Origin: a bacterium
Lineage (GTDB): Bacteria > SZUA-79 > Acidulodesulfobacterales > Acidulodesulfobacteraceae
Assembly (NCBI GenBank): GCA_021818985.1
Contig: JAKASO010000002.1
Location: 43,383 to 107,382, forward strand
Direction of reading: 5' to 3'
DNA length: 64,000 nucleotides
This document shows, piece by piece, positions 1 through 64,000 of this stretch (positions within the stretch are counted from its first letter, which is position 1; each line of letters starts with the position of its first letter). The notes beneath the pieces are model-generated. The model was not told where the DNA came from. It was given only the letters and a program-made list of their open reading frames with translations, and did not search any database. Made by a program: the position numbers and the translations under genes.

Positions 1-2
1 GG

Positions 3-320
3 CTTTTGTATTTGCTTATCGGCGACGGTTTTTTTGAGGGTCAAAGCCTTGGTAAAAAATTAATAGGTCTTAAGGTCATTACCATTCCCGACGAAAAAAA
101 GGCAGAATTTAAAGAGTCCATTATCAGAAATTCTTTTTTAGCCCTTGCCATCGGTTTTGCAATCATACCGTTTGTCGGTTTTTTCCTTATGTTTACCGTC
201 GGCTTATTTATTTTTGTCGTCGAGGGGTATTATGTCCTGACTAATCCTGCAGGAGAAAGGCTGGGGGACAGGCTTGCCTTTACCCGCGTTATAGACGTAA
301 AACAAAAATCTCCGCGTTAG
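3..320 (+). CDS. RDD-family membrane protein, C-terminal part (5' end lies outside the window)
   Basis: The frame is open to the window edge. It has hydrophobic helices and a C-terminal G-ERLGDRLA-FT-RVI signature typical of RDD-domain proteins. Confidence 0.55.
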   Translation, partial: LLYLLIGDGFFEGQSLGKKLIGLKVITIPDEKKAEFKESIIRNSFLALAIGFAIIPFVGFFLMFTVGLFIFVVEGYYVLTNPAGERLGDRLAFTRVIDVKQKSPR

Positions 321-376
321 AAACACGTTAGAAAATAATTATATTTCATAATCCCGGTTTCCATAACCCTCTATCT

Positions 377-405
377 TTGGAACCTTGCGGTGGCAAAGGT
401 TCCAA
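377..405. terminator. Perfect 10-bp inverted repeat hairpin between convergent genes (terminator-like, no clear U-tract)
   Basis: TTGGAACCTT (377-386) and AAGGTTCCAA (396-405) with a 9-nt loop. It lies between the RDD gene stop and the OMP gene stop. Confidence 0.3.
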
Positions 406-465
406 AAGGGCGGGAGGAGGAGTTATTTAATATTTCTAATGTCTAATGCGCGCAGATTAAGGCGG

Positions 466-1371
466 CTATATCTGAAATCCAAATTTTAAACCAAAATCAA
501 GCCATAATTGATTGTATTGATCTGCCGGTTCCGATATTATGCCACCAGGAACAGGTATCTGATTAGATTGTCCTTCTTTATTTTGAGCATATCTTATACC
601 GACAAAAGGGCTTATTTGGAATGTTTCGCTTTTGTATAATTCATAGCCTAATTTGGCGCCGAAAAGATAGCCCGATTCGTTTCCTAAGTTAAAATTGAAA
701 GAAGTGCCGGAAAGGGCCGTATGCATGGCATTTTGATTTCCATGCGTATAATAAGCTTCGGCTTCTATCCAAAACCGGGGGGTAATTAAACCGTAAGCTT
801 TTACACCGAGCATGTAATAAGCGAGTTTATAGTGTTCGACATAATTAGAATAGCTAGGAGCTGAGAGTGAAGGGTTAAGGCTTCTATTCCAATTTACCCA
901 TTCGTATCCGATATTAGGAATTACCGCAAGATTTTGCGTCGGCAAGATTACGTATCCAACCCTGATACCCCCATCAACATATTGTAGATGATCCGTATAA
1001 TTTCCGGAAGGCTCGCTATAACTTGAATTTCCGGTATTTGTTAAAAAGTTTCCTTCAAACCATATCGGCAAGTTAGGCCAAGCTCCCTCTAACGTCATGC
1101 CGAAACCAGGCAGGTTGGCGTGTTCGTTATCTAAGGTTTGACCAACAGGATAAAGCGGGTTCTGATAAGTGCCGGATCCGTTATACTCTGCGTAATGCAT
1201 ATAATCTTCAGAATAATAAAGATTAAACGAATTTATTACCGAATAAATATCGGCAGTGTTTCCATTTGACGGATAACCGTATCCTCCCCCTCCCCCAAAA
1301 GCATTTTGAGAGGTAAAAAACAATGCTGCAAAAATTAAAGATAGGAACAATAAATATTTTTTAATCTTCAT
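466..1371 (-). CDS. Putative outer-membrane beta-barrel protein
   Basis: N-terminal signal peptide (MKIKKYLLFLSLIFAALFFTSQNAFG). Y/G/N-rich alternating pattern and a C-terminal FGLKFGFQI strand. Confidence 0.5.
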   Translation of the reverse strand: MKIKKYLLFLSLIFAALFFTSQNAFGGGGGYGYPSNGNTADIYSVINSFNLYYSEDYMHYAEYNGSGTYQNPLYPVGQTLDNEHANLPGFGMTLEGAWPNLPIWFEGNFLTNTGNSSYSEPSGNYTDHLQYVDGGIRVGYVILPTQNLAVIPNIGYEWVNWNRSLNPSLSAPSYSNYVEHYKLAYYMLGVKAYGLITPRFWIEAEAYYTHGNQNAMHTALSGTSFNFNLGNESGYLFGAKLGYELYKSETFQISPFVGIRYAQNKEGQSNQIPVPGGIISEPADQYNQLWLDFGLKFGFQI

Positions 1372-1711
1372 GGCACTCCTCCTTTTAAATTCGTTACTTT
1401 TATTAGGTTCTTTTCATACCGTATAATCAAAAGCGAAAGATAGTCCTTAGTGAAATTTATTAATTTATTACCTACGCTGTTATGATAAGATTATAACACT
1501 ATATTTAGTAATGTCAAGGTGTCAAGTTTTTTTTGTCAACCCAAAATAAAAATATTATATGCGAGGCAATTTAGAAATGTCCTAATCTTAGCGATTTGGG
1601 TTCTTCCGGGATTAGACGGCTAAAGCGCTAACATTGCCGGTTTTATTGAAATTATTTTCTTTTCGTTGTAAAATTCATTATTATAATTATTATATTATTA
1701 TTATATTTTAA

Positions 1712-4546
1712 ATGACTAATATCAAAAGCGATATTTTTCTAATTGATTCAAGTTCCTATTTCTACAGGGCGTTTTATGCCTTGCCCCCGCTTGCCAATTC
1801 CAAAGGGTTTCCCACTGGAGCTATCCTTGGCTATACTAAAATGCTTATGAAATTAATGACGGAATCCAGCGTGAAATACGGGGCGTGCCTTTTTGATTCC
1901 CGTAAAAGCCTGAGAAAAGAATCGTTTAAGGAATATAAGGCAAACCGCAAAGAGATGCCGGAAGACCTTGTAAAACAGGTAGATTACATATACGCCATTT
2001 CAGATATGCTTGGTTTTAATACATTTAAGCTTGAAGGCTACGAGGCGGATGACCTGATAGCTTATATCGTCAAGAATATTATTTCCAAAGGTTCGTCAAG
2101 CAGTTTAGTAGAAGAAAAAGACGGTAAAAATATCGAAAAGGAAAAGGTTAAAACCGTTGGGACGGTTACGGCAAGGATTCCCGTCTGCATCATAACGGGC
2201 GATAAAGATCTAAAACAACTTTTATCGGAAAACGTTTGCATTTACGATGCCCAAAAAGACAAAATTATTACTGCGGAAGGTTTTGAAGAAGAATTCGGGA
2301 TAAAGCCGTTTGAGTATAGATACGTCCTTGCTTTAATGGGCGACGGTTCCGATAACATTCCCGGCATCAAAGGGATAGGCGAAAAGACCGCTTTTAATTT
2401 AATCAGGTCGTACGGCAGTTTAGACGGCATTTATGAAAATATCCCGTCCATAAAGCAGCAAAAGCTCAAAGAAATCCTTATTGCGCATAAGGACGACGCC
2501 TATAATTCGCTTGAACTCGCCTCTTTTTATAATAGTCTTCCGTTTAACGATTCATATTTTACCACCAGTTTTAGCGTTAGTTCCAATACCGCCCCCGCGG
2601 TTGAAATAATGCAAAAAGTTGAAAAGGTTAAATTTGAGAGTATAAACGATTTTGCTTTAAAAGAAAAAAACACGGAAGGGCTTGCCGGAATTTTTAAGGA
2701 ATTAGAATTTAAAACCATTTTAAACAAGGGCAACGGCGCCGGTAAAGATAACGGCGCAGCGGGTTCTTCAAGCATCGCTATTGATGAAGACAAGCTCTGG
2801 ATATATGCCGGACTTAATTTAAACAAAGCCCGTTCAAAAAATACGCTTAATTTTAATTCTGAGAAAGACCCCGAAGAGGTTGATCTTATATATCTTTTTT
2901 CAAAAAAAACCGGCGCATTTCTCCTTACGGGCGGGGAACTTGATAAAAGGCTAGATATATTATCGTTTTTGCAAGACGGCAGGGTTAAAAAGATCGGCTT
3001 TGATTTAAACGGCATAAGAAAATATTTTAAAAGGCGCGGATCGAATTTTATGGGGCAATATTTTGACTTGCAGCTTGCTTCGTATCTTTTTAATCCGGTT
3101 CGCCATTCCCATAATTTTTCCGATATTTATAACGAGTTTTCGGTTGAGCTTAAAGAAGGGTTTAAGGAGTTTGACGCCGCTTATGATCCGGAAAATAAGG
3201 CTGCTATAGTTTATAAGCTTTATAACCTGCTTTTAGGCGAAATCGAAAAAGATAATAATCTTAGAAGGCTTTTTTTTAATGTAGATATGCCGCTTTCTTT
3301 AGTTTTGGGAGAAATGGAAGAAACCGGGTTTATGATAGACAAAGAACGGCTTATTGCTTTATCTTCCGAATTTGAAATAGAGGCAAAAAGGCTTTCCGGT
3401 ACCGTATATAAAATAGCCGGAGCCGAATTTAACATAAATTCGCCGAAACAGTTAAGTGAGATAATGTTCGAAAGGCTTAATTTTCGCAGGGTCAAAAAAA
3501 ACAGCACCGATGCGGAGGTTCTTCAGACGCTAAAAAGCGAGATAGAAAGCGCAATTTCCTTGAACGAAAAAGGAACCGGCGCCGGCGCTACGGGCATTGG
3601 CGTTTTTAAAGATTATGTTGTATTTATAGATAGCATTATTTCATATAGAAACAAGATCAAGCTTAAAACATCTTTTACCGATGTTTTAATAAAAGAATTA
3701 GATAACAATAACAGGGTTCATACTTCTTTTTCCCAGGTTAAGACCTCTACGGGAAGGCTTTCAAGCCAGGAGCCGAATCTGCAAAATATTCCTATTTCGG
3801 GGATGGAAGGCGCAAAGATCAGGCAGGCGTTTATAGCGCCGAAGGGCAAAATACTCGTTTCGGCGGACTATTCGCAGATAGATTTACGGGTAATGGCTGA
3901 GGTATCCGGCGACGAGCTTTTAATACAGAGCTTTAAGAATAGCGAAGATATACATTCTAAAACGGCCAGCGAGATTTTTCGGGTGGATCCATCCGACGTT
4001 ACCCAGCAAATGAGAAGGCGCGCAAAAGTTATAAATTTCGGGATCATTTACGGCATGAGCCCTTATGGGCTTTCTAAAGAACTTGCCATCTCTTCAGAAG
4101 AGGCAAAAACATATATTGATCTTTTTTTTCAAACCCATCCCCAAATAAAACAGTATATGGAATCAATAGTCAAAGAAGCTAGAAAAAACGGCTATGTGAA
4201 AACGGTTTTTGGCAGGAAGTGTTATATAAAAGACATTAATTCTAAAATAAAAAACCTTGCCTCTTTTGCAGAAAGGGCGGCGATAAATGCGCCGATTCAG
4301 GGAACGGCTGCCGATATAATAAAAATTGTTATGATAAATATAGACAAAGAACTTAAAATAAAAGGCATTGACGCCAAAATGATCCTTCAGGTGCATGACG
4401 AGCTTATATTCGAAGCGGATCCGTCCGGATTAGAAGAACTGCTGAAGGTTGTTGTATCTAAAATGACGGACAGCGCCCTGCTTAAAAATGTCCCTTTAGC
4501 CGTGAATACCGGTTACGGAAAAAACTGGGACGAAGCTCACTCATGA
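1712..4546 (+). CDS. polA: DNA polymerase I
   Basis: 944 aa. 5'-nuclease domain (GDGSDNIPGIKGIGEKTA). Pol A motifs (DYSQIDLRV, RRRAKVINFGIIYG, QVHDELIFE). The central 3'-5' exonuclease motifs are not recognisable by eye. Confidence 0.95.
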   Translation: MTNIKSDIFLIDSSSYFYRAFYALPPLANSKGFPTGAILGYTKMLMKLMTESSVKYGACLFDSRKSLRKESFKEYKANRKEMPEDLVKQVDYIYAISDMLGFNTFKLEGYEADDLIAYIVKNIISKGSSSSLVEEKDGKNIEKEKVKTVGTVTARIPVCIITGDKDLKQLLSENVCIYDAQKDKIITAEGFEEEFGIKPFEYRYVLALMGDGSDNIPGIKGIGEKTAFNLIRSYGSLDGIYENIPSIKQQKLKEILIAHKDDAYNSLELASFYNSLPFNDSYFTTSFSVSSNTAPAVEIMQKVEKVKFESINDFALKEKNTEGLAGIFKELEFKTILNKGNGAGKDNGAAGSSSIAIDEDKLWIYAGLNLNKARSKNTLNFNSEKDPEEVDLIYLFSKKTGAFLLTGGELDKRLDILSFLQDGRVKKIGFDLNGIRKYFKRRGSNFMGQYFDLQLASYLFNPVRHSHNFSDIYNEFSVELKEGFKEFDAAYDPENKAAIVYKLYNLLLGEIEKDNNLRRLFFNVDMPLSLVLGEMEETGFMIDKERLIALSSEFEIEAKRLSGTVYKIAGAEFNINSPKQLSEIMFERLNFRRVKKNSTDAEVLQTLKSEIESAISLNEKGTGAGATGIGVFKDYVVFIDSIISYRNKIKLKTSFTDVLIKELDNNNRVHTSFSQVKTSTGRLSSQEPNLQNIPISGMEGAKIRQAFIAPKGKILVSADYSQIDLRVMAEVSGDELLIQSFKNSEDIHSKTASEIFRVDPSDVTQQMRRRAKVINFGIIYGMSPYGLSKELAISSEEAKTYIDLFFQTHPQIKQYMESIVKEARKNGYVKTVFGRKCYIKDINSKIKNLASFAERAAINAPIQGTAADIIKIVMINIDKELKIKGIDAKMILQVHDELIFEADPSGLEELLKVVVSKMTDSALLKNVPLAVNTGYGKNWDEAHS

Positions 4547-4627
4547 TGCCGGTTGCAATGTTATTCTTTTTTAAGGTATAATAAAAAGCATAATGAATTA
4601 AAATATATTAAAAATATATTTGCTGGT

Positions 4628-5203
4628 ATGAATAAATTTATTTTAACCGTTATCCTGTTATTAGCGTTATTCACTCCTGTATCGCCCAAATCGGCATCTG
4701 CCCGAACGGTTACCTATTTTTCGCCGCAGGCCAATCTTCAAAATACCGATATTTACTGGCTTAATAAGTCTTTAAAAGTTAAAAGCCTGTATATTGCCAT
4801 GTATTCTTTTACAGATTATAAAATCGCAAGAGAGCTTATATATCTTGCCCATAAAGGCGTCAAAATCTATATATACAGGGACGATAAGCAGATGAAGGAC
4901 AGAACCGATAGAACCTATATGCTTAAAACCATCAGGAATATTTACATTAAAGCTAAAAGAGACAAGGGTTTTTGGAATATTATGCATGATAAAATATTTA
5001 TAATTCCTGGTGTTGTTTTTAGAGAGGGTTCGGCAAACTGGTCGCCGTCCGCCGAAGGGGCTTCGTGCTACCATGGCAACTGCGGCTCATCGGAAAATCA
5101 GGATAATAATGCCACATATATAACCAACCGTAACGAAATTAATATAGCTCTGTATAATTTCCGTCATATTTGGGACAGAAAATCGAATATCAATATTAAT
5201 TAA
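4628..5203 (+). CDS. Secreted phospholipase D / Nuc-like family protein
   Basis: Signal peptide from the internal ATG at 4628 (MNKFILTVILLLALFTPVSPKSASA). Single PLD-type HxK...GSxN motif (HDKIFII...GSANWS). Confidence 0.65.
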   Translation: MNKFILTVILLLALFTPVSPKSASARTVTYFSPQANLQNTDIYWLNKSLKVKSLYIAMYSFTDYKIARELIYLAHKGVKIYIYRDDKQMKDRTDRTYMLKTIRNIYIKAKRDKGFWNIMHDKIFIIPGVVFREGSANWSPSAEGASCYHGNCGSSENQDNNATYITNRNEINIALYNFRHIWDRKSNININ

Positions 5204-5273
5204 AAAAAGCGGGCGGGGTAAATATACGGTCGTAAACTATTTTGTTTATTAAATTTTAAGGGGTTCTATTTCT

Positions 5274-6329
5274 ATGTTGTACTCAAAACTTGGCGATGCG
5301 GGGCTTAAGGTTTCAAGGCTTTGCTTTGGAACCATGACGTTTGGCTTTAAATTCAGGAATATCGGCGCCGTCGGACAAGATGATGCCGGCAAGATGGTTA
5401 AAAAGGCTTACGAATCCGGCATAAATTTTTTTGATACAGCCGATATATATTCCTTCGGGCAATCGGAGGAAATTTTAGGGAACTCGTTAAAAAAACTTAA
5501 GGTTCCGAGGGAGAAATTTGTCATCGCTACAAAGGTTCGTTCCCCTTTGAGCGAAGAGGCAATGAGCGGGGCCGGGGATGTAAACAATGCTGGACTTTCG
5601 AGAAAACACATAATAGAAGCCTGCAATAACAGTTTAAAAAGGTTAAAAACGGATTATATTGATCTTTATCAGGTGCACGGCTGGGACATGTCTACGGCAA
5701 TAGAAGAGACATTGAACGCCTTAAACGATCTTGTAAGGCAGGGAAAAGTGTTATATTTGGGCGTTTCAAACTGGACCGCAAGGCATATAATGAAAGCTTT
5801 GTATCTTGCAAAAGCCGGTAATTTAAGCAGGTTTATTTCGTTACAGGCATATTATTCCTTAGCGGGAAGAGATGTAGAGCATGAACTTTTGCCTTTATGC
5901 AAAGAAGAAGGGTTGGGCGTTCTTCCATGGTCTCCATTGTCCGGCGGTTTTTTAACCGGTAAATACACCCGTGAAAACCCTAACCCGATAGGTGCAAGAA
6001 GAAGCGAATTTAATTTTCCACCCGTGGACGAGAGGGTCTATAATGCCATAGACGTGTTAAAAGAATTGTCGAAAGAAAAAAATGTTTCAATCCCGCAAAT
6101 TGCTTTAAGCTGGCTTTTACATCAAGACGGCGTCAGCTCTGTAATAATTGGGGCGAATAAAATGCCCCAGTTAGAAGATAATCTTAAATCAATAGACGTT
6201 AAATTAACGGAAGATGAACTATCAAGGCTTTCTGATACGACAGCTCTCAAAAAGCTTTATCCCCAATGGATGGTGGAATGGCAGAATAAAAGGATATCGT
6301 TAGACCCGGGTGCATTGCCCCATTTATAA
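5274..6329 (+). CDS. Aldo/keto reductase family oxidoreductase
   Basis: 351 aa. FDTADIYS, DLYQVHGWD and LGVLPWSPL motifs typical of the AKR11/12-like family. Confidence 0.9.
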   Translation: MLYSKLGDAGLKVSRLCFGTMTFGFKFRNIGAVGQDDAGKMVKKAYESGINFFDTADIYSFGQSEEILGNSLKKLKVPREKFVIATKVRSPLSEEAMSGAGDVNNAGLSRKHIIEACNNSLKRLKTDYIDLYQVHGWDMSTAIEETLNALNDLVRQGKVLYLGVSNWTARHIMKALYLAKAGNLSRFISLQAYYSLAGRDVEHELLPLCKEEGLGVLPWSPLSGGFLTGKYTRENPNPIGARRSEFNFPPVDERVYNAIDVLKELSKEKNVSIPQIALSWLLHQDGVSSVIIGANKMPQLEDNLKSIDVKLTEDELSRLSDTTALKKLYPQWMVEWQNKRISLDPGALPHL

Positions 6330-6350
6330 TCCTTCCCGTTTATTATCTTC

Positions 6351-7499
6351 TTAAAGATGAGGCATGCTATGTTTGATACTTTTAATGCTACTAAGATATA
6401 TATTTTTTAGTTCAATATCTGTTAAATTCCTTCGCAATTTTGTTGATTTGCTCCTGACAATATTTAGAATATATCTGGCTTCAGTATCCGTTATTGATAT
6501 ATCCATATTTTTAAGTTTATGTTTAATGACGGATGTGCCACTGTGTTTGCCGATCAAAAGCTTTCGTTCGAGCCCTACTTCTTCGGGCGGAAACGCTTCA
6601 TAGTTTATCGGGTTTTTAATGACGCCGTCCGTATGTATGCCGGCTTCATGGTAAAATATATTATTGCCGAAAATAGGTTTGGAAAGAGGTAAAGGCCGTT
6701 TTGTTATATTTGCAATTATGCCGGCAAGTTCTTTTGCCTTAATAAGATTAAATTTAGTTCTCATTTTTTCTATGAATTTAAAATATGCCATAACCTCTTC
6801 AAGTGGGCAATTTCCAGCCCTCTCGCCGATACCGGATATGCTGCCCGATATGCTGTGTGCACCGGCGGTTAGCGCCGCTATAGAATTTGCTGTTGCCATG
6901 CCAAAATCATTATGGGTATGGATCTCTAAGAGGATATGCTTAAACTTTGTGCGGATCGTCTCAATATTTTTATGCATAGTTAAAGGATTTAAGGTTCCGA
7001 CGGTATCGGAATAGCGGTATTTGTAAGCCCCTTCGCCTTCTGCTATATTTATGAGTTCAAAAAGAGTTTTAATATCGGTTCTGGAAGAATCCTCACCGCC
7101 GACCGAAAATATAACCCCTTCTTTTCTCAATATTTTACATATTTCAATAATAGATTTTTTAACGTAATCAATATCTTTTCTTAATTTATATTTGATATGT
7201 ATGTTGGAGATGGGAATTGACACATGCATATATTTTAACCCTATGGATAAAGATTCGTAAATATCATTTTTATTTGCCCGGTTCCATGAAATAATCTTTG
7301 CTTTCAACCCGAGCGAATTGATTTTTTTTATTGCTTCTTGTTCCGCCCCCCCCATTGCCGGCACGCCCGCTTCGATTTCATCTACGCCAATTTTATCGAG
7401 TAAACCGGCAATAAGGATCTTTTCATCGCGGGAAAAAATAATTCCCGCGGTTTGCTCTCCGTCCCTTAATGTAGTGTCGTTGATTATAAATCTTTTCAT
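6351..7499 (-). CDS. nifV: Homocitrate synthase
   Basis: N-terminal INDTTLRDGEQ of HMGL-like/LeuA-family enzymes. Short form without the LeuA regulatory domain. Divergent from nifH. Confidence 0.8.
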   Translation of the reverse strand: MKRFIINDTTLRDGEQTAGIIFSRDEKILIAGLLDKIGVDEIEAGVPAMGGAEQEAIKKINSLGLKAKIISWNRANKNDIYESLSIGLKYMHVSIPISNIHIKYKLRKDIDYVKKSIIEICKILRKEGVIFSVGGEDSSRTDIKTLFELINIAEGEGAYKYRYSDTVGTLNPLTMHKNIETIRTKFKHILLEIHTHNDFGMATANSIAALTAGAHSISGSISGIGERAGNCPLEEVMAYFKFIEKMRTKFNLIKAKELAGIIANITKRPLPLSKPIFGNNIFYHEAGIHTDGVIKNPINYEAFPPEEVGLERKLLIGKHSGTSVIKHKLKNMDISITDTEARYILNIVRSKSTKLRRNLTDIELKNIYLSSIKSIKHSMPHL

Positions 7500-7814
7500 G
7501 ACGGTTTATAGCCTGCATATTATATGCCATCACGAACTGCTTACCGGTAAATTTAAACGGACGCCCCTATATCCTTATTCTTTACTTTATATATTGTATA
7601 TAAAGAATTTATATAACAAACATATAACCGTAATTTGTTGGTAGAAAATTATTTTTCCGGATTACCGCTTTGCTCCAAGCTTTTAAGCCTTGTAAAGCCC
7701 CTTTTGTTATATTTTTAATCACTTAATGACTATAATTTGTGCAATTTAAAATTAATTTAACTTTTTCATCTTGAATTATCTTAAATTATCTTACGATGAC
7801 TATATAGCCCGCTG

Positions 7815-7830
7815 CCGGCATAGTTTTTGC
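7815..7830 (+). promoter_or_regulatory. Sigma-54-type -24/-12 promoter candidate 1
   Basis: CCGGCATAGTTTTTGC. GG at 7817-18 and GC at 7829-30 have the canonical spacing (compare TGGCAC-N5-TTGC). It points toward nifH. Confidence 0.35.
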
Positions 7831-7970
7831 TTTTACTAATAGAAAATAGAAAATAATAAAAAAACAATAAATGAATAATTAAAGCTAAATAAGATAAGAT
7901 AAGATAAGAAGCGGGTGTTATCTGGAGCCATTGAAATATGAAATATACGGGATAGTAAATTATTTTAATG

Positions 7971-7986
7971 TGGCATAGTTTATGCA
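7971..7986 (+). promoter_or_regulatory. Sigma-54-type -24/-12 promoter candidate 2
   Basis: TGGCATAGTTTATGCA. It shares the GGCATAGTTTnTGC core with candidate 1 and lies 317 nt upstream of the nifH ATG. Confidence 0.35.
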
Positions 7987-8110
7987 TACACAATAATAGA
8001 TAAGATTAAGAAGGCATAAAATAATTAAATTTTTAAATTGAGGTCATAACCATAATCATAATAAATAGAAATAACGATTAAATTAAATAAATAAAAAGTA
8101 TATATAAATA

Positions 8111-9175
<1,065 letters not shown>

Positions 9176-9236
9176 AATTTCTTCATAAATTATCATAAAT
9201 TGTGAATTATATAATCGTTTGATTGGGTAAAATATT

Positions 9237-10142
9237 ATGAGAATTAATCAAAGCATGGAAAACACCGGAGCGGAAATAGAAAGGCACCCTTGTTTCAACT
9301 TGGAAGCCTCGCACTCTTATGGGCGTGTTCATTTGCCGGTAGCCGCAAGATGCAATATTTCATGCAATTATTGCCACAGGGATTATGACTGTCCCAATGA
9401 GTCGAGACCGGGTGTAACATCGAGACTTTTAAAACCGGAAGAGGCTGTTTTAAGAATATATGAAGCCAAGAAGTTTTTTAATAATATAAGTGTTGCGGCA
9501 GTTGCAGGACCGGGGGACAGCCTTGCCGATCCGGAAAATACATTTAAAACATTTAAACTGATAAAAAAAGAGTTTCCGGAAATAATCCTGTGCATGAGCA
9601 CTAACGGTTTAAATCTTGCCGAAAATGCTAAATATTTAGACGAAACAGGCGTTAAGTTCATAACGGTTACATTAAATTCTATTAATACCAAAATTGCTTC
9701 AAAAATTTACAGATATGTGAATTATAAAGGAGTTATTTACAAGGGCGAAGAAGCTGCAGGCATACTTCTTGAAAAGCAGTTGGAAAGCATAGCTCTATGT
9801 ATTGACAACGGATTTTTGATTAAGATTAACACGGTTCTTATTCCGGGCATAAACGACCTGCATATTAAGGAGCTGTCGAAAGTCCTAAAGAAACTCGGAG
9901 TCTATTTATTTAATGTTATGCCGATGATTCCTGCCGAAAAGTCTTTTTTTCACAAAATAGGGATTAAGGGCGCCGGCAGGCACGATATAGTAAATGCCAC
10001 AAACGGTTTGGAAGGGATAAATATAATGAAACACTGCAGGCAATGCCGTTCGGATGCCGCCGGTTTACTCGGCAACGATCTAAGCGCAAAATTTAATGAA
10101 GAGACGGACCATGGTAAAGAAAAATGCTGTTCTAAGGTGTGA
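9237..10142 (+). CDS. nifB: FeMo-cofactor biosynthesis radical-SAM protein NifB (minimal form, no NifX-like domain)
   Basis: HPCF...VHLPVAARCNISCNYCHRDYDCPNESRPGVTS signature. 301 aa. Confidence 0.85.
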   Translation: MRINQSMENTGAEIERHPCFNLEASHSYGRVHLPVAARCNISCNYCHRDYDCPNESRPGVTSRLLKPEEAVLRIYEAKKFFNNISVAAVAGPGDSLADPENTFKTFKLIKKEFPEIILCMSTNGLNLAENAKYLDETGVKFITVTLNSINTKIASKIYRYVNYKGVIYKGEEAAGILLEKQLESIALCIDNGFLIKINTVLIPGINDLHIKELSKVLKKLGVYLFNVMPMIPAEKSFFHKIGIKGAGRHDIVNATNGLEGINIMKHCRQCRSDAAGLLGNDLSAKFNEETDHGKEKCCSKV

Positions 10143-10179
10143 GCTGCCGCCGGTTATAAAGCTAAATAAGGAAATAGCC

Positions 10180-10995
10180 ATGATAAATATTATAAATATA
10201 AAGGAAAATACCGTCCAAGGGTGTAAGTTGCAAAAAAGCCCTAATTTTTCGCAAGATGAAGAGCTTTATATAGCAACATCGGATACTAAAAGAAAGATGG
10301 AAAACGATTATAAGCCCTTTATAGATAAGGTCTTGAATGGCATCTCCTTTATACCCCGCTCTATTCTTGATTTAGGCTGTGGACCTGGTTATATAGCAAG
10401 GAGATTTAACGAGGTTTTGCCGAATACGTATATCGCAGGAGTGGATATTTCAAGAGCAATGATTACCCATGCCGTTAAAATCTTTAAAAAAAGTCTGATG
10501 AATAAAAATTTATGTATTCAAAAGTATGTTGAAGGCTATTCCGGATTTTATGAAAAAATCGCATATACATATAACTATAACGATTACGGCAACCTGACCG
10601 GCATTCCGGATGCAGGCTATCTTTCGGACAAGCTTGAATATATAGTTGCCGATAGTAGTAACCTGCCTTTTAGAGATAATTTCTTCGATCTCGTAGTTCT
10701 TAAAGGGACGTTTAAATGTTTGGAGAATAAGGCAAGGTCTCTTAACGAGATATACAGGGTTCTATCCGAAAAAGGCGAGATATTGATATACGAGTTTAGA
10801 AAAGAGATACCGGAAGATGAATTTAAAATGCTTACAAAAGATATGCCTGCGCATAAAGCGAATGCTTTAAGAAATAAATTGAACTGTTCTCTTGGTATAA
10901 GCGAGTATGAAAATTATTTGCGCAAAACTAATCTAATAAATTTCACGGATATTTCGATGGATGGTCTTGATATAAAAATAAAGATAATTAAATAA
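10180..10995 (+). CDS. Class I SAM-dependent methyltransferase
   Basis: Motif [10 protein letters not shown], post-I GVDIS, motif [19 protein letters not shown]. The ATG at 10180 follows the nifB stop, and the longer ORF start at 10096 overlaps nifB. Confidence 0.75.
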
Positions 10996-11024
10996 TAAAT
11001 ATTAAAGATAAAAAAGGAGACAAA

Positions 11025-12464
11025 ATGACAATAAACTTTAAGCAAAGCGAAGAGATAATAGAAGAAGTCCTTAAAGTTTACCCGGAAAAACCCAAAAAGA
11101 ATAGAAAAGAACACTTCGGTGTAAACAAAAAAGAGGATTGCGGTTCATGTATCGCAAAATCAAATCTTAAATCCCTGCCGGGTGTAATGACGCCGCGAGG
11201 CTGCGCTTATGCCGGCTCAAAAGGCGTTGTATGGGGGGCGGTAAAAGACGTTATAAATATCAGCCACGGTCCGGTAGGCTGTGGCATATATAGTTGGGGG
11301 ACAAGAAGAAACTTAGCAAGCGGAGAGATCGGGATCGAAAACTTTGTACCGTTCCAATTTACGACCGATTTTAAAGAAAGAGATATAGTATTTGGCGGCG
11401 ATAAAAAATTAGAACAGGCGATTAAAGAATTAAAAGGGCTTTTTCCAACGGTAAAAGGGATAGTCGTCGAATCGGAATGCCCTATCGGACTTATCGGTGA
11501 CGACATCGAAGCTGTTGCCAAAAAAACCCAGGCCGAATTCAATATACCTGTAATTCCGGTTAGATGCGAAGGGTTCAGGGGTGTTAGCCAGTCTCTCGGG
11601 CATCATATAGCTAACGATTCCATAAGGGATTTTGTCGTTGGTAACGGTAAGCTTGACGAAAGCAAAAAGACAAAATACGATGTGGCGATTTTAGGTGATT
11701 ATAACATAGGCGGCGATATGTGGGCATCAAAAAAAGTTTTTGAAGAAATCGGTCTAAACGTGGTAGCTCACTGGAGCGGCGACGGTTCGATCGAGAAAAT
11801 GCAGATCACGCATGAGGTAAAATACTTACTTCTTCACTGCTACCGTTCCATGAACTATATAGCAAGGCATTTTGAAGAAAAATATGCAATTCCCTGGGTG
11901 GAATACAATTTCTTCGGCCCCACCAAGATAAAAGAAAGTCTTAGAAAGATAGCCGCTCTTTTTGATGAAAATATACAGCAACAAGCCGAAAAAGTTATTG
12001 CAAGGCACGAAAATGAAATGCAGGGCGTAATAGACAAATACAGGCCGCGTTTAGAGGGCAAAAAGGTAATGCTTTTAGTCGGGGGTTTAAGGCCCCGCCA
12101 TGTCGTCGGAGCTTATGAAGACCTTGGGATGGAAGTTGTTGCCGCGGCTTACGAGTTTGCCCATAGCGACGATTATGAACGGACGACAAAAGAACTTGAA
12201 GAAGGAGTTATTGTTACGGACGATATGAATGAATATGAATTTGTTGAACTTGCAAACAGGTTAAAGCCGGATCTGGTAGCTTCCGGAATAAAAGAAAAGT
12301 ATGTGTTTCAAAAAATGGGAATACCGTTCAGGCAGATGCATTCGTGGGACTACTCTGGTCCGTATCACGGATACGACGGATTTGAAATATTTGCAAAAGA
12401 TATGGATCTTGCGATAAATAGCCCTGTATGGAAATTTGTGAAGCCGGCATGGAAAAAGAATTAA
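11025..12464 (+). CDS. nifD: Nitrogenase MoFe protein alpha chain
   Basis: P-cluster Cys motifs ([26 protein letters not shown]). [12 protein letters not shown]. FeMoco ligands in HCYRSMNY and [13 protein letters not shown]. Confidence 0.95.
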
Positions 12465-12536
12465 AATTAAAAAGAGGAAAATAATATCAATTTAAGACAT
12501 TAATGGCAAAATAAACAGATCCGGAGGTTATTTAAG

Positions 12537-13967
12537 ATGGAAATAGATAAAGATAAAGAAGAAGTTAAAAAAATAAGAGAATGGATGAATACCGAAGAAT
12601 ACAAGGAATTAAATTTTAAAAGAAACGCAATTGTTATAAACCCTGAAAGAGCCTGTCAGCCTTTAGGAGCAGTCCTTTGCGCTGCCGGATTTGAAGATAC
12701 GATGCCTTTCGTACACGGTTCTCACGGGTGTGTGGCATATTATAGAAATAATCTGTCGCGGCATTTCAGGGAGCCAATGAACGCCGTATCGACATCTCTT
12801 ACGGAAGACGGAGCCGTTTTTGGCGGTCAGGCTAACGGATTTGAAGGGTTCAAGAACGCTTTAGCCCTTTATAAGCCAAAAATGTTCGCGATATCTACAA
12901 CATGCATGTCGGAAGTAATAGGCGACGATCTTGGCCAGATAGTAACTAATGCAAGGGAAAAAGGTTTCCTTCCCGAAAATATTCTTGCGCCTTATGCAAA
13001 TACGCCAAGCTTTATAGGCTCCCATCTGGAAGGTTACGATAATATGCTTGCGGCTATCATTGAAACCTTAGGCATTAAAACGGAAAACTTTAATGATACA
13101 ATAAATATAATTTTTGGCTTTGATACGACCATAGGCAATATTTATGAAATTAAAAGGCTTTTAAAAATAATGGGCGCACAATATCTTGTGCTTTCCGATT
13201 ATTCTAACGCCCTTGATTCGCCGCTTAACGGAGAGTATAAGTTTTATAATGAAAAATTAACCAAATTAGACGATACAAAAGCGTCGGTTAATAATAAAGC
13301 AAGCATCGCTCTTCAAAAGTTCAGCACCAAAAAGACCCTATCGGTTTTAGCCGATAAATTTCATCAAACGGTAAAGACGCTCAGAAGCCCCGTAGGGATA
13401 AAATATACCGATGAATTTTTAATGATGGTTTCCGAACTCACAGGCAAAACTATTACTAAAGAGATCGAAAATGAAAGGGGCAGGGCGGTAGATTCCATGA
13501 CAGATGCCCAGCAGTATATTCACGGTAAAAAATTTGCTATTTTCGGCGATCCCGATATGTTGACCGGACTTACCAGCTATTTACTCGAAATGGGGGGTAT
13601 TCCAAAATATGTTCTGTGTTCTAATGGGAACGAAGAGTTTAAAAAAGATATTGAGGCGTTGTTTATAGAGTATTCCGTAACTGAAGGCGAGGTTTATATA
13701 AATAAAGACTTATGGCATTTACGCTCGCTTGTAATGACGAATCCGGTGGATATGCTTATAGGCCCGAGTCATGGAAAGTTTCTGGCAAAGGATGCAAAAA
13801 TACCCCACGTAAGAATGGGCTATCCTATTTTTGACAGGGTCAATATCCACAGGTATCCATACTACGGCTATAACGGCGTTATTAATTTGACTACATGGAT
13901 AGTAAACAAGTTCATGGATATTCTTGACGATACCTGTGACGATGCGCATTTCGAGCTTTTAAGATAA
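12537..13967 (+). CDS. nifK: Nitrogenase MoFe protein beta chain
   Basis: ACQPLGAV, HGSHGCVAY and TTCMSEVIGDD motifs. It follows nifD directly with only 72 nt between them, so there is no room for a delta (G) subunit gene. Confidence 0.93.
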   Translation: MEIDKDKEEVKKIREWMNTEEYKELNFKRNAIVINPERACQPLGAVLCAAGFEDTMPFVHGSHGCVAYYRNNLSRHFREPMNAVSTSLTEDGAVFGGQANGFEGFKNALALYKPKMFAISTTCMSEVIGDDLGQIVTNAREKGFLPENILAPYANTPSFIGSHLEGYDNMLAAIIETLGIKTENFNDTINIIFGFDTTIGNIYEIKRLLKIMGAQYLVLSDYSNALDSPLNGEYKFYNEKLTKLDDTKASVNNKASIALQKFSTKKTLSVLADKFHQTVKTLRSPVGIKYTDEFLMMVSELTGKTITKEIENERGRAVDSMTDAQQYIHGKKFAIFGDPDMLTGLTSYLLEMGGIPKYVLCSNGNEEFKKDIEALFIEYSVTEGEVYINKDLWHLRSLVMTNPVDMLIGPSHGKFLAKDAKIPHVRMGYPIFDRVNIHRYPYYGYNGVINLTTWIVNKFMDILDDTCDDAHFELLR

Positions 13968-14021
13968 GGCGATTTATAAAATAAATAAAATAAATAAGCG
14001 GAAGCGATATAACGATATAAA

Positions 14022-15389
14022 ATGCGACTTAAAGTAAAAGATGAGCTTTTTGATGAGCCGTCTTGCGAACATAATATAAAGAAAAAAGAAAAAAAGGGGT
14101 GCAAAACCGCCTCCCCAGGTTCATCTTCCGGAGGGTGTGCATTTGACGGGGCATATATTGTTCTAAACCCGATCAAAGACGCCCTTCATATAGTTCACGG
14201 ACCGATAAATTGCCTTGGGGACAGCTATAATCAGAGGACTTCCGAGTCTTCCGGAAAAGACGTTTATTTTAAATTCGGGCTTGCTACTGCAATGAATGAA
14301 AACGATCTTGTTTTTGGTTCTGAAAATAAGCTAAAGGACGGAGTTATATTTGCTGTCAATAAATTTAAGCCGAAAGGCGTTTTTATTTATAATACCTGCG
14401 TTCCTGCATTAACCGGCGAAGATATAGAAGGCGTTGCAAAAGAACTGACATCCATGCTCGGCATTCCGGTTGTTCCTGTAATATCCCAAGGTTTTTCGGG
14501 GAGCAAGAATCTCGGCAACAAAATAGCGGGGGATGCGCTGTTCAATCATGTTATAGGCAAGAAAGAACCCGATATAGATATTTTAAGCGACTATAATATT
14601 AATTTAATAGGGGAATACAATATAAAAGGCGAACTGTTATATATCAAAAAGGCTTTAAGCGACAACGGTATAAACGTGCTTTCGACGATTACGGGCAACT
14701 CAAGGATGGAAGAGATAATGTATTCCCATAAGGCAGGGTTAAATGTCGTTATATGCTCCAAAGCCCTTGTATATCTTGCAAGAAAGATGAAAGAAAAGTA
14801 TGGTCTGCCTTTTATAGAAGAATCGTTTTTTGGTCTTAGCGCAACCAATACTTCTCTTATGCATATAGCTGAAAACTTTCACGACGATAAGCTTATAAAC
14901 AGGGTTAAAAAATATATAACGGCGAGAACAAAAAACACCCAGAACGAACTTGAGGTTTACAGAAGATTTTTATCCGGTAAAAAGGTCCTTCTTTATACCG
15001 GCGGGGTTAAAAGCTGGTCCTTGCTCTCTGCCTTGAACGATTTGGGCATGCATGTTGTTGCCACCGGAGTTAAAAAAAGCACCGAAGAGGATAAAGACCG
15101 GATAAAAGAGTTTGATAAAAACGGCAATGTCATTATGCTTGATAACGGCAACCCGGTCAATCTGATTAAAACTATAAAGGAAGAAAATATAGACATACTC
15201 CTTGCAGGAGGCAGAAATCAGTACACGGCGCTCAAATCGCTGATACCTTTCTTAGATGTCAATCAGGAAAGACTCTTTCCTTATACCTCTTATGAAGGGA
15301 TAGTAAATCTTGGAAAATTGATATATTTTGAACTGAAAAGCCCCTTGTTTGATTTTTTAAAATCCAATTTTTTGAAAAAGGCAAGTTGA
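14022..15389 (+). CDS. nifE: FeMo-cofactor scaffold protein NifE
   Basis: GGCAFDGAYIVLNPIKDALHIVHGPINC and NTCVPALTGEDI motifs. NifD paralogue located after nifK. Confidence 0.9.
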   Translation: MRLKVKDELFDEPSCEHNIKKKEKKGCKTASPGSSSGGCAFDGAYIVLNPIKDALHIVHGPINCLGDSYNQRTSESSGKDVYFKFGLATAMNENDLVFGSENKLKDGVIFAVNKFKPKGVFIYNTCVPALTGEDIEGVAKELTSMLGIPVVPVISQGFSGSKNLGNKIAGDALFNHVIGKKEPDIDILSDYNINLIGEYNIKGELLYIKKALSDNGINVLSTITGNSRMEEIMYSHKAGLNVVICSKALVYLARKMKEKYGLPFIEESFFGLSATNTSLMHIAENFHDDKLINRVKKYITARTKNTQNELEVYRRFLSGKKVLLYTGGVKSWSLLSALNDLGMHVVATGVKKSTEEDKDRIKEFDKNGNVIMLDNGNPVNLIKTIKEENIDILLAGGRNQYTALKSLIPFLDVNQERLFPYTSYEGIVNLGKLIYFELKSPLFDFLKSNFLKKAS

Positions 15390-15435
15390 TTTTTTAATCT
15401 TTTCTTTTGATCTTTTCTTTTTTTAAGGATAGGCT

Positions 15436-16785
15436 ATGAAACCGTCAAACCTGAAACCATTAGGGCTGAAACCATTGGAAATAAATCCTTTAAAAGCGAG
15501 TCCGCATCTCGGCGCTGCCCTTTTTTATCTGGGAATCAAAAACGCCGTAGTGCTGATGCACGGTTCGCAGGGTTGCGCCAGTTTTGATAAAGTTACGCTC
15601 ACCAAACATTTCAGGGAAAATATCCCTATTATGACGACAGCTCTTGATGAATCGGGCGCTATTTTAGGCGGCAGCGAGTTTTTAAAATCAGGTGTTAAAA
15701 ATATAATTGAAAAGATCAAACCTGAATTTATAGGAATAACCTCAACAGGATTAACCGAAGTAAACGGGGAAGATATTGGCTCAAGCATTAAAGAATTAAA
15801 GCAGGAGGTTGGTCAATTTCCGGGTGTGAATTTGGGATATGTCAGCGCTCCTGATTATGCCGGGGTAATGGAGGACGGATATAAAAATGCCATGCTATCT
15901 TTGATAAAAGACCTTGCAGAAAAAATGAGGAAGAATCTTATTGTATTAAAGGATAAAAATAGAGGGACTAACTTAAAGGTAAATGTTTTTTGCCCGTTTT
16001 CTTTTACTTCGATGGATTTTCTTGAACTGAGGGAAGTTTTTGAGTATTTTGGGATCTTTCCGGTAATGATACCCGATCTTGGCACTTCGCTTGACGGACA
16101 TCTTGATAAAAACGGGTATCTGCAGACAACTTCCGGGGGTGTGGAATTCAACGATATAGAAAGCATATTTTTTAACGATTGCAATATAGTTATAGGATGC
16201 AGTCTTTTTGGACTGGTAGAGCCTTTAAAAAACCTGACGGGACTTAAGACATACTACTTTTCAAATATAAGCGGGCTTAAAAATACGGACGCCTTTTTTG
16301 ATTTTCTTTCAAAACTTACTTTTGCTCCGGTGCCGGAAAAATATAAAAGGCAGAGAAATCAGCTTATGGATGCATATTTAGACTCTCATTTCTATTTTTT
16401 AGGTAAAAATATTGCAATGGCTCTGGGCATAGATCTCTTAGATGAGTTTTCCGCCGTGTTTAACGAGATAGACTGCGGTCTTAAAATAGGCATAACGACA
16501 AAGACGGATCAAAATATCAAAAAAAACATTAAAAATATGTTTGAAATTTTTGATGAGGGAGATATAGATCTTCTTGATGAATTAACTTTTGATACGGGCG
16601 GCATCGATCTTTTAATTTCAAATTCAAATGCCAAATATTATGCTGAAAAATTAGGCATACCGCTTTTTAAAGCAGGATTTCCGATAATTGACGAACTTGG
16701 GCATAATTTTAAACATTTTATCCTTTACAAGGGCAGCGCTAATTTGGCATACGAAGCCGGCAACAAGTTAATTAACGGTGTTTAA
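15436..16785 (+). CDS. nifN: FeMo-cofactor scaffold protein NifN
   Basis: NPLKASPHLGAALFYLGIKNAVVLMHGSQGCASF. NifK paralogue located after nifE. Confidence 0.85.
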   Translation: MKPSNLKPLGLKPLEINPLKASPHLGAALFYLGIKNAVVLMHGSQGCASFDKVTLTKHFRENIPIMTTALDESGAILGGSEFLKSGVKNIIEKIKPEFIGITSTGLTEVNGEDIGSSIKELKQEVGQFPGVNLGYVSAPDYAGVMEDGYKNAMLSLIKDLAEKMRKNLIVLKDKNRGTNLKVNVFCPFSFTSMDFLELREVFEYFGIFPVMIPDLGTSLDGHLDKNGYLQTTSGGVEFNDIESIFFNDCNIVIGCSLFGLVEPLKNLTGLKTYYFSNISGLKNTDAFFDFLSKLTFAPVPEKYKRQRNQLMDAYLDSHFYFLGKNIAMALGIDLLDEFSAVFNEIDCGLKIGITTKTDQNIKKNIKNMFEIFDEGDIDLLDELTFDTGGIDLLISNSNAKYYAEKLGIPLFKAGFPIIDELGHNFKHFILYKGSANLAYEAGNKLINGV

Positions 16786-16849
16786 TTTTATAAAGATATG
16801 GCGGGCTTGTTAAAAAGCAGTTAAAAAAAAGCGAAAGGTGGAGGTAAAA

Positions 16850-17242
16850 ATGAAAGTTGGATTTGCGACAACCGATAATATTTTAATCAACGATCATTTT
16901 GGATGGGCTAAAAATTTTGCAGTCTATAACGTTAGCGGCAAGGGTTTTGAATTTTTAGAATCCAGAACTTTTGAGGAGGAAGAAGACGAAAATGAAAAGG
17001 TCGAGCAAAAGATAAGCCGGTTAAAGGACCTGAAAATAATCTTTGTCGAAAGTATAGGCGGCATGGCAGCGGCTAAAGTTATTAAGTCGGGAATCCATCC
17101 GGTAAAGTCGAAAGAGGGCGAGAAGATTTTTTCCGTATTAGAAAATCTCCAGAGGGTTCTTTCCACGAACCCCCCTCCATGGCTTAAGAAGATAATCCTG
17201 AAAGAGGGGATGGAAAGTTCCGGCGATGGGTTCTGGCATTAA
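16850..17242 (+). CDS. nifX: NifX/NafY-family FeMo-cofactor-binding protein
   Basis: MKVGFATTD...DHFGWAKNFAVY N-terminus, typical of the dinitrogenase FeMoco biosynthesis domain. GGAGG lies 5 nt upstream of the ATG at 16850. Confidence 0.75.
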   Translation: MKVGFATTDNILINDHFGWAKNFAVYNVSGKGFEFLESRTFEEEEDENEKVEQKISRLKDLKIIFVESIGGMAAAKVIKSGIHPVKSKEGEKIFSVLENLQRVLSTNPPPWLKKIILKEGMESSGDGFWH

Positions 17243-17311
17243 TTTTGCATTACAATTAAATAAGTAACGGACAATAACCTGATATTAGATACTTAAGCAA
17301 TCAAAATCATT

Positions 17312-17911
17312 ATGGAAAGCGAAGGCAGGATAAATTTAGATATAAAGGTATTGGTCGTGGATGATTTAAAAAAACGCCGTGACGAAGTTAAAGCTATTTT
17401 AAGCGACATCACGACTAAGATATACGAAGCCGAAAACGGGCTTGAAGCTGTTATTGCTGCCGAAAAGTTAAAGCCGGATATCATATTTATGGATATAAAA
17501 ATGCCGGCGATGGACGGCATAGAGGCGTGTAAAAAAATAATGGAAACAAATCCCCTGCCGGTCATATTTTTAACAGCCGCAGTGGAAGACAATTATGATC
17601 ATTACATAGAAAGAGTAAAGTCTTCGGGGGCATTTTCGTATATCGTAAAGCCGCCCAAAAAAAGCGAAGTGCTTGCTCAAACCATTATTGCAATAGAAAA
17701 TTTTAAGCGTTTTTATAATATAAAAAAGGAGAATGAGGACTTAAAAAAATATATCGAAGACCGGAAGTTAATAGATAAAGCTAAGGCTATTCTTGTTGAA
17801 AAGGACAAAATTTCGGAAAAGGAGGCCCTTAGGCGGCTTCAAAGGTTAAGCATGAATAGCGGTGTGCCTATCGGGGACATTGCAAAGGCTATTATAATAA
17901 CAAGTTCGTAA
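17312..17911 (+). CDS. Response regulator with REC and ANTAR RNA-binding output domains
   Basis: REC domain: VLVVDD and phospho-acceptor context DIIFMDIKMPAMDG. C-terminal ANTAR-like helices: IDKAKAILVEKDKISEKEALRRLQRLSMNSGVPIGDIAKAII. Confidence 0.85.
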   Translation: MESEGRINLDIKVLVVDDLKKRRDEVKAILSDITTKIYEAENGLEAVIAAEKLKPDIIFMDIKMPAMDGIEACKKIMETNPLPVIFLTAAVEDNYDHYIERVKSSGAFSYIVKPPKKSEVLAQTIIAIENFKRFYNIKKENEDLKKYIEDRKLIDKAKAILVEKDKISEKEALRRLQRLSMNSGVPIGDIAKAIIITSS

Positions 17912-17959
17912 TTATAAATGATTATAAATGCGTCGTTAATTAATAAGGAGGCAAAAGTT

Positions 17960-18277
17960 ATGGAAATGGTAAGGGCGATAATCAGACCGGAAAAGGAAAA
18001 AGATGTTTTATGGGCGCTGGAACAGAATGGATTTGTTTCTGTTACTAAAATGCATGTTTTTGGAAGGGGAAAACAAAAAGGTATAAAAGTCGGAGATCTG
18101 GTTTATGATGAGCTTCCTAAATTAGAGCTTATGCTTGTCGTAGAAAAAAAGGACGCGAAAAAAGTTTGCGATATTATTCAAGAAAATGCGGTTACCGGAC
18201 ATATAGGGGACGGCAAGATATTTGTGCTGCCGGTAAATAACGTTTATACGGTGAGAACCGGAGCGGAGGGATTATAA
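17960..18277 (+). CDS. nifI1: PII-family nitrogenase regulator NifI1
   Basis: MEMVRAIIRPEK...GRGKQKG T-loop...GDGKIFV. AAGGAGG lies upstream of the ATG at 17960. Confidence 0.8.
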   Translation: MEMVRAIIRPEKEKDVLWALEQNGFVSVTKMHVFGRGKQKGIKVGDLVYDELPKLELMLVVEKKDAKKVCDIIQENAVTGHIGDGKIFVLPVNNVYTVRTGAEGL

Positions 18278-18283
18278 TACAAT

Positions 18284-18694
18284 ATGGAATCAAAATTTGA
18301 AGAAAATGTTGTAGAGGTCATAGCCGTTATACGAAGGCACAAGGTTCAGGAAACAAAAAATGCCCTTTCAAAAGGGGGATTTGATCAAATGACGTTTTAT
18401 TCGGTTCACGGCAGGGGTAAGCAAAAAGGTTATGGAGGACTTGCCAATGAGCTTGACCCGGGTCTTGACCTTATCAACGAAAAATCAAATACAGCCGCCG
18501 ATAACGACTATCACTTTTTGCCGAAAAGAATGATCTCTTTGATAATTCCGGAAATAAATGCAGCTAAAGCGGTAAAAATAATTATGGATATAAATAAAAC
18601 CGGATATTACGGGGACGGAAAGATATTTATTCTGCCGATAAGGCTTGTAGAAAGGATTAGAACCGCCGAAGAGGGAACATACGCCGTTAGTTAG
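18284..18694 (+). CDS. nifI2: PII-family nitrogenase regulator NifI2 (extended T-loop)
   Basis: VIAVIRRHKV...HGRGKQKGYGG followed by a long insertion, then GDGKIFILP. It is paired with nifI1. Confidence 0.8.
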   Translation: MESKFEENVVEVIAVIRRHKVQETKNALSKGGFDQMTFYSVHGRGKQKGYGGLANELDPGLDLINEKSNTAADNDYHFLPKRMISLIIPEINAAKAVKIIMDINKTGYYGDGKIFILPIRLVERIRTAEEGTYAVS

Positions 18695-19235
18695 ATTTAA
18701 AAGCAAAGGCCGATTCCAATGATAGCAGTTTGATTTTTAATGTATTTCCTTCCCCGCCGGAATATCCGCCTGTTGCACCATTTGACATAATGACCCTGTG
18801 GCACGGGATAACGATCGGCGTTTTGTTTGATGCAAGTACGGATGCGACGGCTCTTGAATATTTTTTGTCAAATCCTGCACAGGAAGTAAGATCCATGTAA
18901 CTCATTGTTGTGCCGCAGGGTATAAGCCGTGTTTTAATAAGAACCGTTTTTGCAAAATCGCTATAATACCGGAAATTTACCGGTATAAGGTCAAAGCTGG
19001 TTTGCTTTCCTGAAAAATAGTTGTCCAAAAGATCTAAAAGATCGTTCAAATAGCTAAAAGCAGGCCGCTCTTTATCTTGAGGGGATAATTTTAAATTAGA
19101 ATTTTTTAGTTTTTCACTAATGTATTTTGAAAATTGGAGATCTTTTTGTTCGATATCTATTTCTTCGATGAAATTTTCGGAACAAACGATAAACAGCTTG
19201 CAGATGCCGGCAGCAAATTCTGAACAATAAAGCAT
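18687..19235 (-). CDS. ogt: Methylated-DNA--protein-cysteine methyltransferase
   Basis: Active-site IPCHRVI motif. Start trimmed to the ATG at 19235 so that it does not overlap the upstream zinc-ribbon gene. Confidence 0.8.
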   Translation of the reverse strand: MLYCSEFAAGICKLFIVCSENFIEEIDIEQKDLQFSKYISEKLKNSNLKLSPQDKERPAFSYLNDLLDLLDNYFSGKQTSFDLIPVNFRYYSDFAKTVLIKTRLIPCGTTMSYMDLTSCAGFDKKYSRAVASVLASNKTPIVIPCHRVIMSNGATGGYSGGEGNTLKIKLLSLESAFAFKSN

Positions 19236-19255
19236 TGATGCCGTGGGTTTAGTGC

Positions 19256-19555
19256 TCAATTTTGAGTGCATTTTTCCGTTCCGGCAGCGCAGGCGCTGCA
19301 TGCCGGCATAGCATTTTCGGATGTTTTATTTTCCGCTGCTTTAGCCGGTTTTCCGGATCCTGCGGGTTTTATGCCGCTACTACCATAATCCGTTTTATAC
19401 CATCCTGAGCCTTTTAGAATGAAACTCGTGTTAGATATAAGTTTTTCCAATTTCCCGCCGCATTTTGGACAAAACTCCAGCGGGTTTTCGTTAATATTCT
19501 GAATAACCTCCGTTATATTACTGCATTTTGTGCATTTATACTCCCTTATTGGCAT
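19256..19555 (-). CDS. FmdB-family zinc-ribbon protein
   Basis: [11 protein letters not shown]...FCPKCGG CxxC pairs at the N-terminus. Confidence 0.75.
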
Positions 19556-19682
19556 TTAAAACCTCCTTGAAAATTATAAGAATATAAAATTTATTGTCAT
19601 TATAACATAAAAATTATAATATGTTAAACAGGAGAAATTTTTGCATTGATAACATTGATAAATATTGACAAATAAAGGCATA

Positions 19683-20420
19683 ATGGCACCCTGTTCTTAC
19701 TGTCCAGGACTTGAAATTATCAATAGGCTCTTAATTATCTTCCGGGTGGAACATCATGCATCTTTATTTACTAAAGGATTTTACATAGTGTTTGATATAA
19801 AAAATATAGATTATTTTAGATCCTTAAACGAAGATATTATTAGTGAGGTCAAAAATCTTCTCAAGGAAGAAAATTATAGGCAGGGGGAAACGATTTTTTT
19901 GGAAGGGGAAAAAACCAAAGGCATATATTTTGTTAAAAAAGGCGCTATCAAGATATACAAATCTTCCAAAGAAGGCAAGGAGCAAATATTAAAATTAGTT
20001 TACGAAGGCGAATCATTTAACGATGTTACCGTGTTTAACGGTGATTTGAATCCTGCATCCGCCGATGCCGTTACCGATGCAGGCGTATTTATTTTAACTA
20101 AAGAAAATATCGTTCGTCTTATATATAAATATCCCGCTCTTTCCCTTAATATTATAAAAAGTTTGACGAATAAATTGAGGTATCTTACTGGTAGGATAGA
20201 AGATCTTTCGCTAAAGCATACGTTAGAAAGGATTGCCAAGATCATACTTCTTTTTGAAGGCCGGCAGTTAAGCCAAAAAATAATAGCCGACATAGCCGGA
20301 ACGGCAAGGGAGGTTGTTTCGAGGGCGCTTAAAGAACTTTCCTCGCAGAACTTGATTAAAATCGTCAAAAGAAAAATTGAAATAGTGGATAGAGAAAAAC
20401 TGAAGAAATTTATAGAATAG
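19683..20420 (+). CDS. Crp/Fnr-family transcriptional regulator
   Basis: cNMP-binding-like beta-roll (GETIFLEGEKTKGIYFVKKGAIKIY) and a C-terminal HTH (IADIAGTAREVVSRALKEL). The start is uncertain: ATG at 19683 or a downstream GTG. Confidence 0.8.
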   Translation: MAPCSYCPGLEIINRLLIIFRVEHHASLFTKGFYIVFDIKNIDYFRSLNEDIISEVKNLLKEENYRQGETIFLEGEKTKGIYFVKKGAIKIYKSSKEGKEQILKLVYEGESFNDVTVFNGDLNPASADAVTDAGVFILTKENIVRLIYKYPALSLNIIKSLTNKLRYLTGRIEDLSLKHTLERIAKIILLFEGRQLSQKIIADIAGTAREVVSRALKELSSQNLIKIVKRKIEIVDREKLKKFIE

Positions 20421-20501
20421 CCCGATGAATAAATAACCATGAAATAATGAAATAAATAACCATGAAGATTTATTCTTAGGTGTGCCTATTATAAATTAAA
20501 G

Positions 20502-21137
20502 ATGAGGATAATAAGTGGTTCGCTTAAAGGAAGGAAGATACCGGACGCATTTAAAGCTCAAGGGGTCAAGCCGTCTTCAGATCTGTTAAAGGGTGTTTTA
20601 TTTAATATACTGGGAAAAGATATAGAAGGAAAGGTTTTTTGCGATCTTTACGCGGGAACGGGAAATGTCGGTTTTGAAGCATTATCGAGAGGGGCATCGT
20701 TCTGTATATTCGTCGAACGCTCAAGATCTTTAGTATCAAGGATTAACCGGTTATCCAAAGAGTTCGGTGTTTCGGGCAGGACAAAAACGATAAGCGGGGA
20801 CGTTCTTAAAGTTGTAAGTAACGGCTTGCTTAAAGACCGTAAATGTGACATAATATTTTTGGATCCCCCCTATAATTTTAATTTGGCCGGAAAGACTGTA
20901 AATGCGCTTGCAAATAACGGTAATAATGATAATAACGACAAAAGCCGGCTTGGAGCCGTCGTTTTTTCGCAAACTAAAGGCTCCCCTAGCCCCGCGCTTG
21001 CGCAAGCTAAGAGCATAATTATTGTTCAACATCATAAAAAAGAAGCTTTAGATGCGCAGTATTCGAATTATTGCCTTGCGGATAGAAAGATACATGGTCG
21101 AACGGCATTGTCCATTTATAATTATAAAGCATCTTAA
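20502..21137 (+). CDS. rsmD: 16S rRNA (guanine966-N2)-methyltransferase RsmD-like
   Basis: RIISGSLKGRKI N-terminus, DLYAGTGNVGFEALSRGA, DPPY motif. Contains an N/D-rich insertion. Confidence 0.8.
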   Translation: MRIISGSLKGRKIPDAFKAQGVKPSSDLLKGVLFNILGKDIEGKVFCDLYAGTGNVGFEALSRGASFCIFVERSRSLVSRINRLSKEFGVSGRTKTISGDVLKVVSNGLLKDRKCDIIFLDPPYNFNLAGKTVNALANNGNNDNNDKSRLGAVVFSQTKGSPSPALAQAKSIIIVQHHKKEALDAQYSNYCLADRKIHGRTALSIYNYKAS

Positions 21138-21193
21138 AAAGCATTATAATATTTATTTATTTGTTTATTTATTTACGTTTCATCGCTTTAATT

Positions 21194-21733
21194 ATGACAA
21201 AACACATCCCTGATCAAAATATTGCCGTATATCCCGGGTCGTTTGATCCGATCACCTTCGGTCATATAGATATTTTAAAAAGAAGCCTTAAGATATTTGA
21301 TAAAGTTGTCGTTGCGGTTGCCTGCAATAAAAAGAAATTTTATCTTTTCGATCAGACTAAAAGGGTAGAGCTTATAAATAAGATTGTAAAAGAGCTTGAT
21401 GGCATTGATCATAAAAGAATTATCGCAGTTCCGCTTAAAGGGCTGCTTGTCAGGTATGTAGAAAGCATAAATGCCAAAGTTATCATCAGGGGATTAAGGG
21501 CTGTTTCCGATTTTGAGTACGAACTTCAACTTGCAACCACGAACAGGACATTAGATTTTGAAATTGAAACGATATTTATGATGACGGCGGAAAAATATTC
21601 TTTTTTGAGCTCAACGATCGTTAGAGAAGTTGCAAGGCTTGGCGGAGATGTTTCTTCCATGGTCCCGCCCCTTATTTTAAATGAACTCCAAAAAATATTT
21701 TCAAAAGGAGAAAACGATGAAACTCTCATGTAG
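21194..21733 (+). CDS. coaD: Pantetheine-phosphate adenylyltransferase
   Basis: AVYPGSFDPITFGHIDI and ISSTIVREV motifs. Confidence 0.93.
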   Translation: MTKHIPDQNIAVYPGSFDPITFGHIDILKRSLKIFDKVVVAVACNKKKFYLFDQTKRVELINKIVKELDGIDHKRIIAVPLKGLLVRYVESINAKVIIRGLRAVSDFEYELQLATTNRTLDFEIETIFMMTAEKYSFLSSTIVREVARLGGDVSSMVPPLILNELQKIFSKGENDETLM

Positions 21734-22937
21734 AGCTTCCTCAATAAAACCTTCTGCAACGCTTGCAATAACCGCAAAAGCAAAAAAACTTAAAAAAGAG
21801 GGTAAAAATATCGTAAGTTTTGCCGCAGGGGAACCAGATTTTGACACCCCTTTGTATATTAAAGATGCCGTTAAAGAAGCGTTAGATAAAGGTTTTACCA
21901 AGTACACCCCCGTATCTGGAATAGACGAGCTGAAATCGGCTATCTGTGATAAGTTTAAAGCAGACTACGGGGCTGTTTACGAAAATAGCGAGATTATCGT
22001 GTCGTGCGGCGGCAAGCATTCCCTGTATAACCTGTTTATGGCTTTATTAGACGACGGGGATGAGATTATAATTCCTTCGCCTTACTGGGTTTCGTATACC
22101 GAGATGATCAAGCTTGCCGGCGGAGTTCCGGTTATTGCCGATACATCGGCAAACTCGTTTAAATTTGATCTTAAAATATTAAAAAGCCATCTGTCCGGAA
22201 AGACAAGGGGGATAATTATAAACAGCCCGTCAAACCCTACGGGCAAACTTATGGATGAAAGCGATCTGATAGATATAGCAAATTTTGCCAGAAAAAATGA
22301 CCTTATTATAATTACAGACGATATATATGAAAAGATAATATTCGACGACAGAAGGTTTTTTAATGTTCTGATGGTTGATAAAGCCCTGAAGGAAAATACG
22401 GTAGCCGTAAATGCCGTTTCAAAGACGTATTCCATGACCGGTTTTCGCATTGGTTATGCCGCAGGACCTAAAGATCTGATAGCCGCAATGAATAACATTC
22501 AATCGCAGAGCACCTCTAACCCGGCATCTTTTGCTCAGTACGGGGCGCTTGCCGCAATTAAAGGCAGCCTTGATTTTACGATCAAGATGAAGGAAGAATT
22601 TGAAAAAAGAAGAAATTATATGCTTGAATATTTTGAAAATGAGATAAAAAGCATTGTTCCTTTAAAACCCGATGGAGCTTTTTATATTTTTGCGGATATT
22701 TCAAGAGTGTTTAAAGAAAGTGCAATGGAAGAAAATATAAATTCATCGCCGGAGTTTTGCCGGTATCTTTTAGATGCCTATTTAGTAACGGCGGTTCCGG
22801 GCGTGGAATTCGGAAACGATAATTTTATAAGGCTTTCATTTGCAACTCATTTTGATATGATAAAAGAAGGGTTAAGAAGGATTAAAGATGCCGTTCGTCC
22901 TCAAAGTATCAAGGAATATTATAAAAATAAAAAATAA
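21717..22937 (+). CDS. Class I PLP-dependent (aspartate) aminotransferase
   Basis: GEPDFDTP, NSPSNPTG and SKTYSMTGFRIGY (PLP lysine) motifs. Confidence 0.88.
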   Translation: MKLSCRASSIKPSATLAITAKAKKLKKEGKNIVSFAAGEPDFDTPLYIKDAVKEALDKGFTKYTPVSGIDELKSAICDKFKADYGAVYENSEIIVSCGGKHSLYNLFMALLDDGDEIIIPSPYWVSYTEMIKLAGGVPVIADTSANSFKFDLKILKSHLSGKTRGIIINSPSNPTGKLMDESDLIDIANFARKNDLIIITDDIYEKIIFDDRRFFNVLMVDKALKENTVAVNAVSKTYSMTGFRIGYAAGPKDLIAAMNNIQSQSTSNPASFAQYGALAAIKGSLDFTIKMKEEFEKRRNYMLEYFENEIKSIVPLKPDGAFYIFADISRVFKESAMEENINSSPEFCRYLLDAYLVTAVPGVEFGNDNFIRLSFATHFDMIKEGLRRIKDAVRPQSIKEYYKNKK

Positions 22938-22953
22938 AATATTTGAAAACATT

Positions 22954-24245
22954 ATGCAAAGACCGGATAAGGTTATTTTAAATTTCTTAGAAAACAGAAA
23001 TAACAATCTTTTAATAAACATCTTAAAAACCCCCCTTATCGTTTTTTCTTTGGTATTCAGACTTATTGTAAGGTTAAGAAGGTTTTTATACGAAAATGAT
23101 ATTATTTTTAAAGCGAAAGATCCCCTGATTTTTACGATCAGTATCGGCAATATCAATATGGGTGGATCTGGAAAAACCCCTTTTGCTTTTTCTATTGCCG
23201 AGTATCTTTATAATTCCGGTTTAAAACCTTGTATCGTCAGCAGGGGTTACGGCGGAAAGTTAAAAAAAAAATTTATATTGCAGGCTGGGAGCTTGATAAT
23301 AAATCAAAACTTTCAGATGAAGCCCTGTTTTTAATAGACGAGTTTAAGGCTAAAAGGTTAGAAATTCCCGTTGTGGTTTCAAAAAATAGATATAAAGGCG
23401 CCGCCGCCTGTTCCGTAAACGATATATATTATAATCTTCATTTAAAGGCTCATGACGCCGAAATATCGTCTAATAGCGGCATAAATGAAGATAACGCAGA
23501 TGTGTCAACCCGCTGCATTTATGATAAAATTCATAAAATCCATGACAAATACGAAGAATATAAAAAGATAGCGATTCTTGACGACGGTTTTACCGCTTTA
23601 AACATCCGTAAAAATATAAATATACTCCTTATAGACGGAACTAAAAATATTTTTAATCAGTTCCCCCTTCCAGCCGGCACTTTAAGGGAACCGTTGTCTG
23701 CCGTGAGGTTTTGCGATTGTTTCATTATAACTAAATCTATCGAAAAAAACAGGCTTTTAGAATCCGGTATCAGAAGGTTTAATACCGTCAGCCCGATATT
23801 TTATTCATATTATTTGCCCAAGATATTAAAGGGCGGATTAGATGGCAGTGAAACTATTCCGTTAAAAGATCTTAAAGGGAAAAGTATCGTAACGGTAAGC
23901 GCGATAGGTAATCCGGAATATTTTTATAAGAATCTCGGAGATTGTGGGATGATCGTTACGGATATACTTGAATTTAAAGATCATTATGCATACGGAAAAA
24001 AGGATATGATGAAATTAAGGAGACTTCTTAAGAAGAGCGGTAAAAATGGACCCGTCATTGCGATAACCACCTCAAAAGACTATGTTAAACTTCGTGAATG
24101 CGGTCCCGAATATAGCGACATTTTAAACAGGCTTTATTATCTTGATTTTGATCTAAAAATTGATAGTTCTTTTTACGGCTATATTTTAACTGCTTATGAG
24201 GAATATTTAAAGAAAGTTAAACCGCATAATACGCATCGTGCATAG
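22954..24245 (+). pseudogene. lpxK: Tetraacyldisaccharide 4'-kinase, split over two frames at an A10 run
   Basis: The N-terminal ORF carries GGSGKTP and VSRGYGG. The downstream ORF in the -1 frame carries SDEALFL, LDDGF and LPAGTLREP. The frames switch at the A10 run, 23262-23271. Confidence 0.75.
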
Positions 24246-24270
24246 TAAATAATATAAGCTGTATAAGCCG

Positions 24271-25170
24271 ATGAAGAAAAATAAAATCATTGCAATCATT
24301 GAATATATAGCCGTCAGATTTTTTTATGCAACGATCAATATTATTCCTTTAGGTTTTGCATTATTTATCGGAAGGTCTTTAGGGGTAATGTTCTATAAGA
24401 TAGACAAAAGACATACCAGAAACACGCTAAATAATTTAAAAATTGCTTTTAGCGATAAAAGTGAAGAAGAAATAAAACAAATTGCGCTTAATTTTTATAA
24501 GAATCTCGGGATGGTTTTTATTGAGATATTCAGGCTTAATAAATATAACGTGTCAAACATAGATAATTTTGTCGAGAGCGATTTTTCGGAATTAAACGGT
24601 ATTTACGGCAAGACGGGGATATTGCTTTTAACAGCCCATTTTGACAACTGGGAGCTTCTTGCTAAAACCTTCAGCTTAAAAGGGTACCGGGGGAATGTTC
24701 TTGCAAGGCCGCTTGATAACATTTATATTGAAAGAACTCTTTACAACCTCAGGATAAATACGGGGAATTCGGTGATATATAACAGGGAAAATGCGGTAAA
24801 AAATATACTTTCGGCACTTAATAATCACGAGATTGTGGGATTTTTGCCTGATGAAAATGCCTCTAAACGGATAGGCGTATTTGTGAATTTTTTTGGAATT
24901 CCTGCCTGCACAATGCCTGGCATTGCAAATATTGCCGCAAAAACTAAAATACCGGTGGTGCCTGCTTTTACAATAAGAAGCAAGGACGACCCGAGAAAAC
25001 ACAAGCTGATAGTGCAAAAACCGCTTAAAATTGAATATACTGGGAAAAAAAAAGAAGATATGATGACTATTTTAAACATGTTCAACAAAACGATAGAAGA
25101 TATGATCAGGCAGTATCCAGAACAGTGGTTTTGGATACACAATAGATGGAAAACAAGACCTGAGAACTAA
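24271..25170 (+). CDS. Lipid A biosynthesis (LpxL/HtrB-family) acyltransferase
   Basis: N-terminal transmembrane helix, HFDNWE (HX4E/D) catalytic motif, C-terminal PEQWFWIHNRWK. Confidence 0.8.
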   Translation: MKKNKIIAIIEYIAVRFFYATINIIPLGFALFIGRSLGVMFYKIDKRHTRNTLNNLKIAFSDKSEEEIKQIALNFYKNLGMVFIEIFRLNKYNVSNIDNFVESDFSELNGIYGKTGILLLTAHFDNWELLAKTFSLKGYRGNVLARPLDNIYIERTLYNLRINTGNSVIYNRENAVKNILSALNNHEIVGFLPDENASKRIGVFVNFFGIPACTMPGIANIAAKTKIPVVPAFTIRSKDDPRKHKLIVQKPLKIEYTGKKKEDMMTILNMFNKTIEDMIRQYPEQWFWIHNRWKTRPEN

Positions 25171-25270
25171 GCAGTTAGCGAAAAATTAATAACATGGGAA
25201 CACGGGAAAGAGGGATTTTGAAAGATAATATTTTCTAATACGGAATTAAGGAAATAATATAAATAATGTA

Positions 25271-25834
25271 ATGAAAAAAAATAAGTGCGTGTTTTTGGAC
25301 AGAGATGGAGTTTTAATAAAAGACGTAGGCTATTTAAAGGATCCTGCGGATATTATTGTTCTTCCTGATGTAGCCTCTTCTTTAAAGAGGCTGAAAAATG
25401 CCGGTTTTGTCCTTATAATAATAACAAATCAGGCAGGTATAGCAAAGGGTTTCTTTACCGAAGAAGATCTTAAAAACGTAAATAATATTCTGCTTAATAT
25501 ATTTAAAAGTGACGGTTTAATAATTGATGATCTTTATTATTGCCCTCACCATAAAGACGGAACGGTCGAACATTATACTATAGCCTGCGATTGTAGAAAA
25601 CCTAATACGGGCATGGTATTAAAAGGCGTGGGCAAGTTTAATATTGATCTTAAGAAGTCTTTTATGGTCGGGGACAAAGACAGCGATATGCTTCTTGCCA
25701 AAAATTCGGGAATACGCTCTTTTTATATAAAAAACGAAATGTATGAACACGATAATTCAGTTATTCCCGATTTTACAGTTTTTAATCTTAAGGAAGCGGC
25801 AGAAATAATTTTAAGCATTAACAGTGCGTTATAG
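25271..25834 (+). CDS. gmhB: D-glycero-D-manno-heptose 1,7-bisphosphate phosphatase (HAD-IIIA)
   Basis: FLDRDGV, ITNQAG, Zn motif CPHH...CDCRKP, GDKDSD. Confidence 0.85.
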   Translation: MKKNKCVFLDRDGVLIKDVGYLKDPADIIVLPDVASSLKRLKNAGFVLIIITNQAGIAKGFFTEEDLKNVNNILLNIFKSDGLIIDDLYYCPHHKDGTVEHYTIACDCRKPNTGMVLKGVGKFNIDLKKSFMVGDKDSDMLLAKNSGIRSFYIKNEMYEHDNSVIPDFTVFNLKEAAEIILSINSAL

Positions 25835-25945
25835 CCACCCTCATAGTCTTAATTACGAACATAATCTCACCTTTATCGTTATTAGTTACTTTTTTATACT
25901 GGTAAGTATGTTCGTACCTATCTACCCTACCGGCATATTTTTTCC

Positions 25946-25974
25946 TTGACTTGATTTGCTTTTATTTATATGAT
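25946..25974 (+). promoter_or_regulatory. Sigma-70-like promoter candidate upstream of rpsT
   Basis: TTGACT (25946-51), a 17-nt spacer, then TATGAT (25969-74). Confidence 0.35.
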
Positions 25975-26067
25975 AGATTTTATAATCTGATTATTACTTA
26001 TTACTGTAACCAATAACTAATTATATTTAATTAAATTAATTAAAAAATAAAAAGAAATTTAATTATT

Positions 26068-26331
26068 ATGGCAAATCATAAATCGGCAGCAAAAAGGGCA
26101 AGACAGGCGGAAAAAAGACACCTTCGCAATGTTAGCGGTATTTCCGCAATGAAAACATATATAAAAAAATTTAATAGCGCCATATCGGAAAAAAATACGG
26201 AAAGAACCGAGGATCTTTTTAAATCTGCGGTTGCTTATATAATGAAATTGGCATCTAAAAACATAATACATAAAAACAATGCGGCAAGAAAGATATCTAA
26301 ATTAGCCAAGCTTTATAATTCCATCAAGTAA
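26068..26331 (+). CDS. rpsT: 30S ribosomal protein S20
   Basis: MANHKSAAKRARQAEKR N-terminus. 87 aa. Confidence 0.95.
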   Translation: MANHKSAAKRARQAEKRHLRNVSGISAMKTYIKKFNSAISEKNTERTEDLFKSAVAYIMKLASKNIIHKNNAARKISKLAKLYNSIK

Positions 26332-27289
26332 ATATAAGCCTTAATTTAAAGATAAAGTCTTCTATTATAAGACTGCCGGGAAAGCGGGAAGTTTTAAGTT
26401 TAAAATCCGAATCTTCAAGCAGTTCTATCATTTTTTCCAGATTTCTCATAGAAAATCCATCCATATTTTTTAAGAATTTGTTTTTAAGAAAGTTTTGAAT
26501 GCCGTTAATAACAAGTATGTTGTTATAATCAATTCCTGAGCTTTCAAGGAGTTTAGCCCTGTGTAATTTTTTTATTTCAGTATATAAGATAGATACGATC
26601 TTAGCCGGTTCTTCCCCCTCTTTATAAATCAAATTAAAAATATTGAACGCTTTTTTAAAATCCTTTTCGAGAATTGAATCTATTAAATCAAAAACGTTAA
26701 ATGTCCGGGAAAAAGGAACGATATCTTTTATGTCTTTTAATGTGACGGCTTTTTTGTTTTTTGACGCCGCCATTAATTTATTTAATTCATTATCTATATT
26801 GACAAGATTATTGCCGGCAAGCCTTAAGAGATAAAATACCGCCTCATCGCCTATCTCTATATCCTTTTCCATGCACAAGTTCTTTATATAACGGGGCAAT
26901 TCATTGTTATAAAGCTGCCTGATCTTTGATAAATGAAAGTATTTTTTCTGCTTTAACTCTTTTAAGAGGCCGGTATTTTCGTTTATTTTAGAAGAATTCT
27001 TGTAGAATATAATGATTGTCGAAGGCGAGGGGTCTTTCAGATAATTTAACAAGGAGCTGTCATTTAGAAGCTTATCGTCAAAATCTTCAATAAAAATAAT
27101 GCGCTTTGCAGCAAATACGGGATAACTATTAGCAATAGCAAGAAGCTCGTAGGCAGAAGGGTTTTCCAGCTTATCGAAATTAAAATCAGTCTGCTCTTTG
27201 TTTAAATTCTTAAGTTTTATCTTTTCTATTTCTTTACGTATGCGAAAGTCGTCGGTGCCGTAGAAAAAATAAATAAGCGTTTCGGTCAT
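26324..27289 (-). CDS. holA: DNA polymerase III delta subunit
   Basis: 321 aa with delta-subunit-like architecture. Conserved leuS-lptE-holA synteny. Confidence 0.8.
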   Translation of the reverse strand: MTETLIYFFYGTDDFRIRKEIEKIKLKNLNKEQTDFNFDKLENPSAYELLAIANSYPVFAAKRIIFIEDFDDKLLNDSSLLNYLKDPSPSTIIIFYKNSSKINENTGLLKELKQKKYFHLSKIRQLYNNELPRYIKNLCMEKDIEIGDEAVFYLLRLAGNNLVNIDNELNKLMAASKNKKAVTLKDIKDIVPFSRTFNVFDLIDSILEKDFKKAFNIFNLIYKEGEEPAKIVSILYTEIKKLHRAKLLESSGIDYNNILVINGIQNFLKNKFLKNMDGFSMRNLEKMIELLEDSDFKLKTSRFPGSLIIEDFIFKLRLIFT

Positions 27290-27337
27290 AAAAATATTTT
27301 AAAATATATATCCTTTTTATCACGATTACAGTTATGA

Positions 27338-27925
27338 TTATTTACTGCGGTTTAATAGCACTTTTGTTTCAATGAATATAATTATGTTTTTTGCAATCCT
27401 TTTTGAAACTATTTTTAAAGCCATTTTTTCCTGTTTATGAGCCACAAACGGATTTACATAATTGAAATAAGAAGCGTTGGACGTTAACGGAACATTTCTG
27501 AATACGACTTTGCCGCTTGTTTTATATAAGCTGACCATAACTGTTGCTGAGATAGAATATTGGACTGCGGCCGCAACGCCGGTATAAGAAATAACGCTGT
27601 TAGTTATGGACGTTATTTTTCCGTTTAAAAAGTATCTGGCGCTATCTTGATTTGAGGTGAACATGCCTGAGGTTGTATTTAGATAATAGGCTAAACTATT
27701 TGAAAAATAGGCGCCTATGCCGCTTTTATATGTCAGGTTTTTAAAAGGTTTTATAAAAATGCCGTTTATTTTACCGTATTTACCGTAAAGAGCAAGGTTG
27801 CTGCGGGCATGCCTTAATATTGTATAGCCGCAAGCCGAGAGCGTAAAAGCTCCGGCAAGCACGATAAAAAAAAGGATTATAAAAGCTTTCCATTTTTTTA
27901 ACTTTTTTAATGGAGGGCAGTTCAC
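27338..27925 (-). CDS. lptE: LPS-assembly lipoprotein LptE-like
   Basis: Lipobox TLSAC followed by GYTILRH (compare CGFHLRG). It lies between leuS and holA, as in the E. coli order. Confidence 0.6.
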   Translation of the reverse strand: MNCPPLKKLKKWKAFIILFFIVLAGAFTLSACGYTILRHARSNLALYGKYGKINGIFIKPFKNLTYKSGIGAYFSNSLAYYLNTTSGMFTSNQDSARYFLNGKITSITNSVISYTGVAAAVQYSISATVMVSLYKTSGKVVFRNVPLTSNASYFNYVNPFVAHKQEKMALKIVSKRIAKNIIIFIETKVLLNRSK

Positions 27926-27970
27926 TTTATCTTTATATCTTTATATAATATTTAAAGTTATTAAATTATA

Positions 27971-30478
27971 TTAAATTATAATGTTAATAAGTTTATTTTG
28001 GACATATATGATGTTTTTAACAAGACTTTCTGCGGCAATGTATTTTTTTACCTTTTCATCGTTCAATGCGATCCGGAGTACGGCTTCTTTATTGTCGTGT
28101 AAGTTTACCGTAACCTGCGATCTCAACTTTCCATTAACCTGAACGGCAATATTACATGTTTCTTCTTTATAGCCGGTTTCTATTTCAACCAGCCATCCTG
28201 CTTTTTCAATACCGGCCGTGTTGCCGAGTATCTCGTAACACTCTGCGCATATATGCGGAATAAAAGGATAAAGTATTATAACAATGGAATTAAAGATTAA
28301 TTTTAATATATATTTATCAATTATTCCAGTCTTTTCTTCTCCCTGCCCACTTTTCTCATATTCGTTTATATGATTAATCAGTTCCATACATGAGCTTATA
28401 ACTGTATTAAAATGAAATCTTTCTTCCATTTCGGATTTTGTTCTTTGAATGACTTTATTAAGTTCGTTTACGATTTTTTTAAGTTTGACATTAGCGGCTT
28501 CAAGGTTTTTTGAGGTTAAAATCTTATTATCCGGTGCCGGCACGCCGGTATTATTTGCAAAAGAAGAAATCATTCTATAAAGTTTGTTGATAAACCGGTA
28601 TGAACCTTCAACCCCTTGGTCGCTCCACTCAAGGTCCTTTTCAGGCGGTGCGGCAAAAAGAGTAAATAGCCTAATAGTATCGGCTCCGTATTTATAGATG
28701 AGATCATCTGGATCCACGATATTTCCTTTAGATTTAGACATTTTAGAGCCTTCTTTTACTACCATTCCCTGTGTAAGAAGATTTTTAAACGGCTCGTCTA
28801 TATTAAGATAGCCCATATCTCGCAAGACTTTAATAAAAAAGCGGGCGTATAAAAGGTGCATGACGGCATGCTCGACCCCCCCTATGTATTGATCTACGGG
28901 AAGCCAATAAGAGGCGGATATTTTATTGAACGGCGAAGAACTTAACGAAGGGGAAATATATCTCACAAAATACCATGACGACTCGACAAAAGTATCCATA
29001 GTATCTGTTTCGCGTTTTGCCGGACCATCGCAAACCGGGCATTTCGTGTTAATGAAGGAGTCGAGTTTGGCAAGTGGGGAAGAGCCTTCGCCCGTAAAAA
29101 CAACATCATCCGGCAATTCTAACGGCAGATCTTTTTCATTTAAAGGGACAGCTCCGCATTTTTCACAATAAACGATCGGGATAGGGCAACCCCAATATCT
29201 CTGTCTTGATACCCCCCAGTCTTTTAACCTGTAATTAACGACGCTTTTTCCTATGCCAAGTTTTTCAGCTTCAAGCGCTATGCGAATTCTTGCTTCCTGT
29301 GAAGTAAGACCGGTGAATTTTGACGAATTAATCAATTTACCGTCTCCGGTAAAAGGTAAAATACCTGAAGTATTTTGAGGGTCTTTTACGACCTCCGTAA
29401 TTTCTATATTATATTTTTTTGCAAATTCATAATCCCTTTCGTCATGAGCCGGAACAGACATGATAGCGCCTGTTCCATATTCCATTAACACGAAATTTGC
29501 CACATAGATTGGGATCTTTTTGTTGTTAAACGGATTAATAGCATAAGAACCGGTAAAAAACCCTTCTTTTTCCGTTATATCTTTTGAAGTCATCGTTTTC
29601 TGAATAAGCTTTCCAGACTTTGCTTTAGCCTCCCCGGTTTTCAAGATCTTTTCTACCGCGGGGTGAAGAGGGGCAAGCGCAATGAATGTTGCACCGAATA
29701 TTGTATCGGCTCTTGTTGTAAAAATCTCGAGCCTTGAGTCTTCTTCCGTTTCCCCGGCGATTTTAAAGAACAGGCTTAAGCCGTAGCTTTTACCTATCCA
29801 GTTTTTTTGCATTGTTTTGACCTTTTCGGGCCAGCCTGTAAGTTTCTCTATGTCCGAAAGCAGTTCTTCCGCATAATCGGTTATCTTAAAAAACCATTGC
29901 TCCATATTTTTTATGGTTATTTCCTGTTCGCATCTCCAGCATTTGCCGTTTTCCACTTGCTCATTGGCAAGAGTCGTATGACAAGATTCACACCAGTTAA
30001 CACTTGAGAGCTTTTTATAGGCAAGCCCTTTTTTAAACATCTCGATAAAAAAGAGCTGTTCCCATTTATAATATGAGCTGTCCGATGTTACTATCTTTCT
30101 ATTCCAGTCGTAAGAAAACCCTAAGCTTTTAAGCTGAATGGTCATAGATTCGATATTACTATATGTCCATTTTTTAGGATTTGTTTTGTTTTTTATCGCT
30201 GCGTTTTCTGCTGGCAGTCCAAAGCTATCAAATCCGATAGGATGAAGGACATAAAAACCGTTTAACCTTTCAAATCTGGCAATGGCGTCCCCTATAGTAT
30301 AATTTCTGACATGACCCATATGAATTTTACCCGAAGGATATGGAAACATTTCGAGGCAGTAGTATTTTTTATTGTCTTCCTTGGGATGGTCAACGACCGC
30401 AAAAGTCTTTTCCTTCTCCCATCTATCCTGCCATTTTTTTTCTATTTCTATAAAACTGCCGGGATTTTCTTTTTTCAT
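27971..30478 (-). CDS. leuS: Leucyl-tRNA synthetase
   Basis: 835 aa. HMGH (PYPSGKIHMGHVRNY) and KMSKS motifs. Confidence 0.97.
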   Translation of the reverse strand: MKKENPGSFIEIEKKWQDRWEKEKTFAVVDHPKEDNKKYYCLEMFPYPSGKIHMGHVRNYTIGDAIARFERLNGFYVLHPIGFDSFGLPAENAAIKNKTNPKKWTYSNIESMTIQLKSLGFSYDWNRKIVTSDSSYYKWEQLFFIEMFKKGLAYKKLSSVNWCESCHTTLANEQVENGKCWRCEQEITIKNMEQWFFKITDYAEELLSDIEKLTGWPEKVKTMQKNWIGKSYGLSLFFKIAGETEEDSRLEIFTTRADTIFGATFIALAPLHPAVEKILKTGEAKAKSGKLIQKTMTSKDITEKEGFFTGSYAINPFNNKKIPIYVANFVLMEYGTGAIMSVPAHDERDYEFAKKYNIEITEVVKDPQNTSGILPFTGDGKLINSSKFTGLTSQEARIRIALEAEKLGIGKSVVNYRLKDWGVSRQRYWGCPIPIVYCEKCGAVPLNEKDLPLELPDDVVFTGEGSSPLAKLDSFINTKCPVCDGPAKRETDTMDTFVESSWYFVRYISPSLSSSPFNKISASYWLPVDQYIGGVEHAVMHLLYARFFIKVLRDMGYLNIDEPFKNLLTQGMVVKEGSKMSKSKGNIVDPDDLIYKYGADTIRLFTLFAAPPEKDLEWSDQGVEGSYRFINKLYRMISSFANNTGVPAPDNKILTSKNLEAANVKLKKIVNELNKVIQRTKSEMEERFHFNTVISSCMELINHINEYEKSGQGEEKTGIIDKYILKLIFNSIVIILYPFIPHICAECYEILGNTAGIEKAGWLVEIETGYKEETCNIAVQVNGKLRSQVTVNLHDNKEAVLRIALNDEKVKKYIAAESLVKNIIYVQNKLINIII

Positions 30479-30485
30479 GGGAATT

Positions 30486-30947
30486 TTAAAGATATTTAAC
30501 TATTGAAATGAAAAACAGGAAAGTTCCGGTAACGACGCAGCTGTCAGCCACATTAAAACTGGGCCAGTGATAGCTGTATACATGGACATCAATAAAATCA
30601 ACCACATAACCCTGAAAAATCCTGTTCATAAGGTTGGAAAAAGCTCCGGAAATGATCAAAGACGAAGAAAAGATAAACAAACTGGAATTAAGTTTGACCT
30701 TAAATAAGATTATAAGTATTGCTATTGTTATGAAGGCGGTAAGTAAAATTATCAGCAGCCCGGATATGCTTTGCATAAGACCGAAAGCGATGCCGGCGTT
30801 ATCAACGTGAACCAAATTAAAAAAGTGTTTAATAATAGTTATCTTTGCGTAAAAAGGGATATTTTTGTTTACAAAATACTTTGAGATTTGATCTAAAAAT
30901 ACGACCGGAATAATAGTGGCAATTAAAAAAATTATTTTTTTCCTCAT
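30486..30947 (-). CDS. lspA: Lipoprotein signal peptidase (signal peptidase II)
   Basis: Four transmembrane segments, NAGIAFG and FNVADS motifs. Confidence 0.9.
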   Translation of the reverse strand: MRKKIIFLIATIIPVVFLDQISKYFVNKNIPFYAKITIIKHFFNLVHVDNAGIAFGLMQSISGLLIILLTAFITIAILIILFKVKLNSSLFIFSSSLIISGAFSNLMNRIFQGYVVDFIDVHVYSYHWPSFNVADSCVVTGTFLFFISIVKYL

Positions 30948-31058
30948 TAATAATAAATTTAGGTGATTATAAACGATTTGGCGCTAAATTACATAATTTT
31001 TCAACTATCAAATTAAAAATATTATTTATTATATATATTTATATTATGATTTTATATA

Positions 31059-32294
31059 TTATGATTTTGTCAAGTTTATCCTTGCTTTTAACCCGTTTTT
31101 TTTGGCACAGTCTATCAATGCCTCTATTCCGGGTAGTTTTTTTCCTTCAAGAAGTTCGAGGAAGGCTCCTCCGCCGGTAGATACATAAGACATTTTAGCA
31201 AATTCGCCGGCCCTGTGGAGCGCGACATCCGTATCTCCCCCGCCGACTATCGTTAAGGCATAAGTGTTTGCGACATTTGATACCATGGCAAAAGTTCCTC
31301 TGCTGAAGGCATCAAATTCAAAGACGCCCATAGGTCCGTTCCATACTATAGTTTTGGCGTTTTGGATGGCTTCCGAAAAAAGTGTTACCGTGGCAGGTCC
31401 TATATCCAAGGCGAGCCAGCCTTTAGGTATTTCTTGCACGGTGGTTACCTTTGTTTCGGCATCCGCCGTGAATTTATCCCCGACCACAACATCCACGGGA
31501 AGATAGAATTTTATCTTTTTTTTATTGATCCTTTCAAGCGTTTTTTCGGCATGCGGGATCATATCGTTTTCAACTACCGAGGAGCCTACATCGTAACCGA
31601 GGGCTTTTAAAAATGTGTTTGACATTGCCCCTCCTATGATCAATTTGTCAACCTTTTCAGCAAGGTTGGAGAGCACCTCGATCTTGCCCGAGACTTTAGC
31701 TCCCCCGATTATAGCGACAAATGGTTTCATAGGGTTTTCGATAGCCCTTCTGAAATAATTTAACTCTTTTCTGACGAGAAAACCCGCAGCGCAGGTATTT
31801 ACATATTTTGTAACTGCAACATTGGATGCGTGCGACCTGTGAGCCGTTGCAAAAGCATCGTTTACATATATATCGCAAAGGGAAGCAAGTTCTTTGCCGA
31901 AATTATCGTTATTTTCTGTTTCTTCGGAATGAAAACGCAGATTTTCCAGAAGTATAATATCGCCGTATGAAGCTGATCTTACCATGTTACCGACAATTTC
32001 GCCAATGCAGTCGTTTGCGAATTTAACTTCTTTATCAAGAAGGCGGCTTAATCTTTTTGCAACGACAAGAAGCGACAGTTCAGGTACACGCTTGCCTTCC
32101 GGTCTTCCCATATGCGATATTAGAACGATTTTGCTTTTTTCATCGAGACAATAATTGATTGTTGGAAGAAGCGCCCTAATGCGGGTGTCATCGGTTATAT
32201 TTCCGTTTGGATCAAGAGGAACGTTAAAATCCACTCTTATAAGCAGAGTTTTGTTTTTTATATCAATTTCATCTATATAAACGATATTATCCAT
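31059..32294 (-). CDS. pgk: Phosphoglycerate kinase
   Basis: RVDFNVPL, AIIGGAKVS and VSTGGGA motifs. Confidence 0.97.
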   Translation of the reverse strand: MDNIVYIDEIDIKNKTLLIRVDFNVPLDPNGNITDDTRIRALLPTINYCLDEKSKIVLISHMGRPEGKRVPELSLLVVAKRLSRLLDKEVKFANDCIGEIVGNMVRSASYGDIILLENLRFHSEETENNDNFGKELASLCDIYVNDAFATAHRSHASNVAVTKYVNTCAAGFLVRKELNYFRRAIENPMKPFVAIIGGAKVSGKIEVLSNLAEKVDKLIIGGAMSNTFLKALGYDVGSSVVENDMIPHAEKTLERINKKKIKFYLPVDVVVGDKFTADAETKVTTVQEIPKGWLALDIGPATVTLFSEAIQNAKTIVWNGPMGVFEFDAFSRGTFAMVSNVANTYALTIVGGGDTDVALHRAGEFAKMSYVSTGGGAFLELLEGKKLPGIEALIDCAKKNGLKARINLTKS

Positions 32295-32414
32295 TGTAAA
32301 TATTGTAAATAGATTTTAATTAAACATAAAAAAAGCCGGCATTAACCGATGACAGTTTTGTATTAAACCTGTAAGTCTAATTAAGCCTAACCGAATTATG
32401 CAAAGTTTTTTCCG

Positions 32415-33443
<1,029 letters not shown>

Positions 33444-33556
33444 TTATAGATTTTATAGAAAAGTCCGGGAGATATCGGTCATAGTCCCCACATAGATAAA
33501 TGGATGCGACCCGCCGAACCCCCCGGTTTTTTAGAATTGTTTTTAGAATTATTGAA

Positions 33557-34699
33557 TTACTTTTTCTTTTTGTGAAACGGCATTGGTCTACGATGTGGTG
33601 GCGGTGTTGGATGTGGTGATCTAAAACCTCCGCCTCCAAAGCCTCCTGGAGATGGTGCTGGTCCAGGATGTGGCGGTCTAAAGCCACTGAAACCTCTTGG
33701 AGACGGTGCTGGTGCCGGATGCGGTCTGCTAAAACCTCTGAAGCCTCCGGGTGACGGTGCTGGTGCCGGATGCGGTCCTCTAAAACCTCCAAAGCCTCCT
33801 GGAGATGGTGCTGGTCCAGGATGTGGCGGTCTAAAGCCACTGAAACCTCTTGGAGACGGTGCTGGTGCCGGATGCGGCGGTCTAAAGCCTCTAAAACTTG
33901 GAGACGGTGCTGGTCCAGGATGTGACGGTCTAAAACCTCCGGGAGTTACATGCCTTAGCGGCATCGCAGGGGGCCTGCTGTGGAGTTTAATGCCTCTTCC
34001 TATCATTGCCGGGGGAGCGGTCATTCTTTGTCGTATGCTTGGGGGAAGATGAATCTGTCGTCTCAGACTCACAGGAACCGTTGCCCTAAAATTGGGATGC
34101 TCTCTGACAAACCTGGGATCACGGGCTACGAACGTGTTAAAATGGTTCCGGAAATATCTCATTCTCCGAGCCCTTCTCCAAGCAAAGATGTTTCTACGAA
34201 CCCCCCACCGATTGTAGGTTACATTGTAGTAATTGTTAATTGTAACATGATTTACCCATACATTATAATTTACGACATATGCGGAATTCATAGACCACCA
34301 GTAAGGATGGTAAACTTGCCACCATGGGGCGTAATACTCATACCACCATGCATAGTACGGCTGGTATATAACTACCGGAGGCGGAGGACCATAAACCAGA
34401 ACGGGCGGAAGAACAATTGCCTGGGGTATGGGATACCAGGGTCCGTAGTAGTAGTTTGAATATACCCATCCGCCGTTAACCCACATGTAATAGTAGCCGT
34501 TAGTCCCGTAAATGTAACTTGAGTAATTAGGTATCCAATAAGCGTTAACGCCTCCGACAAATGAAAAAGCAACGCTGGGCACGCCGATACTCACGCTTAT
34601 AAAGCCTTGGCCATAAGCCCGGGAATTATTTGAAGGGTACTCGCCAAGCATAATTGCAAGAAACATAACGGATATCAGAAAAACAAATATGCGTTTCAT
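33557..34699 (-). CDS. Secreted protein with a Y/W/N-rich N-terminal region and a Pro/Gly-rich 17-aa tandem-repeat C-terminus
   Basis: Signal peptide from the ATG at 34699 (MKRIFVFLISVMFLAIMLG), with GAGG upstream. The C-terminal third consists of GFRPPHP(G/A)PAPSP(G/R)GF units and ends in a KKKK tail. Confidence 0.6.
   Translation of the reverse strand: MKRIFVFLISVMFLAIMLGEYPSNNSRAYGQGFISVSIGVPSVAFSFVGGVNAYWIPNYSSYIYGTNGYYYMWVNGGWVYSNYYYGPWYPIPQAIVLPPVLVYGPPPPVVIYQPYYAWWYEYYAPWWQVYHPYWWSMNSAYVVNYNVWVNHVTINNYYNVTYNRWGVRRNIFAWRRARRMRYFRNHFNTFVARDPRFVREHPNFRATVPVSLRRQIHLPPSIRQRMTAPPAMIGRGIKLHSRPPAMPLRHVTPGGFRPSHPGPAPSPSFRGFRPPHPAPAPSPRGFSGFRPPHPGPAPSPGGFGGFRGPHPAPAPSPGGFRGFSRPHPAPAPSPRGFSGFRPPHPGPAPSPGGFGGGGFRSPHPTPPPHRRPMPFHKKKK
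33590..33960 (-). repeat. In-frame coding tandem repeats (51-nt unit, 153-nt higher-order unit)
   Basis: The 92-nt block 33633-33724 recurs exactly at 33786-33877, and degenerate 51-nt units flank both copies. Confidence 0.85.
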
Positions 34700-35125
34700 T
34701 TTTTTTACCTCATTAAAATTTTCATACATTAAATTTAAATAATTTACATTATATCAACATTATTATATCAAATATTAATCTATAAGGTTATTTTTTATAA
34801 TAAACGCAATTATATTACCTTTTATATTATATCTCTATTATATAATAATTCAAGAAATTTTGAACAGGGCATAAAAGATTTATCTTTTCCGGAAACAATT
34901 AATATAATATAATATAATTATAAACAAATATAATAAAATATAATATTAAGATTGCGGAAATAACGATAATTTTAGGCCTGCGGAGTATGCCACTGTGGAT
35001 GAACGCAATAGCTCTTGCTATAGCCTAAAAAGCAGCCATACAGCGAAACAGGAAACCTCTCAATTTATTGAGGGGTAGTTCACAATGGCAAACAGAATAG
35101 TAAATTAATAAAGCAGGAGACGTTT

Positions 35126-35791
35126 ATGTATAGCTATAAAAGCATTAATTTAAAAAGGATCGCACATGATTGTTTTTTGGTTTCCGACGGCAAGATCAAT
35201 GTCTATTTCGATCCGTTCAGAGTTGAAGAAGAACTTCCTAAAGCTGATTATATTTTTGTGACGCATGAGCATTTCGACCATTTTTCTTTAAGTGATATTA
35301 AAAAAATCATCAAAGATTCGACAGTTTTATTTATGAATAAAATGACCCATAAGGAATTGGACAAAAAACTGTCCAATAAGGTGATTACAGTCGAACCTAT
35401 GGAATCGTTAGATTATGAAGGCATGCATATCGAAGGGTTTCCGGCATATAATACCAACAAGTTCAGAGAGCCGGGGAAGGTTTTTCATCCTAAAGAAGAC
35501 AAAAAACTTGGTTTTATTGTTACCGTAAGCGGAGTAAAAATATATCATACCGGTGATTCCGATCATATACCTGAAATGGATAGGCTTAAGGATAAAGGCA
35601 TTGATATCTTACTCATTCCCGTTAGCGGTATTTATGTAATGACGGCAGAAGAAGCAGCCGAAGCCGCTTCTACCATTGCTCCTGTTGTTTCCATTCCCAT
35701 GCATTACGGGGCAATAGCAGGGGATATTTCTAATGCGGAGAAATTCAGGAAAATTTTACAAACAAAGGGTCGCAAAGTAGATATAATATAA
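35126..35791 (+). CDS. MBL-fold metal-dependent hydrolase (UPF0173-like)
   Basis: THEHFDH metal-binding motif, HTGDS, a late PMHYG. Confidence 0.8.
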   Translation: MYSYKSINLKRIAHDCFLVSDGKINVYFDPFRVEEELPKADYIFVTHEHFDHFSLSDIKKIIKDSTVLFMNKMTHKELDKKLSNKVITVEPMESLDYEGMHIEGFPAYNTNKFREPGKVFHPKEDKKLGFIVTVSGVKIYHTGDSDHIPEMDRLKDKGIDILLIPVSGIYVMTAEEAAEAASTIAPVVSIPMHYGAIAGDISNAEKFRKILQTKGRKVDII

Positions 35792-35831
35792 TTTTCTTAT
35801 TTTATTATTTATTGCTTTTTGTTTTGTTTTG

Positions 35832-35917
35832 TGGTGCCGAAGGCCGGAATCGAACCGGCACGGATATTCTCCACCACCCCCTCAAGATGGCGTGTCTACC
35901 AATTCCACCACTTCGGC
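35832..35917 (-). tRNA. tRNA-Leu (anticodon GAG), CCA encoded
   Basis: Reverse complement GCCGAAG-TG-GTGGAATTGGTAGACACG-CCATC-TTGAGGG-GGTGG-long variable arm-GCCGGTTCGATTCCGGC-CTTCGGC-ACCA. 86 nt cloverleaf with a class II variable arm. Confidence 0.92.
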
Positions 35918-35924
35918 GATATAT

Positions 35925-36263
35925 TTATTTTTTAGCAGCTGCGGCTTCAGGTTTGTTTCTTGGGGCGGTCATATTTTTAACCGCTATGGGCTTTGCGGTT
36001 TTTTTGATATAGCTTTTAATAGCAATTGGGTTAGATTGTTTAGCAGATATATAAGTTATCAAAAAAGCTGATCCTAAGAAGATTATAGCTAGAACTGCAG
36101 TGGTTTTTGTAAGAAAGTTTCCGGCGCCGGATGCGCCAAATATTGTCTGGCTGCTTCCTCCGAAAACGGCGCCCATTTCCTGTCCTTTGCCCTGCTGCAT
36201 TAGAATGACTATTACCAAAAATACTGCTGATACTATTAATATAATGGTTAAAAATGCAATCAT
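35925..36263 (-). CDS. secG: Preprotein translocase subunit SecG
   Basis: LVIVILMQQGKG...GGSSQTIFGASGAGNFLTKTT signature. It is followed by tRNA-Leu, as in many bacteria. Confidence 0.9.
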   Translation of the reverse strand: MIAFLTIILIVSAVFLVIVILMQQGKGQEMGAVFGGSSQTIFGASGAGNFLTKTTAVLAIIFLGSAFLITYISAKQSNPIAIKSYIKKTAKPIAVKNMTAPRNKPEAAAAKK

Positions 36264-36311
36264 AATGTTAATATATTATAAGAATGCTTTATAAAAGTCA
36301 AATTTAATTTA

Positions 36312-36908
36312 TTAATTTTTTTCAAAGTTATAGCCGCGTGTTTTAGTAATCTTTTTATATGTTAAAAGTGCGATTTTTGCGAAGCCGTAACCAAGAATAC
36401 CCCCGGCAATAACATCAAGCGGATAATGCTCTCCGTCGTATACTCTTGAAAAAGCGACGATGCATGCAAGTATGTAAAATATCTTGTAATGTTTCGGGAA
36501 AAAATAAGCAAGGGCGACCGCTAAAGAAAATGCGGTCGTTGAATGTCCAGATGGAAAAGAATGTTCGGTAAGATGCCTTCCAAGCAAATCAACATGAACC
36601 GCCCCCTTAAGTATAAGTTTGTGAAGCGCTACTATGGGGCGGGGTCTGTTTATGAGCCTTTTAATAATAATGTCGAATATTCCTGGAACCAGTTGGGTTA
36701 AAAACAGAACAAAGAACGATAGCTTAAATTTTGATCTGTTATATATATAAACATATAGCAGGACAATCCAGTACGCGACCCATCCGTTTCCAAGAAAGGT
36801 AACCGCCCTCATGTTTTCGTTGAGGATAGAAAAGTGAAAATTATTGTTGATAAGTAAAAATAAAACCGTGTCTAAATGAAGGATATGATAAAAGGTATAG
36901 CGCAACAT
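36312..36908 (-). CDS. PAP2-family lipid phosphatase
   Basis: KRLINRPRP, PSGHS and SRVYDGEHYPLDV acid-phosphatase motifs. Multiple transmembrane segments. Confidence 0.8.
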   Translation of the reverse strand: MLRYTFYHILHLDTVLFLLINNNFHFSILNENMRAVTFLGNGWVAYWIVLLYVYIYNRSKFKLSFFVLFLTQLVPGIFDIIIKRLINRPRPIVALHKLILKGAVHVDLLGRHLTEHSFPSGHSTTAFSLAVALAYFFPKHYKIFYILACIVAFSRVYDGEHYPLDVIAGGILGYGFAKIALLTYKKITKTRGYNFEKN

Positions 36909-37045
36909 GAAATTTAAGATCTATTTTCGTTTCGGTTAAAAGTAATTTTTGGAATTTTTATATTGTTGGTATATAATTCTATAAGAAACCTTTTTTATTT
37001 GCAAGGAAAGTCCAAAAAATACGTGAAAAGGAGGCGTAAGTACTT

Positions 37046-39565
37046 ATGCAGGCAATTATAATGGCCGGCGGGTTCGGAACGAGGCTAAAGCCTTTAACCA
37101 ACAATACGCCTAAACCTATGATCCATGTTGCAAACCGCCCGATGATGGAACATGTCGTTAATCTCCTGAAAAAGAATTCCATTATTGATATGATCATACT
37201 TCTTTTAGTTCAACCCGATGTTATAACGGGTTATTTTAAGGACGGAAAATATTTCGGCATAAATATTAAGTATGTTCAAGCGGAAGAAGATTATGGTACG
37301 GCAGGAGCGGTTAAAAATGTCGGAAAATTTATCGAAGGCGACGATTTTCTTGTAATTAGTGCCGATATTATTACCGACCTCGATCTTGCTAAGGCGATAA
37401 GTTTTCATAAGGAAAAAAATTCGGATGCGACGATAGTTCTTACAAAGGTGGAAAACCCTCTTCCTTACGGTATAGTTATTACGGATAACGAATCCAAGAT
37501 AACGAAGTTTCTTGAAAAACCGACATGGTCGGAGGTTTTTAGCGATACGGTAAATACGGGTATTTACATTCTAAAAAAGGACATTCTTACGATGATCCCG
37601 GAAAAAAAGGAATTTGATTTCTCGCAAAACCTTTTTCCTACCTTGCTTAAGGAAGGATTGAATTTATACGGTTATATTTCTGCTGGTTACTGGAAAGATG
37701 TGGGTACTTTATCGGAATACAGGCAGAGCCATCTCGATATAATTTCCGGTAAGGTCAATTTGTCCATCGAGGGCACTTTTTTAGGCGAAAAGAACATAAG
37801 GATTGCCGACGGAAGCATTATAGATATAACTTCGGATGTAGAAAATTCAATCTTTGGAAAGAATGTAAAAGTAATGCAGAACTGCATAATAAAAAACTGC
37901 ACGATAGGCGATAATGTCATGATAGGCGAAGGCACTTCTATCAGCGGCTCGGTCATAGGGAAATCTTCACATATAGGTTCGGGATGCGATATTCAGGAAG
38001 CGATATTAGGATTTAAATCACAAATCGAAAATCGTGTTTTTATCGGAACTGGTGCGGTCATTTCGGATATCTGCCACATAGGCGAGGGTGCAATTATCAA
38101 TCCGAATGTGAAAATTTGGCCGTTTAAAAAAATAGAAGACGGTTCTATACTTTCGGAAAGCCTGATCTGGTCGGATAAATGGAGTGCAAAGATTTTTGGT
38201 CAGTATGGTGTAATCGGTCTTGCAAATTTTGAAATAACTCCGGAATTTTCATCTCGGTTAGGGTCGGCTTTTGCCGCCACTATCGGAAAAAACAGAACGA
38301 TATCCGTTTCGAGGGATAATCATAAAATATCGAGGCTGTTTTCAAGGGCTATAATGTCCGGCGTTCTTTCAGTTGGCGTAAATGTGAACGATTTTAGCGA
38401 TATGCCGATATCGGTCGTTAGATATCAGGCAAGGCAATATAATAGTTTCGGCGGTATCCATATAAGAAAACATCCTTTTGATAAAAGGCTGATAAATATT
38501 AAGTTCTTTGACTCAAACGGGCTTGATTTATCCCCTTCCAACGAGCAAAAGATCGAAAGATTATTTTTCAGGGAAGATTTTATTCGCGTAAGTTCGGAAG
38601 ATGCGGGAGAAATTAGTTACCCGACCCATGGCATAGAATATTATACCGACGGATTTTTAGGTACTATAGATATAGATAAAATAGCAAAAAGGGGATTTAA
38701 GATTGTAATTGATTATTCTTACGGAAGCGCAAGCAGGATTTTTCCTGCCATTATCGGAAAGTTAGGGATAGACGCAATTCATTTAAATGCTAATATTGAC
38801 CAGACAAAGATAACGAAAACCGATAAAGAATTCAAGAAGTCGCTTAAGGATCTTTCAAATATAGTTAAGTCTATTGGCGCTGATTTTGGCATATTTATGG
38901 ATAACGGCGCCGAAAAGATATATATATGCGATGAGGCCGGTGAAATAATAAACGGCAATACCGCTCTTTCCCTTATAAGCCTTCTTGTAATGAAGACCGA
39001 AAAGGCTTCTAAGATCATTGCTGTTCCGGTCAATTCTTCATTTAATATACAAAAGCTAGCTCAAGACCATGGTTTTGAGGTAATAGCGACAAAAAATTTC
39101 TCCAACGCCTTAATGGACAAGGCGGCAAATGCCGCTATCTGTTTTTCGGGAGACAACGAAGGCGGCTATATTTATCCTGTTTTTCAACCAGTTTTTGACG
39201 GGATGTATTCGATAATAAAGCTTCTTGAAATGCTTGCAAAATTAGATACAACCATCAAGAATGAACTAAGGTTTGTTGAGCCTAGTTTTCTTGAATACAA
39301 AACTGTTCCTTGTCCGACAGAATTTAAGGGTTTTATAATGCGAAAGTTTATTGAAAAATACGAGGAGGAAAACAGCTCATTTGTGGACGGCATAAAATTA
39401 TTTAAAGGTTGCGGATGGGTTTTGACATATCCCGCGGCTGAAGGAGCATACTTCGAAATATTTTCCGAATCCAAGGATAAACCAGAAGCGCTTGAATTAA
39501 TCAAACGGTTTAACGACGATATAGAGGAATGGAAACATGAAAGAAGCCTTAGCTTTGCATCATAA
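37046..39565 (+). CDS. Fusion protein: sugar-1-phosphate nucleotidyltransferase, left-handed beta-helix and a PGM/PMM-like domain
   Basis: N-terminal MAGGFGTRLKPLT. Hexapeptide repeats in the middle. The C-terminal PGM-like fold has GGIHIRKHPFD in place of the TASHNP phosphoserine loop. Confidence 0.8.
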   Translation: MQAIIMAGGFGTRLKPLTNNTPKPMIHVANRPMMEHVVNLLKKNSIIDMIILLLVQPDVITGYFKDGKYFGINIKYVQAEEDYGTAGAVKNVGKFIEGDDFLVISADIITDLDLAKAISFHKEKNSDATIVLTKVENPLPYGIVITDNESKITKFLEKPTWSEVFSDTVNTGIYILKKDILTMIPEKKEFDFSQNLFPTLLKEGLNLYGYISAGYWKDVGTLSEYRQSHLDIISGKVNLSIEGTFLGEKNIRIADGSIIDITSDVENSIFGKNVKVMQNCIIKNCTIGDNVMIGEGTSISGSVIGKSSHIGSGCDIQEAILGFKSQIENRVFIGTGAVISDICHIGEGAIINPNVKIWPFKKIEDGSILSESLIWSDKWSAKIFGQYGVIGLANFEITPEFSSRLGSAFAATIGKNRTISVSRDNHKISRLFSRAIMSGVLSVGVNVNDFSDMPISVVRYQARQYNSFGGIHIRKHPFDKRLINIKFFDSNGLDLSPSNEQKIERLFFREDFIRVSSEDAGEISYPTHGIEYYTDGFLGTIDIDKIAKRGFKIVIDYSYGSASRIFPAIIGKLGIDAIHLNANIDQTKITKTDKEFKKSLKDLSNIVKSIGADFGIFMDNGAEKIYICDEAGEIINGNTALSLISLLVMKTEKASKIIAVPVNSSFNIQKLAQDHGFEVIATKNFSNALMDKAANAAICFSGDNEGGYIYPVFQPVFDGMYSIIKLLEMLAKLDTTIKNELRFVEPSFLEYKTVPCPTEFKGFIMRKFIEKYEEENSSFVDGIKLFKGCGWVLTYPAAEGAYFEIFSESKDKPEALELIKRFNDDIEEWKHERSLSFAS

Positions 39566-41060
39566 GGAATTAAAAGAAATCTGGTTTGGAACGTCGGGCT
39601 GGCGAGGCATTATTGCCGATGATTTTACTTATGATAATGTTAAAATCGCCTCTCAGGCAATATGTGATTTTTTAAAGGAAAAATATCAATATAATAATAC
39701 AGGCAAAGGCAGTAAGAATGATAATAATTTATTTAAGATCATCATAGGTTACGATACAAGGTTTTTATCCGAGGAATTTGCAAAATGTTCGGCGGGGGTT
39801 TTTTGTGCCAATGGTTTTCATGTTTTATTCTGCGATAGTTTTACTCCTACTCCAGTCATATCCGTAGCGATACTTAAAGATAAAACACTTGGAGCTGTTA
39901 ATATCACCGCAAGCCATAACCCTTATAATTATAACGGGCTTAAGTTCTCGCCCGACTGGGGTGGTCCCGCCCTTCCGGAAGATACCAAAATTATTACCGA
40001 AAAAGCCAATGATCATCTTCTGAAAAATTCCTTTTATAGGTTTATGGGGTATGAGGAGGCTAAAGCCGCTTCTTTATTGCAGGAAATAAACTATATAGAT
40101 CATTACATAAATTTAATGGCAAAAAAGATAGATCTTTCAATGATAGCTGGCAATAAAAACCTTCATGCCGTTATAGATCCGCTGCACGGCACGGGGGCGA
40201 GGGTTATAAGCAAGATATTAGAAAAAGAAAAAAGCGAAATAATATATACCGAAATAAACTCAAACAGGGACGCATTCTTTGGAGAAGGGAAGGCGCCAGA
40301 TCCGTCGGATAAAAATCTAGGGGTTTTAAAATCCACGGTTAAAAAATATAACCGTAATAATCCCGGCTTTTCCGCGATTGGAATAGCTACGGATGGAGAT
40401 GCGGACAGATACGGCATTATAGACGAAGACGGAACATTCGTAGAACCCAATATGATTTTTTCTTTACTTTATAATTATTATATTCTTAAGAAAAATATCA
40501 AGGGCGATGTGGCAAGAAGTGTCGCTACGACCGCTTTAGTTGACAGAGTGGCAAGGCATTACGGATTTAAAGTTTATGAAACTCCAGTTGGATTTAAGTA
40601 TCTTGGAAAATTAATAGCCGAAAAAAAGGTCATTATGGCTGGAGAAGAATCATCCGGACTTACAGTAATAGGACACACTCCCGACAAAGACGGGATACTG
40701 GCATGCCTTTTAGTTCTTGAAATGGTTTCTTGCTATAAAAAACCATTAACGGTTATAATAAAAGAGTTTCTTGAAAAATTCGGTCCTATATTTACAAAAA
40801 GGATCAATGAGCCGGTTGATAAGGAAAGATTTAAGGCAACGATTGATAAAAAAATGGAAGCATTTCCAGATGTTTTTGAAGGCAAAAGGGTTATAAACAA
40901 AAGCTATATAGACGGTTATAAGATCTTTTTCGATGACGATTCATGGCTTTTAGCGAGACTTTCCGGAACCGAAAACCTTATGCGGATATACGGCGAAGCG
41001 GATACCGGTGAAACTTTGAACTCGTTAATGTCGTTTTTTAAGAACTATCTTTTAAGTTAA
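39537..41060 (+). CDS. Phosphoglucomutase/phosphomannomutase
   Basis: Intact ITASHNPYNYNGLKF phosphoserine loop, DGDADR Mg site, GEESSG sugar-binding loop. Confidence 0.88.
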   Translation: MKEALALHHKELKEIWFGTSGWRGIIADDFTYDNVKIASQAICDFLKEKYQYNNTGKGSKNDNNLFKIIIGYDTRFLSEEFAKCSAGVFCANGFHVLFCDSFTPTPVISVAILKDKTLGAVNITASHNPYNYNGLKFSPDWGGPALPEDTKIITEKANDHLLKNSFYRFMGYEEAKAASLLQEINYIDHYINLMAKKIDLSMIAGNKNLHAVIDPLHGTGARVISKILEKEKSEIIYTEINSNRDAFFGEGKAPDPSDKNLGVLKSTVKKYNRNNPGFSAIGIATDGDADRYGIIDEDGTFVEPNMIFSLLYNYYILKKNIKGDVARSVATTALVDRVARHYGFKVYETPVGFKYLGKLIAEKKVIMAGEESSGLTVIGHTPDKDGILACLLVLEMVSCYKKPLTVIIKEFLEKFGPIFTKRINEPVDKERFKATIDKKMEAFPDVFEGKRVINKSYIDGYKIFFDDDSWLLARLSGTENLMRIYGEADTGETLNSLMSFFKNYLLS

Positions 41061-41066
41061 TTAATT

Positions 41067-41092
41067 AAGGGGGGCAGGGGCTTACCCCCCTT
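41067..41092 (+). terminator. GC-rich hairpin after the PGM gene (terminator-like, weak U-tract)
   Basis: AAGGGGGG (41067-74) and CCCCCCTT (41085-92) with a 10-nt loop. Confidence 0.3.
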
Positions 41093-41199
41093 GAATCTCC
41101 AACACATTATTAATAAAATTAATAAATTATATAAATTAAATATAACATAATTATTCGTAAGGAAAATATAATGCCGGGTGAAAATAAAGGGAGAAAATA

Positions 41200-41862
41200 G
41201 TGCGCTTTATAACCATACCTGCAGGAGCGTTTGAAGTAAATACTTATCTTGTATGGGACAATAAAAATGAGGATAAGAATAAGATGAAAGATGGTTTTAT
41301 TATTGATCCCGGTGGACAGGAAAAAAGAATTGAAAAATTAGTTGAAGAAAATAGCATTAATTTAAGATTTATCTTAAATACGCACTGCCACATAGATCAT
41401 GTGGCTATGGACAATTATTTCAAGAAAAAATTCAATATTCCGCTGTACGCAAATAAAGAAGAAGAAATTATCCTTGCTAATTTAAAGGATCAGGCGGAGT
41501 ATCTCGGTTTAGATTTTAAAGAAGATGTCGTTATTGATAAATATCTCATAGAAGGTGAAATCATTAATGCGGGCAGCATTAGGATTAAACCTATTTTTAC
41601 CCCGGGACATTCCCCCGGAAGTACGTCTTTTTTAATGGACGAAGGCTATCTGTTTTCTGGCGATACGCTTTTTAAACAGACGATAGGGCGCACCGATCTG
41701 TTAGGAGGGTCTTTCGATAAGATAATAGATTCGATAAAAAACAGGCTTTTTTTGCTCAATGATGATGTGGTGGTCCTGCCGGGACACGGGGATAAAACTA
41801 CCATAAGGTATGAGAAAAGAAACAATGCATATCTTTACGGGCATAATCATAATAATAAATAA
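41200..41862 (+). CDS. MBL-fold hydrolase (glyoxalase II-like)
   Basis: THCHIDH motif, TPGHSPGS, GDTLF...GRTDL. Confidence 0.85.
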   Translation: MRFITIPAGAFEVNTYLVWDNKNEDKNKMKDGFIIDPGGQEKRIEKLVEENSINLRFILNTHCHIDHVAMDNYFKKKFNIPLYANKEEEIILANLKDQAEYLGLDFKEDVVIDKYLIEGEIINAGSIRIKPIFTPGHSPGSTSFLMDEGYLFSGDTLFKQTIGRTDLLGGSFDKIIDSIKNRLFLLNDDVVVLPGHGDKTTIRYEKRNNAYLYGHNHNNK

Positions 41863-41877
41863 TAATAATAATAATAA

Positions 41878-43152
41878 ATGATATTAAAAGATAAAAATAT
41901 AATTCTGTGCATCGGCGGGTCTATTGCTTGCTATAAAGCAGTAGAGGTTTACAGGCGTTTAAAGAAAGAAGGGGCATCCGTAAAGATAATTGTAAGCAGA
42001 CCGGCTTCTAAATTTATCTCCCCTTATATATTTGAATCGTTTGGCGAAGAGGTTTATACAGATGATGCCTTTAAAAAGCCTCTTGCGCATATCGAACTTG
42101 CAAAAAATGCGGATGCCATACTGATAGCTCCCGCTACATTTAATACAATAAATAAAATAGCCTGCGGCATTGCCGACACACTTATTACCCTTGTCGTGTC
42201 CGCTTCGCCGGCAATTCCTAAAATACTTGTTCCCGCAATGAACGAAAAGATGTTTTCCAATGGGATTTTAAAAGAAAACATTGATAAACTTGCGAGGTTT
42301 AATTTTAATATCGTTCGTCCCGTTGTTGGCGAGCTTGCATGCGGGGAATATGGCGAAGGCAGATTTCCAGAAATAAACGACATTATTTTTGAAGTAGAAA
42401 GCGCTTTTAAGGATAAACGTTTTAAAGGCAAAAGAATACTGATTACGGCGGGAGCAACAAGGGAATACCTTGATCCGGTAAGATTTATATCAAACGGTTC
42501 AAGTGGCAAGATGGGGGTGTCTTTGGCAAACGAAGCCGGAAAACTCGGCGCCGACGTTATATTAATCGGGTCTAATATTGATTTTAGCTGCCATTATATT
42601 AATAAAGATATAAAAATAATTAAGGCGGTTAGTTTTAAGGATTTACGGGAAGCACTTTTTCAGGAATTTCCAAAAAGCGATATACTTATTATGACAGCTG
42701 CCGTTTCCGATTTCGGATTTAAAGAAAAAAGCCCTTTTAAGATCAAAAAAACCGGCCTTAACCTTAAATTAAACCTTGTCCAGAACGAAGATCTTCTTGA
42801 GGCTGTTTCCCACATTAAAAAACCTTCGCAGATAATTTTTGGTTTTGCTGCGGAAACCAGAATTACCCCAGGAAGGCGGTCCGGACAAACCGTTAAGATA
42901 AAACACCCGCTGACGGTTCACAGTGATAAAGCTGGGCAAATCAATTCGATAATCGAGAATGCGCGAAAAAAACTTGTAGAAAAATCGCTTGATTATATAT
43001 TTGTGAATGATGTTTCTAACGGCATTATAGGCGAAGACGACAGCGAAGGCTTTATGATAAAAAATAATGGCGAAATTAGAAGATTCGAAAAGATGAAAAA
43101 GACGGATCTTTCCGAAAAGCTTTTCGAAGAGATGCGGCAAAGAACACTATAA
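41878..43152 (+). CDS. coaBC: Bifunctional phosphopantothenoylcysteine decarboxylase / phosphopantothenate-cysteine ligase
   Basis: N-terminal flavoprotein domain (GGSIACYKA, PAMN) and C-terminal ligase domain (ITAGATREYLDPVRFISNGSSGKMG). Confidence 0.92.
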   Translation: MILKDKNIILCIGGSIACYKAVEVYRRLKKEGASVKIIVSRPASKFISPYIFESFGEEVYTDDAFKKPLAHIELAKNADAILIAPATFNTINKIACGIADTLITLVVSASPAIPKILVPAMNEKMFSNGILKENIDKLARFNFNIVRPVVGELACGEYGEGRFPEINDIIFEVESAFKDKRFKGKRILITAGATREYLDPVRFISNGSSGKMGVSLANEAGKLGADVILIGSNIDFSCHYINKDIKIIKAVSFKDLREALFQEFPKSDILIMTAAVSDFGFKEKSPFKIKKTGLNLKLNLVQNEDLLEAVSHIKKPSQIIFGFAAETRITPGRRSGQTVKIKHPLTVHSDKAGQINSIIENARKKLVEKSLDYIFVNDVSNGIIGEDDSEGFMIKNNGEIRRFEKMKKTDLSEKLFEEMRQRTL

Positions 43153-43168
43153 AAAGGAGAGCAATACG

Positions 43169-44881
43169 ATGATTGCTTATTTTGTTATGGAATGCGCAAT
43201 TGATAATAATATGCCGACTTACAGCGGAGGTCTTGGAGTTCTTGCCGGAGACACACTTCAAAGTTTTGCCGATCTTGATGTCCCAGTTTCATGCGTTACT
43301 ATGCTATGGAAAAATGGTTTTATATCGCAAAAAATCTCAGAAGACGGAGTCCAATTCGACGGTATTCAGGATTGGGATCCTGACAAATATTTGAAACCGA
43401 CGGACATAAAAACTAAAATTCCACTGGGGGACGACGATGTTTTTATAACCGCATGGAAATACATAGTTAAGGGAATAAATGGCTATGAGATACCCGTATA
43501 TTTTCTTACTACCGATTTAGAAGAAAACAATGCCGAAGATAGAAAAATATGCGATAGGTTATACATTGGCAATAATATAATGAGGCTGAAACAGGAAATA
43601 GTTTTAGGCATAGGCGGATACGAGATCCTCAAAGCCATGAATTATGACCCTTATATATACCATATAAATGAAAGCCACTCCGCTTTTTTAATAACAAGTT
43701 TAATGAAAAATCTTGGCGATATAAATAAGTTAAGAGCGCAGGTCGTATTTACCACCCATACCCCTATTTCTGAGGCTTTTGACAGTTATAACATGCAGGA
43801 TGTTGTAAGTATGTTAAACAGGTATATAAATACAGATATTATAGATTCTATATATGGCAAAGAAGAAAACAAACTTAACCTGTCATGGCTTGCAATTGAA
43901 AACGCAAAAAATGTGGTGGCGGTTTCAAGAAAACATAAATATGTCTCTCAGAAGATCTTTGAAGGCTATAAGCTTAAATATGTAACAAATGGCATTCATC
44001 ATTTTAAATGGGCATCTGCCCATCATAAAATGCTTTATTCCAAATATATAAAAGGATGGGAGGAAGAGCCGTATTTATTAAGCAGGGTTGTTTCCATTCA
44101 CGATAACGAATTTATAAAAGCTCATGAGCTCGCTAAAAGCGACCTAATCGAAATGGTGAATTCTGAAACCGGTGTTTCTTTTACTCCGGAAAGCTTTACG
44201 ATAGGAATGGCAAAAAGAGTCACCCAGTATAAACGAAATAACCTTATATTGCATAACCCTGATAAACTCATTGAAATAGCTGAAAAAACCGGCGATATTC
44301 AAATGGTTTTTGCCGGCAAAACCCATCCTTTGGATAATATCGGCAAATCAATAATACAATCTATATACGACGCATCCCGTTATATAATGTCAAAAACAAA
44401 AAAGATAAGAATAGTCTTTATCGAAAATTTTGATATGCAAAAGGAAATTTTAATATTGGCTGGATCGGATCTGTGGCTTAATACCCCTACGAGGCCGTTA
44501 GAGGCTTCAGGAACAAGCGGCATAAAGGCATCTCTCAACGGAGTGCCGAGTTTTAGCGTTTATGACGGCTGGTGGTTGGAAGCTTGCAATAATGGAGTAA
44601 ACGGATGGGGAATAGGACCAAGACCTTCGTGGGAGGATCTGACACATTCATCCGACGAAGAAGATCTCGCCGATATTTACGATAAACTAAAATATATTAT
44701 ATTGCCGATGTTTTATGATTCTTACACTGATTATGTAAAGATAATGAAAACTGCTGTTTCGACAATTATCCCCTATTTCAATTCACACAGGATGGTTTCC
44801 GAATATATTACCGATTTATATTTAACTGCCATGATTCAACGCTATCAGGAAAATTGCAGAATTGGAATATACAATATTTGA
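43169..44881 (+). CDS. Alpha-glucan (glycogen/maltodextrin) phosphorylase, GT35 short form
   Basis: PTYSGGLGVLAGD N-terminus and EASGTSGIKA (PLP-lysine context). Confidence 0.88.
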   Translation: MIAYFVMECAIDNNMPTYSGGLGVLAGDTLQSFADLDVPVSCVTMLWKNGFISQKISEDGVQFDGIQDWDPDKYLKPTDIKTKIPLGDDDVFITAWKYIVKGINGYEIPVYFLTTDLEENNAEDRKICDRLYIGNNIMRLKQEIVLGIGGYEILKAMNYDPYIYHINESHSAFLITSLMKNLGDINKLRAQVVFTTHTPISEAFDSYNMQDVVSMLNRYINTDIIDSIYGKEENKLNLSWLAIENAKNVVAVSRKHKYVSQKIFEGYKLKYVTNGIHHFKWASAHHKMLYSKYIKGWEEEPYLLSRVVSIHDNEFIKAHELAKSDLIEMVNSETGVSFTPESFTIGMAKRVTQYKRNNLILHNPDKLIEIAEKTGDIQMVFAGKTHPLDNIGKSIIQSIYDASRYIMSKTKKIRIVFIENFDMQKEILILAGSDLWLNTPTRPLEASGTSGIKASLNGVPSFSVYDGWWLEACNNGVNGWGIGPRPSWEDLTHSSDEEDLADIYDKLKYIILPMFYDSYTDYVKIMKTAVSTIIPYFNSHRMVSEYITDLYLTAMIQRYQENCRIGIYNI

Positions 44882-44999
44882 TATTTGATAAACCATCTGA
44901 ACTCTAAATTGGGTTACCGGCATGAAATTGACGTTGAAACTTGCCTTCTGATATATATAATTATAACGATTTGACGGCAAAAGATCCGCAGTGTTAGAA

Positions 45000-45257
45000 A
45001 TGACCAAATACAAAGTTTCCGAAAATTTTACCTTGCACGGCGATGAAAACGGTTATTTGCTTTTTGATACCGTAAACGGCAGCATTTATAAATTAAATGA
45101 AATATCATTTAAGATAATATCGCTTATTGACGGAAACAGAACAGATCAAGAGATCAAGGAAATTATCTCGTCTGAATACAATGCTGGAATTGAAACTATT
45201 AGTAAGGATTTTGACGATCTTACAAAAATGCTTTTAGACAGGCACATAATATATTAA
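45000..45257 (+). CDS. PqqD-family (RRE-like) small protein
   Basis: Pattern GYLLFDTVNGSIYKLNEISFKIISLIDGNRTDQEIKEII...DFDDLTKMLLDRHII matches the PqqD peptide-chaperone fold. Confidence 0.6.
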   Translation: MTKYKVSENFTLHGDENGYLLFDTVNGSIYKLNEISFKIISLIDGNRTDQEIKEIISSEYNAGIETISKDFDDLTKMLLDRHIIY

Positions 45258-45326
45258 TATTAATTTGATAAAACTTTTTTATAAAAAATTTAAAAAATCC
45301 TGCAATCTGCTGTAATCTGTAATAAT

Positions 45327-46523
45327 ATGCAAAAATGGTTAAATAAAGATGTTCTTCTTATATCATTTTCCGCATTTTTTTCAGATCTTGGATATCACAC
45401 TGCAATTGCGCTATTTCCTATATTTTTAGTCATAACCCTTAAAGTGCCGGATTACGAATTCGGGTTTGCCAATGCTGTTGCATTTGGAGGGGGTGCGATA
45501 ATTGCATATTTTGGAGGCTTATTGGGTGATAAATACAGCTATAAATGGTTAGCGGTATCGGGAAATGCTTTTATCCCCCTTTTATCGCTTTTTGGTCTTG
45601 TAACAAGTCCGGTAATTGCTATTTTCCTTTTTTCAGGCGGGTGGTGGGCAAGAAATTTCAGGACACCCCCAAGAAGGGCTTTATTAGTTAGATCAACTTT
45701 TCCCGAAACCAGGGGCAAAGTATTCGGTTTTCTTCACATGCTTGATATCGGCGGTGGCATGATCTCAATCTTTACATTACTGAGCCTAATTTTAATTGGT
45801 TTAGGTTATACGCAAATTCTTTTACTGAGCGTTATACCTTTACTAATAGCAACCATACTTTTACTATTTACCGCTGATATAAAAGGACATTCAAATAATC
45901 CCGGTATAGCCGGTACAGCCGCTTCAAATTCAAATAAAGATGGCAAAGTCTTTTATACCCCTGCAAAAAAAAGTGCGTATAAAGGAATAATAATAGCTGC
46001 ATCTCTTTATGGTTTTAGCAGTTATGCCATCGGCTTTCCGATACTTACGATTGCTCAGAGATCAAACGATATACTTGGCATAGGTTCCTACGCTCTTTAC
46101 CTTGGCGTTTCTGCAGTTATAGGTTTTTGGATCGGATCTAAAAAGATGGACAGAGTAAAAACGCTTGGCATTCTCGGTTATTTATTATCCGGTTTTGGAA
46201 CTATAATGCTTGGATTGGCTTACTTTTTCCATCAAAGTCTATTTGTGTTTTACGTAGCGGTCGCTATACTTGGTTTTGCCCTGGGGATAATAGAGGTTAT
46301 AGAACCAACGCTGATTTCATTTCTAAAGGATATAAAAGATCTTGGTAAGGGAATGGGCTCTCTTACCGCATCAAGAAGCTTGGGAATATTTCTTGCAAAC
46401 TTAATAATGGGGTTTTTATATATATTTAATCCTCTTTATTCTTATACTTATGCTGGTCTTATATCAATAGCAGCGGCTATAATAGTTCTTTACTACGGCA
46501 AGGCATATAGTTTAAAAATATAG
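45327..46523 (+). CDS. MFS transporter
   Basis: About 12 predicted hydrophobic helices with a central cytoplasmic loop. Confidence 0.8.
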   Translation: MQKWLNKDVLLISFSAFFSDLGYHTAIALFPIFLVITLKVPDYEFGFANAVAFGGGAIIAYFGGLLGDKYSYKWLAVSGNAFIPLLSLFGLVTSPVIAIFLFSGGWWARNFRTPPRRALLVRSTFPETRGKVFGFLHMLDIGGGMISIFTLLSLILIGLGYTQILLLSVIPLLIATILLLFTADIKGHSNNPGIAGTAASNSNKDGKVFYTPAKKSAYKGIIIAASLYGFSSYAIGFPILTIAQRSNDILGIGSYALYLGVSAVIGFWIGSKKMDRVKTLGILGYLLSGFGTIMLGLAYFFHQSLFVFYVAVAILGFALGIIEVIEPTLISFLKDIKDLGKGMGSLTASRSLGIFLANLIMGFLYIFNPLYSYTYAGLISIAAAIIVLYYGKAYSLKI

Positions 46524-46572
46524 AAAGCCTTAGAAGTATTGCAAGCCGGTGCCGATTATTATAACCAATTTT

Positions 46573-47004
46573 TTATGCAATTATTATCGTTTCTATAAGC
46601 GGTTTATTTTTTTTATCTGGCATCAGATAGCTTTTTATATCAGATACATCGCCCGGCTCTTTTCCTTTTACCGATAAGATCATATAAGAATAATAAGGCC
46701 ACGATGCGTCAACGTCGTAAGATGACGGTATGGCAGGGTAATTCGGATGCGAATGGTAAAATCCCACAATCTCGATATTCCCGGCTCGCGATAATTTATC
46801 TATTGCAAGCATGTCTTTAGGTTCTATCTCGAATTTATCCCATGCTATTTTTTTATATCTGTTATTTGCAGGAAAGACCGCCGTTATAGTTTTATTATCG
46901 CCTTCTATAATACCTAAAATAGCGCCGCATGCTTCGTAAGGAAAAATTTCGGCTGCATGCTTTTTTATTATATCGAGTTTATCGTTACTTATAATTATCG
47001 GCAT
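46573..47004 (-). CDS. JAMM/MPN+ metalloprotease (Mec+/HcyD/QbsD-like)
   Basis: EACG...HSHPNYPAIPSSYD (E...HxH...S..D JAMM motif). Start trimmed to the ATG at 47004, 7 nt after the upstream stop. Confidence 0.8.
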   Translation of the reverse strand: MPIIISNDKLDIIKKHAAEIFPYEACGAILGIIEGDNKTITAVFPANNRYKKIAWDKFEIEPKDMLAIDKLSRAGNIEIVGFYHSHPNYPAIPSSYDVDASWPYYSYMILSVKGKEPGDVSDIKSYLMPDKKNKPLIETIIIA

Positions 47005-47011
47005 TTTTTTC

Positions 47012-47941
47012 TTAGAGTATTCCGGTTGACAAATATCTTGAACCTGTATCCGGAAGCACCGTAACATAATTTCCTTTATATTTTTCGGATAACTTGGAAA
47101 TGGCATATATATTTGCACCCGAAGAAAATCCGCACAAAAGCCCTTCTTCTTTTATAAGCCTTTTAAGCATCGCATAACTTCCCCCGGTATCTATTTTAAT
47201 ATAGTCGTCAATTATCTTTGTGTGGTCAAAACCTTTAAAGTTGAAAGAATAATTATATTTCCATCCCTCTATGCCGTGCATTTCATTATCGGGAACTACG
47301 GCAATAACTTTTATTTTTTCGTTATATTCTTTAAGTCTTTTGCCTATCCCAAGAATAGTTCCCCCGGTTCCTATTCCGGTTGCAAAATAGGCGATATTGC
47401 CCCCGGTTTGATTTATTATCTCGATCGCGGTGGTTTCATAGTGGGATAACGGATTATTAGGGTTATTGTACTGATCGGGCATATAATATATTTTGCTGCT
47501 GCCTTTATTGTATTCATCAAGCGATTTTTTGATAGCTCCATCATGGCTTTCTTCGGCAGGCGTAAGTACAAGTTCTGCGCCATAAAGTTTGATTATTTTT
47601 TTTCTTTCTTCGCTCATATTTGAAGGGGCATAAAGTTTAACGTTAATTCCCAAATATGCGCCAATCATAGCATAAGATATTCCGGTGTTTCCTGAAGTCG
47701 AATCAAGGATGGTCATGTTTTCAGTCAGAATTTCTTTTCCAATAGCATCTTTAATCATGTAAAGAGCGGGTCTGTCTTTTATGGAACCGCCGGGATTTTG
47801 AGATTCGACCTTGGCGTATAACTTACATCCGCTTTGATAAGGAATTATATGATTTAGAAGGCATATTTGCGTTGCCCCTATGCTCGAAAATACACTGAAC
47901 GCCGATAAACCTTTTTTAAAGTTTTCTAAATTATCGTTCAT
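47012..47941 (-). CDS. Cysteine synthase family PLP enzyme (CysK/CysM-like)
   Basis: NPGGSIKDRPA (PLP lysine), TSGNTGISYA and GIGTGGT motifs. Confidence 0.9.
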   Translation of the reverse strand: MNDNLENFKKGLSAFSVFSSIGATQICLLNHIIPYQSGCKLYAKVESQNPGGSIKDRPALYMIKDAIGKEILTENMTILDSTSGNTGISYAMIGAYLGINVKLYAPSNMSEERKKIIKLYGAELVLTPAEESHDGAIKKSLDEYNKGSSKIYYMPDQYNNPNNPLSHYETTAIEIINQTGGNIAYFATGIGTGGTILGIGKRLKEYNEKIKVIAVVPDNEMHGIEGWKYNYSFNFKGFDHTKIIDDYIKIDTGGSYAMLKRLIKEEGLLCGFSSGANIYAISKLSEKYKGNYVTVLPDTGSRYLSTGIL

Positions 47942-47997
47942 CTTAACTCCGTCCAGCCAGGGCTGACGCAGGCCTTTTAAATTGTAGCGGCTCGCGG

Positions 47998-48270
47998 CTA
48001 CTTCTTCCCGCCTTTTTCGACAATAATCTCGTAGTCTGTATCGTTGATCTTGTTAATAGACAGCACCTTATGTCCTTGGTCTGTCATTGAACGGGGGACG
48101 TTTCTTATAGCCGGTTCATAATCTACGATGATCCGCAGAATTTCGCCCGGTTTTATTTTTTCTAATGCAAGTTTCGATCTTACAAACGTGAAAGGACATA
48201 TTTCGCCTTTAATATTCAATTCTTTAGCGTAGTTGTCAGTCCGGTCGTTTTCTTTAAAGAGCCCATCCAT
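47998..48270 (-). CDS. TusA/SirA-family sulfurtransferase
   Basis: GEICPFTFVRSKLALEKIKPGEILRIIVD with the conserved active Cys. 90 aa. Confidence 0.8.
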   Translation of the reverse strand: MDGLFKENDRTDNYAKELNIKGEICPFTFVRSKLALEKIKPGEILRIIVDYEPAIRNVPRSMTDQGHKVLSINKINDTDYEIIVEKGGKK

Positions 48271-48322
48271 TTTAGTTTCTCCTACTAAACTTATCTTTAT
48301 GCCTATCTTTTACCCGTTTGTT

Positions 48323-49132
48323 TTATTCATGATGGTATAATTCACAAAACTCCTCGTAATCTATCAGATCTAAGATATTTGGATTTTCGCCGCATAAAGG
48401 ACAGCACTTATCCTTTCGCAATTTCATTTCCGTAAACTTCATATCTAATGCGTCATATATTAAAAGTCGTCCATTCAAAGTATTGCCGACGCCGAGAGTG
48501 ATCTTTATTGCTTCATTAGCCTGAATGGCGCCTATTACGCCAGGTAGAACTCCAAGAACGCCCGCCTCCTGACAGCTCGGTACAAGTCCGGGGGGCGGAG
48601 GCGTTGAAAAAAGACATCTGTAACACGGGCCTTTATCTGGCAAAAAAACGGTTACCTGTCCTTCAAACCTGAAGATTGAACCGTATACTAACGGCTTATT
48701 CATAAAATGGCAGGCATCGTTTATTAAATACCTTGCCGGAAAATTATCCGTTGCATCTACTATAACGTCGTAATCTTTAATAAGTTCTTTAATATTTGCG
48801 GAATCTATCTTGTCTTTGTACGTTATGACTTTAACATCGGGATTTATCCTCTCTATCGAATCCTTTGCCGAATCAACCTTGTATCTGCCGACATCTTTAG
48901 TTCCATGCCAGATCTGCCTCTGCAGGTTCGATAAATCAACAATATCAAAATCTACTATACCGAGTGTGCCTATACCTGCGGCGCCGAGATAATACCCGCA
49001 TGGGGCTCCAAGACCGCCGGCCCCTATTAGCAGTATCTTTGACGATAACAGCTTTTCCTGTCCTTCGCCGCCGACCTCCGGCAGAATTATATGTCTTGCA
49101 TATCTTTTTATCTGTTCTTCCGTAAATTCCAA
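48323..49132 (-). CDS. MoeB/ThiF/HesA-family E1-like adenylyltransferase
   Basis: RYARHIILPEVGGEGQEKL, LIGAGGLGAP and DNFPARYL motifs. Two CxxC pairs (CYRC, CPLC). Confidence 0.9.
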   Translation of the reverse strand: MEFTEEQIKRYARHIILPEVGGEGQEKLLSSKILLIGAGGLGAPCGYYLGAAGIGTLGIVDFDIVDLSNLQRQIWHGTKDVGRYKVDSAKDSIERINPDVKVITYKDKIDSANIKELIKDYDVIVDATDNFPARYLINDACHFMNKPLVYGSIFRFEGQVTVFLPDKGPCYRCLFSTPPPPGLVPSCQEAGVLGVLPGVIGAIQANEAIKITLGVGNTLNGRLLIYDALDMKFTEMKLRKDKCCPLCGENPNILDLIDYEEFCELYHHE

Positions 49133-49174
49133 AATACCTCCTTGCCGCGTAAATAAATTAATTATATTAATTGT

Positions 49175-49690
49175 TTATTCTACTACATCAAGCACGATAG
49201 GTTCCACGGTTATGCCTTTGGATTCAAAAAATTTCACGGCTTTTTCTATTTCTGCCGGTTCACCTTCGAGTTCAAGGGCTATTATACCGATATCATTAGA
49301 GATGCTTGCACTTCTGATATTAGTTATAACGTTAAAATTTTTTCCAACTTGATAAATAATTGGTTCTTTTATTACTTCCTGTGGGTAGTTTAGGTAAAAT
49401 TTTTTTCTTTCGAAAGCGCCTCCGGCAATTGCGGGAATAATAGAAATTGTATCGCCGTCTTTAACGCTGGAGTTTATATTGTCTAAAAATCTGATATCTT
49501 CGTCATTAAGATAGACATTTACGAATCTCCTGATTTGGCTATTTTGTTCACATATCCTTTCTTTGATTCCTGCATAATTGTTTTCTAAATTGTCTATTAT
49601 TTCAATGATTGTGGCGCCGGTCGTTTCGACCTCAGACTTTCCGTTGGTTAAGGTTCTTAAAGGTGTGGGTATTCTAACGGTTATTGGCAT
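49175..49690 (-). CDS. MoaD/ThiS-like sulfur-carrier domain fused to a C-terminal NIL domain
   Basis: Residues 1-91 end in DGDTISIIPAIAGG, a typical carrier C-terminus. The Gly-Gly codons are at 49418-49423. Residues 92-171 resemble the NIL domain (NIRSASISNDIGIIALELEG...ESKGITVE). Confidence 0.7.
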   Translation of the reverse strand: MPITVRIPTPLRTLTNGKSEVETTGATIIEIIDNLENNYAGIKERICEQNSQIRRFVNVYLNDEDIRFLDNINSSVKDGDTISIIPAIAGGAFERKKFYLNYPQEVIKEPIIYQVGKNFNVITNIRSASISNDIGIIALELEGEPAEIEKAVKFFESKGITVEPIVLDVVE

Positions 49691-49705
49691 TTGATTCTCC
49701 TTAAA

Positions 49706-50959
49706 TTAATTTTTTTTGTTCTTTTTTTCGCGAATTTTACTAAGTATTTTTTCAAACTCTTCAAGGTTTGGACTGATGACATCCGGTTCTTTGAGTTTTC
49801 CATGCAGGGCTTCAAGAGTTTTTAATCCGTTGCCAGTTATGGCAAGCACGGTTGTTTCATTTTTATTTATATTGCCGTTTTTAATTAATTTTTTTGCAAC
49901 GGCAATCGTTACCCCGCCGGCAGTTTCGGTAAATATGCCCTCCGTTCTTGCAAGAAGTTTCATTCCTTCGATTATTTCTTCATCGGTTGCGTCTTCGCCG
50001 TAGCCGCCCGTATTTTTCATCAAATCTGCAGCATAATATCCATCCGCAGGATTGCCTATCGCAAGGGATTTTGCAATAGTGTCCGGTGTTTTAACCGGCT
50101 TAATGAATTCCCTTTTTTCTTTAACCGTCGAGGTTATCGGGTTACATCCGGTTGCCTGGGCTCCGAAAATCCTTGTATGTTTTTTTTCGATCAATCCAAC
50201 GTATTCGAATTCTTCTATGGCTTTGCCTACTTTTGTGATCAAAGAGCCGCCCGCCATAGGCACGACGATATTGTCCGGGGTTTTAAAACCAAGCTGTTCG
50301 AGCATTTCAAAAGTAAGCGATTTTGAACCTTCGGCATAATAAGGCCTGAGATTTATATTGACAAATCCCCAGTTGTGTTTGCCAGCAATTTCGGTGCAAA
50401 GCCTGTTAACCTTGTCGTAGCTTCCCTCGATCTTGATTAAATTAGTATTATATATAAGGGTGCCGAGGACTTTGCCTATTTCAAGGTTTGCCGGAATGAA
50501 AACAAAGCTTTCATAGCCAGAAGAAGCGGCTAAAGCGGCAACGGCGTTTGCAAGGTTACCTGTTGAAGCGCAGGCGACGATTTTAAAACCAAACTCTCTT
50601 GCTTTGGCTATTGCAACGGACACTACCCTGTCTTTGAACGATAAAGTCGGGAAATTAACGGCATCGTTTTTAATATATATTTCTTTTACGCCAAGAGCTT
50701 TTGCAAGGTTATCTGCCTTGACGAGAGGGGTAAATCCGACATCTTTTCCGATTTTGATTTCGCCTTTTATAGGCAAAAACTCCCTGTATCGCCACATATT
50801 AGGTTGTCTCGATCTGATCTTTTCCACGCTTATATTTTGTTTGATCATATCATAATCGTAATTTACTTCAAGCGGTCCAAAGCAGTAATCGCAAACATAA
50901 AGCGGGCTATCAGGGTATTCTTTGCCGCATTCCCGGCATTTTAATCCTTTTACGAACAT
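49706..50959 (-). CDS. Threonine-synthase-family PLP enzyme with an N-terminal zinc ribbon
   Basis: CRECG...CDYC ribbon, PTLSFKDR PLP lysine, ASTGN motif. First gene after the SAM riboswitch. Confidence 0.85.
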   Translation of the reverse strand: MFVKGLKCRECGKEYPDSPLYVCDYCFGPLEVNYDYDMIKQNISVEKIRSRQPNMWRYREFLPIKGEIKIGKDVGFTPLVKADNLAKALGVKEIYIKNDAVNFPTLSFKDRVVSVAIAKAREFGFKIVACASTGNLANAVAALAASSGYESFVFIPANLEIGKVLGTLIYNTNLIKIEGSYDKVNRLCTEIAGKHNWGFVNINLRPYYAEGSKSLTFEMLEQLGFKTPDNIVVPMAGGSLITKVGKAIEEFEYVGLIEKKHTRIFGAQATGCNPITSTVKEKREFIKPVKTPDTIAKSLAIGNPADGYYAADLMKNTGGYGEDATDEEIIEGMKLLARTEGIFTETAGGVTIAVAKKLIKNGNINKNETTVLAITGNGLKTLEALHGKLKEPDVISPNLEEFEKILSKIREKKNKKN

Positions 50960-51068
50960 TTTTTCTCCTGCAAATTTAGAATTTATTAGTTTTATTAGTT
51001 ATTTTTTATTATTTTTAGTTTAATTATAATTTAATAAATATATTTAAGAATATATTTAAGAAATAATG

Positions 51069-51112
51069 TAAAAAAAACCTCTTCTCTGGAAATATCTAAA
51101 GAAGAGGTTTTT
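51069..51112 (-). terminator. Intrinsic terminator forming the expression platform of the SAM-I riboswitch
   Basis: 10-bp stem AACCTCTTCT (51076-85) / AGAAGAGGTT (51100-09), followed on the minus strand by a U-run. Confidence 0.7.
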
Positions 51113-51124
51113 TAAACTCTTATC

Positions 51125-51227
51125 TTCTTATCTTCCAGGAAATTATCCTGCGGGAGTTAGCACCGAATATTGCCTCCGGTTGCTGCGGTTTCGTACGGGC
51201 CCATCCCTTCACCGCTCTTGATAAGAA
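51125..51227 (-). promoter_or_regulatory. SAM-I (S-box) riboswitch aptamer
   Basis: The minus strand reads TTCTTATCAAGAGCGGTGAAGGGATGGGCCCGTACGAAACCGCAGCAACCGGAGG...TTCGGTGCTAACTCCCGCAGG...GGAAGATAAGAA. This matches the S-box core: P1 closure, the GA-motif kink-turn, and the GGTGCTAA.TCC junction. Confidence 0.9.
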
Positions 51228-51286
51228 ATATTATCTTATGAATTTCGAATTTCAATTATCATTCAATAATTAGCCGATTTTTAAAT

Positions 51287-51315
51287 ATTTTACATTGTTG
51301 TTTTATATATGTCAA
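51287..51315 (-). promoter_or_regulatory. Sigma-70-like promoter candidate for the riboswitch operon
   Basis: On the minus strand: TTGACA (51315-51310), a 17-nt spacer, then TAAAAT (51292-51287). It lies about 55 nt upstream of the aptamer. Confidence 0.45.
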
Positions 51316-51482
51316 TGCAAATTTATAGCCTGTGCCAATTTATAGCCTGTGTGCCGGCTATTAAAATGTTTATTGCAAAACAATTACTTAAAAGGATAAT
51401 TATGCCGAATAAATAATATAAGATTTAAAATATAAAAATAATAATAATAAAGAACGTTAAGATATGCCGTTTTTTAAAAATA

Positions 51483-52226
51483 ATGCGATTTTTTAGATTA
51501 AAAAATGTTCATATAATACTTACTGGTTTCTTTATTATGGCGGTTTCATCTATGCTGTTCGGATGTGTTCCTTATATTATAGGAGGGTATTATCCCAAAT
51601 CCGCCTATCGCCCTCCGGCGTATTATCCACCAAAGTACTTAGCTCACAATGTAGAAGAAGGTATTGCTTCATGGTATGGACCGGGTTTTCAGGGCAGGCC
51701 GACCGCAAGCGGTCAGATATACAATATGTATGATCTGACGGCCGCTTCTAAGACGCTTCCGTTAGATACTTATGCTATGGTTACCAATCTTGAAAACAAA
51801 AGGAGCATAGAGGTATATGTTAATGACAGGGGACCGTATTACGGAGACAGGATAATTGATCTTTCCTATGCGGCTGCACGGGCATTGCACATGCTTGGAC
51901 CGGGTACGGCATTAGTAAAGGTTCAGTATCTCGGGCCTTCGCACGTTTCCGTCCGTATGGTAAGCGGCTTTGGAACAAAATATCTGCCGCCTGTAGCTGG
52001 CTACACGCTCCAGTTTGCCGCTTACACCTCAAAAGCCCAGGCGCTCAAAAAGGTAAAAAAGATGGATAAACTTGTCCCGGGTGTTCATATCGTAACAAAA
52101 ACTGTTAGAAGGACATTTTATTACAAAGTTGTCTTCGGCAGATTTGCCAGTTTGAAAAAAGCATACCTGTTTGCAAAAGTTATTGCAAAAAATGGTATAG
52201 ATATATATATTACAAAGCTGGGTTGA
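51483..52226 (+). CDS. rlpA: Septal ring lytic transglycosylase RlpA-family protein (DPBB and SPOR domains)
   Basis: GIASWYGPGFQGRPTASGQIYNMYDLTAA...VNDRGPY. C-terminal SPOR-like YTLQFAAYTSKAQA. Confidence 0.85.
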   Translation: MRFFRLKNVHIILTGFFIMAVSSMLFGCVPYIIGGYYPKSAYRPPAYYPPKYLAHNVEEGIASWYGPGFQGRPTASGQIYNMYDLTAASKTLPLDTYAMVTNLENKRSIEVYVNDRGPYYGDRIIDLSYAAARALHMLGPGTALVKVQYLGPSHVSVRMVSGFGTKYLPPVAGYTLQFAAYTSKAQALKKVKKMDKLVPGVHIVTKTVRRTFYYKVVFGRFASLKKAYLFAKVIAKNGIDIYITKLG

Positions 52227-52285
52227 TTATTAATTAATTAATATCTTAAATTGAAAAGGAGAATATTTAAACCGGTGTTTTTTTC

Positions 52286-53041
52286 ATGAAAATAGTTGCT
52301 TTTATACCTGCAAGATTTGCATCCACGAGGTTTGAAGGTAAACCTCTTGCGCCTATTCTGGGAAAACCTATGATCAGGCATGTTTATGAAGGCGTATCGC
52401 AATCGAAGACGCTTTCCGAGATTATCATAGCTACGGAAGACGAAAGAATATATAATGAGGCAAAGAGCTTTGGTGCTAAGGTCGTTATGACGTCTGCTTC
52501 GCATTTATCGGGTACGGATCGTATAATAGAAGCCTCTAAAGACATAGAGGCGGATATAATTTTGAATATACAGGGTGATGAGCCTCTTGTAAACATTGAA
52601 ATCATCAATGCGCTGGCGACGCCTTTTAAAGAGGATAAAAGTGTTCTATATACAAGCGTTAAGACGCCGATATATTCTTACGAAGAATTTATTGACCCGA
52701 ATAATGTCAAAGTTGTAGTGAATAAAGACGATTTCGGACTGTATTTTTCGAGAAGTCCTATACCCTTCGACAGAAATTATAATCCTGAAGAATTTAAAGA
52801 TAAAAAAATATTGTTTGGATATAAGCATCTGGGGTTTTACGGCTATAGAAAAGATTTTCTTTTAACATTCGAAAAGCTTCCGCAGTCTTATTTAGAGAAA
52901 AAGGAGATGCTTGAGCAGTTGAGGGCGATCGAGAACGGTTATAAAATAAAGGTCGTTACCGTAAGCTTTTCGACGATACCGGTTGATGTTCCATCCGATA
53001 TAAAAAAGGTTGAAAATTATCTTTTAAATTTGTATAATTAA
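52286..53041 (+). CDS. kdsB: 3-deoxy-manno-octulosonate cytidylyltransferase
   Basis: IPARFASTRFEGKPL and NIQGDEPL motifs. Confidence 0.93.
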   Translation: MKIVAFIPARFASTRFEGKPLAPILGKPMIRHVYEGVSQSKTLSEIIIATEDERIYNEAKSFGAKVVMTSASHLSGTDRIIEASKDIEADIILNIQGDEPLVNIEIINALATPFKEDKSVLYTSVKTPIYSYEEFIDPNNVKVVVNKDDFGLYFSRSPIPFDRNYNPEEFKDKKILFGYKHLGFYGYRKDFLLTFEKLPQSYLEKKEMLEQLRAIENGYKIKVVTVSFSTIPVDVPSDIKKVENYLLNLYN

Positions 53042-53161
53042 TATTTTACGGCTATATTTTATACAATATTATAAATATAAATATTATGATTATAGCTTAC
53101 GTAAAAAAATCGGCAAATTTATTAATTTAATTTTATAAATTTAAAAGGGGTTAAAATTAAG

Positions 53162-53374
53162 ATGAAGCAAGATATTCATCCGCAATATTTTAAGACAAAA
53201 GTTAAGTGCGCCTGCGGCAATGAGTTTGTTACAGGAAGTACCGTAGAAGAGATTCATGTCGATATCTGTTCCAAATGCCATCCATTTTATACAGGCAAGC
53301 AAAAGTTTGTGGATAGTGCTGGAAGGATCGAAAAATTCAATAAGCGTTACAATTTAAGTAACATTAAGAAATAA
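53162..53374 (+). CDS. rpmE: 50S ribosomal protein L31 (Zn-ribbon type)
   Basis: MKQDIHPQY...CACG...[13 protein letters not shown]. Confidence 0.95.
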
Positions 53375-53457
53375 CATGAAGAAATAACATTAAGAAATAA
53401 CACGAAAGATTAATTTTATATTTTATTTATTTTAGCTGTGTTGACCCCTTTTATTAA

Positions 53458-54174
53458 ATGGTAAGACTAATTAATTACACCATTAATCCGGAAATAACCA
53501 TAGCTACTGCTGCAAGGCTGTGTTACAGTTCTTATGATATTTCAAAGATAGAAAAGGATTTTACGGGTTCGAACGGATTGGAAAAAGCAAGAAAACTTAT
53601 AAAGAAAATCAGAATTTCAGGACATGATTCGGTGCTGGAGCATGCCGGTTTCACTTTCGGGGTTGAAAAATTATCGAGAAGCGCTTCCCATCAATTAGTC
53701 AGGCACCGCATAGCATCATATTCTCAAAGAAGCCAAAGATACGTCAAAGAAACAAAACCGCAGTTTGTTATCCCGGATTCAATAGCGAATGACGCCGGGC
53801 TTTCCGATATGTTTAATAAGCTTATAAACGATATATTTTCTTTATACGGCTACTTTATCGAAAAAGGTATCCCTGCCGAAGACGCCAGGTATATTTTGCC
53901 TAATGCAACGGAAACGCAGCTCGCCTTTACCATGAATGCCCGCGAACTTTTACATTTTCTTAAATTAAGGGGGTGTGAAAGGGCACAGTGGGAGATAAGG
54001 CAGCTGGCTAAAGATGTATTTAAACTTGTTTATCCTATTGCTCCTTCTGTTTTTCAAGGAGCGGGTCCGGCGTGTGTCAAGGGTAACTGTTCGGAAGGCG
54101 GGTTTACATGCGGAAGACCCTTAGAGATCAGAGCGGAATGGTTAAATATGGCTAAGCTAGCCGCCCACTCTTAA
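53458..54174 (+). CDS. thyX: FAD-dependent thymidylate synthase
   Basis: ThyX motif RHRIASYSQRSQRY. Confidence 0.92.
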   Translation: MVRLINYTINPEITIATAARLCYSSYDISKIEKDFTGSNGLEKARKLIKKIRISGHDSVLEHAGFTFGVEKLSRSASHQLVRHRIASYSQRSQRYVKETKPQFVIPDSIANDAGLSDMFNKLINDIFSLYGYFIEKGIPAEDARYILPNATETQLAFTMNARELLHFLKLRGCERAQWEIRQLAKDVFKLVYPIAPSVFQGAGPACVKGNCSEGGFTCGRPLEIRAEWLNMAKLAAHS

Positions 54175-54212
54175 GAATTTAAGGAGATAGATTAATAATA
54201 TTAAAATAAAGT

Positions 54213-55367
54213 ATGCTTTTAAATAAAAAATATAATAATGCCTTCAACAATAAAGTAATGGAAAATTATTCTGTAACCGAAGGCGAGGCGCATTTTTTAA
54301 AGCTTGATGATATTACGGTAAAAAAATGCCTTGATCTAAAAGAGGAAGTAAAATCCATTTATGTTGAGATCCAAAAAATCAACGCGCAAAGGTTTAGCGA
54401 ATCTTCCAAAGAGCTTATAAGAAGGTTTAATGCCATTAAAAAGATCGCCGATTCTTTTGATGAATATAATAAAATACTTGGCGAAATTCAAGACCTTGAG
54501 AATTTAAGCAAAAAAGAGACCGATAATGAACTTTTGATTCTTGAGATCGAAGAAATTAATTTTTTGAAGACAAAGGCTTTAAAAATTGCCGAAACCGTCA
54601 GAGAATATTTCTATCCGAAAGACCCAGATGCCGATAAAGATATTTTACTTGAGATAAGGGCGGGTACGGGAGGCGAAGAAGCTGCGCTTTTTGCGCTTGA
54701 CCTGTTTAAAATGTATAATAAATATGCGTTGATTAAAAATTTTAAATTTGAAGTAATATCCACAAGCCCTTCTGTTTCTGGCGGGTTAAAAGAGGCCATC
54801 GTTTCCGTTAAAGGTAAAAATGTTTACAGGCTTTTGAAACATGAAAGCGGGGTTCACAGGGTTCAAAGGATACCGGCTACGGAAACGCAGGGCAGGGTTC
54901 ATACCTCTGCTTCCACAGTTGCGGTCATGCCTGAAGCCGAAGAGGTTGATCTTAAAATAGCACCCGAAGACTTAAGAATAGACGTATATAAATCTTCCGG
55001 CCACGGCGGACAGAGCGTAAATACTACAGATTCCGCGGTAAGGATCACTCATCTGCCCACCGGGCTTGTAGTAACATGTCAGGACGAAAAATCTCAGCAT
55101 AAGAATAAAGCCAAGGCTTTAAGGATACTTAGATCACGGCTTTTAAGCAGGATTGAGGAGGCTAAAAAGAACGAAGAGGCTAAAAATAGAAAAAGCATGG
55201 TAGGAAGCGGCGACAGAAGCGAAAAGATAAGAACCTATAATTTTCCTCAGGGCAGGATTACCGACCACCGTGCCGGCATTACCCTGCATAAATTAAATTC
55301 CATTATGGACGGCAACTTAGACGATCTTTTAACGCCTCTATCCGAATATTTTGAATCTAACAGATAA
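54213..55367 (+). CDS. prfA: Peptide chain release factor 1
   Basis: The PAT tripeptide (IPATETQGRVHTS) indicates RF1. GGQ motif (SSGHGGQSVNTTDSAVRITH). The start may instead be the internal ATG at 54258. Confidence 0.92.
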   Translation: MLLNKKYNNAFNNKVMENYSVTEGEAHFLKLDDITVKKCLDLKEEVKSIYVEIQKINAQRFSESSKELIRRFNAIKKIADSFDEYNKILGEIQDLENLSKKETDNELLILEIEEINFLKTKALKIAETVREYFYPKDPDADKDILLEIRAGTGGEEAALFALDLFKMYNKYALIKNFKFEVISTSPSVSGGLKEAIVSVKGKNVYRLLKHESGVHRVQRIPATETQGRVHTSASTVAVMPEAEEVDLKIAPEDLRIDVYKSSGHGGQSVNTTDSAVRITHLPTGLVVTCQDEKSQHKNKAKALRILRSRLLSRIEEAKKNEEAKNRKSMVGSGDRSEKIRTYNFPQGRITDHRAGITLHKLNSIMDGNLDDLLTPLSEYFESNR

Positions 55368-55494
55368 GCTTTACAAACAGGTTTTTTTAAGAGTGTTACC
55401 CTTCTAAATAATTATTTATTATTAATTATTATAGATATATAGTATTGTAGATATATAGAAATACAATGACCCTCTCTATCTTACTTATTATTTA

Positions 55495-56475
55495 ATGGAG
55501 AGCGGTTCGCTAAGCTATAAATTGAAATATAATCTTCTTGAATTTCAGCGGCAGTCCATTCTTGAATTAACCAAATCAGGCGCTAGCCTTTTAAAGGATT
55601 CCGGGCTTGTAAACCCTTTTAAAGAGTCTTTGCTGTTTATGTCTTATGCCTTAAAAATGCCGTTGGAACAGGTTATTCTAAACTATGAAAATAAAATAGA
55701 CAATAAGGGGTATAAGATATACGCCCACTGCATTAAAAGAAGGGCAAAGAAAGAACCGTTCGCATATATTACAGGTAAAAAAGAATTTTACTCGTTAGAA
55801 TTTTTTGTAAATAAACACGTCCTTATTCCCAGACCGGAGACGGAAACCCTTGTTTCCGAAGGACTTAAAGAAATTGACAGGTTAAAAGGCAAAAAAAAGA
55901 AGGTTATCGTGATAGATCTGGGGACAGGTTCGGGGGCTATTGCCGTATCTCTTGCAAAAAATGCAAATAATGTTTTTGTTTATGCTGCCGATAAGACTTA
56001 TAGAGTGTTAAAAGTTGCCGATAAGAATATCAGGCTAAATAATATTGAAAATAGAGTCCGGCTTGTGTATTTTGATATTCTAAACCGGAATATATGCTGG
56101 TATAATGAAACTATGGGATTTTTTGATCAAAATCTTTATCTTTATAATTTTGATATTATTATTTCAAATCCGCCTTATATAAGAACCGGTGAATTGAAGA
56201 AATTGGATCCGGGGGTCGGGTTATACGAACCTCTTTCAGCCCTTGACGGCGGTGCTGACGGACTTAAGTTCTATAAAAAAATATTTGATATTGTTAAGCT
56301 ATTTAAAAAAAGCTTCAGCCTGCTTTTGGAAATAGATGCCGAAGATGCCGAAAGGATTGAAAATTTGTATAAACTGAAGTTTCAAGATAAAGACAATAAA
56401 ATAATCGAATTTATCAAAGACATGTCAGACAGAATAAGGGTGGTAAAAATAACTTATGAAAAAAATGGTTATTGA
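55495..56475 (+). CDS. prmC: Release-factor glutamine N5-methyltransferase
   Basis: DLGTGSGAI and NPPY (ISNPPYI) motifs. Located downstream of prfA. Confidence 0.85.
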   Translation: MESGSLSYKLKYNLLEFQRQSILELTKSGASLLKDSGLVNPFKESLLFMSYALKMPLEQVILNYENKIDNKGYKIYAHCIKRRAKKEPFAYITGKKEFYSLEFFVNKHVLIPRPETETLVSEGLKEIDRLKGKKKKVIVIDLGTGSGAIAVSLAKNANNVFVYAADKTYRVLKVADKNIRLNNIENRVRLVYFDILNRNICWYNETMGFFDQNLYLYNFDIIISNPPYIRTGELKKLDPGVGLYEPLSALDGGADGLKFYKKIFDIVKLFKKSFSLLLEIDAEDAERIENLYKLKFQDKDNKIIEFIKDMSDRIRVVKITYEKNGY

Positions 56476-57775
56476 AGGCGGTGTTCCGTTAAGAGGGGAG
56501 GTTGCGATCAGCGGTTCAAAAAATGCCGCACTGCCGCTTTTGGCCGCGGCGATAATGTTCGATGATTCTAACAACGAACTTTTTAATGTTCCGGATCTCA
56601 AAGATGTTGCAACCATTAGACAGTTATTAGTCAGTATAGGAGCTGAAATAAAAGATGAGGGGGATAGAGTAGTTATCAATACCTCTTGCATCAACAAGTA
56701 TGAAGCCCCCTATGATCTTGTTAAAACTATGAGAGCGTCCGTCCTTGTGCTCGGGCCTTTACTTGCAAAATATAAGCGGGCAAGGGTATCCCTGCCCGGC
56801 GGTTGCGCCATTGGAGCAAGGCCGATTGACTTTCATTTAAAGGCGCTGGCGCTTCTTGGTGCCGATATAACCATGGATCATGGATATGTAGAGGCAACCG
56901 CGGAAAAGCTTAAAGGTGCCGAGATCTCTTTTCCCATACCGTCCGTTACAGGGACAGAAAATGCAATAATGGCGGCAACCCTTGCAGAAGGCACTTCGAT
57001 CATTAAAAATGCCGCAAGGGAACCGGAAATAGACGATCTTATACTTGCTCTGTGTAATGGCGGAGCTAATATAAAAAGAGTCGAACCATCGACGATCGTA
57101 ATAAAAGGCGTCAAAAAATTAAACAGATTAAGCCATTTTATTATGCCCGATCGCATTGAGGCAGGAACATATATGGCAGCTTCGGCTATAACAAAAGGCG
57201 AGGTCGTATTAAAAAATATAAATGCGGTCCATTTAAGATCGGTAATAGACAAGCTGGAGGAAGCCGGTGCCAAAATAAGAATAATTTCCCCTTCGTCGTT
57301 AATGATAAAAGGTCCTAAGGTTATCAGGAGCGTGGATATCTCGACCGCCCCATTCCCAGGTTTTCCCACGGACATGCAGGCGCAGATGATGGCACTTATG
57401 GCTGTGTCAAGCGGATTATGCGTTATTACAGAAAATATTTTTGAAAACAGGTTTATGCATGTCGCCGAATTGAGGCGGCTTGGAGCAAATATCAAGGCGT
57501 GTAATAATTTTGCAATAGTAAAGGGGACCGATCACTTATCCGGTACCGAAATGATGGCAACGGATTTGCGCGCAAGCGCATCGCTTATCTTAGCAGGGCT
57601 TGTTGCTCATGGAATAACCGAAGTTTCAAGGATATATCATCTCGATAGGGGATATGAAGCTATGGAAAAAAAACTCGCATCTCTTGGGGCTATAATATCT
57701 AAGGTGGATGCCGCTACTCCGTCTAACGATAATGAAGTTGCGAATGAAAATATATTAGCCGAAAAGTATATGTAA
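56456..57775 (+). CDS. murA: UDP-N-acetylglucosamine 1-carboxyvinyltransferase
   Basis: ISGSKNAALP, LPGGCAIGARPID (active Cys) and FPGFPTDMQAQ motifs. Confidence 0.95.
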   Translation: MKKMVIEGGVPLRGEVAISGSKNAALPLLAAAIMFDDSNNELFNVPDLKDVATIRQLLVSIGAEIKDEGDRVVINTSCINKYEAPYDLVKTMRASVLVLGPLLAKYKRARVSLPGGCAIGARPIDFHLKALALLGADITMDHGYVEATAEKLKGAEISFPIPSVTGTENAIMAATLAEGTSIIKNAAREPEIDDLILALCNGGANIKRVEPSTIVIKGVKKLNRLSHFIMPDRIEAGTYMAASAITKGEVVLKNINAVHLRSVIDKLEEAGAKIRIISPSSLMIKGPKVIRSVDISTAPFPGFPTDMQAQMMALMAVSSGLCVITENIFENRFMHVAELRRLGANIKACNNFAIVKGTDHLSGTEMMATDLRASASLILAGLVAHGITEVSRIYHLDRGYEAMEKKLASLGAIISKVDAATPSNDNEVANENILAEKYM

Positions 57776-57787
57776 CATAAAGATATA

Positions 57788-58687
57788 ATGAGAAAAAGAC
57801 CAAAAATTGCAATTCCTAAGGGAAGAATGCTGGGCAGTTCCCTTGAATTATTAAGAAAAGCCGGATTTATTACCCATCCGGATGAAGACTATAATTCCCG
57901 CAGGTTAATATTTGACTACGAAGACGACACTTCAAAACTTCTTATTGTGAAACCTTCTGATGTTCCCACGTTTGTAGAATATGGAGCGGCCGACATTGGC
58001 ATAGCTGGAAAAGATATTCTTCTTGAAAAGCATAGAAATGTTTACGAACCATTAGATCTGAAATTCGGCGAATGCAGAATAGTCGTTGCTGTTCATGGAA
58101 ATGCGCTTACCATTGCCGGTGATAACCAAAATTCCTTTGCTATTAAAGGGCTAATAACAGATGCGGGACCGGCGTTATCTATCGGTAATGGCAACCTAGT
58201 CGGTCAGAAGACCTTTAATGAAGCTGGTAAAGGTGCAGGCAAATCTTTTGAGATTAAGTTGACGAACGGCGAAGGTAAATCTAACGGCGTAGGGATAAAT
58301 GCTATAAAAGAAATACAAGAACGCTATCCCTCCTCTTTTAAAGGTATAATAGAATATAATAAAAAAAGGCTTTATTCTCAATCGAATCTGAGGGTTGCTA
58401 CTAAATATGTCCATATAACGGAGGATTTTTTTAGAAAAAAAGGGATCAATGTTCAGATAGTTAAACTATACGGCAACATTGAACTTGCCCCGCTTTCCGG
58501 CTTATCCGAAATTATAGTTGATCTTGTATCGACAGGGGAAACTTTGAGGCAAAATAATCTTTTTGAGATAGATGAGATCGCTAAGGTAACCTCAAGGCTT
58601 ATAGTAAACAGGGCAAGCCTTAAAACTAACCCTAAAGGAATTGCTTCTGCTATCGAAAGTCTAAAAAATATAATAGAAGGGAATTAA
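57788..58687 (+). CDS. hisG: ATP phosphoribosyltransferase, short-form core with a ~90-aa internal insertion
   Basis: IAIPKGRM, DIGIAGKD, LRVATKY and DLVSTGETLRQN motifs. The G/N/K-rich insertion spans roughly residues 104-195. Confidence 0.85.
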   Translation: MRKRPKIAIPKGRMLGSSLELLRKAGFITHPDEDYNSRRLIFDYEDDTSKLLIVKPSDVPTFVEYGAADIGIAGKDILLEKHRNVYEPLDLKFGECRIVVAVHGNALTIAGDNQNSFAIKGLITDAGPALSIGNGNLVGQKTFNEAGKGAGKSFEIKLTNGEGKSNGVGINAIKEIQERYPSSFKGIIEYNKKRLYSQSNLRVATKYVHITEDFFRKKGINVQIVKLYGNIELAPLSGLSEIIVDLVSTGETLRQNNLFEIDEIAKVTSRLIVNRASLKTNPKGIASAIESLKNIIEGN

Positions 58688-58752
58688 AAAGGGTTGCCCC
58701 TTCTTTTTACTTAACTTAATAGATACTCCACAATAGTAAAAAGTAAAAGGGT

Positions 58753-60063
58753 ATGATCCGATCAGGCAATATGAGATTTTTTGATATAAAAAAGGACGAT
58801 TTCAGGTTTTTTATCAAGGAAAAAAGGCATAGCCGTCTTAACTTCAATACTAAATTACAGAATAATCTTGAAGAAATGCGCTTAAGAATCATCAGGGAAA
58901 AAGACAAAGCCCTTTCTTTTTACACAAAAAAATTAGATAAAATTTCGATTAATCCTTCAAGCTTTGAAATTACCGAATCTGAAAAGGTTCGCGCTCTAAC
59001 ATCAATATCTAAATCCAAACGAACGTCTATTGAAAATGTAATTAACAGGGTTTACGATTATCATCTAAAACAGAAAATAAATACATGGTTTTCTTATAGC
59101 GAAGAGGGCATTATCACCGGCCAGATTGTTTCCCCTTTAGAGAGTGTAGGAATATACGTTCCGGGCGGTAAAGCAAGCTATCCCTCATCCGTTATAATGA
59201 ACGCTATTCCTGCAAAAGCGGCAGGGGTGGAAAATATTATTATGGTTACCCCGCCATCTGGTAACTTAAACGGCTATGTCATTGCAACTGCCGTTCTATG
59301 CGGAATAAAAAAAATATTCAGGGTTGGAGGTCCGCAGGCTATATTTGCGCTTGCTTACGGAACCCGGACCATACCGTCCGTTAGCAAGATAGTTGGTCCC
59401 GGAAATATATATGTTTCAGCTGCAAAAAGAATGGTATACGGCGACGTAGATATAGATATGATTGCGGGTCCCAGTGAAATTGCTATTATATGCGATGAAT
59501 TTGCCGATCCTCTCTTTATTGCGGCGGATATGATGTCCCAGTCCGAGCATGACGAGATGGCGGTTGCCACCATGATATCCAATTCGGTTAAGCTTATAGA
59601 AGATGTTAAGGCGATTTTACCTGATTTGATCGAAAAGGCAAAAAGAAAAAATATCATTAAGCGGTCTATGGATTCTAACGCATCTTTAGTTCTTACAGGT
59701 TCTGTAGACGAATCAATAAGGCTTGCCAATGAGCTGGCGCCGGAACATTTAGAGTTGTATATTAAAGATCCTTTTGAAAAGTTATTTTTAATAAAAAATG
59801 CTGGAGCCGTGTTTCTGGGTGGGAACACTCCGGAAGCCATCGGGGATTACATTGCCGGACCGAGCCATGTTTTACCAACCGGCGGAACGGCAAAATTTTT
59901 TTCTCCGCTTGACACATTGTCTTTTCTCAAAAGAACAAGCGTTATTTCGTCAAGCAAAGAGTTCTTGACAAAAAAAGCAAAAGATGTGGCTTTTTTCTCG
60001 AATATCGAGGGGCTAAATGCTCACGGCGAATCGGTAAATTATCGTATTAAAAAGATAAAATAA
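58753..60063 (+). CDS. hisD: Histidinol dehydrogenase
   Basis: YVPGGKASYPSSV, GPGNIYV, QSEHD and GDYIAGPSHVLPT motifs. Confidence 0.92.
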   Translation: MIRSGNMRFFDIKKDDFRFFIKEKRHSRLNFNTKLQNNLEEMRLRIIREKDKALSFYTKKLDKISINPSSFEITESEKVRALTSISKSKRTSIENVINRVYDYHLKQKINTWFSYSEEGIITGQIVSPLESVGIYVPGGKASYPSSVIMNAIPAKAAGVENIIMVTPPSGNLNGYVIATAVLCGIKKIFRVGGPQAIFALAYGTRTIPSVSKIVGPGNIYVSAAKRMVYGDVDIDMIAGPSEIAIICDEFADPLFIAADMMSQSEHDEMAVATMISNSVKLIEDVKAILPDLIEKAKRKNIIKRSMDSNASLVLTGSVDESIRLANELAPEHLELYIKDPFEKLFLIKNAGAVFLGGNTPEAIGDYIAGPSHVLPTGGTAKFFSPLDTLSFLKRTSVISSSKEFLTKKAKDVAFFSNIEGLNAHGESVNYRIKKIK

Positions 60064-60121
60064 AACACTAATTTTACAAAGCATTACAAAATGTATTTTA
60101 TTTATATGAAAAACAGGTTTT

Positions 60122-61186
60122 ATGCCTTCATTAAAAATAGAAAATTTTATTAAAGACAGCGTTCTTAGGCTTAAAGCCTATAAAGTAAGCGAATTTGAAC
60201 CGCATGGAGCCTTGAAACTCGATGCGAATGAATCTAATTACATCTTAAACAAAAATATTAAGCGAAGATATGCAAATTTTATAAAAGATACGCTTATAAA
60301 TCTTTATCCCGATTCAAGTTCGGGAAACCTTATTGAATTACTGAAAGCGTTTTATAATACACAGGCTAAAAATTTTATTTTTGGCAACGGTTCGGATGAA
60401 CTTATTTCAATTATTATGCTTAGTCTTAAGAAAGATGTTGCCGTAAACATTCCAACGCCGTCTTTTTCTATGTATGACATCATAGCAAGATGCAATGATT
60501 TAAAGATTAATCATATAAAACTTGATGAAAAATATTTTGACCTGCCCAAAGATATAGATAATTACGGCAAGAACATATTTTTTTTTAGTTATCCTAATAA
60601 TCCGACGGGAAATCATTTTGACCGTAATATTATAAAAAATCTTTTAGAAAATAAAAATAATATTATCGTAGTAGATGAAGCTTATATATATTTTTCAAAC
60701 AAAGAGTCTTTTATAAAATATATACCGGAATGCGATAACTTAATCGTTTTAAGGACATTTTCTAAAATTGGGCTTGCGGGATTAAGGTTTGGAATGCTTT
60801 TTTCCGGCGATAAGCTTATAAATGAATTTAAAAAAATAAAATTGCCTTTCAATATTAATTCTTTAACGTTGAGTTCTATCGAATTTTTTTTAAACAATTT
60901 TAGCGAATTTGAGAAAAATATAAAAAAGACGATTAGCCAAAGGGATAAATTATACTCTGCGTTAAAGAAACTCGATTTTATCAAGGCCTATCAGTCCGAT
61001 GCCAATTTTATTTTGGTAAGACTTAAAGATAATAAATTAAAAACCAAATTTAATCAATTTCTTAAAGATAATAAGATAATCATAAGAAGTTTTACCGGCG
61101 GCATGGAGTTATTTTACAGAATAACCGTCGGCACGCCTGCCGAAAATAAAAAGCTAATCGCTTATTTCAAAGATTTTAAAATGTAA
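60122..61186 (+). CDS. hisC: Histidinol-phosphate aminotransferase
   Basis: LDANES, YPNNPTG and RTFSKIGLAGLRFG (PLP lysine) motifs. Sits in the his operon. Confidence 0.88.
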   Translation: MPSLKIENFIKDSVLRLKAYKVSEFEPHGALKLDANESNYILNKNIKRRYANFIKDTLINLYPDSSSGNLIELLKAFYNTQAKNFIFGNGSDELISIIMLSLKKDVAVNIPTPSFSMYDIIARCNDLKINHIKLDEKYFDLPKDIDNYGKNIFFFSYPNNPTGNHFDRNIIKNLLENKNNIIVVDEAYIYFSNKESFIKYIPECDNLIVLRTFSKIGLAGLRFGMLFSGDKLINEFKKIKLPFNINSLTLSSIEFFLNNFSEFEKNIKKTISQRDKLYSALKKLDFIKAYQSDANFILVRLKDNKLKTKFNQFLKDNKIIIRSFTGGMELFYRITVGTPAENKKLIAYFKDFKM

Positions 61187-61284
61187 TTTGAATAAATTCA
61201 AAAAAGTTTATTCCTAAAGCAAAATAAGTGCAACCCATTTTTTTTAAGAATGTTGTATAATTTTTATATTATATACCAGAATAA

Positions 61285-62070
61285 ATGGAAAAATCTAAAG
61301 TGGAAAACAAGAATACTAAGAATACTAAAATTAAGAAAGACCGTCCAAAAGGGCGTAAGGGTAATTTTTCGAGAAAAACGACGGAAACCGATATAAAACT
61401 TTCATTAAATCTTGACGGAAAAGGCATCTATGACATAAACACCGGCGTTCCGTTTTTTAATCATATGCTCGAACAATTTTCAAAACATTCCCGTTTTGAT
61501 ATGAAGCTTGGTGCAAAAGGTGATATAGAAATTGATCTTCATCATCTTATCGAAGATGCCGGTATCGTTATAGGCGGCGCATTAAAGAAACTATTAGGCG
61601 ATAAAAAGGGAATCAAAAGGTTCGGTTTTGCCTCTGTTCCCATGGATGAAGCACTCGTGCAAACATCGGTTGATTTTTGCGGCAGGGCTTTTTTTGTTTA
61701 TAATACCGGTGCTTATAATCAAACAGGTGCAAAGGATAAAGAGAAAAGCCGGAAGACGCAAAACGCAATTATGTCTGCGCTTAAGAGAAACAAGGATAAC
61801 GAAGAGATAATTAAAAATCCATTATTTCAAGCAATTATAGGTGAAACGATAGCCGAAAAATTTTTTTACGATTATGTAAGTATATTTTTTGACGCTATGA
61901 GTAAAAATGCTTTAATAAATTTACACATTAACGTTATGTATAATGTTATGTATGGCTCCAATAAGCATCACATAGTCGAGGCGATATTTAAATCGGCGGG
62001 CATAGCTATATCGGATGCGCTTAGGCTTACGGGTAATTACGGAATACCATCCACAAAAGGCAGTATGTGA
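61285..62070 (+). CDS. hisB: Imidazoleglycerol-phosphate dehydratase (with a K-rich N-terminal extension and an internal insertion)
   Basis: RKTTETDI, HHLIEDAGI and NKHHIVEAIFKS motifs. Confidence 0.85.
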   Translation: MEKSKVENKNTKNTKIKKDRPKGRKGNFSRKTTETDIKLSLNLDGKGIYDINTGVPFFNHMLEQFSKHSRFDMKLGAKGDIEIDLHHLIEDAGIVIGGALKKLLGDKKGIKRFGFASVPMDEALVQTSVDFCGRAFFVYNTGAYNQTGAKDKEKSRKTQNAIMSALKRNKDNEEIIKNPLFQAIIGETIAEKFFYDYVSIFFDAMSKNALINLHINVMYNVMYGSNKHHIVEAIFKSAGIAISDALRLTGNYGIPSTKGSM

Positions 62071-62129
62071 CCTACTATATATATTATATATAATAAATAT
62101 AGAAATAAAATAAAATAATAAGTATAGAA

Positions 62130-63185
62130 ATGAAAAGGCTGTTTTATTGCAATAGAAGGGTATTTTTTGTCCCCGTTTTTTTACTTATATTTAATTTAAT
62201 TATAGTCTTAAAAAGCGTTTATGCTTATAACGGTAATATAACGAAAATTACTGGGGTTTATATTAATAGCAGTAATGGAACTGTCAATGTTTATACAATC
62301 GGGAGGCCTTTTTATAAAGGCTATTTATTCAAGAAGGGGTATAAAAAATTTTTTATTTTGGCCTTTGGCCATTCAATTTTATACGGAACCGGAAAAAAGA
62401 TAGATAAGCCTTTTAAAAATGTATTTTCGGTTTCATATTCTCAATTTAGCGCAGCCCCTAAATATGTTGTTCATATAGTTACAAGGCAAAATATAATGGT
62501 AAAGCCGCAAATAAAAACAATAAATCTCGGAAATAATCGTTATAAGGTTGTTATTTATCCTTTAGTGGTCTTAAGTAAAATTAAAAAGCAGAAAAATAAA
62601 TCTTTTACCCCCGTTAGTCATGTTAAATTTAATGTTTTCATTGATGCCGGTCACGGAGGCGACGATCCGGGAGGGATCGGGCCTGCAGGGCTTCCGGAAG
62701 ATTTCGTTAATTTAAGCATTGCTTTAAAGTTAAGAAAGTTATTAAATGCAAAAGGCATTAAAACCGAGATAGACAGAACTTCCAATATCAATGTTAGTTT
62801 AGTGCGGCGTGCCACTGAAGCAAACGAAAGCGGCGCAAATCTGTTCATAGGGCTTTATTGCAATTCTGCAATAGTTCCTTATCTATACGGCGCAACGACA
62901 TACTATTTTCATAAGGATTCTTATGGTTTTGCGGCGTATTTGGAAAATTATGTTTCAGGACGTCTCGATCTAAAAAATGACGGGGTTGTTATGGACGATC
63001 TTTATGTTTTAAGATTTACCGATATTCCGGCCGTGTTAATCGAATATGCGTATATTTCCAACCCTTACGAAGAACATCTGCTCGCATCATCCACTTTCAG
63101 GGACCTTATTGCAGCCTCAATTGCAAATGCGATTTATAAATATTTTATAACAGATAATACAACGGATAAAAAGATAAAAAAATAA
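62130..63185 (+). CDS. N-acetylmuramoyl-L-alanine amidase (AMIN-like N-terminus and Amidase_3 domain)
   Basis: Signal/transmembrane segment, IDAGHGGDDPG, ANLFIGLYCNS, EYAYISNP. Confidence 0.85.
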   Translation: MKRLFYCNRRVFFVPVFLLIFNLIIVLKSVYAYNGNITKITGVYINSSNGTVNVYTIGRPFYKGYLFKKGYKKFFILAFGHSILYGTGKKIDKPFKNVFSVSYSQFSAAPKYVVHIVTRQNIMVKPQIKTINLGNNRYKVVIYPLVVLSKIKKQKNKSFTPVSHVKFNVFIDAGHGGDDPGGIGPAGLPEDFVNLSIALKLRKLLNAKGIKTEIDRTSNINVSLVRRATEANESGANLFIGLYCNSAIVPYLYGATTYYFHKDSYGFAAYLENYVSGRLDLKNDGVVMDDLYVLRFTDIPAVLIEYAYISNPYEEHLLASSTFRDLIAASIANAIYKYFITDNTTDKKIKK

Positions 63186-63815
63186 ATGAAAAAATTACGC
63201 TTTGAAAATATAGTTATCGTTGATTACGGAATGGGTAATTTAAGAAACGTTCATAACGCTTTTAATAAATTAGGGTTTAGATCGAAGATTTCAGCTGACA
63301 TTAAAGATATTGAAAAAGCTACCCATCTTGTTCTTCCGGGCGTTGGCGGTTTTAAAGACGCCATGTCGGAACTTAAAAAAAAGGATCTGATAGAGCCTAT
63401 AAGATGCGCTATAGAAAGTAAGGTTCCGTTCCTCGGTATATGTCTTGGGATGCAGCTTTTATTTGAAAGTTCAGAGGAATTTGGGGAAAATGAAGGGTTG
63501 TCGGTTTTAAAAGGAAAGGTTGTCAGGTTCAATGAAAATAATGTCCCCCTTATACCGCATGTTGGATGGAACGATGTTGATATTTTAAGGCCTCTGCCCG
63601 AATTTAAGGATATTAAAAATAAATCCTTTTTCTATTTTTTGCACAGCTATTACTGTGTTCCGAAAGAAGATATAGCGGTAGCAAAGTGTTTTTATTATGA
63701 AGATTTTACAGCATGCGTGAAAAAAGATAATATATTTGCCTGCCAGTTCCATCCTGAGAAAAGTCAGGATGCAGGTTTAACTTTGCTTACAAATTTCGTT
63801 TCCGTATGGTCATAA
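63186..63815 (+). CDS. hisH: Imidazole glycerol phosphate synthase, glutamine amidotransferase subunit
   Basis: GMGNLRNV, GICLGMQLL (catalytic Cys) and FHPEKS motifs. Confidence 0.93.
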   Translation: MKKLRFENIVIVDYGMGNLRNVHNAFNKLGFRSKISADIKDIEKATHLVLPGVGGFKDAMSELKKKDLIEPIRCAIESKVPFLGICLGMQLLFESSEEFGENEGLSVLKGKVVRFNENNVPLIPHVGWNDVDILRPLPEFKDIKNKSFFYFLHSYYCVPKEDIAVAKCFYYEDFTACVKKDNIFACQFHPEKSQDAGLTLLTNFVSVWS

Positions 63816-64000
63816 TACCGGCTATAGATATTTTGGGTGCAAGATGTGTCCGGCTTGCTATGGGCGATTATGATAAGCAAAAGATATACGAATTAACCCC
63901 TCTGGAAGCTGCTTTAAAATGGCAATCTTGTGGCGCACAAAGGCTCCATTTAGTTGATCTTGACGGTGCAAGGTCCGGACATGCGGAAAATTTTTGGCTA
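63806..64000 (+). CDS. hisA: HisA (ProFAR isomerase), N-terminal part; 3' end lies outside the window
   Basis: The ATG at 63806 overlaps the hisH stop. The translation MVIIPAIDILGARCVRLAMGDYDKQ...LHLVDLDGA matches the HisA N-terminus. It is absent from the ORF track because no stop is reached. Confidence 0.8.
   Translation, partial: MVIIPAIDILGARCVRLAMGDYDKQKIYELTPLEAALKWQSCGAQRLHLVDLDGARSGHAENFWL

What the first reader, a model, noticed from the sequence alone, without database searches (positions are those of the whole stretch)
46573..51315. SAM-riboswitch-controlled protein-thiocarboxylate sulfur-transfer operon with two different PLP sulfhydrylase candidates
**Operon content (minus strand, one transcription unit):**
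- promoter candidate
- SAM-I riboswitch with its terminator
- ThrC-like PLP enzyme
- MoaD/ThiS-type carrier
- MoeB/ThiF E1 enzyme
- TusA
- CysK/M-like PLP enzyme
- JAMM protease

**Interpretation:**
- Carrier, E1 and JAMM form the known logic of thiocarboxylate-dependent Cys (CysO/CysM/Mec+) and Hcy (HcyS/HcyF/HcyD) synthesis.
- To my recollection, a ThrC-homologue plus sulfur-carrier route to homocysteine from O-phosphohomoserine (MetM/MetO) has been reported in Streptomyces.
- Here both a ThrC-like and a CysM-like enzyme share one carrier under SAM control. That suggests a single sulfur relay feeds both homocysteine and cysteine.
- TusA is the likely persulfide donor.
- I saw no conventional metY, metB or metC gene anywhere in the window.
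Basis: partly seen in the sequence, partly recalled or inferred. Interest (0 to 1): 0.68.

Follow-up and report, generated by a model that had tools for sequence, protein, structure and literature searches.

The report
SAM-switched protein-thiocarboxylate homocysteine/cysteine operon
A methionine-status RNA switch controls six genes that make homocysteine, and probably cysteine, by carrying sulfur on the tail of a small ubiquitin-like protein; this pathway type was described in 2024, but here the carrier is made fused to a methionine-transporter-type 'NIL' domain that must be cut off, a widespread and apparently unstudied variant.

Summary
On the minus strand, a near-consensus promoter, a SAM-I riboswitch (82 bits) and its terminator precede six tightly spaced genes:
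- a ThrC-like PLP enzyme
- a ThiS-type carrier
- a MoeB/ThiF E1
- TusA
- a CysM-type PLP enzyme
- a JAMM protease

The ThrC-like protein is not a threonine synthase. It clusters with carrier-linked, often SAM-riboswitch-controlled homologues from more than 10 phyla. One of these is an actinomycete locus with the riboswitch–metM–metO layout reported for Streptomyces. Canonical ThrC forms a separate clade and coexists with the ThrC-like gene in some loci.

An invariant AIAGG is followed by an 80-residue domain that matches MetN C2. The Gly-Gly tail therefore has to be exposed by proteolysis, presumably by the operon's JAMM.

NIL, fused or encoded by the next gene, accompanies about 80% of MetM-like loci in an unbiased sample. 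I found no description of this.

The cysteine branch, with one carrier feeding both enzymes, is plausible. All 11 loci that have both enzymes have a single carrier gene. It remains unproven.

Verdict: this is a new variant of a known kind and is moderately interesting.

The parts
51287..51315 (-). Sigma-70-type promoter: TTGACA, 17 nt, TAAAAT
   Evidence: 11 of 12 consensus matches, the best in the region. Sequence read.
51125..51227 (-). SAM-I (S-box) riboswitch aptamer
   Evidence: RF00162: 82.3 bits against a gathering score of 44.4, E 6.8e-18, full model 1-108.
51070..51113 (-). Riboswitch expression platform: intrinsic terminator. The purine-rich 3' strand of P1 (GAAGAUAAGAAGAUAAGAG) could instead pair with the CUCUUCUU 5' arm of the terminator.
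   Evidence: 16-bp stem plus U8, -24.3 kcal/mol, z -5.82, 0 of 200 shuffles fold as well. The full leader folds into aptamer plus terminator. The antiterminator pairing is inferred from reading the sequence.
49706..50959 (-). MetM-like enzyme: a ThrC-fold PLP enzyme with an N-terminal CxxC...CxxC zinc ribbon. Predicted carrier-thiocarboxylate-dependent homocysteine synthase using O-phosphohomoserine.
   Evidence: - PALP 231 bits and thrC TIGR00260 282 bits.
- 51.5% identical to the Nonomuraea riboswitch-linked homologue, but 36.6% to Aquifex ThrC.
- In the neighbour-joining tree it falls in the carrier-linked clade, separate from canonical ThrC.
- Clade-specific substitutions in conserved ThrC sequence motifs.
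49418..49690 (-). Carrier domain (residues 1-91) of the ThiS-NIL precursor. CysO/MetO-type beta-grasp ending in an invariant AIAGG.
   Evidence: - ThiS PF02597 55 bits.
- Amycolatopsis CysO 4n6e_B E 3e-29; M. tuberculosis CysO 3dwg_C E 1.6e-23.
- Foldseek target-normalised TM-score (TMt) 0.90-0.92.
- 48% identical to the Nonomuraea MetO-like protein.
- AIAGG is invariant in 16 and near-invariant (I88 >=90%) in 64 fused homologues.
49175..49417 (-). Short basic linker plus NIL domain (residues 92-171) fused after the Gly-Gly. Predicted to be released by proteolysis. Candidate methionine- or homocysteine-binding module.
   Evidence: - NIL PF09383 51 bits.
- The AlphaFold model is beta-alpha-beta-beta-alpha-beta, pLDDT 86.6.
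- It superposes on the MetN C2 domain at rmsd 1.0-1.1 A over 71-75 residues.
- Invariant Asn124 aligns with the N of the MetN 'NII' motif.
48323..49132 (-). MoeB/ThiF-type E1 adenylyltransferase, 269 aa, with no rhodanese domain.
   Evidence: - ThiF 286 bits.
- NF004281 MoeB subfamily 319 bits, above its cutoff of 266. The match to MoeZ covers only the E1 part.
- GxGxxG, two CxxC pairs and the PSCQEAG cysteine can be read in the translation.
47998..48270 (-). TusA-family sulfurtransferase with the conserved Cys (GEICPFT). Inferred persulfide donor to the E1-carrier adenylate.
   Evidence: - TusA PF01206 72.8 bits against a cutoff of 28.6.
- A TusA gene lies next to the E1 or carrier in 15 of 79 genome loci.
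47012..47941 (-). CysM-type (short-loop) fold-type-II PLP enzyme. Candidate carrier-thiocarboxylate-dependent cysteine synthase.
   Evidence: - PALP 194 bits. cysKM, cysM and cysK models score 287, 277 and 259 bits, all below their cutoffs.
- It belongs to the HG[LI]EG[LWM]K subgroup that lacks the CysK loop.
- Lys aligns with M. tuberculosis CysM Arg220; overall identity is 31.5%.
46573..47004 (-). JAMM/MPN+ metalloprotease, 143 aa. Predicted to cut the carrier after Gly-Gly (removing NIL) and to hydrolyse carrier-amino-acid adducts, as Mec+ does.
   Evidence: - Prok-JAB 64.8 bits.
- The E...HSHPx7SxxD motif can be read in the translation.
- PDB 2kcq E 9e-20.
- A JAMM gene is present in 12 of 15 genome loci with fused carriers, against 2 of 30 with GG-stop carriers.

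Best explanation
This is a SAM-repressed operon for protein-thiocarboxylate-dependent sulfur amino-acid synthesis of the MetM/MetO type.

**Regulation.** When SAM is low, the riboswitch lets transcription run through its terminator. This is shown by sequence and structure only.

**Carrier maturation and loading (inferred unless stated).**
- The carrier is translated as a ThiS-NIL precursor.
- The JAMM protease cuts after the invariant Gly-Gly. This is inferred, because a free C-terminal glycine is chemically required for adenylation.
- The rhodanese-less E1 adenylates that glycine.
- TusA persulfide delivers sulfur to give carrier-COSH. This is inferred from the known CysO/MoeZ and MoaD/MoeB chemistry.

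**Homocysteine branch.** The MetM-like ThrC paralogue uses O-phosphohomoserine and carrier-COSH to form homocysteine. This is inferred from the locus layout shared with an actinomycete relative, which matches the layout reported for the characterised Streptomyces enzyme.

**Cysteine branch.** The CysM-type enzyme probably uses the same carrier-COSH with an activated serine to form cysteine. This is a weaker inference.

**Product release.** The JAMM enzyme probably also releases the amino acid from carrier-amino-acid adducts, as Mec+ does.

**NIL.** The released NIL domain is a separate gene product in most relatives. It is most likely a small-molecule (methionine or homocysteine) binding partner of the relay. 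Its role is unknown.
For: **Regulation**
- Riboswitch, terminator and promoter.

**The ThrC-like protein belongs to the MetM-like clade**
- In 79 genome loci found with the carrier (L003-L082; L063 begins inside the carrier), the ThrC-like gene lies directly upstream of the carrier in nearly all of them.
- In 54 metagenome loci found with the ThrC-like protein alone, 48 have a carrier downstream and 44 have NIL.
- A SAM-I riboswitch precedes the ThrC-like gene in 28 of 80 genome loci and 17 of 66 metagenome loci, across Verrucomicrobiota, Planctomycetota, Sumerlaeota, Thermodesulfobacteriota-type MAGs and SZUA-79.
- Nonomuraea gerenzanensis has riboswitch (68.7 bits), then a zinc-ribbon ThrC-like gene (51% identical), then a 91-aa carrier ending AVAGG. 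PMC12172450 and the GapMind 2026 preprint report this layout for Streptomyces metM-metO.
- The neighbour-joining tree separates this clade from canonical ThrC. Identity is 51-62% within the clade and 35-39% between clades.
- A canonical ThrC sits in the same gene string in Nitrospirota loci.

**Carrier**
- The ThiS domain is 47-54% identical to CysO and 48% to the MetO-like protein.
- AIAGG is invariant before NIL.

**JAMM**
- A JAMM gene co-occurs with carriers that need trimming: fused 12 of 15, GG plus extension 17 of 36, GG-stop 2 of 30.

**One carrier for two enzymes**
- All 11 loci that have both a MetM-like and a short-loop CysM-type gene have exactly one carrier gene, on the same strand.

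**Conservation**
- The same six-gene order occurs in Ca. Acidulodesulfobacterium ferriphilum and in SZUA-79.
Against: - No biochemistry exists for this clade outside Streptomyces, and the S. albulus MetM sequence itself could not be obtained for direct comparison.
- PGAP-type models still call the protein thrC: TIGR00260 scores 282 bits against a cutoff of 167.
- The genome could not be searched for homoserine kinase, a canonical thrC, or conventional met and cys genes.
- The CysM-type protein misses the cutoffs of every cysteine-synthase equivalog, has Lys rather than Arg at the M. tuberculosis R220 position, and lacks the C-terminal tail that contacts CysO.
- The link between JAMM and carrier type is confounded. 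CysM/K-like genes co-occur with JAMM, and one phylum (Verrucomicrobiota) dominates the GG-stop class.
- That link was not clearly reproduced in the second, smaller sample: GG plus extension 3 of 16, GG-stop 2 of 6, fused 1 of 2.
- Some fused carriers have no JAMM gene within 6-9 kb.
Confidence: 0.72

Rival explanations
1. The operon makes only homocysteine through the relay. The CysM-type enzyme is an ordinary sulfide- or thiosulfate-using O-acetylserine sulfhydrylase that supplies cysteine, for example as the sulfur source for TusA. It does not use the carrier. JAMM serves only to process the precursor.
For: - The enzyme resembles E. coli CysM (E 7.5e-55) as much as any other cysteine synthase.
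- It is 31.5% identical to M. tuberculosis CysM, has no Arg220 and no C-terminal tail.
- Many MetM-like loci have no CysM-type gene nearby.
- JAMM occurs without any CysM-like gene in L009, L037, L051, L055-L057 and L059.
Against: - Short-loop CysM-type genes repeatedly sit next to the JAMM and carrier genes (10 of 14 loci).
- In Aliarcobacter, the 'cysteine synthase family protein' plus M67 peptidase plus MoaD/ThiS genes coexist with separate cysE and cysK genes.
- The carrier is as close to CysO as to the MetO-like protein.
Confidence: 0.22
2. The ThrC-like gene is a bona fide threonine synthase that merely sits next to a sulfur-carrier cassette.
For: - TIGR00260 thrC scores 282 bits, above its cutoff.
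- The best PDB matches are threonine synthases.
- Public annotations read 'threonine synthase'.
Against: - It lies under a SAM riboswitch here and in 45 other sampled loci.
- It is always paired with a Gly-Gly carrier.
- It forms a clade distinct from canonical ThrC, which is encoded alongside it in at least 14 loci.
- Residues that are invariant in the ThrC comparison set are replaced, for example R162 to Y, N159 to R, T90/S91 to L/A and W251 to G.
- The GapMind 2026 preprint states that MetM is commonly misannotated as threonine synthase.
Confidence: 0.03
3. The cassette is a ubiquitin-like protein-conjugation system (SAMP/Urm1-like) or a sulfur relay for tRNA thiolation or molybdopterin. 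It is not for amino-acid synthesis.
For: - There are weak matches to SAMP1 (53 bits), UbaA E1 (358 bits) and desampylase (62 bits).
- TusA is known from tRNA thiolation and Moco pathways.
Against: - All of those matches fall below their model cutoffs.
- No MoaE, TtuA/NcsA or E2-like gene is in the cluster.
- Two PLP beta/gamma-replacement enzymes and a SAM riboswitch frame the cassette.
- The closest carriers are CysO-type.
Confidence: 0.03

Closest known systems
MetM/MetO O-phosphohomoserine thiocarboxylate pathway of Streptomyces albulus (Hasebe et al. 2024; summarised in bioRxiv 10.1101/2024.10.14.618325 and PMC12172450)
   Same: - A ThrC-homologous enzyme sits next to a Gly-Gly sulfur carrier.
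- A SAM riboswitch lies upstream.
- It needs an E1 (MoeZ) and a JAMM hydrolase (Mec).
- An actinomycete locus with this layout shares 51% (enzyme) and 48% (carrier) identity with the window.
   Different: - Here the carrier is fused to a NIL domain, which is absent from the actinomycete locus.
- The E1, JAMM, TusA and a CysM-type enzyme are all in the same riboswitch-controlled operon.
- The E1 lacks the rhodanese domain of MoeZ, and a TusA gene is present instead.
CysO/CysM/Mec+/MoeZ cysteine pathway of Mycobacterium tuberculosis (PMC12910592; PDB 3DWG)
   Same: - The carrier domain is 47% identical to CysO, with TM-score 0.90.
- A CysM-type short-loop PLP enzyme lies next to a JAMM gene.
- The E1-dependent thiocarboxylate logic is the same.
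   Different: - The PLP enzyme is only 31.5% identical, with Lys at the Arg220 position and no C-terminal tail.
- Control is by SAM.
- The carrier is shared in cis with a MetM-like enzyme.
HcyS/HcyD/HcyF/MetY homocysteine pathway of Wolinella succinogenes (Krishnamoorthy & Begley 2011; cited in PMC5764234; details from my own knowledge)
   Same: - It is a thiocarboxylate-dependent route to homocysteine.
- The carrier is made with a C-terminal extension that a JAMM-type metalloprotease removes before E1 activation.
   Different: - The extension there is a single residue; here it is an 80-residue folded domain.
- The sulfhydrylase there is MetY (fold type I, O-acetylhomoserine); here it is a ThrC-fold enzyme.
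DUF39 (MA1821) plus NIL-ferredoxin (MA1822) homocysteine pathway of methanogens and Desulfovibrio (PMC5764234)
   Same: A NIL domain is genetically tied to homocysteine formation.
   Different: - No DUF39 or COG2122 gene and no ferredoxin domain occur here.
- The substrate there is aspartate semialdehyde, and no carrier protein is involved.
MetN C2 (NIL) domain of the MetNI methionine importer (PDB 3DHW, 3TUI, 3TUZ)
   Same: - Same fold, with rmsd about 1.0 A over 71-75 residues.
- The Asn of the NIL motif is conserved.
- In MetN this domain binds methionine for trans-inhibition. This is from my own knowledge; 3TUZ is the selenomethionine soak.
   Different: It is not attached to an ABC ATPase. 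Ligand binding is untested here.
PDB 1V8C, Thermus thermophilus 'MoaD related protein' (168 aa)
   Same: It has the same two-domain architecture: a ThiS/MoaD domain ending VAGG, followed by a ferredoxin-like domain. Foldseek aligns 168 columns at 26% identity.
   Different: - The domain orientation differs (whole-chain rmsd about 15 A).
- The depositors gave no function, and the gene context was not examined here.
MoaD-MoaE fusions that need cleavage after Gly-Gly (PMC11237513)
   Same: These are precedents for a sulfur carrier encoded with a downstream partner domain, so that the Gly-Gly must be freed after translation.
   Different: They belong to a different pathway (molybdopterin) and have a different fusion partner.

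Membership tests
SAM-I riboswitch (Rfam RF00162) | Covariance-model score at or above the curated gathering score, over the full four-helix model | tested here: met
   82.3 bits against 44.4, model positions 1-108 of 108.
SAM-I riboswitch (Rfam RF00162) | Expression platform that couples the aptamer to gene control | tested here: met
   An intrinsic terminator lies directly 3' of P1: -24.3 kcal/mol, z -5.8. The antiterminator pairing is inferred from the sequence only.
SAM-I riboswitch (Rfam RF00162) | SAM binding and SAM-dependent termination | not testable with these tools
   This needs in-line probing or in vitro transcription.
MetM (carrier-thiocarboxylate-dependent homocysteine synthase, ThrC homologue) | ThrC-fold PLP enzyme with the catalytic Lys motif | tested here: met
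   PALP 231 bits; the SFKDR motif is shared with ThrC.
MetM (carrier-thiocarboxylate-dependent homocysteine synthase, ThrC homologue) | Groups with metM-type genes rather than with canonical threonine synthases | tested here: met
   The neighbour-joining tree and identities (51.5% to the Nonomuraea riboswitch-linked gene, 36.6% to Aquifex ThrC) place it in the carrier-linked clade. Caveat: the S. albulus MetM sequence itself was not available. The Nonomuraea locus stands in for it because it has the same locus layout.
MetM (carrier-thiocarboxylate-dependent homocysteine synthase, ThrC homologue) | Adjacent MetO-type Gly-Gly carrier and an upstream SAM riboswitch | tested here: met
   The carrier gene starts 15 nt after the ThrC-like stop. 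The riboswitch is shown.
MetM (carrier-thiocarboxylate-dependent homocysteine synthase, ThrC homologue) | Forms homocysteine from O-phosphohomoserine plus carrier-COSH | not testable with these tools
   This needs an enzyme assay.
CysO/MetO-type sulfur carrier (ThiS/MoaD beta-grasp) | Beta-grasp fold with sequence similarity to CysO | tested here: met
   E 3e-29 and 1.6e-23 to CysO chains. Foldseek target-normalised TM-score (TMt) 0.90-0.92.
CysO/MetO-type sulfur carrier (ThiS/MoaD beta-grasp) | C-terminal Gly-Gly at, or within a few residues of, the end of the translated protein | tested here: not met
   Gly90-Gly91 are followed by 80 residues of linker and NIL domain in the same ORF. The protein can act as a carrier only after cleavage.
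M. tuberculosis-type CysM (O-phosphoserine, CysO-COSH-dependent cysteine synthase) | Fold-type-II PLP enzyme of the short-loop CysM type | tested here: met
   It lacks the CysK 'SGG.PGPH.IQGIGAGF' loop, as do the M. tuberculosis and, from memory, E. coli CysM.
M. tuberculosis-type CysM (O-phosphoserine, CysO-COSH-dependent cysteine synthase) | Arg220, the ligand for the O-phosphoserine phosphate | tested here: inconclusive
   Lys aligns with Arg220 in the window and in all 15 short-loop members. The residue is basic but not Arg.
M. tuberculosis-type CysM (O-phosphoserine, CysO-COSH-dependent cysteine synthase) | Extended C-terminal tail that enters the active site and contacts CysO | tested here: not met
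   The protein ends ...RYLSTGIL. The M. tuberculosis enzyme continues for about 19 more residues.
M. tuberculosis-type CysM (O-phosphoserine, CysO-COSH-dependent cysteine synthase) | Passes a curated cysM or cysK equivalog cutoff | tested here: not met
   TIGR01138 scores 277 against 394, TIGR01139 259 against 351, and TIGR01136 287 against 344.
Mec+/HcyD-type JAMM hydrolase | JAMM motif (E...HxHx7Sx2D) and linkage to carrier and E1 genes | tested here: met
   Prok-JAB 64.8 bits. The EACG...HSHPNYPAIPSSYD motif is in the translation. The gene is in the operon.
Mec+/HcyD-type JAMM hydrolase | Cleaves after the carrier Gly-Gly | not testable with these tools
   There is only comparative support: fused 12 of 15 against GG-stop 2 of 30. 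It was not clearly reproduced.
MoeZ (E1 with C-terminal rhodanese domain) | ThiF adenylation domain | tested here: met
   ThiF 286 bits; the MoeB subfamily model NF004281 scores above its cutoff.
MoeZ (E1 with C-terminal rhodanese domain) | Fused rhodanese domain that carries the persulfide | tested here: not met
   The protein is 269 aa. The match to the 392-position MoeZ model covers positions 14-275 only. A separate TusA gene follows.
DUF39 plus NIL-ferredoxin homocysteine pathway | DUF39/COG1900 protein, and a NIL domain fused to a 4Fe-4S ferredoxin domain | tested here: not met
   There is no DUF39 gene in the window or its flanks. NIL is fused to ThiS, not to a ferredoxin.

The most novel reading that the evidence does not exclude
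The NIL module is an integral, so far undescribed component of most MetM/MetO-type homocysteine systems outside actinomycetes. In the fused form it is made 1:1 with the carrier, as a ubiquitin-style precursor that a JAMM protease splits. Once released, it binds methionine or homocysteine and feeds back on, or adapts, the relay. That role would link the carrier-dependent pathway, the DUF39/NIL-ferredoxin homocysteine pathway and the MetN transporter through one ligand-sensing domain.
Probability: 0.3. Interest if true: 0.65.

Novelty: new variant of a known kind. Interest (0 to 1): 0.45.

Why it matters
- The MetM/MetO route was shown in one actinomycete genus in 2024. The comparative data here suggest it is a major homocysteine route in many uncultured phyla: Verrucomicrobiota, Nitrospirota, Planctomycetota, Omnitrophota, SZUA-79 and others. 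Its key enzyme is annotated as threonine synthase, so automated reconstructions will wrongly predict methionine auxotrophy.
- The operon in the window is a compact, self-contained version: sensor, carrier precursor, E1, sulfur donor, two PLP enzymes and a protease. It would suit in vitro reconstitution.
- The NIL partner is unexplained. It accompanies about 80% of MetM-like loci.
- The NIL fusion is a bacterial case of a ubiquitin-like protein made as a fusion precursor that must be cleaved.
- It also offers a concrete handle on what NIL domains do in homocysteine metabolism.

Tried and rejected
1. **In-frame ThiS-stop-NIL.** In the carrier-seeded genome sample, 47 of 50 split loci had NIL in the same frame as ThiS. 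This looked like read-through or recent fission.
   - The locus tool ranks by the best single tblastn HSP, which favours in-frame pairs (see the order of E-values).
   - In the MetM-seeded sample the frames were 18, 11 and 7. That is only a mild excess, with several stops in many spacers.
   - I rejected it as a selection artefact.
2. **Primary papers.** Hasebe 2024 (PMC11497804) and Krishnamoorthy & Begley 2011 (PMC3089676) are not held. Their content is taken second-hand from PMC12172450, bioRxiv 10.1101/2024.10.14.618325 and PMC5764234, or from my own knowledge.
3. **Actinomycete cysM/mec locus.** I searched the plasmid collection with the CysM-like and JAMM proteins. The searches did not return Nonomuraea. 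They did turn up the Aliarcobacter sulfur island. The Pseudanabaena JAMM hit sat in an unrelated context.
4. **JAMM versus carrier C-terminus.** The link was strong in the first sample. In the second the numbers were too small and mixed. I keep it as suggestive only.
5. **Literature on ThiS-NIL fusions.** Searches for NIL with ThiS/MoaD/JAB, homocysteine or 'sulfur carrier protein' found no description of them. Absence from this library is not proof of novelty.
6. **Whole-genome check.** So I could not check the source MAG (GCA_027328245.1) or Ca. Acidulodesulfobacterium genomes for thrB, canonical thrC, metX/Y/B/C or cysE/K.

Full report
**1. What is there**

The window's minus strand between 51315 and 46573 holds one compact transcription unit.
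- The promoter is TTGACA-17-TAAAAT, 11 of 12 matches and the best in the region (sequence).
- A SAM-I riboswitch aptamer follows at 51227-51125: RF00162, 82.3 bits against a gathering score of 44.4.
- Next comes a strong intrinsic terminator at 51113-51070: 16-bp stem, eight U, -24.3 kcal/mol, z -5.8. The whole leader folds as aptamer plus terminator.
- The purine-rich 3' strand of P1 could instead pair with the CUCUUCUU arm of the terminator. This would be the usual SAM-off design. It is inferred from the sequence only.
- Six genes follow, with gaps of 15, 42, 52, 56 and 7 nt and no convincing internal terminator.

Pfam and NCBIfam identify the six genes:

| Gene | Coordinates | Evidence |
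|---|---|---|
| ThrC-like PLP enzyme with N-terminal CxxC...CxxC ribbon | 50959-49706 | PALP 231 bits |
| ThiS + NIL two-domain protein | 49690-49175 | ThiS 55 bits, NIL 51 bits |
| 269-aa ThiF/MoeB E1, no rhodanese domain | 49132-48323 | ThiF 286 bits |
| TusA | 48270-47998 | 72.8 bits |
| CysK/M-like PLP enzyme | 47941-47012 | PALP 194 bits |
| JAMM protease; real start is the ATG at 47004 (143 aa) | 47004-46573 | Prok-JAB 64.8 bits |

**2. Source and surroundings**

- The contig is from a metagenome-assembled genome: GCA_027328245.1, DAHVVE010000095.1, 147 kb.
- Its nearest named relatives are Ca. Acidulodesulfobacterium and SZUA-79. The carrier is 81-85% identical to theirs.
- These relatives have the same six genes in the same order.
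- Pfam calls for every gene across the window and about 10 kb beyond its right-hand end show no metB/C/Y/Z-type, metA/X, hom, thrB or second thrC gene.
- The rest of the genome could not be searched.

**3. The ThrC-like protein is MetM-like, not a threonine synthase**

I used two independent samples.

*Genome loci found with the carrier:*
- The ThrC-like gene sits directly upstream of the carrier in nearly all of the 79 loci that could be assessed.

*Metagenome loci found with the ThrC-like protein alone:*
- Of 54 loci with at least 1.5 kb downstream, 48 have a carrier and 44 have NIL.

*Riboswitch linkage:*
- A covariance model built from five Rfam-verified SAM-I elements finds a SAM-I riboswitch immediately upstream of the ThrC-like gene in 28 of 80 genome loci. 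It does so in 17 of 66 metagenome loci with enough upstream sequence.
- These loci span several phyla.

*The actinomycete comparison:*
- In Nonomuraea gerenzanensis the layout is SAM riboswitch (68.7 bits), then a zinc-ribbon ThrC-like gene (51% identical to the window's), then a 91-residue carrier ending AVAGG.
- This is the arrangement reported for Streptomyces metM-metO (PMC12172450; bioRxiv 10.1101/2024.10.14.618325). The latter paper also warns that MetM is commonly misannotated as threonine synthase.

*Tree and residues:*
- A neighbour-joining tree puts all carrier-linked proteins, including Nonomuraea and the window, in one clade.
- Canonical ThrC falls apart from it: Aquifex 2ZSJ plus a second, short paralogue that follows the NIL gene in Nitrospirota loci.
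- Identities are 51-62% within the clade and 35-39% between clades.
- Residues that are invariant in the canonical ThrC comparison set are systematically replaced: R162 to Y, N159 to R, T90/S91 to L/A, W251 to G (2ZSJ numbering).
- A sole threonine synthase repressed by SAM would make little physiological sense. This last point is my inference.

**4. The carrier and its NIL domain**

*The ThiS domain:*
- It is CysO/MetO-type: E 3e-29 to Amycolatopsis CysO and 1.6e-23 to M. tuberculosis CysO.
- It is 47-54% identical to CysO and 48% to the Nonomuraea MetO-like protein.
- Sequence therefore does not assign it to one enzyme partner.

*The fusion:*
- AIAGG is invariant in 16 fused homologues and near-invariant (I88 at 90% or more) in 64. 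It is followed by a short basic linker and the NIL domain.
- An AlphaFold model (pLDDT 86.6) gives a beta-grasp domain plus a beta-alpha-beta-beta-alpha-beta domain.
- The second domain superposes on the MetN C2 domain at about 1.0 A. The whole chain matches the architecture of PDB 1V8C, an uncharacterised Thermus 'MoaD related protein'.
- The invariant Asn124 aligns with the Asn of the MetN NIL motif. From my own knowledge, that MetN domain binds methionine for trans-inhibition.

*Consequences:*
- E1 adenylation needs a free C-terminal glycine, so the precursor must be cut after Gly91. The operon's JAMM protease is the obvious candidate.
- Known precedents are HcyD trimming HcyS (my own knowledge) and MoaD-MoaE fusions that need cleavage (PMC11237513).

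*Distribution of NIL:*
- In most relatives, NIL is a separate gene right after a carrier that ends in GG-stop or GG plus 1-12 residues.
- So NIL is a partner of the system and not merely a pro-peptide.
- It is absent from the actinomycete locus.

*JAMM co-occurrence:*
- In the genome sample, JAMM genes track carriers that need trimming: fused 12 of 15, extended 17 of 36, GG-stop 2 of 30.
- This is confounded with the presence of CysM/K-like genes and with phylogeny.
- The second sample was too small to confirm it.

**5. The CysM-type enzyme**

- It scores below every curated cysteine-synthase cutoff.
- It is roughly equidistant from CysK, CysM and CBS structures.
- I aligned it against M. tuberculosis CysM.
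- The alignment shows 31.5% identity, membership of a short-loop CysM-type subgroup (HG[LI]EG[LWM]K), Lys at the Arg220 position and no C-terminal tail.
- Members of this subgroup sit next to JAMM and carrier genes in 10 of 14 loci.
- All 11 loci that have both this enzyme and a MetM-like gene have exactly one carrier gene, on the same strand.
- An Aliarcobacter plasmid carries a 42%-identical 'cysteine synthase family protein' plus an M67 peptidase plus MoaD/ThiS, alongside ordinary cysE and cysK.
- A cysteine branch that shares the carrier is therefore the best reading. It rests on context, not on diagnostic residues.

**6. Mechanism proposed**

| Step | Status |
|---|---|
| Low SAM permits read-through | Sequence and structure shown; function inferred |
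| ThiS-NIL is cleaved by JAMM | Inferred |
| E1 adenylates Gly91, and TusA persulfide gives carrier-COSH | Inferred from CysO/MoeZ chemistry; the E1 lacks rhodanese and TusA is its neighbour |
| MetM-like enzyme plus O-phosphohomoserine gives homocysteine | Inferred from the locus layout shared with an actinomycete relative |
| CysM-type enzyme gives cysteine | Weaker inference |
| JAMM also resolves carrier-amino-acid adducts, as Mec+ does | Inferred |
| NIL binds methionine or homocysteine and modulates or adapts the relay | Speculative |

**7. Comparison and novelty**

- The core is the known MetM/MetO pathway combined with CysO/CysM/Mec logic.
- New relative to what I could find:
  - the NIL partner and its fusion to the carrier;
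  - the rhodanese-less E1 plus TusA;
  - the packaging of both PLP enzymes with a single carrier under one SAM riboswitch.
- The variant is widespread, not peculiar to this genome.
  - The 120 best carrier homologues, down to 51% identity, all carry both domains.
  - NIL accompanies 44 of 54 MetM-like loci.
- I rate it a new variant of a known kind, of moderate interest.

Noticed in passing
window 8288-18694: A nitrogenase-type gene cluster sits in a SZUA-79/Acidulodesulfobacterium-like MAG. It comprises a NifH-like gene, a radical-SAM gene, a methyltransferase, four Oxidored_nitro (NifDK/EN-like) genes, a Nitro_FeMo-Co gene, an ANTAR response regulator and two P-II genes (Pfam calls for L085).
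   Followed up: no
window 51320-51355 (minus strand): A tandem direct repeat lies just upstream of the -35 box of the riboswitch promoter: GGCACACAGGCTATAAATT then GGCACAGGCTATAAATT. It may be a protein-binding site adding a second layer of control (read).
   Followed up: no
L041, L046, L048, L049, L057, L058, L059, L068; also L093, L103, L115, L123, L127, L156: In Nitrospirota/Thermodesulfovibrionia-type loci, a canonical short ThrC (Aquifex 2ZSJ-like) lies directly downstream of the NIL gene. Both O-phosphohomoserine-consuming paralogues are therefore in one gene string.
   Followed up: partly
L010-L062 (genome loci), L091-L170 (metagenome loci): In most relatives the carrier and NIL are separate adjacent genes. 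An apparent 47 of 50 in-frame arrangement in the first sample fell to 18 of 36 in the sample seeded on the MetM-like protein. The first figure is mainly a ranking artefact of the locus tool.
   Followed up: yes
PDB 1V8C (via model m6d0a4ce3a600): The Thermus thermophilus 'MoaD related protein' (168 aa) was solved in 2004 without a function. It has the same architecture of a ThiS-GG domain plus a ferredoxin-like domain. It may be a solved member of this carrier-precursor family.
   Followed up: no
L012, L013, L015, L025, L043, L045, L053 (two E1 genes); L020, L039 (two carriers): Nitrospira-type loci have two E1 genes flanking the MetM-like/ThiS/NIL core. Two verrucomicrobial loci have two ThiS-type ORFs in tandem. 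This suggests that some lineages have dedicated rather than shared relay components.
   Followed up: no
L087 (Aliarcobacter cibarius plasmid pACIB, 54602-72991): A plasmid-borne sulfur island carries the following genes:
- ssuD
- a 'threonine synthase'
- cysteine and sulfate transporters
- a cysteine synthase family protein
- an M67 peptidase
- MoaD/ThiS
- a rhodanese
- a family 2A encapsulin with cysteine desulfurase cargo
- cysE
- cysK
   Followed up: no
window 22888-24245: LpxK appears split into two overlapping ORFs of 148 aa and about 290 aa (Pfam calls in L084). It could be a frameshift, a pseudogene or an assembly error.
   Followed up: no
window 44991-46523: A small PqqD-family protein (88 aa) and an MFS transporter lie between the glycogen phosphorylase gene and the operon, convergent with the JAMM gene. 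No partner peptide-maturation genes were seen nearby.
   Followed up: no

Follow-up and report, generated by a model that had tools for sequence, protein, structure and literature searches.

The locus described here raises the question of why a sulfur carrier of the ThiS/MoaD family, which is characterized by a C-terminal Gly-Gly, should be encoded with a complete second domain after this motif. In the window (the whole stretch of 64,000 nucleotides that was analysed), an uninterrupted ORF with an ATG start at 49175..49690 on the minus strand, stop codon included, encodes a 171-aa fusion of a ThiS domain of CysO/MetO type and a NIL domain. These two domains had been called in a first-pass annotation made from the sequence, and the call was borne out by Pfam matches above cut-off for ThiS PF02597 on aa 5-91 (E 9.4e-15, 55 bits, cut-off 22.5) and NIL PF09383 on aa 100-163 (E 1.1e-13, 51.2 bits, cut-off 24), with which AlphaFold2 (AF2) modelling and Foldseek comparisons agree. 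The carrier domain (aa 1-91; 49418..49690, minus strand), delimited by the PF02597 match and by its identity to CysO, ends with the motif PAIAGG. The plus-strand bases 49418-49423 read gcctcc, giving the coding-strand codons GGA GGC for Gly90-Gly91, which is exactly the position assigned earlier to the internal Gly-Gly and is the proposed site of both cleavage and thiocarboxylation. It is followed by the linker AFERK (aa 92-96; 49403..49417, minus strand), variable in length and sequence across the fusion family and succeeded by a conserved basic stretch, and by the NIL domain (aa 97-171; 49178..49402, minus strand) with the order beta-alpha-beta-beta-alpha-beta, assigned by PF09383 and a Foldseek match to the C2 domain of MetN. 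The primary product hence carries 80 residues after G91, and since its Gly-Gly is internal (aa 90-91 of 171), a free C-terminal Gly-Gly would be obtainable only by proteolysis.

The AF2 model of the 171-aa fusion has a mean pLDDT of 88.8 and a pTM of 0.52, with a coil at about aa 87-93 and the beta-alpha-beta-beta-alpha-beta elements of the second domain across aa 94-164. The carrier domain resembles the CysO structures 4n6e_B (54% identity, TM 0.93) and 3dwg_C (46% identity, TM 0.91), and the predicted NIL domain superimposes on the MetN C2/NIL domain of 3tui_C with an rmsd of 1.1 A over 74 columns, with further Foldseek matches to 3dhx, 2qsw, 2qrr and 3ced. Judged by family profile, structure match and operon partners, the fusion is predicted to be a member of the CysO/MetO subgroup.

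The ThiS-NIL fusion was confirmed to be real and common. A survey of its spread, which had been recommended together with the domain call, retrieved 5334 homologues at E <= 1e-3, and both domains are present in all of the best 120, whose lengths are 167-189 aa. An assembly frameshift or a missed stop codon joining two separate genes might be considered, as in close relatives the two genes are separate with a 4-nt overlap of stop and start codon, such that a single indel could switch between the two states, and as one public annotation (L001) covers the NIL half only. However, the DNA of L001 holds the full intact 171-aa ORF and only its annotation is short, the ORF in the window is uninterrupted, a 100% identical protein (P0001) is encoded on two contigs from other assemblies, the fused ORF is also present in the independent assemblies L007, L008, L009 and others, and thousands of fused homologues of 167-190 aa come from independent samples, so that the chance of such an artefact is negligible. 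Some unusual candidates did not hold. P0122 (Ca. Acidulodesulfobacterium sp. H_13), taken as a stand-alone NIL protein of a close relative, was found at the DNA level to be an intact 171-aa fused ORF with a short public annotation; P0192, a MetM fragment joined to ThiS-NIL, looks like an assembly chimera and is probably an artefact; and P0279, a MetM-NIL protein, is probably a read-through, since its NIL part has a Met of its own that follows a stretch rich in Arg and Gly. P0192 and P0279 both came from the search of representatives.

The genes around the fusion form an operon in the order SAM riboswitch, ThrC-like PLP enzyme, ThiS-NIL, ThiF-type E1, TusA, CysM-like enzyme and JAMM, all on the minus strand, and no carrier gene other than the ThiS-NIL fusion is present in it. 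The SAM riboswitch previously noted over this operon was recovered as a SAM-I aptamer in the leader at 51125..51227 (Rfam RF00162, 82.3 bits against a gathering score of 44.4, E 1e-18). Upstream of it on the same strand lies a promoter-like site at 51287..51315 (TTGACA, 17-nt spacer, TAAAAT), recognized by 11/12 consensus matches only. The stretch from the aptamer to the first gene was scanned in a simple way for a riboswitch terminator, and none was found. This first gene, at 49706..50959, encodes a MetM-like PLP enzyme homologous to ThrC, whose N-terminus carries a Cys4 zinc ribbon (Pfam PALP E 2e-68; NCBIfam thrC TIGR00260, 282 bits); the TIGR00260 score would give the gene the annotation "threonine synthase". 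Its product is proposed instead to be a homocysteine synthase using the carrier thiocarboxylate, an identity with MetM that rests on gene context. A SAM riboswitch also precedes the MetM-like gene in the related loci L002, L007, L009, L012 and L016, and the arrangement of a ThrC homologue adjoining the carrier under a SAM riboswitch recurs in other phyla.

Downstream of the fusion, an E1-like adenylyltransferase of the ThiF/MoeB type without a rhodanese domain is encoded at 48323..49132 (Pfam ThiF E 2e-85; NCBIfam MoeB/MoeZ/UbaA-like), followed by a TusA/SirA-type sulfurtransferase at 47998..48270 (Pfam TusA E 2e-20). E1 proteins without a rhodanese domain co-occur with SirA (Iyer et al. 2006), and the TusA/SirA-type protein is likely to be the persulfide donor that replaces this domain. 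The next gene, at 47012..47941, encodes a CysM/CysK-like PLP sulfhydrylase (Pfam PALP E 3e-57; NCBIfam cysKM 287 bits, below the equivalog cut-off), possibly a second consumer of the carrier thiocarboxylate in a cysteine branch. The last gene of the operon, at 46573..47004, encodes a JAMM/MPN+ metalloprotease (Pfam Prok-JAB E 8e-18). Its listed ORF begins at a GTG at 47118, although translation probably starts at the ATG at 47004, giving 143 aa; orthologues of this protease have 133-154 aa; the JAMM motif, as read from the translation, is intact (E-x-C-G ... H-S-H-P-x7-S-x2-D).

How the carrier part could acquire its free end was approached through related loci, of which 84 were compared (about 600 genome matches were ranked and the best 80 taken, with 4 metagenome loci added, each inspected over +/-8 kb). 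In 52 of these loci the gene immediately upstream of the carrier gene is MetM-like. In all, 51 loci are split, 10 are fused and 23 have no NIL gene within 8 kb; NIL thus accompanies the carrier in 61/84 loci, from many phyla, among them Nitrospirota, Verrucomicrobiota, Planctomycetota, Aquificota, Zetaproteobacteria and Poribacteria, and is a separate gene in 51 of these 61. Split carriers end at GG or at GG followed by 1-24 residues, reading up to their stop codon ...AIAGGC in L004, ...AIAGGNK in L005, ...AIAGGR in L006, where NIL is located after the CysM-like gene, and ...AIAGGKF in L002, where the carrier gene overlaps the NIL start by 4 nt; in each of these orthologues NIL has its own ribosome-binding site and start codon. 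On a rough neighbour-joining tree at least 5 changes between fused and split states are observed, with one split clade nested among the fused forms. The fusion represents the repeated joining of two genes that lie side by side.

The presence of a JAMM gene follows the form of the carrier end. It was found within +/-8 kb in 0/20 loci whose carrier ends at GG, in 21/54 loci with a tail of 1-24 aa (33/54 of these short-tailed loci having no JAMM in this range) and in 9/10 fused loci, with a Fisher p = 7e-7 for fused loci versus those without a tail, a value that overstates independence as the loci are related by descent. Across the 120 fusion homologues P86, A87, A89, G90 and G91 are invariant and PAIAGG is retained throughout, while the next 2-8 residues vary in length and sequence. 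The predicted JAMM cleavage after G91 is well supported by the invariant PAIAGG next to a variable linker, by split carriers that end at GG, and by this distribution of JAMM genes; the claim of the first-pass annotation that the fusion requires cleavage, with the JAMM of the operon as the protease, stands to this extent as a comparative inference. Only about 2-5 residues separate G91 from the first NIL strand, and the cleavage proposal therefore assumes that the protease has access to this site.

It might be argued that the protein works uncleaved as one two-domain polypeptide, either because the ThiS-like domain is no thiocarboxylate carrier or because the operon is served by a carrier encoded elsewhere. 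AF2 is confident for both domains of a single chain, and a divergent ThiS-like-NIL fusion without GG (P0191) does exist. However, the pTM value given above means no confident packing between the domains, GG is present in all 120 close homologues and all 84 loci, the closest split relatives have ordinary GG-x carriers, and the operon, which has no other carrier, encodes two PLP sulfhydrylases together with an E1 and a JAMM, findings which together make a permanently uncleaved protein very improbable.

The reading that we favour, and regard as probable, is that two neighbouring genes have been fused within a SAM-riboswitch operon for thiocarboxylate-dependent sulfur amino-acid synthesis of the MetM/MetO type with a CysM branch, that the product is cut by JAMM after Gly91, and that the freed NIL is a modulator binding methionine or homocysteine. 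The primary product would be inactive as a carrier, as Gly91 is not C-terminal, and cleavage after Gly91 by the JAMM of the operon would yield the carrier (aa 1-91) and free NIL (aa 92-171) in a 1:1 ratio. The carrier would then be adenylated by the ThiF-type protein and receive sulfur from TusA to give the thiocarboxylate, with which the ThrC-like MetM would convert O-phosphohomoserine to homocysteine, and from which the CysM-like enzyme would produce cysteine. Adducts between the carrier and the amino acids are probably hydrolysed by JAMM as well. Free NIL, by analogy with the MetN C2 domain, would most likely form a dimer, bind methionine or homocysteine, and modulate or assist the pathway.

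What NIL does is indicated partly by its residues and partly by where it is encoded. Its sequence similarity to MetN is low (phmmer E 0.25-1.6). N124 and A128, which are invariant like the C-terminal E171, align with N295 and A299 of MetN, of which N295 abolishes L-Met binding when changed to Ala, while A299 takes part in pairing between the subunits in the sheet of the C2 dimer (PMC6233128). The retention of these two equivalents suggests that NIL may be a methionine- or homocysteine-binding accessory subunit, and binding at a dimer interface as in MetN would also fit the existence of NIL-NIL tandems. The first-pass annotation had gone further and suggested a ligand-gated leaving group, a model in which methionine or SAM bound to the precursor before the cut would either prevent or allow the action of JAMM and would thereby impose post-translational feedback on carrier maturation. 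Such gating would be compatible with the conserved MetN-like residues, with a cleavage site lying 2-5 residues from the first NIL strand, where NIL conformation or dimerisation could plausibly affect access, and with the frequent presence of JAMM at fused loci. It is nevertheless unlikely, and was not upheld as the main role of the domain, since most NIL genes are separate and in 14 of the 51 split loci the carrier ends exactly at GG with nothing to mature, as in the Verrucomicrobiota loci L016, L019, L021, L024, L026, L028 and L029. In addition, NIL does not adjoin the carrier gene in L006, L057, L061, L070 and L084, it is fused to JAMM in L077 (and in P0251), and fused and split states have interconverted repeatedly. 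With this distribution, serving as a leaving group cannot be the conserved role of NIL and could at best be an addition in fused lineages, and ligand control of cleavage is not needed to explain the fusion.

Thus, NIL is a pathway component in its own right, since it has a gene of its own even at loci whose carrier requires no maturation, and since it also occurs joined to JAMM or, in NIL-NIL tandems, to a second NIL; no NIL-ferredoxin proteins of the MA1822 type were found among the checked representatives of its closest relatives. A MetM-like gene is present in 49/61 loci with NIL versus 12/23 without, and as NIL is missing from these 12 loci it is not obligatory for the chemistry. A wider and more tentative proposal, to which we give somewhat less than an even chance, is that NIL, whether free, carrier-fused, JAMM-fused or in tandem, is a hitherto unrecognised third member, conserved in many lineages, of the machinery for thiocarboxylate-dependent homocysteine synthesis, acting as a dimeric methionine/homocysteine sensor that controls the pathway post-translationally. 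In a specific version of this proposal, NIL may recognise the homocysteine that ends the carrier-homocysteine adduct and present it to JAMM. If such sensing is true, a common ligand logic would hold for NIL in the MetN importer, the DUF39 route and the MetM/MetO route.

Taken as a whole, ThiS-NIL is a carrier plus a NIL protein for which the methionine-synthesis operon of most related bacteria contains a separate gene, and NIL looks like an overlooked part of the MetM/MetO-type methionine pathway. No description of a ThiS-NIL protein was found in the literature searched, most subscription journals lying outside this search. Current annotations name the proteins concerned 'MoaD family protein', 'molybdopterin synthase sulfur carrier subunit', 'FeS-binding protein', 'methionine transport ATPase subunit' and 'threonine synthase'. 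The MetM/MetO route has been known only since 2024, and its inclusion in tools for pathway prediction is still under way; the GapMind 2026 preprint and PMC12172450 give four proteins for it, with no NIL. The finding does not overturn known principles, and the fusion offers a clean test system for JAMM processing of a carrier precursor that frees a folded partner, in parallel, on the bacterial side, to the precursors in which ubiquitin is fused to other proteins.

Among known systems, the operon of the fusion matches the MetM/MetO route of Streptomyces albulus in its gene content and context. In S. albulus homocysteine is made from O-phosphohomoserine by means of a thiocarboxylate (Hasebe et al. 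2024, as presented in the GapMind 2026 preprint and PMC12172450), the components listed there being the ThrC-like MetM, the carrier MetO, the JAMM protein Mec and the E1 MoeZ, with a SAM riboswitch upstream of metM. Common to both are a ThrC-homologous PLP enzyme adjoining a ThiS/MoaD carrier, an upstream SAM riboswitch and an E1-like activator, and also, according to these two sources, the need for a JAMM (Mec) to trim residues past the Gly-Gly of the carrier. The present system differs in that a whole 80-aa NIL domain lies past GG, whereas the GapMind 2026 preprint and PMC12172450 name no NIL among the Streptomyces components, and in that an E1 without rhodanese is paired with TusA and a CysM-like enzyme is encoded in the same operon. 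The Streptomyces loci L081 and L082 of the census, considered as a metM-metO reference, appear to be clusters of the CysO-CysM type.

The CysO-CysM-Mec+ system of Mycobacterium tuberculosis, with the CysO of Amycolatopsis, is close in its carrier (46-54% identical, TM 0.91-0.93) and shares a CysM-like sulfhydrylase and a JAMM with this operon, but the CysO chains 4n6e_B (90 aa) and 3dwg_C (93 aa) end at Gly-Gly where an 80-aa domain follows here. That system is not known to contain a ThrC-like enzyme, a NIL protein or a SAM riboswitch. In the HcyS-HcyD-HcyF-MetY system of Wolinella and in QbsE/QbsD, a JAMM encoded in the operon trims one or two residues after Gly-Gly; split orthologues of the fusion have such tails (GG-C, GG-R, GG-NK, GG-KF), while in the fusion itself the extension is a folded domain.

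A whole domain as leaving group already has a precedent in MoaD-MoaE, and the earlier statement that JAMM-processed carriers bear only one or a few extra residues was incomplete. JAMM proteases cut natural MoaD-MoaE fusions after Gly-Gly, as known for Deinococcus DR2607/DRJAMM, SAMP1-MoaE/HvJAMM1 and M. tuberculosis MoaX, and both products are functional, the freed domain being a pathway partner (PMC8832034). There, as here, the sulfur carrier is the N-terminal part of a two-domain precursor, but those fusions serve molybdopterin synthesis and the partner MoaE has a known function, unlike the putatively accessory NIL. An internal Gly-Gly followed by a whole domain is also found in the MoaD-related Thermus thermophilus protein 1V8C, which reads ...VAGG and then continues for a ~75-aa domain, with a Foldseek alignment that spans both domains. 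It could not be taken as a solved ThiS-NIL fusion, as its C-terminal domain is PF09189 and its gene lies beside an aldehyde:ferredoxin oxidoreductase and not beside a MetM-like gene, and 1V8C is analogous, not orthologous, to ThiS-NIL.

For the NIL part itself, the NIL (C2) domain of MetN belongs to the same Pfam family and has the fold predicted here, and the equivalents of N295/A299 at its methionine-binding dimer interface are invariant in the fusion family, but the NIL domain of the fusion is not attached to an ABC ATPase. A NIL-ferredoxin (MA1822 / DvMF_0262) is genetically required in the DUF39 pathway, another non-canonical route to homocysteine (PMC5764234). NIL is thus tied to the making of homocysteine in both cases, with a DUF39 partner enzyme and a ferredoxin domain in the DUF39 route, which has no sulfur-carrier protein, and with a thiocarboxylate carrier in the operon described here.

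The ThiS-NIL gene (49175..49690, minus strand) encodes 171 aa without interruption and has Gly90-Gly91 at codons 49418-49423, which confirms in every respect the two-domain carrier-NIL ORF with an internal Gly-Gly described in the first-pass annotation. Its domain call was also right, as Pfam profiles assign residues 5-91 to ThiS/MoaD (E 9e-15) and residues 100-163 to NIL (E 1e-13), both well over the curated cut-off, and the predicted folds agree. In an AlphaFold2 model based on an alignment of 120 homologues, each domain is modelled confidently (mean pLDDT 88.8) with a coil at residues ~87-93, and the mutual orientation of the domains is not confident (pTM 0.52). The modelled ThiS domain superposes on CysO structures (4n6e_B, 54% identity, TM 0.93; 3dwg_C, TM 0.91), and the NIL domain, with a beta-alpha-beta-beta-alpha-beta fold, on the MetN C2/NIL domain 3tui_C (rmsd 1.1 A, 74 columns) and on the isolated NIL domains 3dhx, 2qsw, 2qrr and 3ced.

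The gene lies in a minus-strand operon, which begins with a promoter-like site (51315-51287) and a SAM-I riboswitch (51227-51125, 82 bits), followed by a threonine-synthase-like PLP enzyme with a zinc ribbon (50959-49706), ThiS-NIL, a ThiF/MoeB-type E1 without rhodanese domain (49132-48323), TusA (48270-47998), a CysM-like PLP enzyme (47941-47012) and lastly the JAMM protease with an intact H-S-H-P-x7-S-x2-D motif (47004-46573). The longest JAMM ORF (46573-47118) uses a GTG start at 47118 and overlaps the CysM-like gene by ~107 nt; starting from ATG 47004, the protein has 143 aa with a gap of 7 nt behind the CysM-like stop, and orthologues of 133-154 aa are consistent with this start. A survey of ubiquitin-like systems in prokaryotes published in 2006 (PMC1779556) described E1 proteins without rhodanese paired with a SirA/TusA protein. 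According to the GapMind 2026 preprint and PMC12172450, the parts list is the same as in the Streptomyces albulus route from O-phosphohomoserine to homocysteine via thiocarboxylate, which employs MetM (a ThrC homologue that annotations often mistake for threonine synthase, with a SAM riboswitch upstream of its gene), the carrier MetO, the JAMM protease Mec that matures MetO, and the E1 MoeZ. The operon flanks (43169-56475) share gene order, on the opposite strand, with locus L001 of Ca. Acidulodesulfobacterium sp. H_13, namely RlpA/SPOR-like, KdsB-like, ribosomal protein L31, ThyX, RF-1 and PrmC genes, which makes a relative of this genus the probable source of the window.

Database searches revealed 5334 relatives of ThiS-NIL at E <= 1e-3, and the best 120 of these are all two-domain proteins of 167-189 aa, with Candidatus Acidulodesulfobacterium as the nearest named sources (81-85% identity). 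Throughout these 120, PAIAGG is unchanged; the next 2-8 residues differ in number as well as in sequence and lead into a basic stretch and the conserved NIL start. Such a fixed motif with a variable spacer is the pattern that a cleavage site with a spacer behind it would produce. The final residue Glu171 (49178-49180) is invariant in the 120 fusions and closes a conserved motif, VEPIxxDV(I/V)E, also kept by most stand-alone NIL proteins. The predicted model leaves the last three residues disordered, and this conserved free C-terminus of NIL may serve as a docking element. A divergent ThiS-like-NIL fusion without Gly-Gly (P0191, 179 aa; ...EVLPGPRAARKRVYLTF) is possibly a non-cleavable derivative.

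Split forms were sought by querying databases with the NIL half alone, which yielded stand-alone NIL proteins of 57-88 aa, whose genomic contexts revealed a genuine split arrangement in an operon of like kind (L002, L004, L005, L006). The Nitrospirota locus L004 encodes MetM-like, ThiS terminating in AIAGGC, NIL (which has a ribosome-binding site and an ATG of its own), ThiF and JAB; L005 (Sulfurihydrogenibium) has MetM-like, ThiS ending in AIAGGNK, and NIL; L006 has ThiF, MetM-like, ThiS ending in AIAGGR, CysM-like and NIL last; and in L002 the stop of ThiS (AIAGGKF) and the start of NIL overlap by 4 nt. P0122 (Ca. Acidulodesulfobacterium sp. H_13, locus L001 5740-6255; GCA_048541835.1) was rejected as a split form, since its fused ORF of 171 aa is intact and the public annotation covers the NIL half only (84 aa, 'NIL domain-containing protein'), leaving the carrier half unannotated. 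A one-genome-per-species scan gave 80 loci from many phyla (best 80 of about 600 genome matches), and ORFs were classed by phmmer against the window's six proteins in 84 non-duplicate loci. NIL is fused to the carrier in 10/84 loci, is a separate gene in 51/84 and is absent within 8 kb in 23/84, while the carrier stops exactly at GG in 20/84, bears a tail of 1-24 residues in 54/84 and continues into a NIL domain (80-99 residues) in 10/84. A rough neighbour-joining tree built from carrier plus NIL sequences requires at least five switches between the fused and the split form, and places L002, L043, L045 and L067 as a split clade inside the fused forms. Since the two forms interconvert readily, they should give identical working products.

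Related loci contain further genes. Six Nitrospirota loci (L030, L034, L035, L036, L039, L040) have, just downstream of NIL, another PLP enzyme of smaller size (355-363 aa) that is nearer to the MetM-like than to the CysM-like protein. Among split-gene relatives, the MetM-like gene and TusA of L002 flank a gene (4414-5373) for a protein resembling sulfite reductase, with NIR_SIR and 4Fe-4S domains; this suggests that sulfite reduction is directly coupled to the loading of the carrier. At the operon end, downstream of ThiF, Mariprofundus-type Zetaproteobacteria (L051, L054, L055, L079) encode large proteins (779-792 aa) that include a TusA-like segment.

A JAMM gene is present in 0/20 loci whose carrier lacks residues after GG, in 21/54 with 1-24 such residues and in 9/10 with fused NIL (fused vs no tail, Fisher's p = 7e-7, which overstates independence as the loci are related). 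L020, the single fused locus in which JAMM is missing, extends just 2.1 kb upstream, and its relatives L023 and L025 carry JAMM 3-5 kb upstream. Experimentally, JAMM cuts MoaD-MoaE, in which an entire partner domain is joined to the carrier (PMC8832034), providing a precedent for the cut proposed in ThiS-NIL. Based on JAMM co-occurrence, fused/split interconversion and this precedent, cleavage after G91 by JAMM is likely. The earlier proposal that ThiS-NIL requires cleavage is right, and the suggested survey found the fusions widespread. The accompanying view that extensions of processed carriers are always tiny was incomplete: short tails do occur, but whole-domain fusions are cut as well.

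The first-pass annotation further regarded NIL as a leaving group gating carrier maturation. As a general role this is unsupported, because a separate NIL persists, for example in Verrucomicrobiota (L016, L019, L021, L024, L026, L028, L029), where the carrier ends in GG without JAMM nearby; hence NIL cannot be merely a pro-domain, and gating might at most be an addition in lineages with the fusion. NIL is found fused to the carrier, to JAMM (L077; P0251, Prok-JAB plus NIL; P0276) and to NIL itself, and these several independent fusions tie NIL to the pathway. A Poribacteria genome and one or more further lineages carry NIL at the JAMM C-terminus (L077 8263-9072; L047 and L049 8209-9039), and in their relatives JAMM and NIL are encoded side by side as two genes. 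Of the 150 best cluster representatives in this NIL subfamily, 11 are NIL-NIL tandems of 142-185 aa (e.g. P0175, P0177, P0190, P0194), which would fit a dimeric working unit. The MetM-like gene is present in 49/61 loci with NIL vs 12/23 without. N124 and A128, invariant in the ThiS-NIL family, align with N295 and A299 of E. coli MetN, where L-methionine binding is lost in N295A and A299 forms a pair across the sheet of the dimer (PMC6233128). Most economically, NIL can be read as a predicted dimeric accessory subunit binding methionine or homocysteine, possibly either for feedback regulation or for recognising the carrier-homocysteine adduct for JAMM hydrolysis.

An unrelated DUF39 route to homocysteine also requires a NIL-domain protein, NIL-ferredoxin (PMC5764234). 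Thermus (PDB 1V8C; L087 5001-5561) provides a second case of carrier fusion and fission: as in ThiS-NIL, the carrier 1V8C has an internal GG followed by a domain, which is PF09189 instead of NIL. The T. thermophilus MoaD-PF09189 fusion has 168 aa, in Thermus sp. CCB_US3_UF1 the MoaD stops after 92 aa with VAGGGWRA and a separate DUF309 gene comes next, and an aldehyde:ferredoxin oxidoreductase gene adjoins both. The ThiS plus NIL architecture already exists in precomputed Pfam assignments of protein databases, under names like 'MoaD family protein' or 'molybdopterin synthase sulfur carrier subunit'. In the literature searched, with most subscription journals outside it, no description was found of the ThiS-NIL precursor as such or of a NIL protein as a conserved part of this pathway. 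The thiocarboxylate pathway, JAMM trimming and cleaved carrier fusions are already known.
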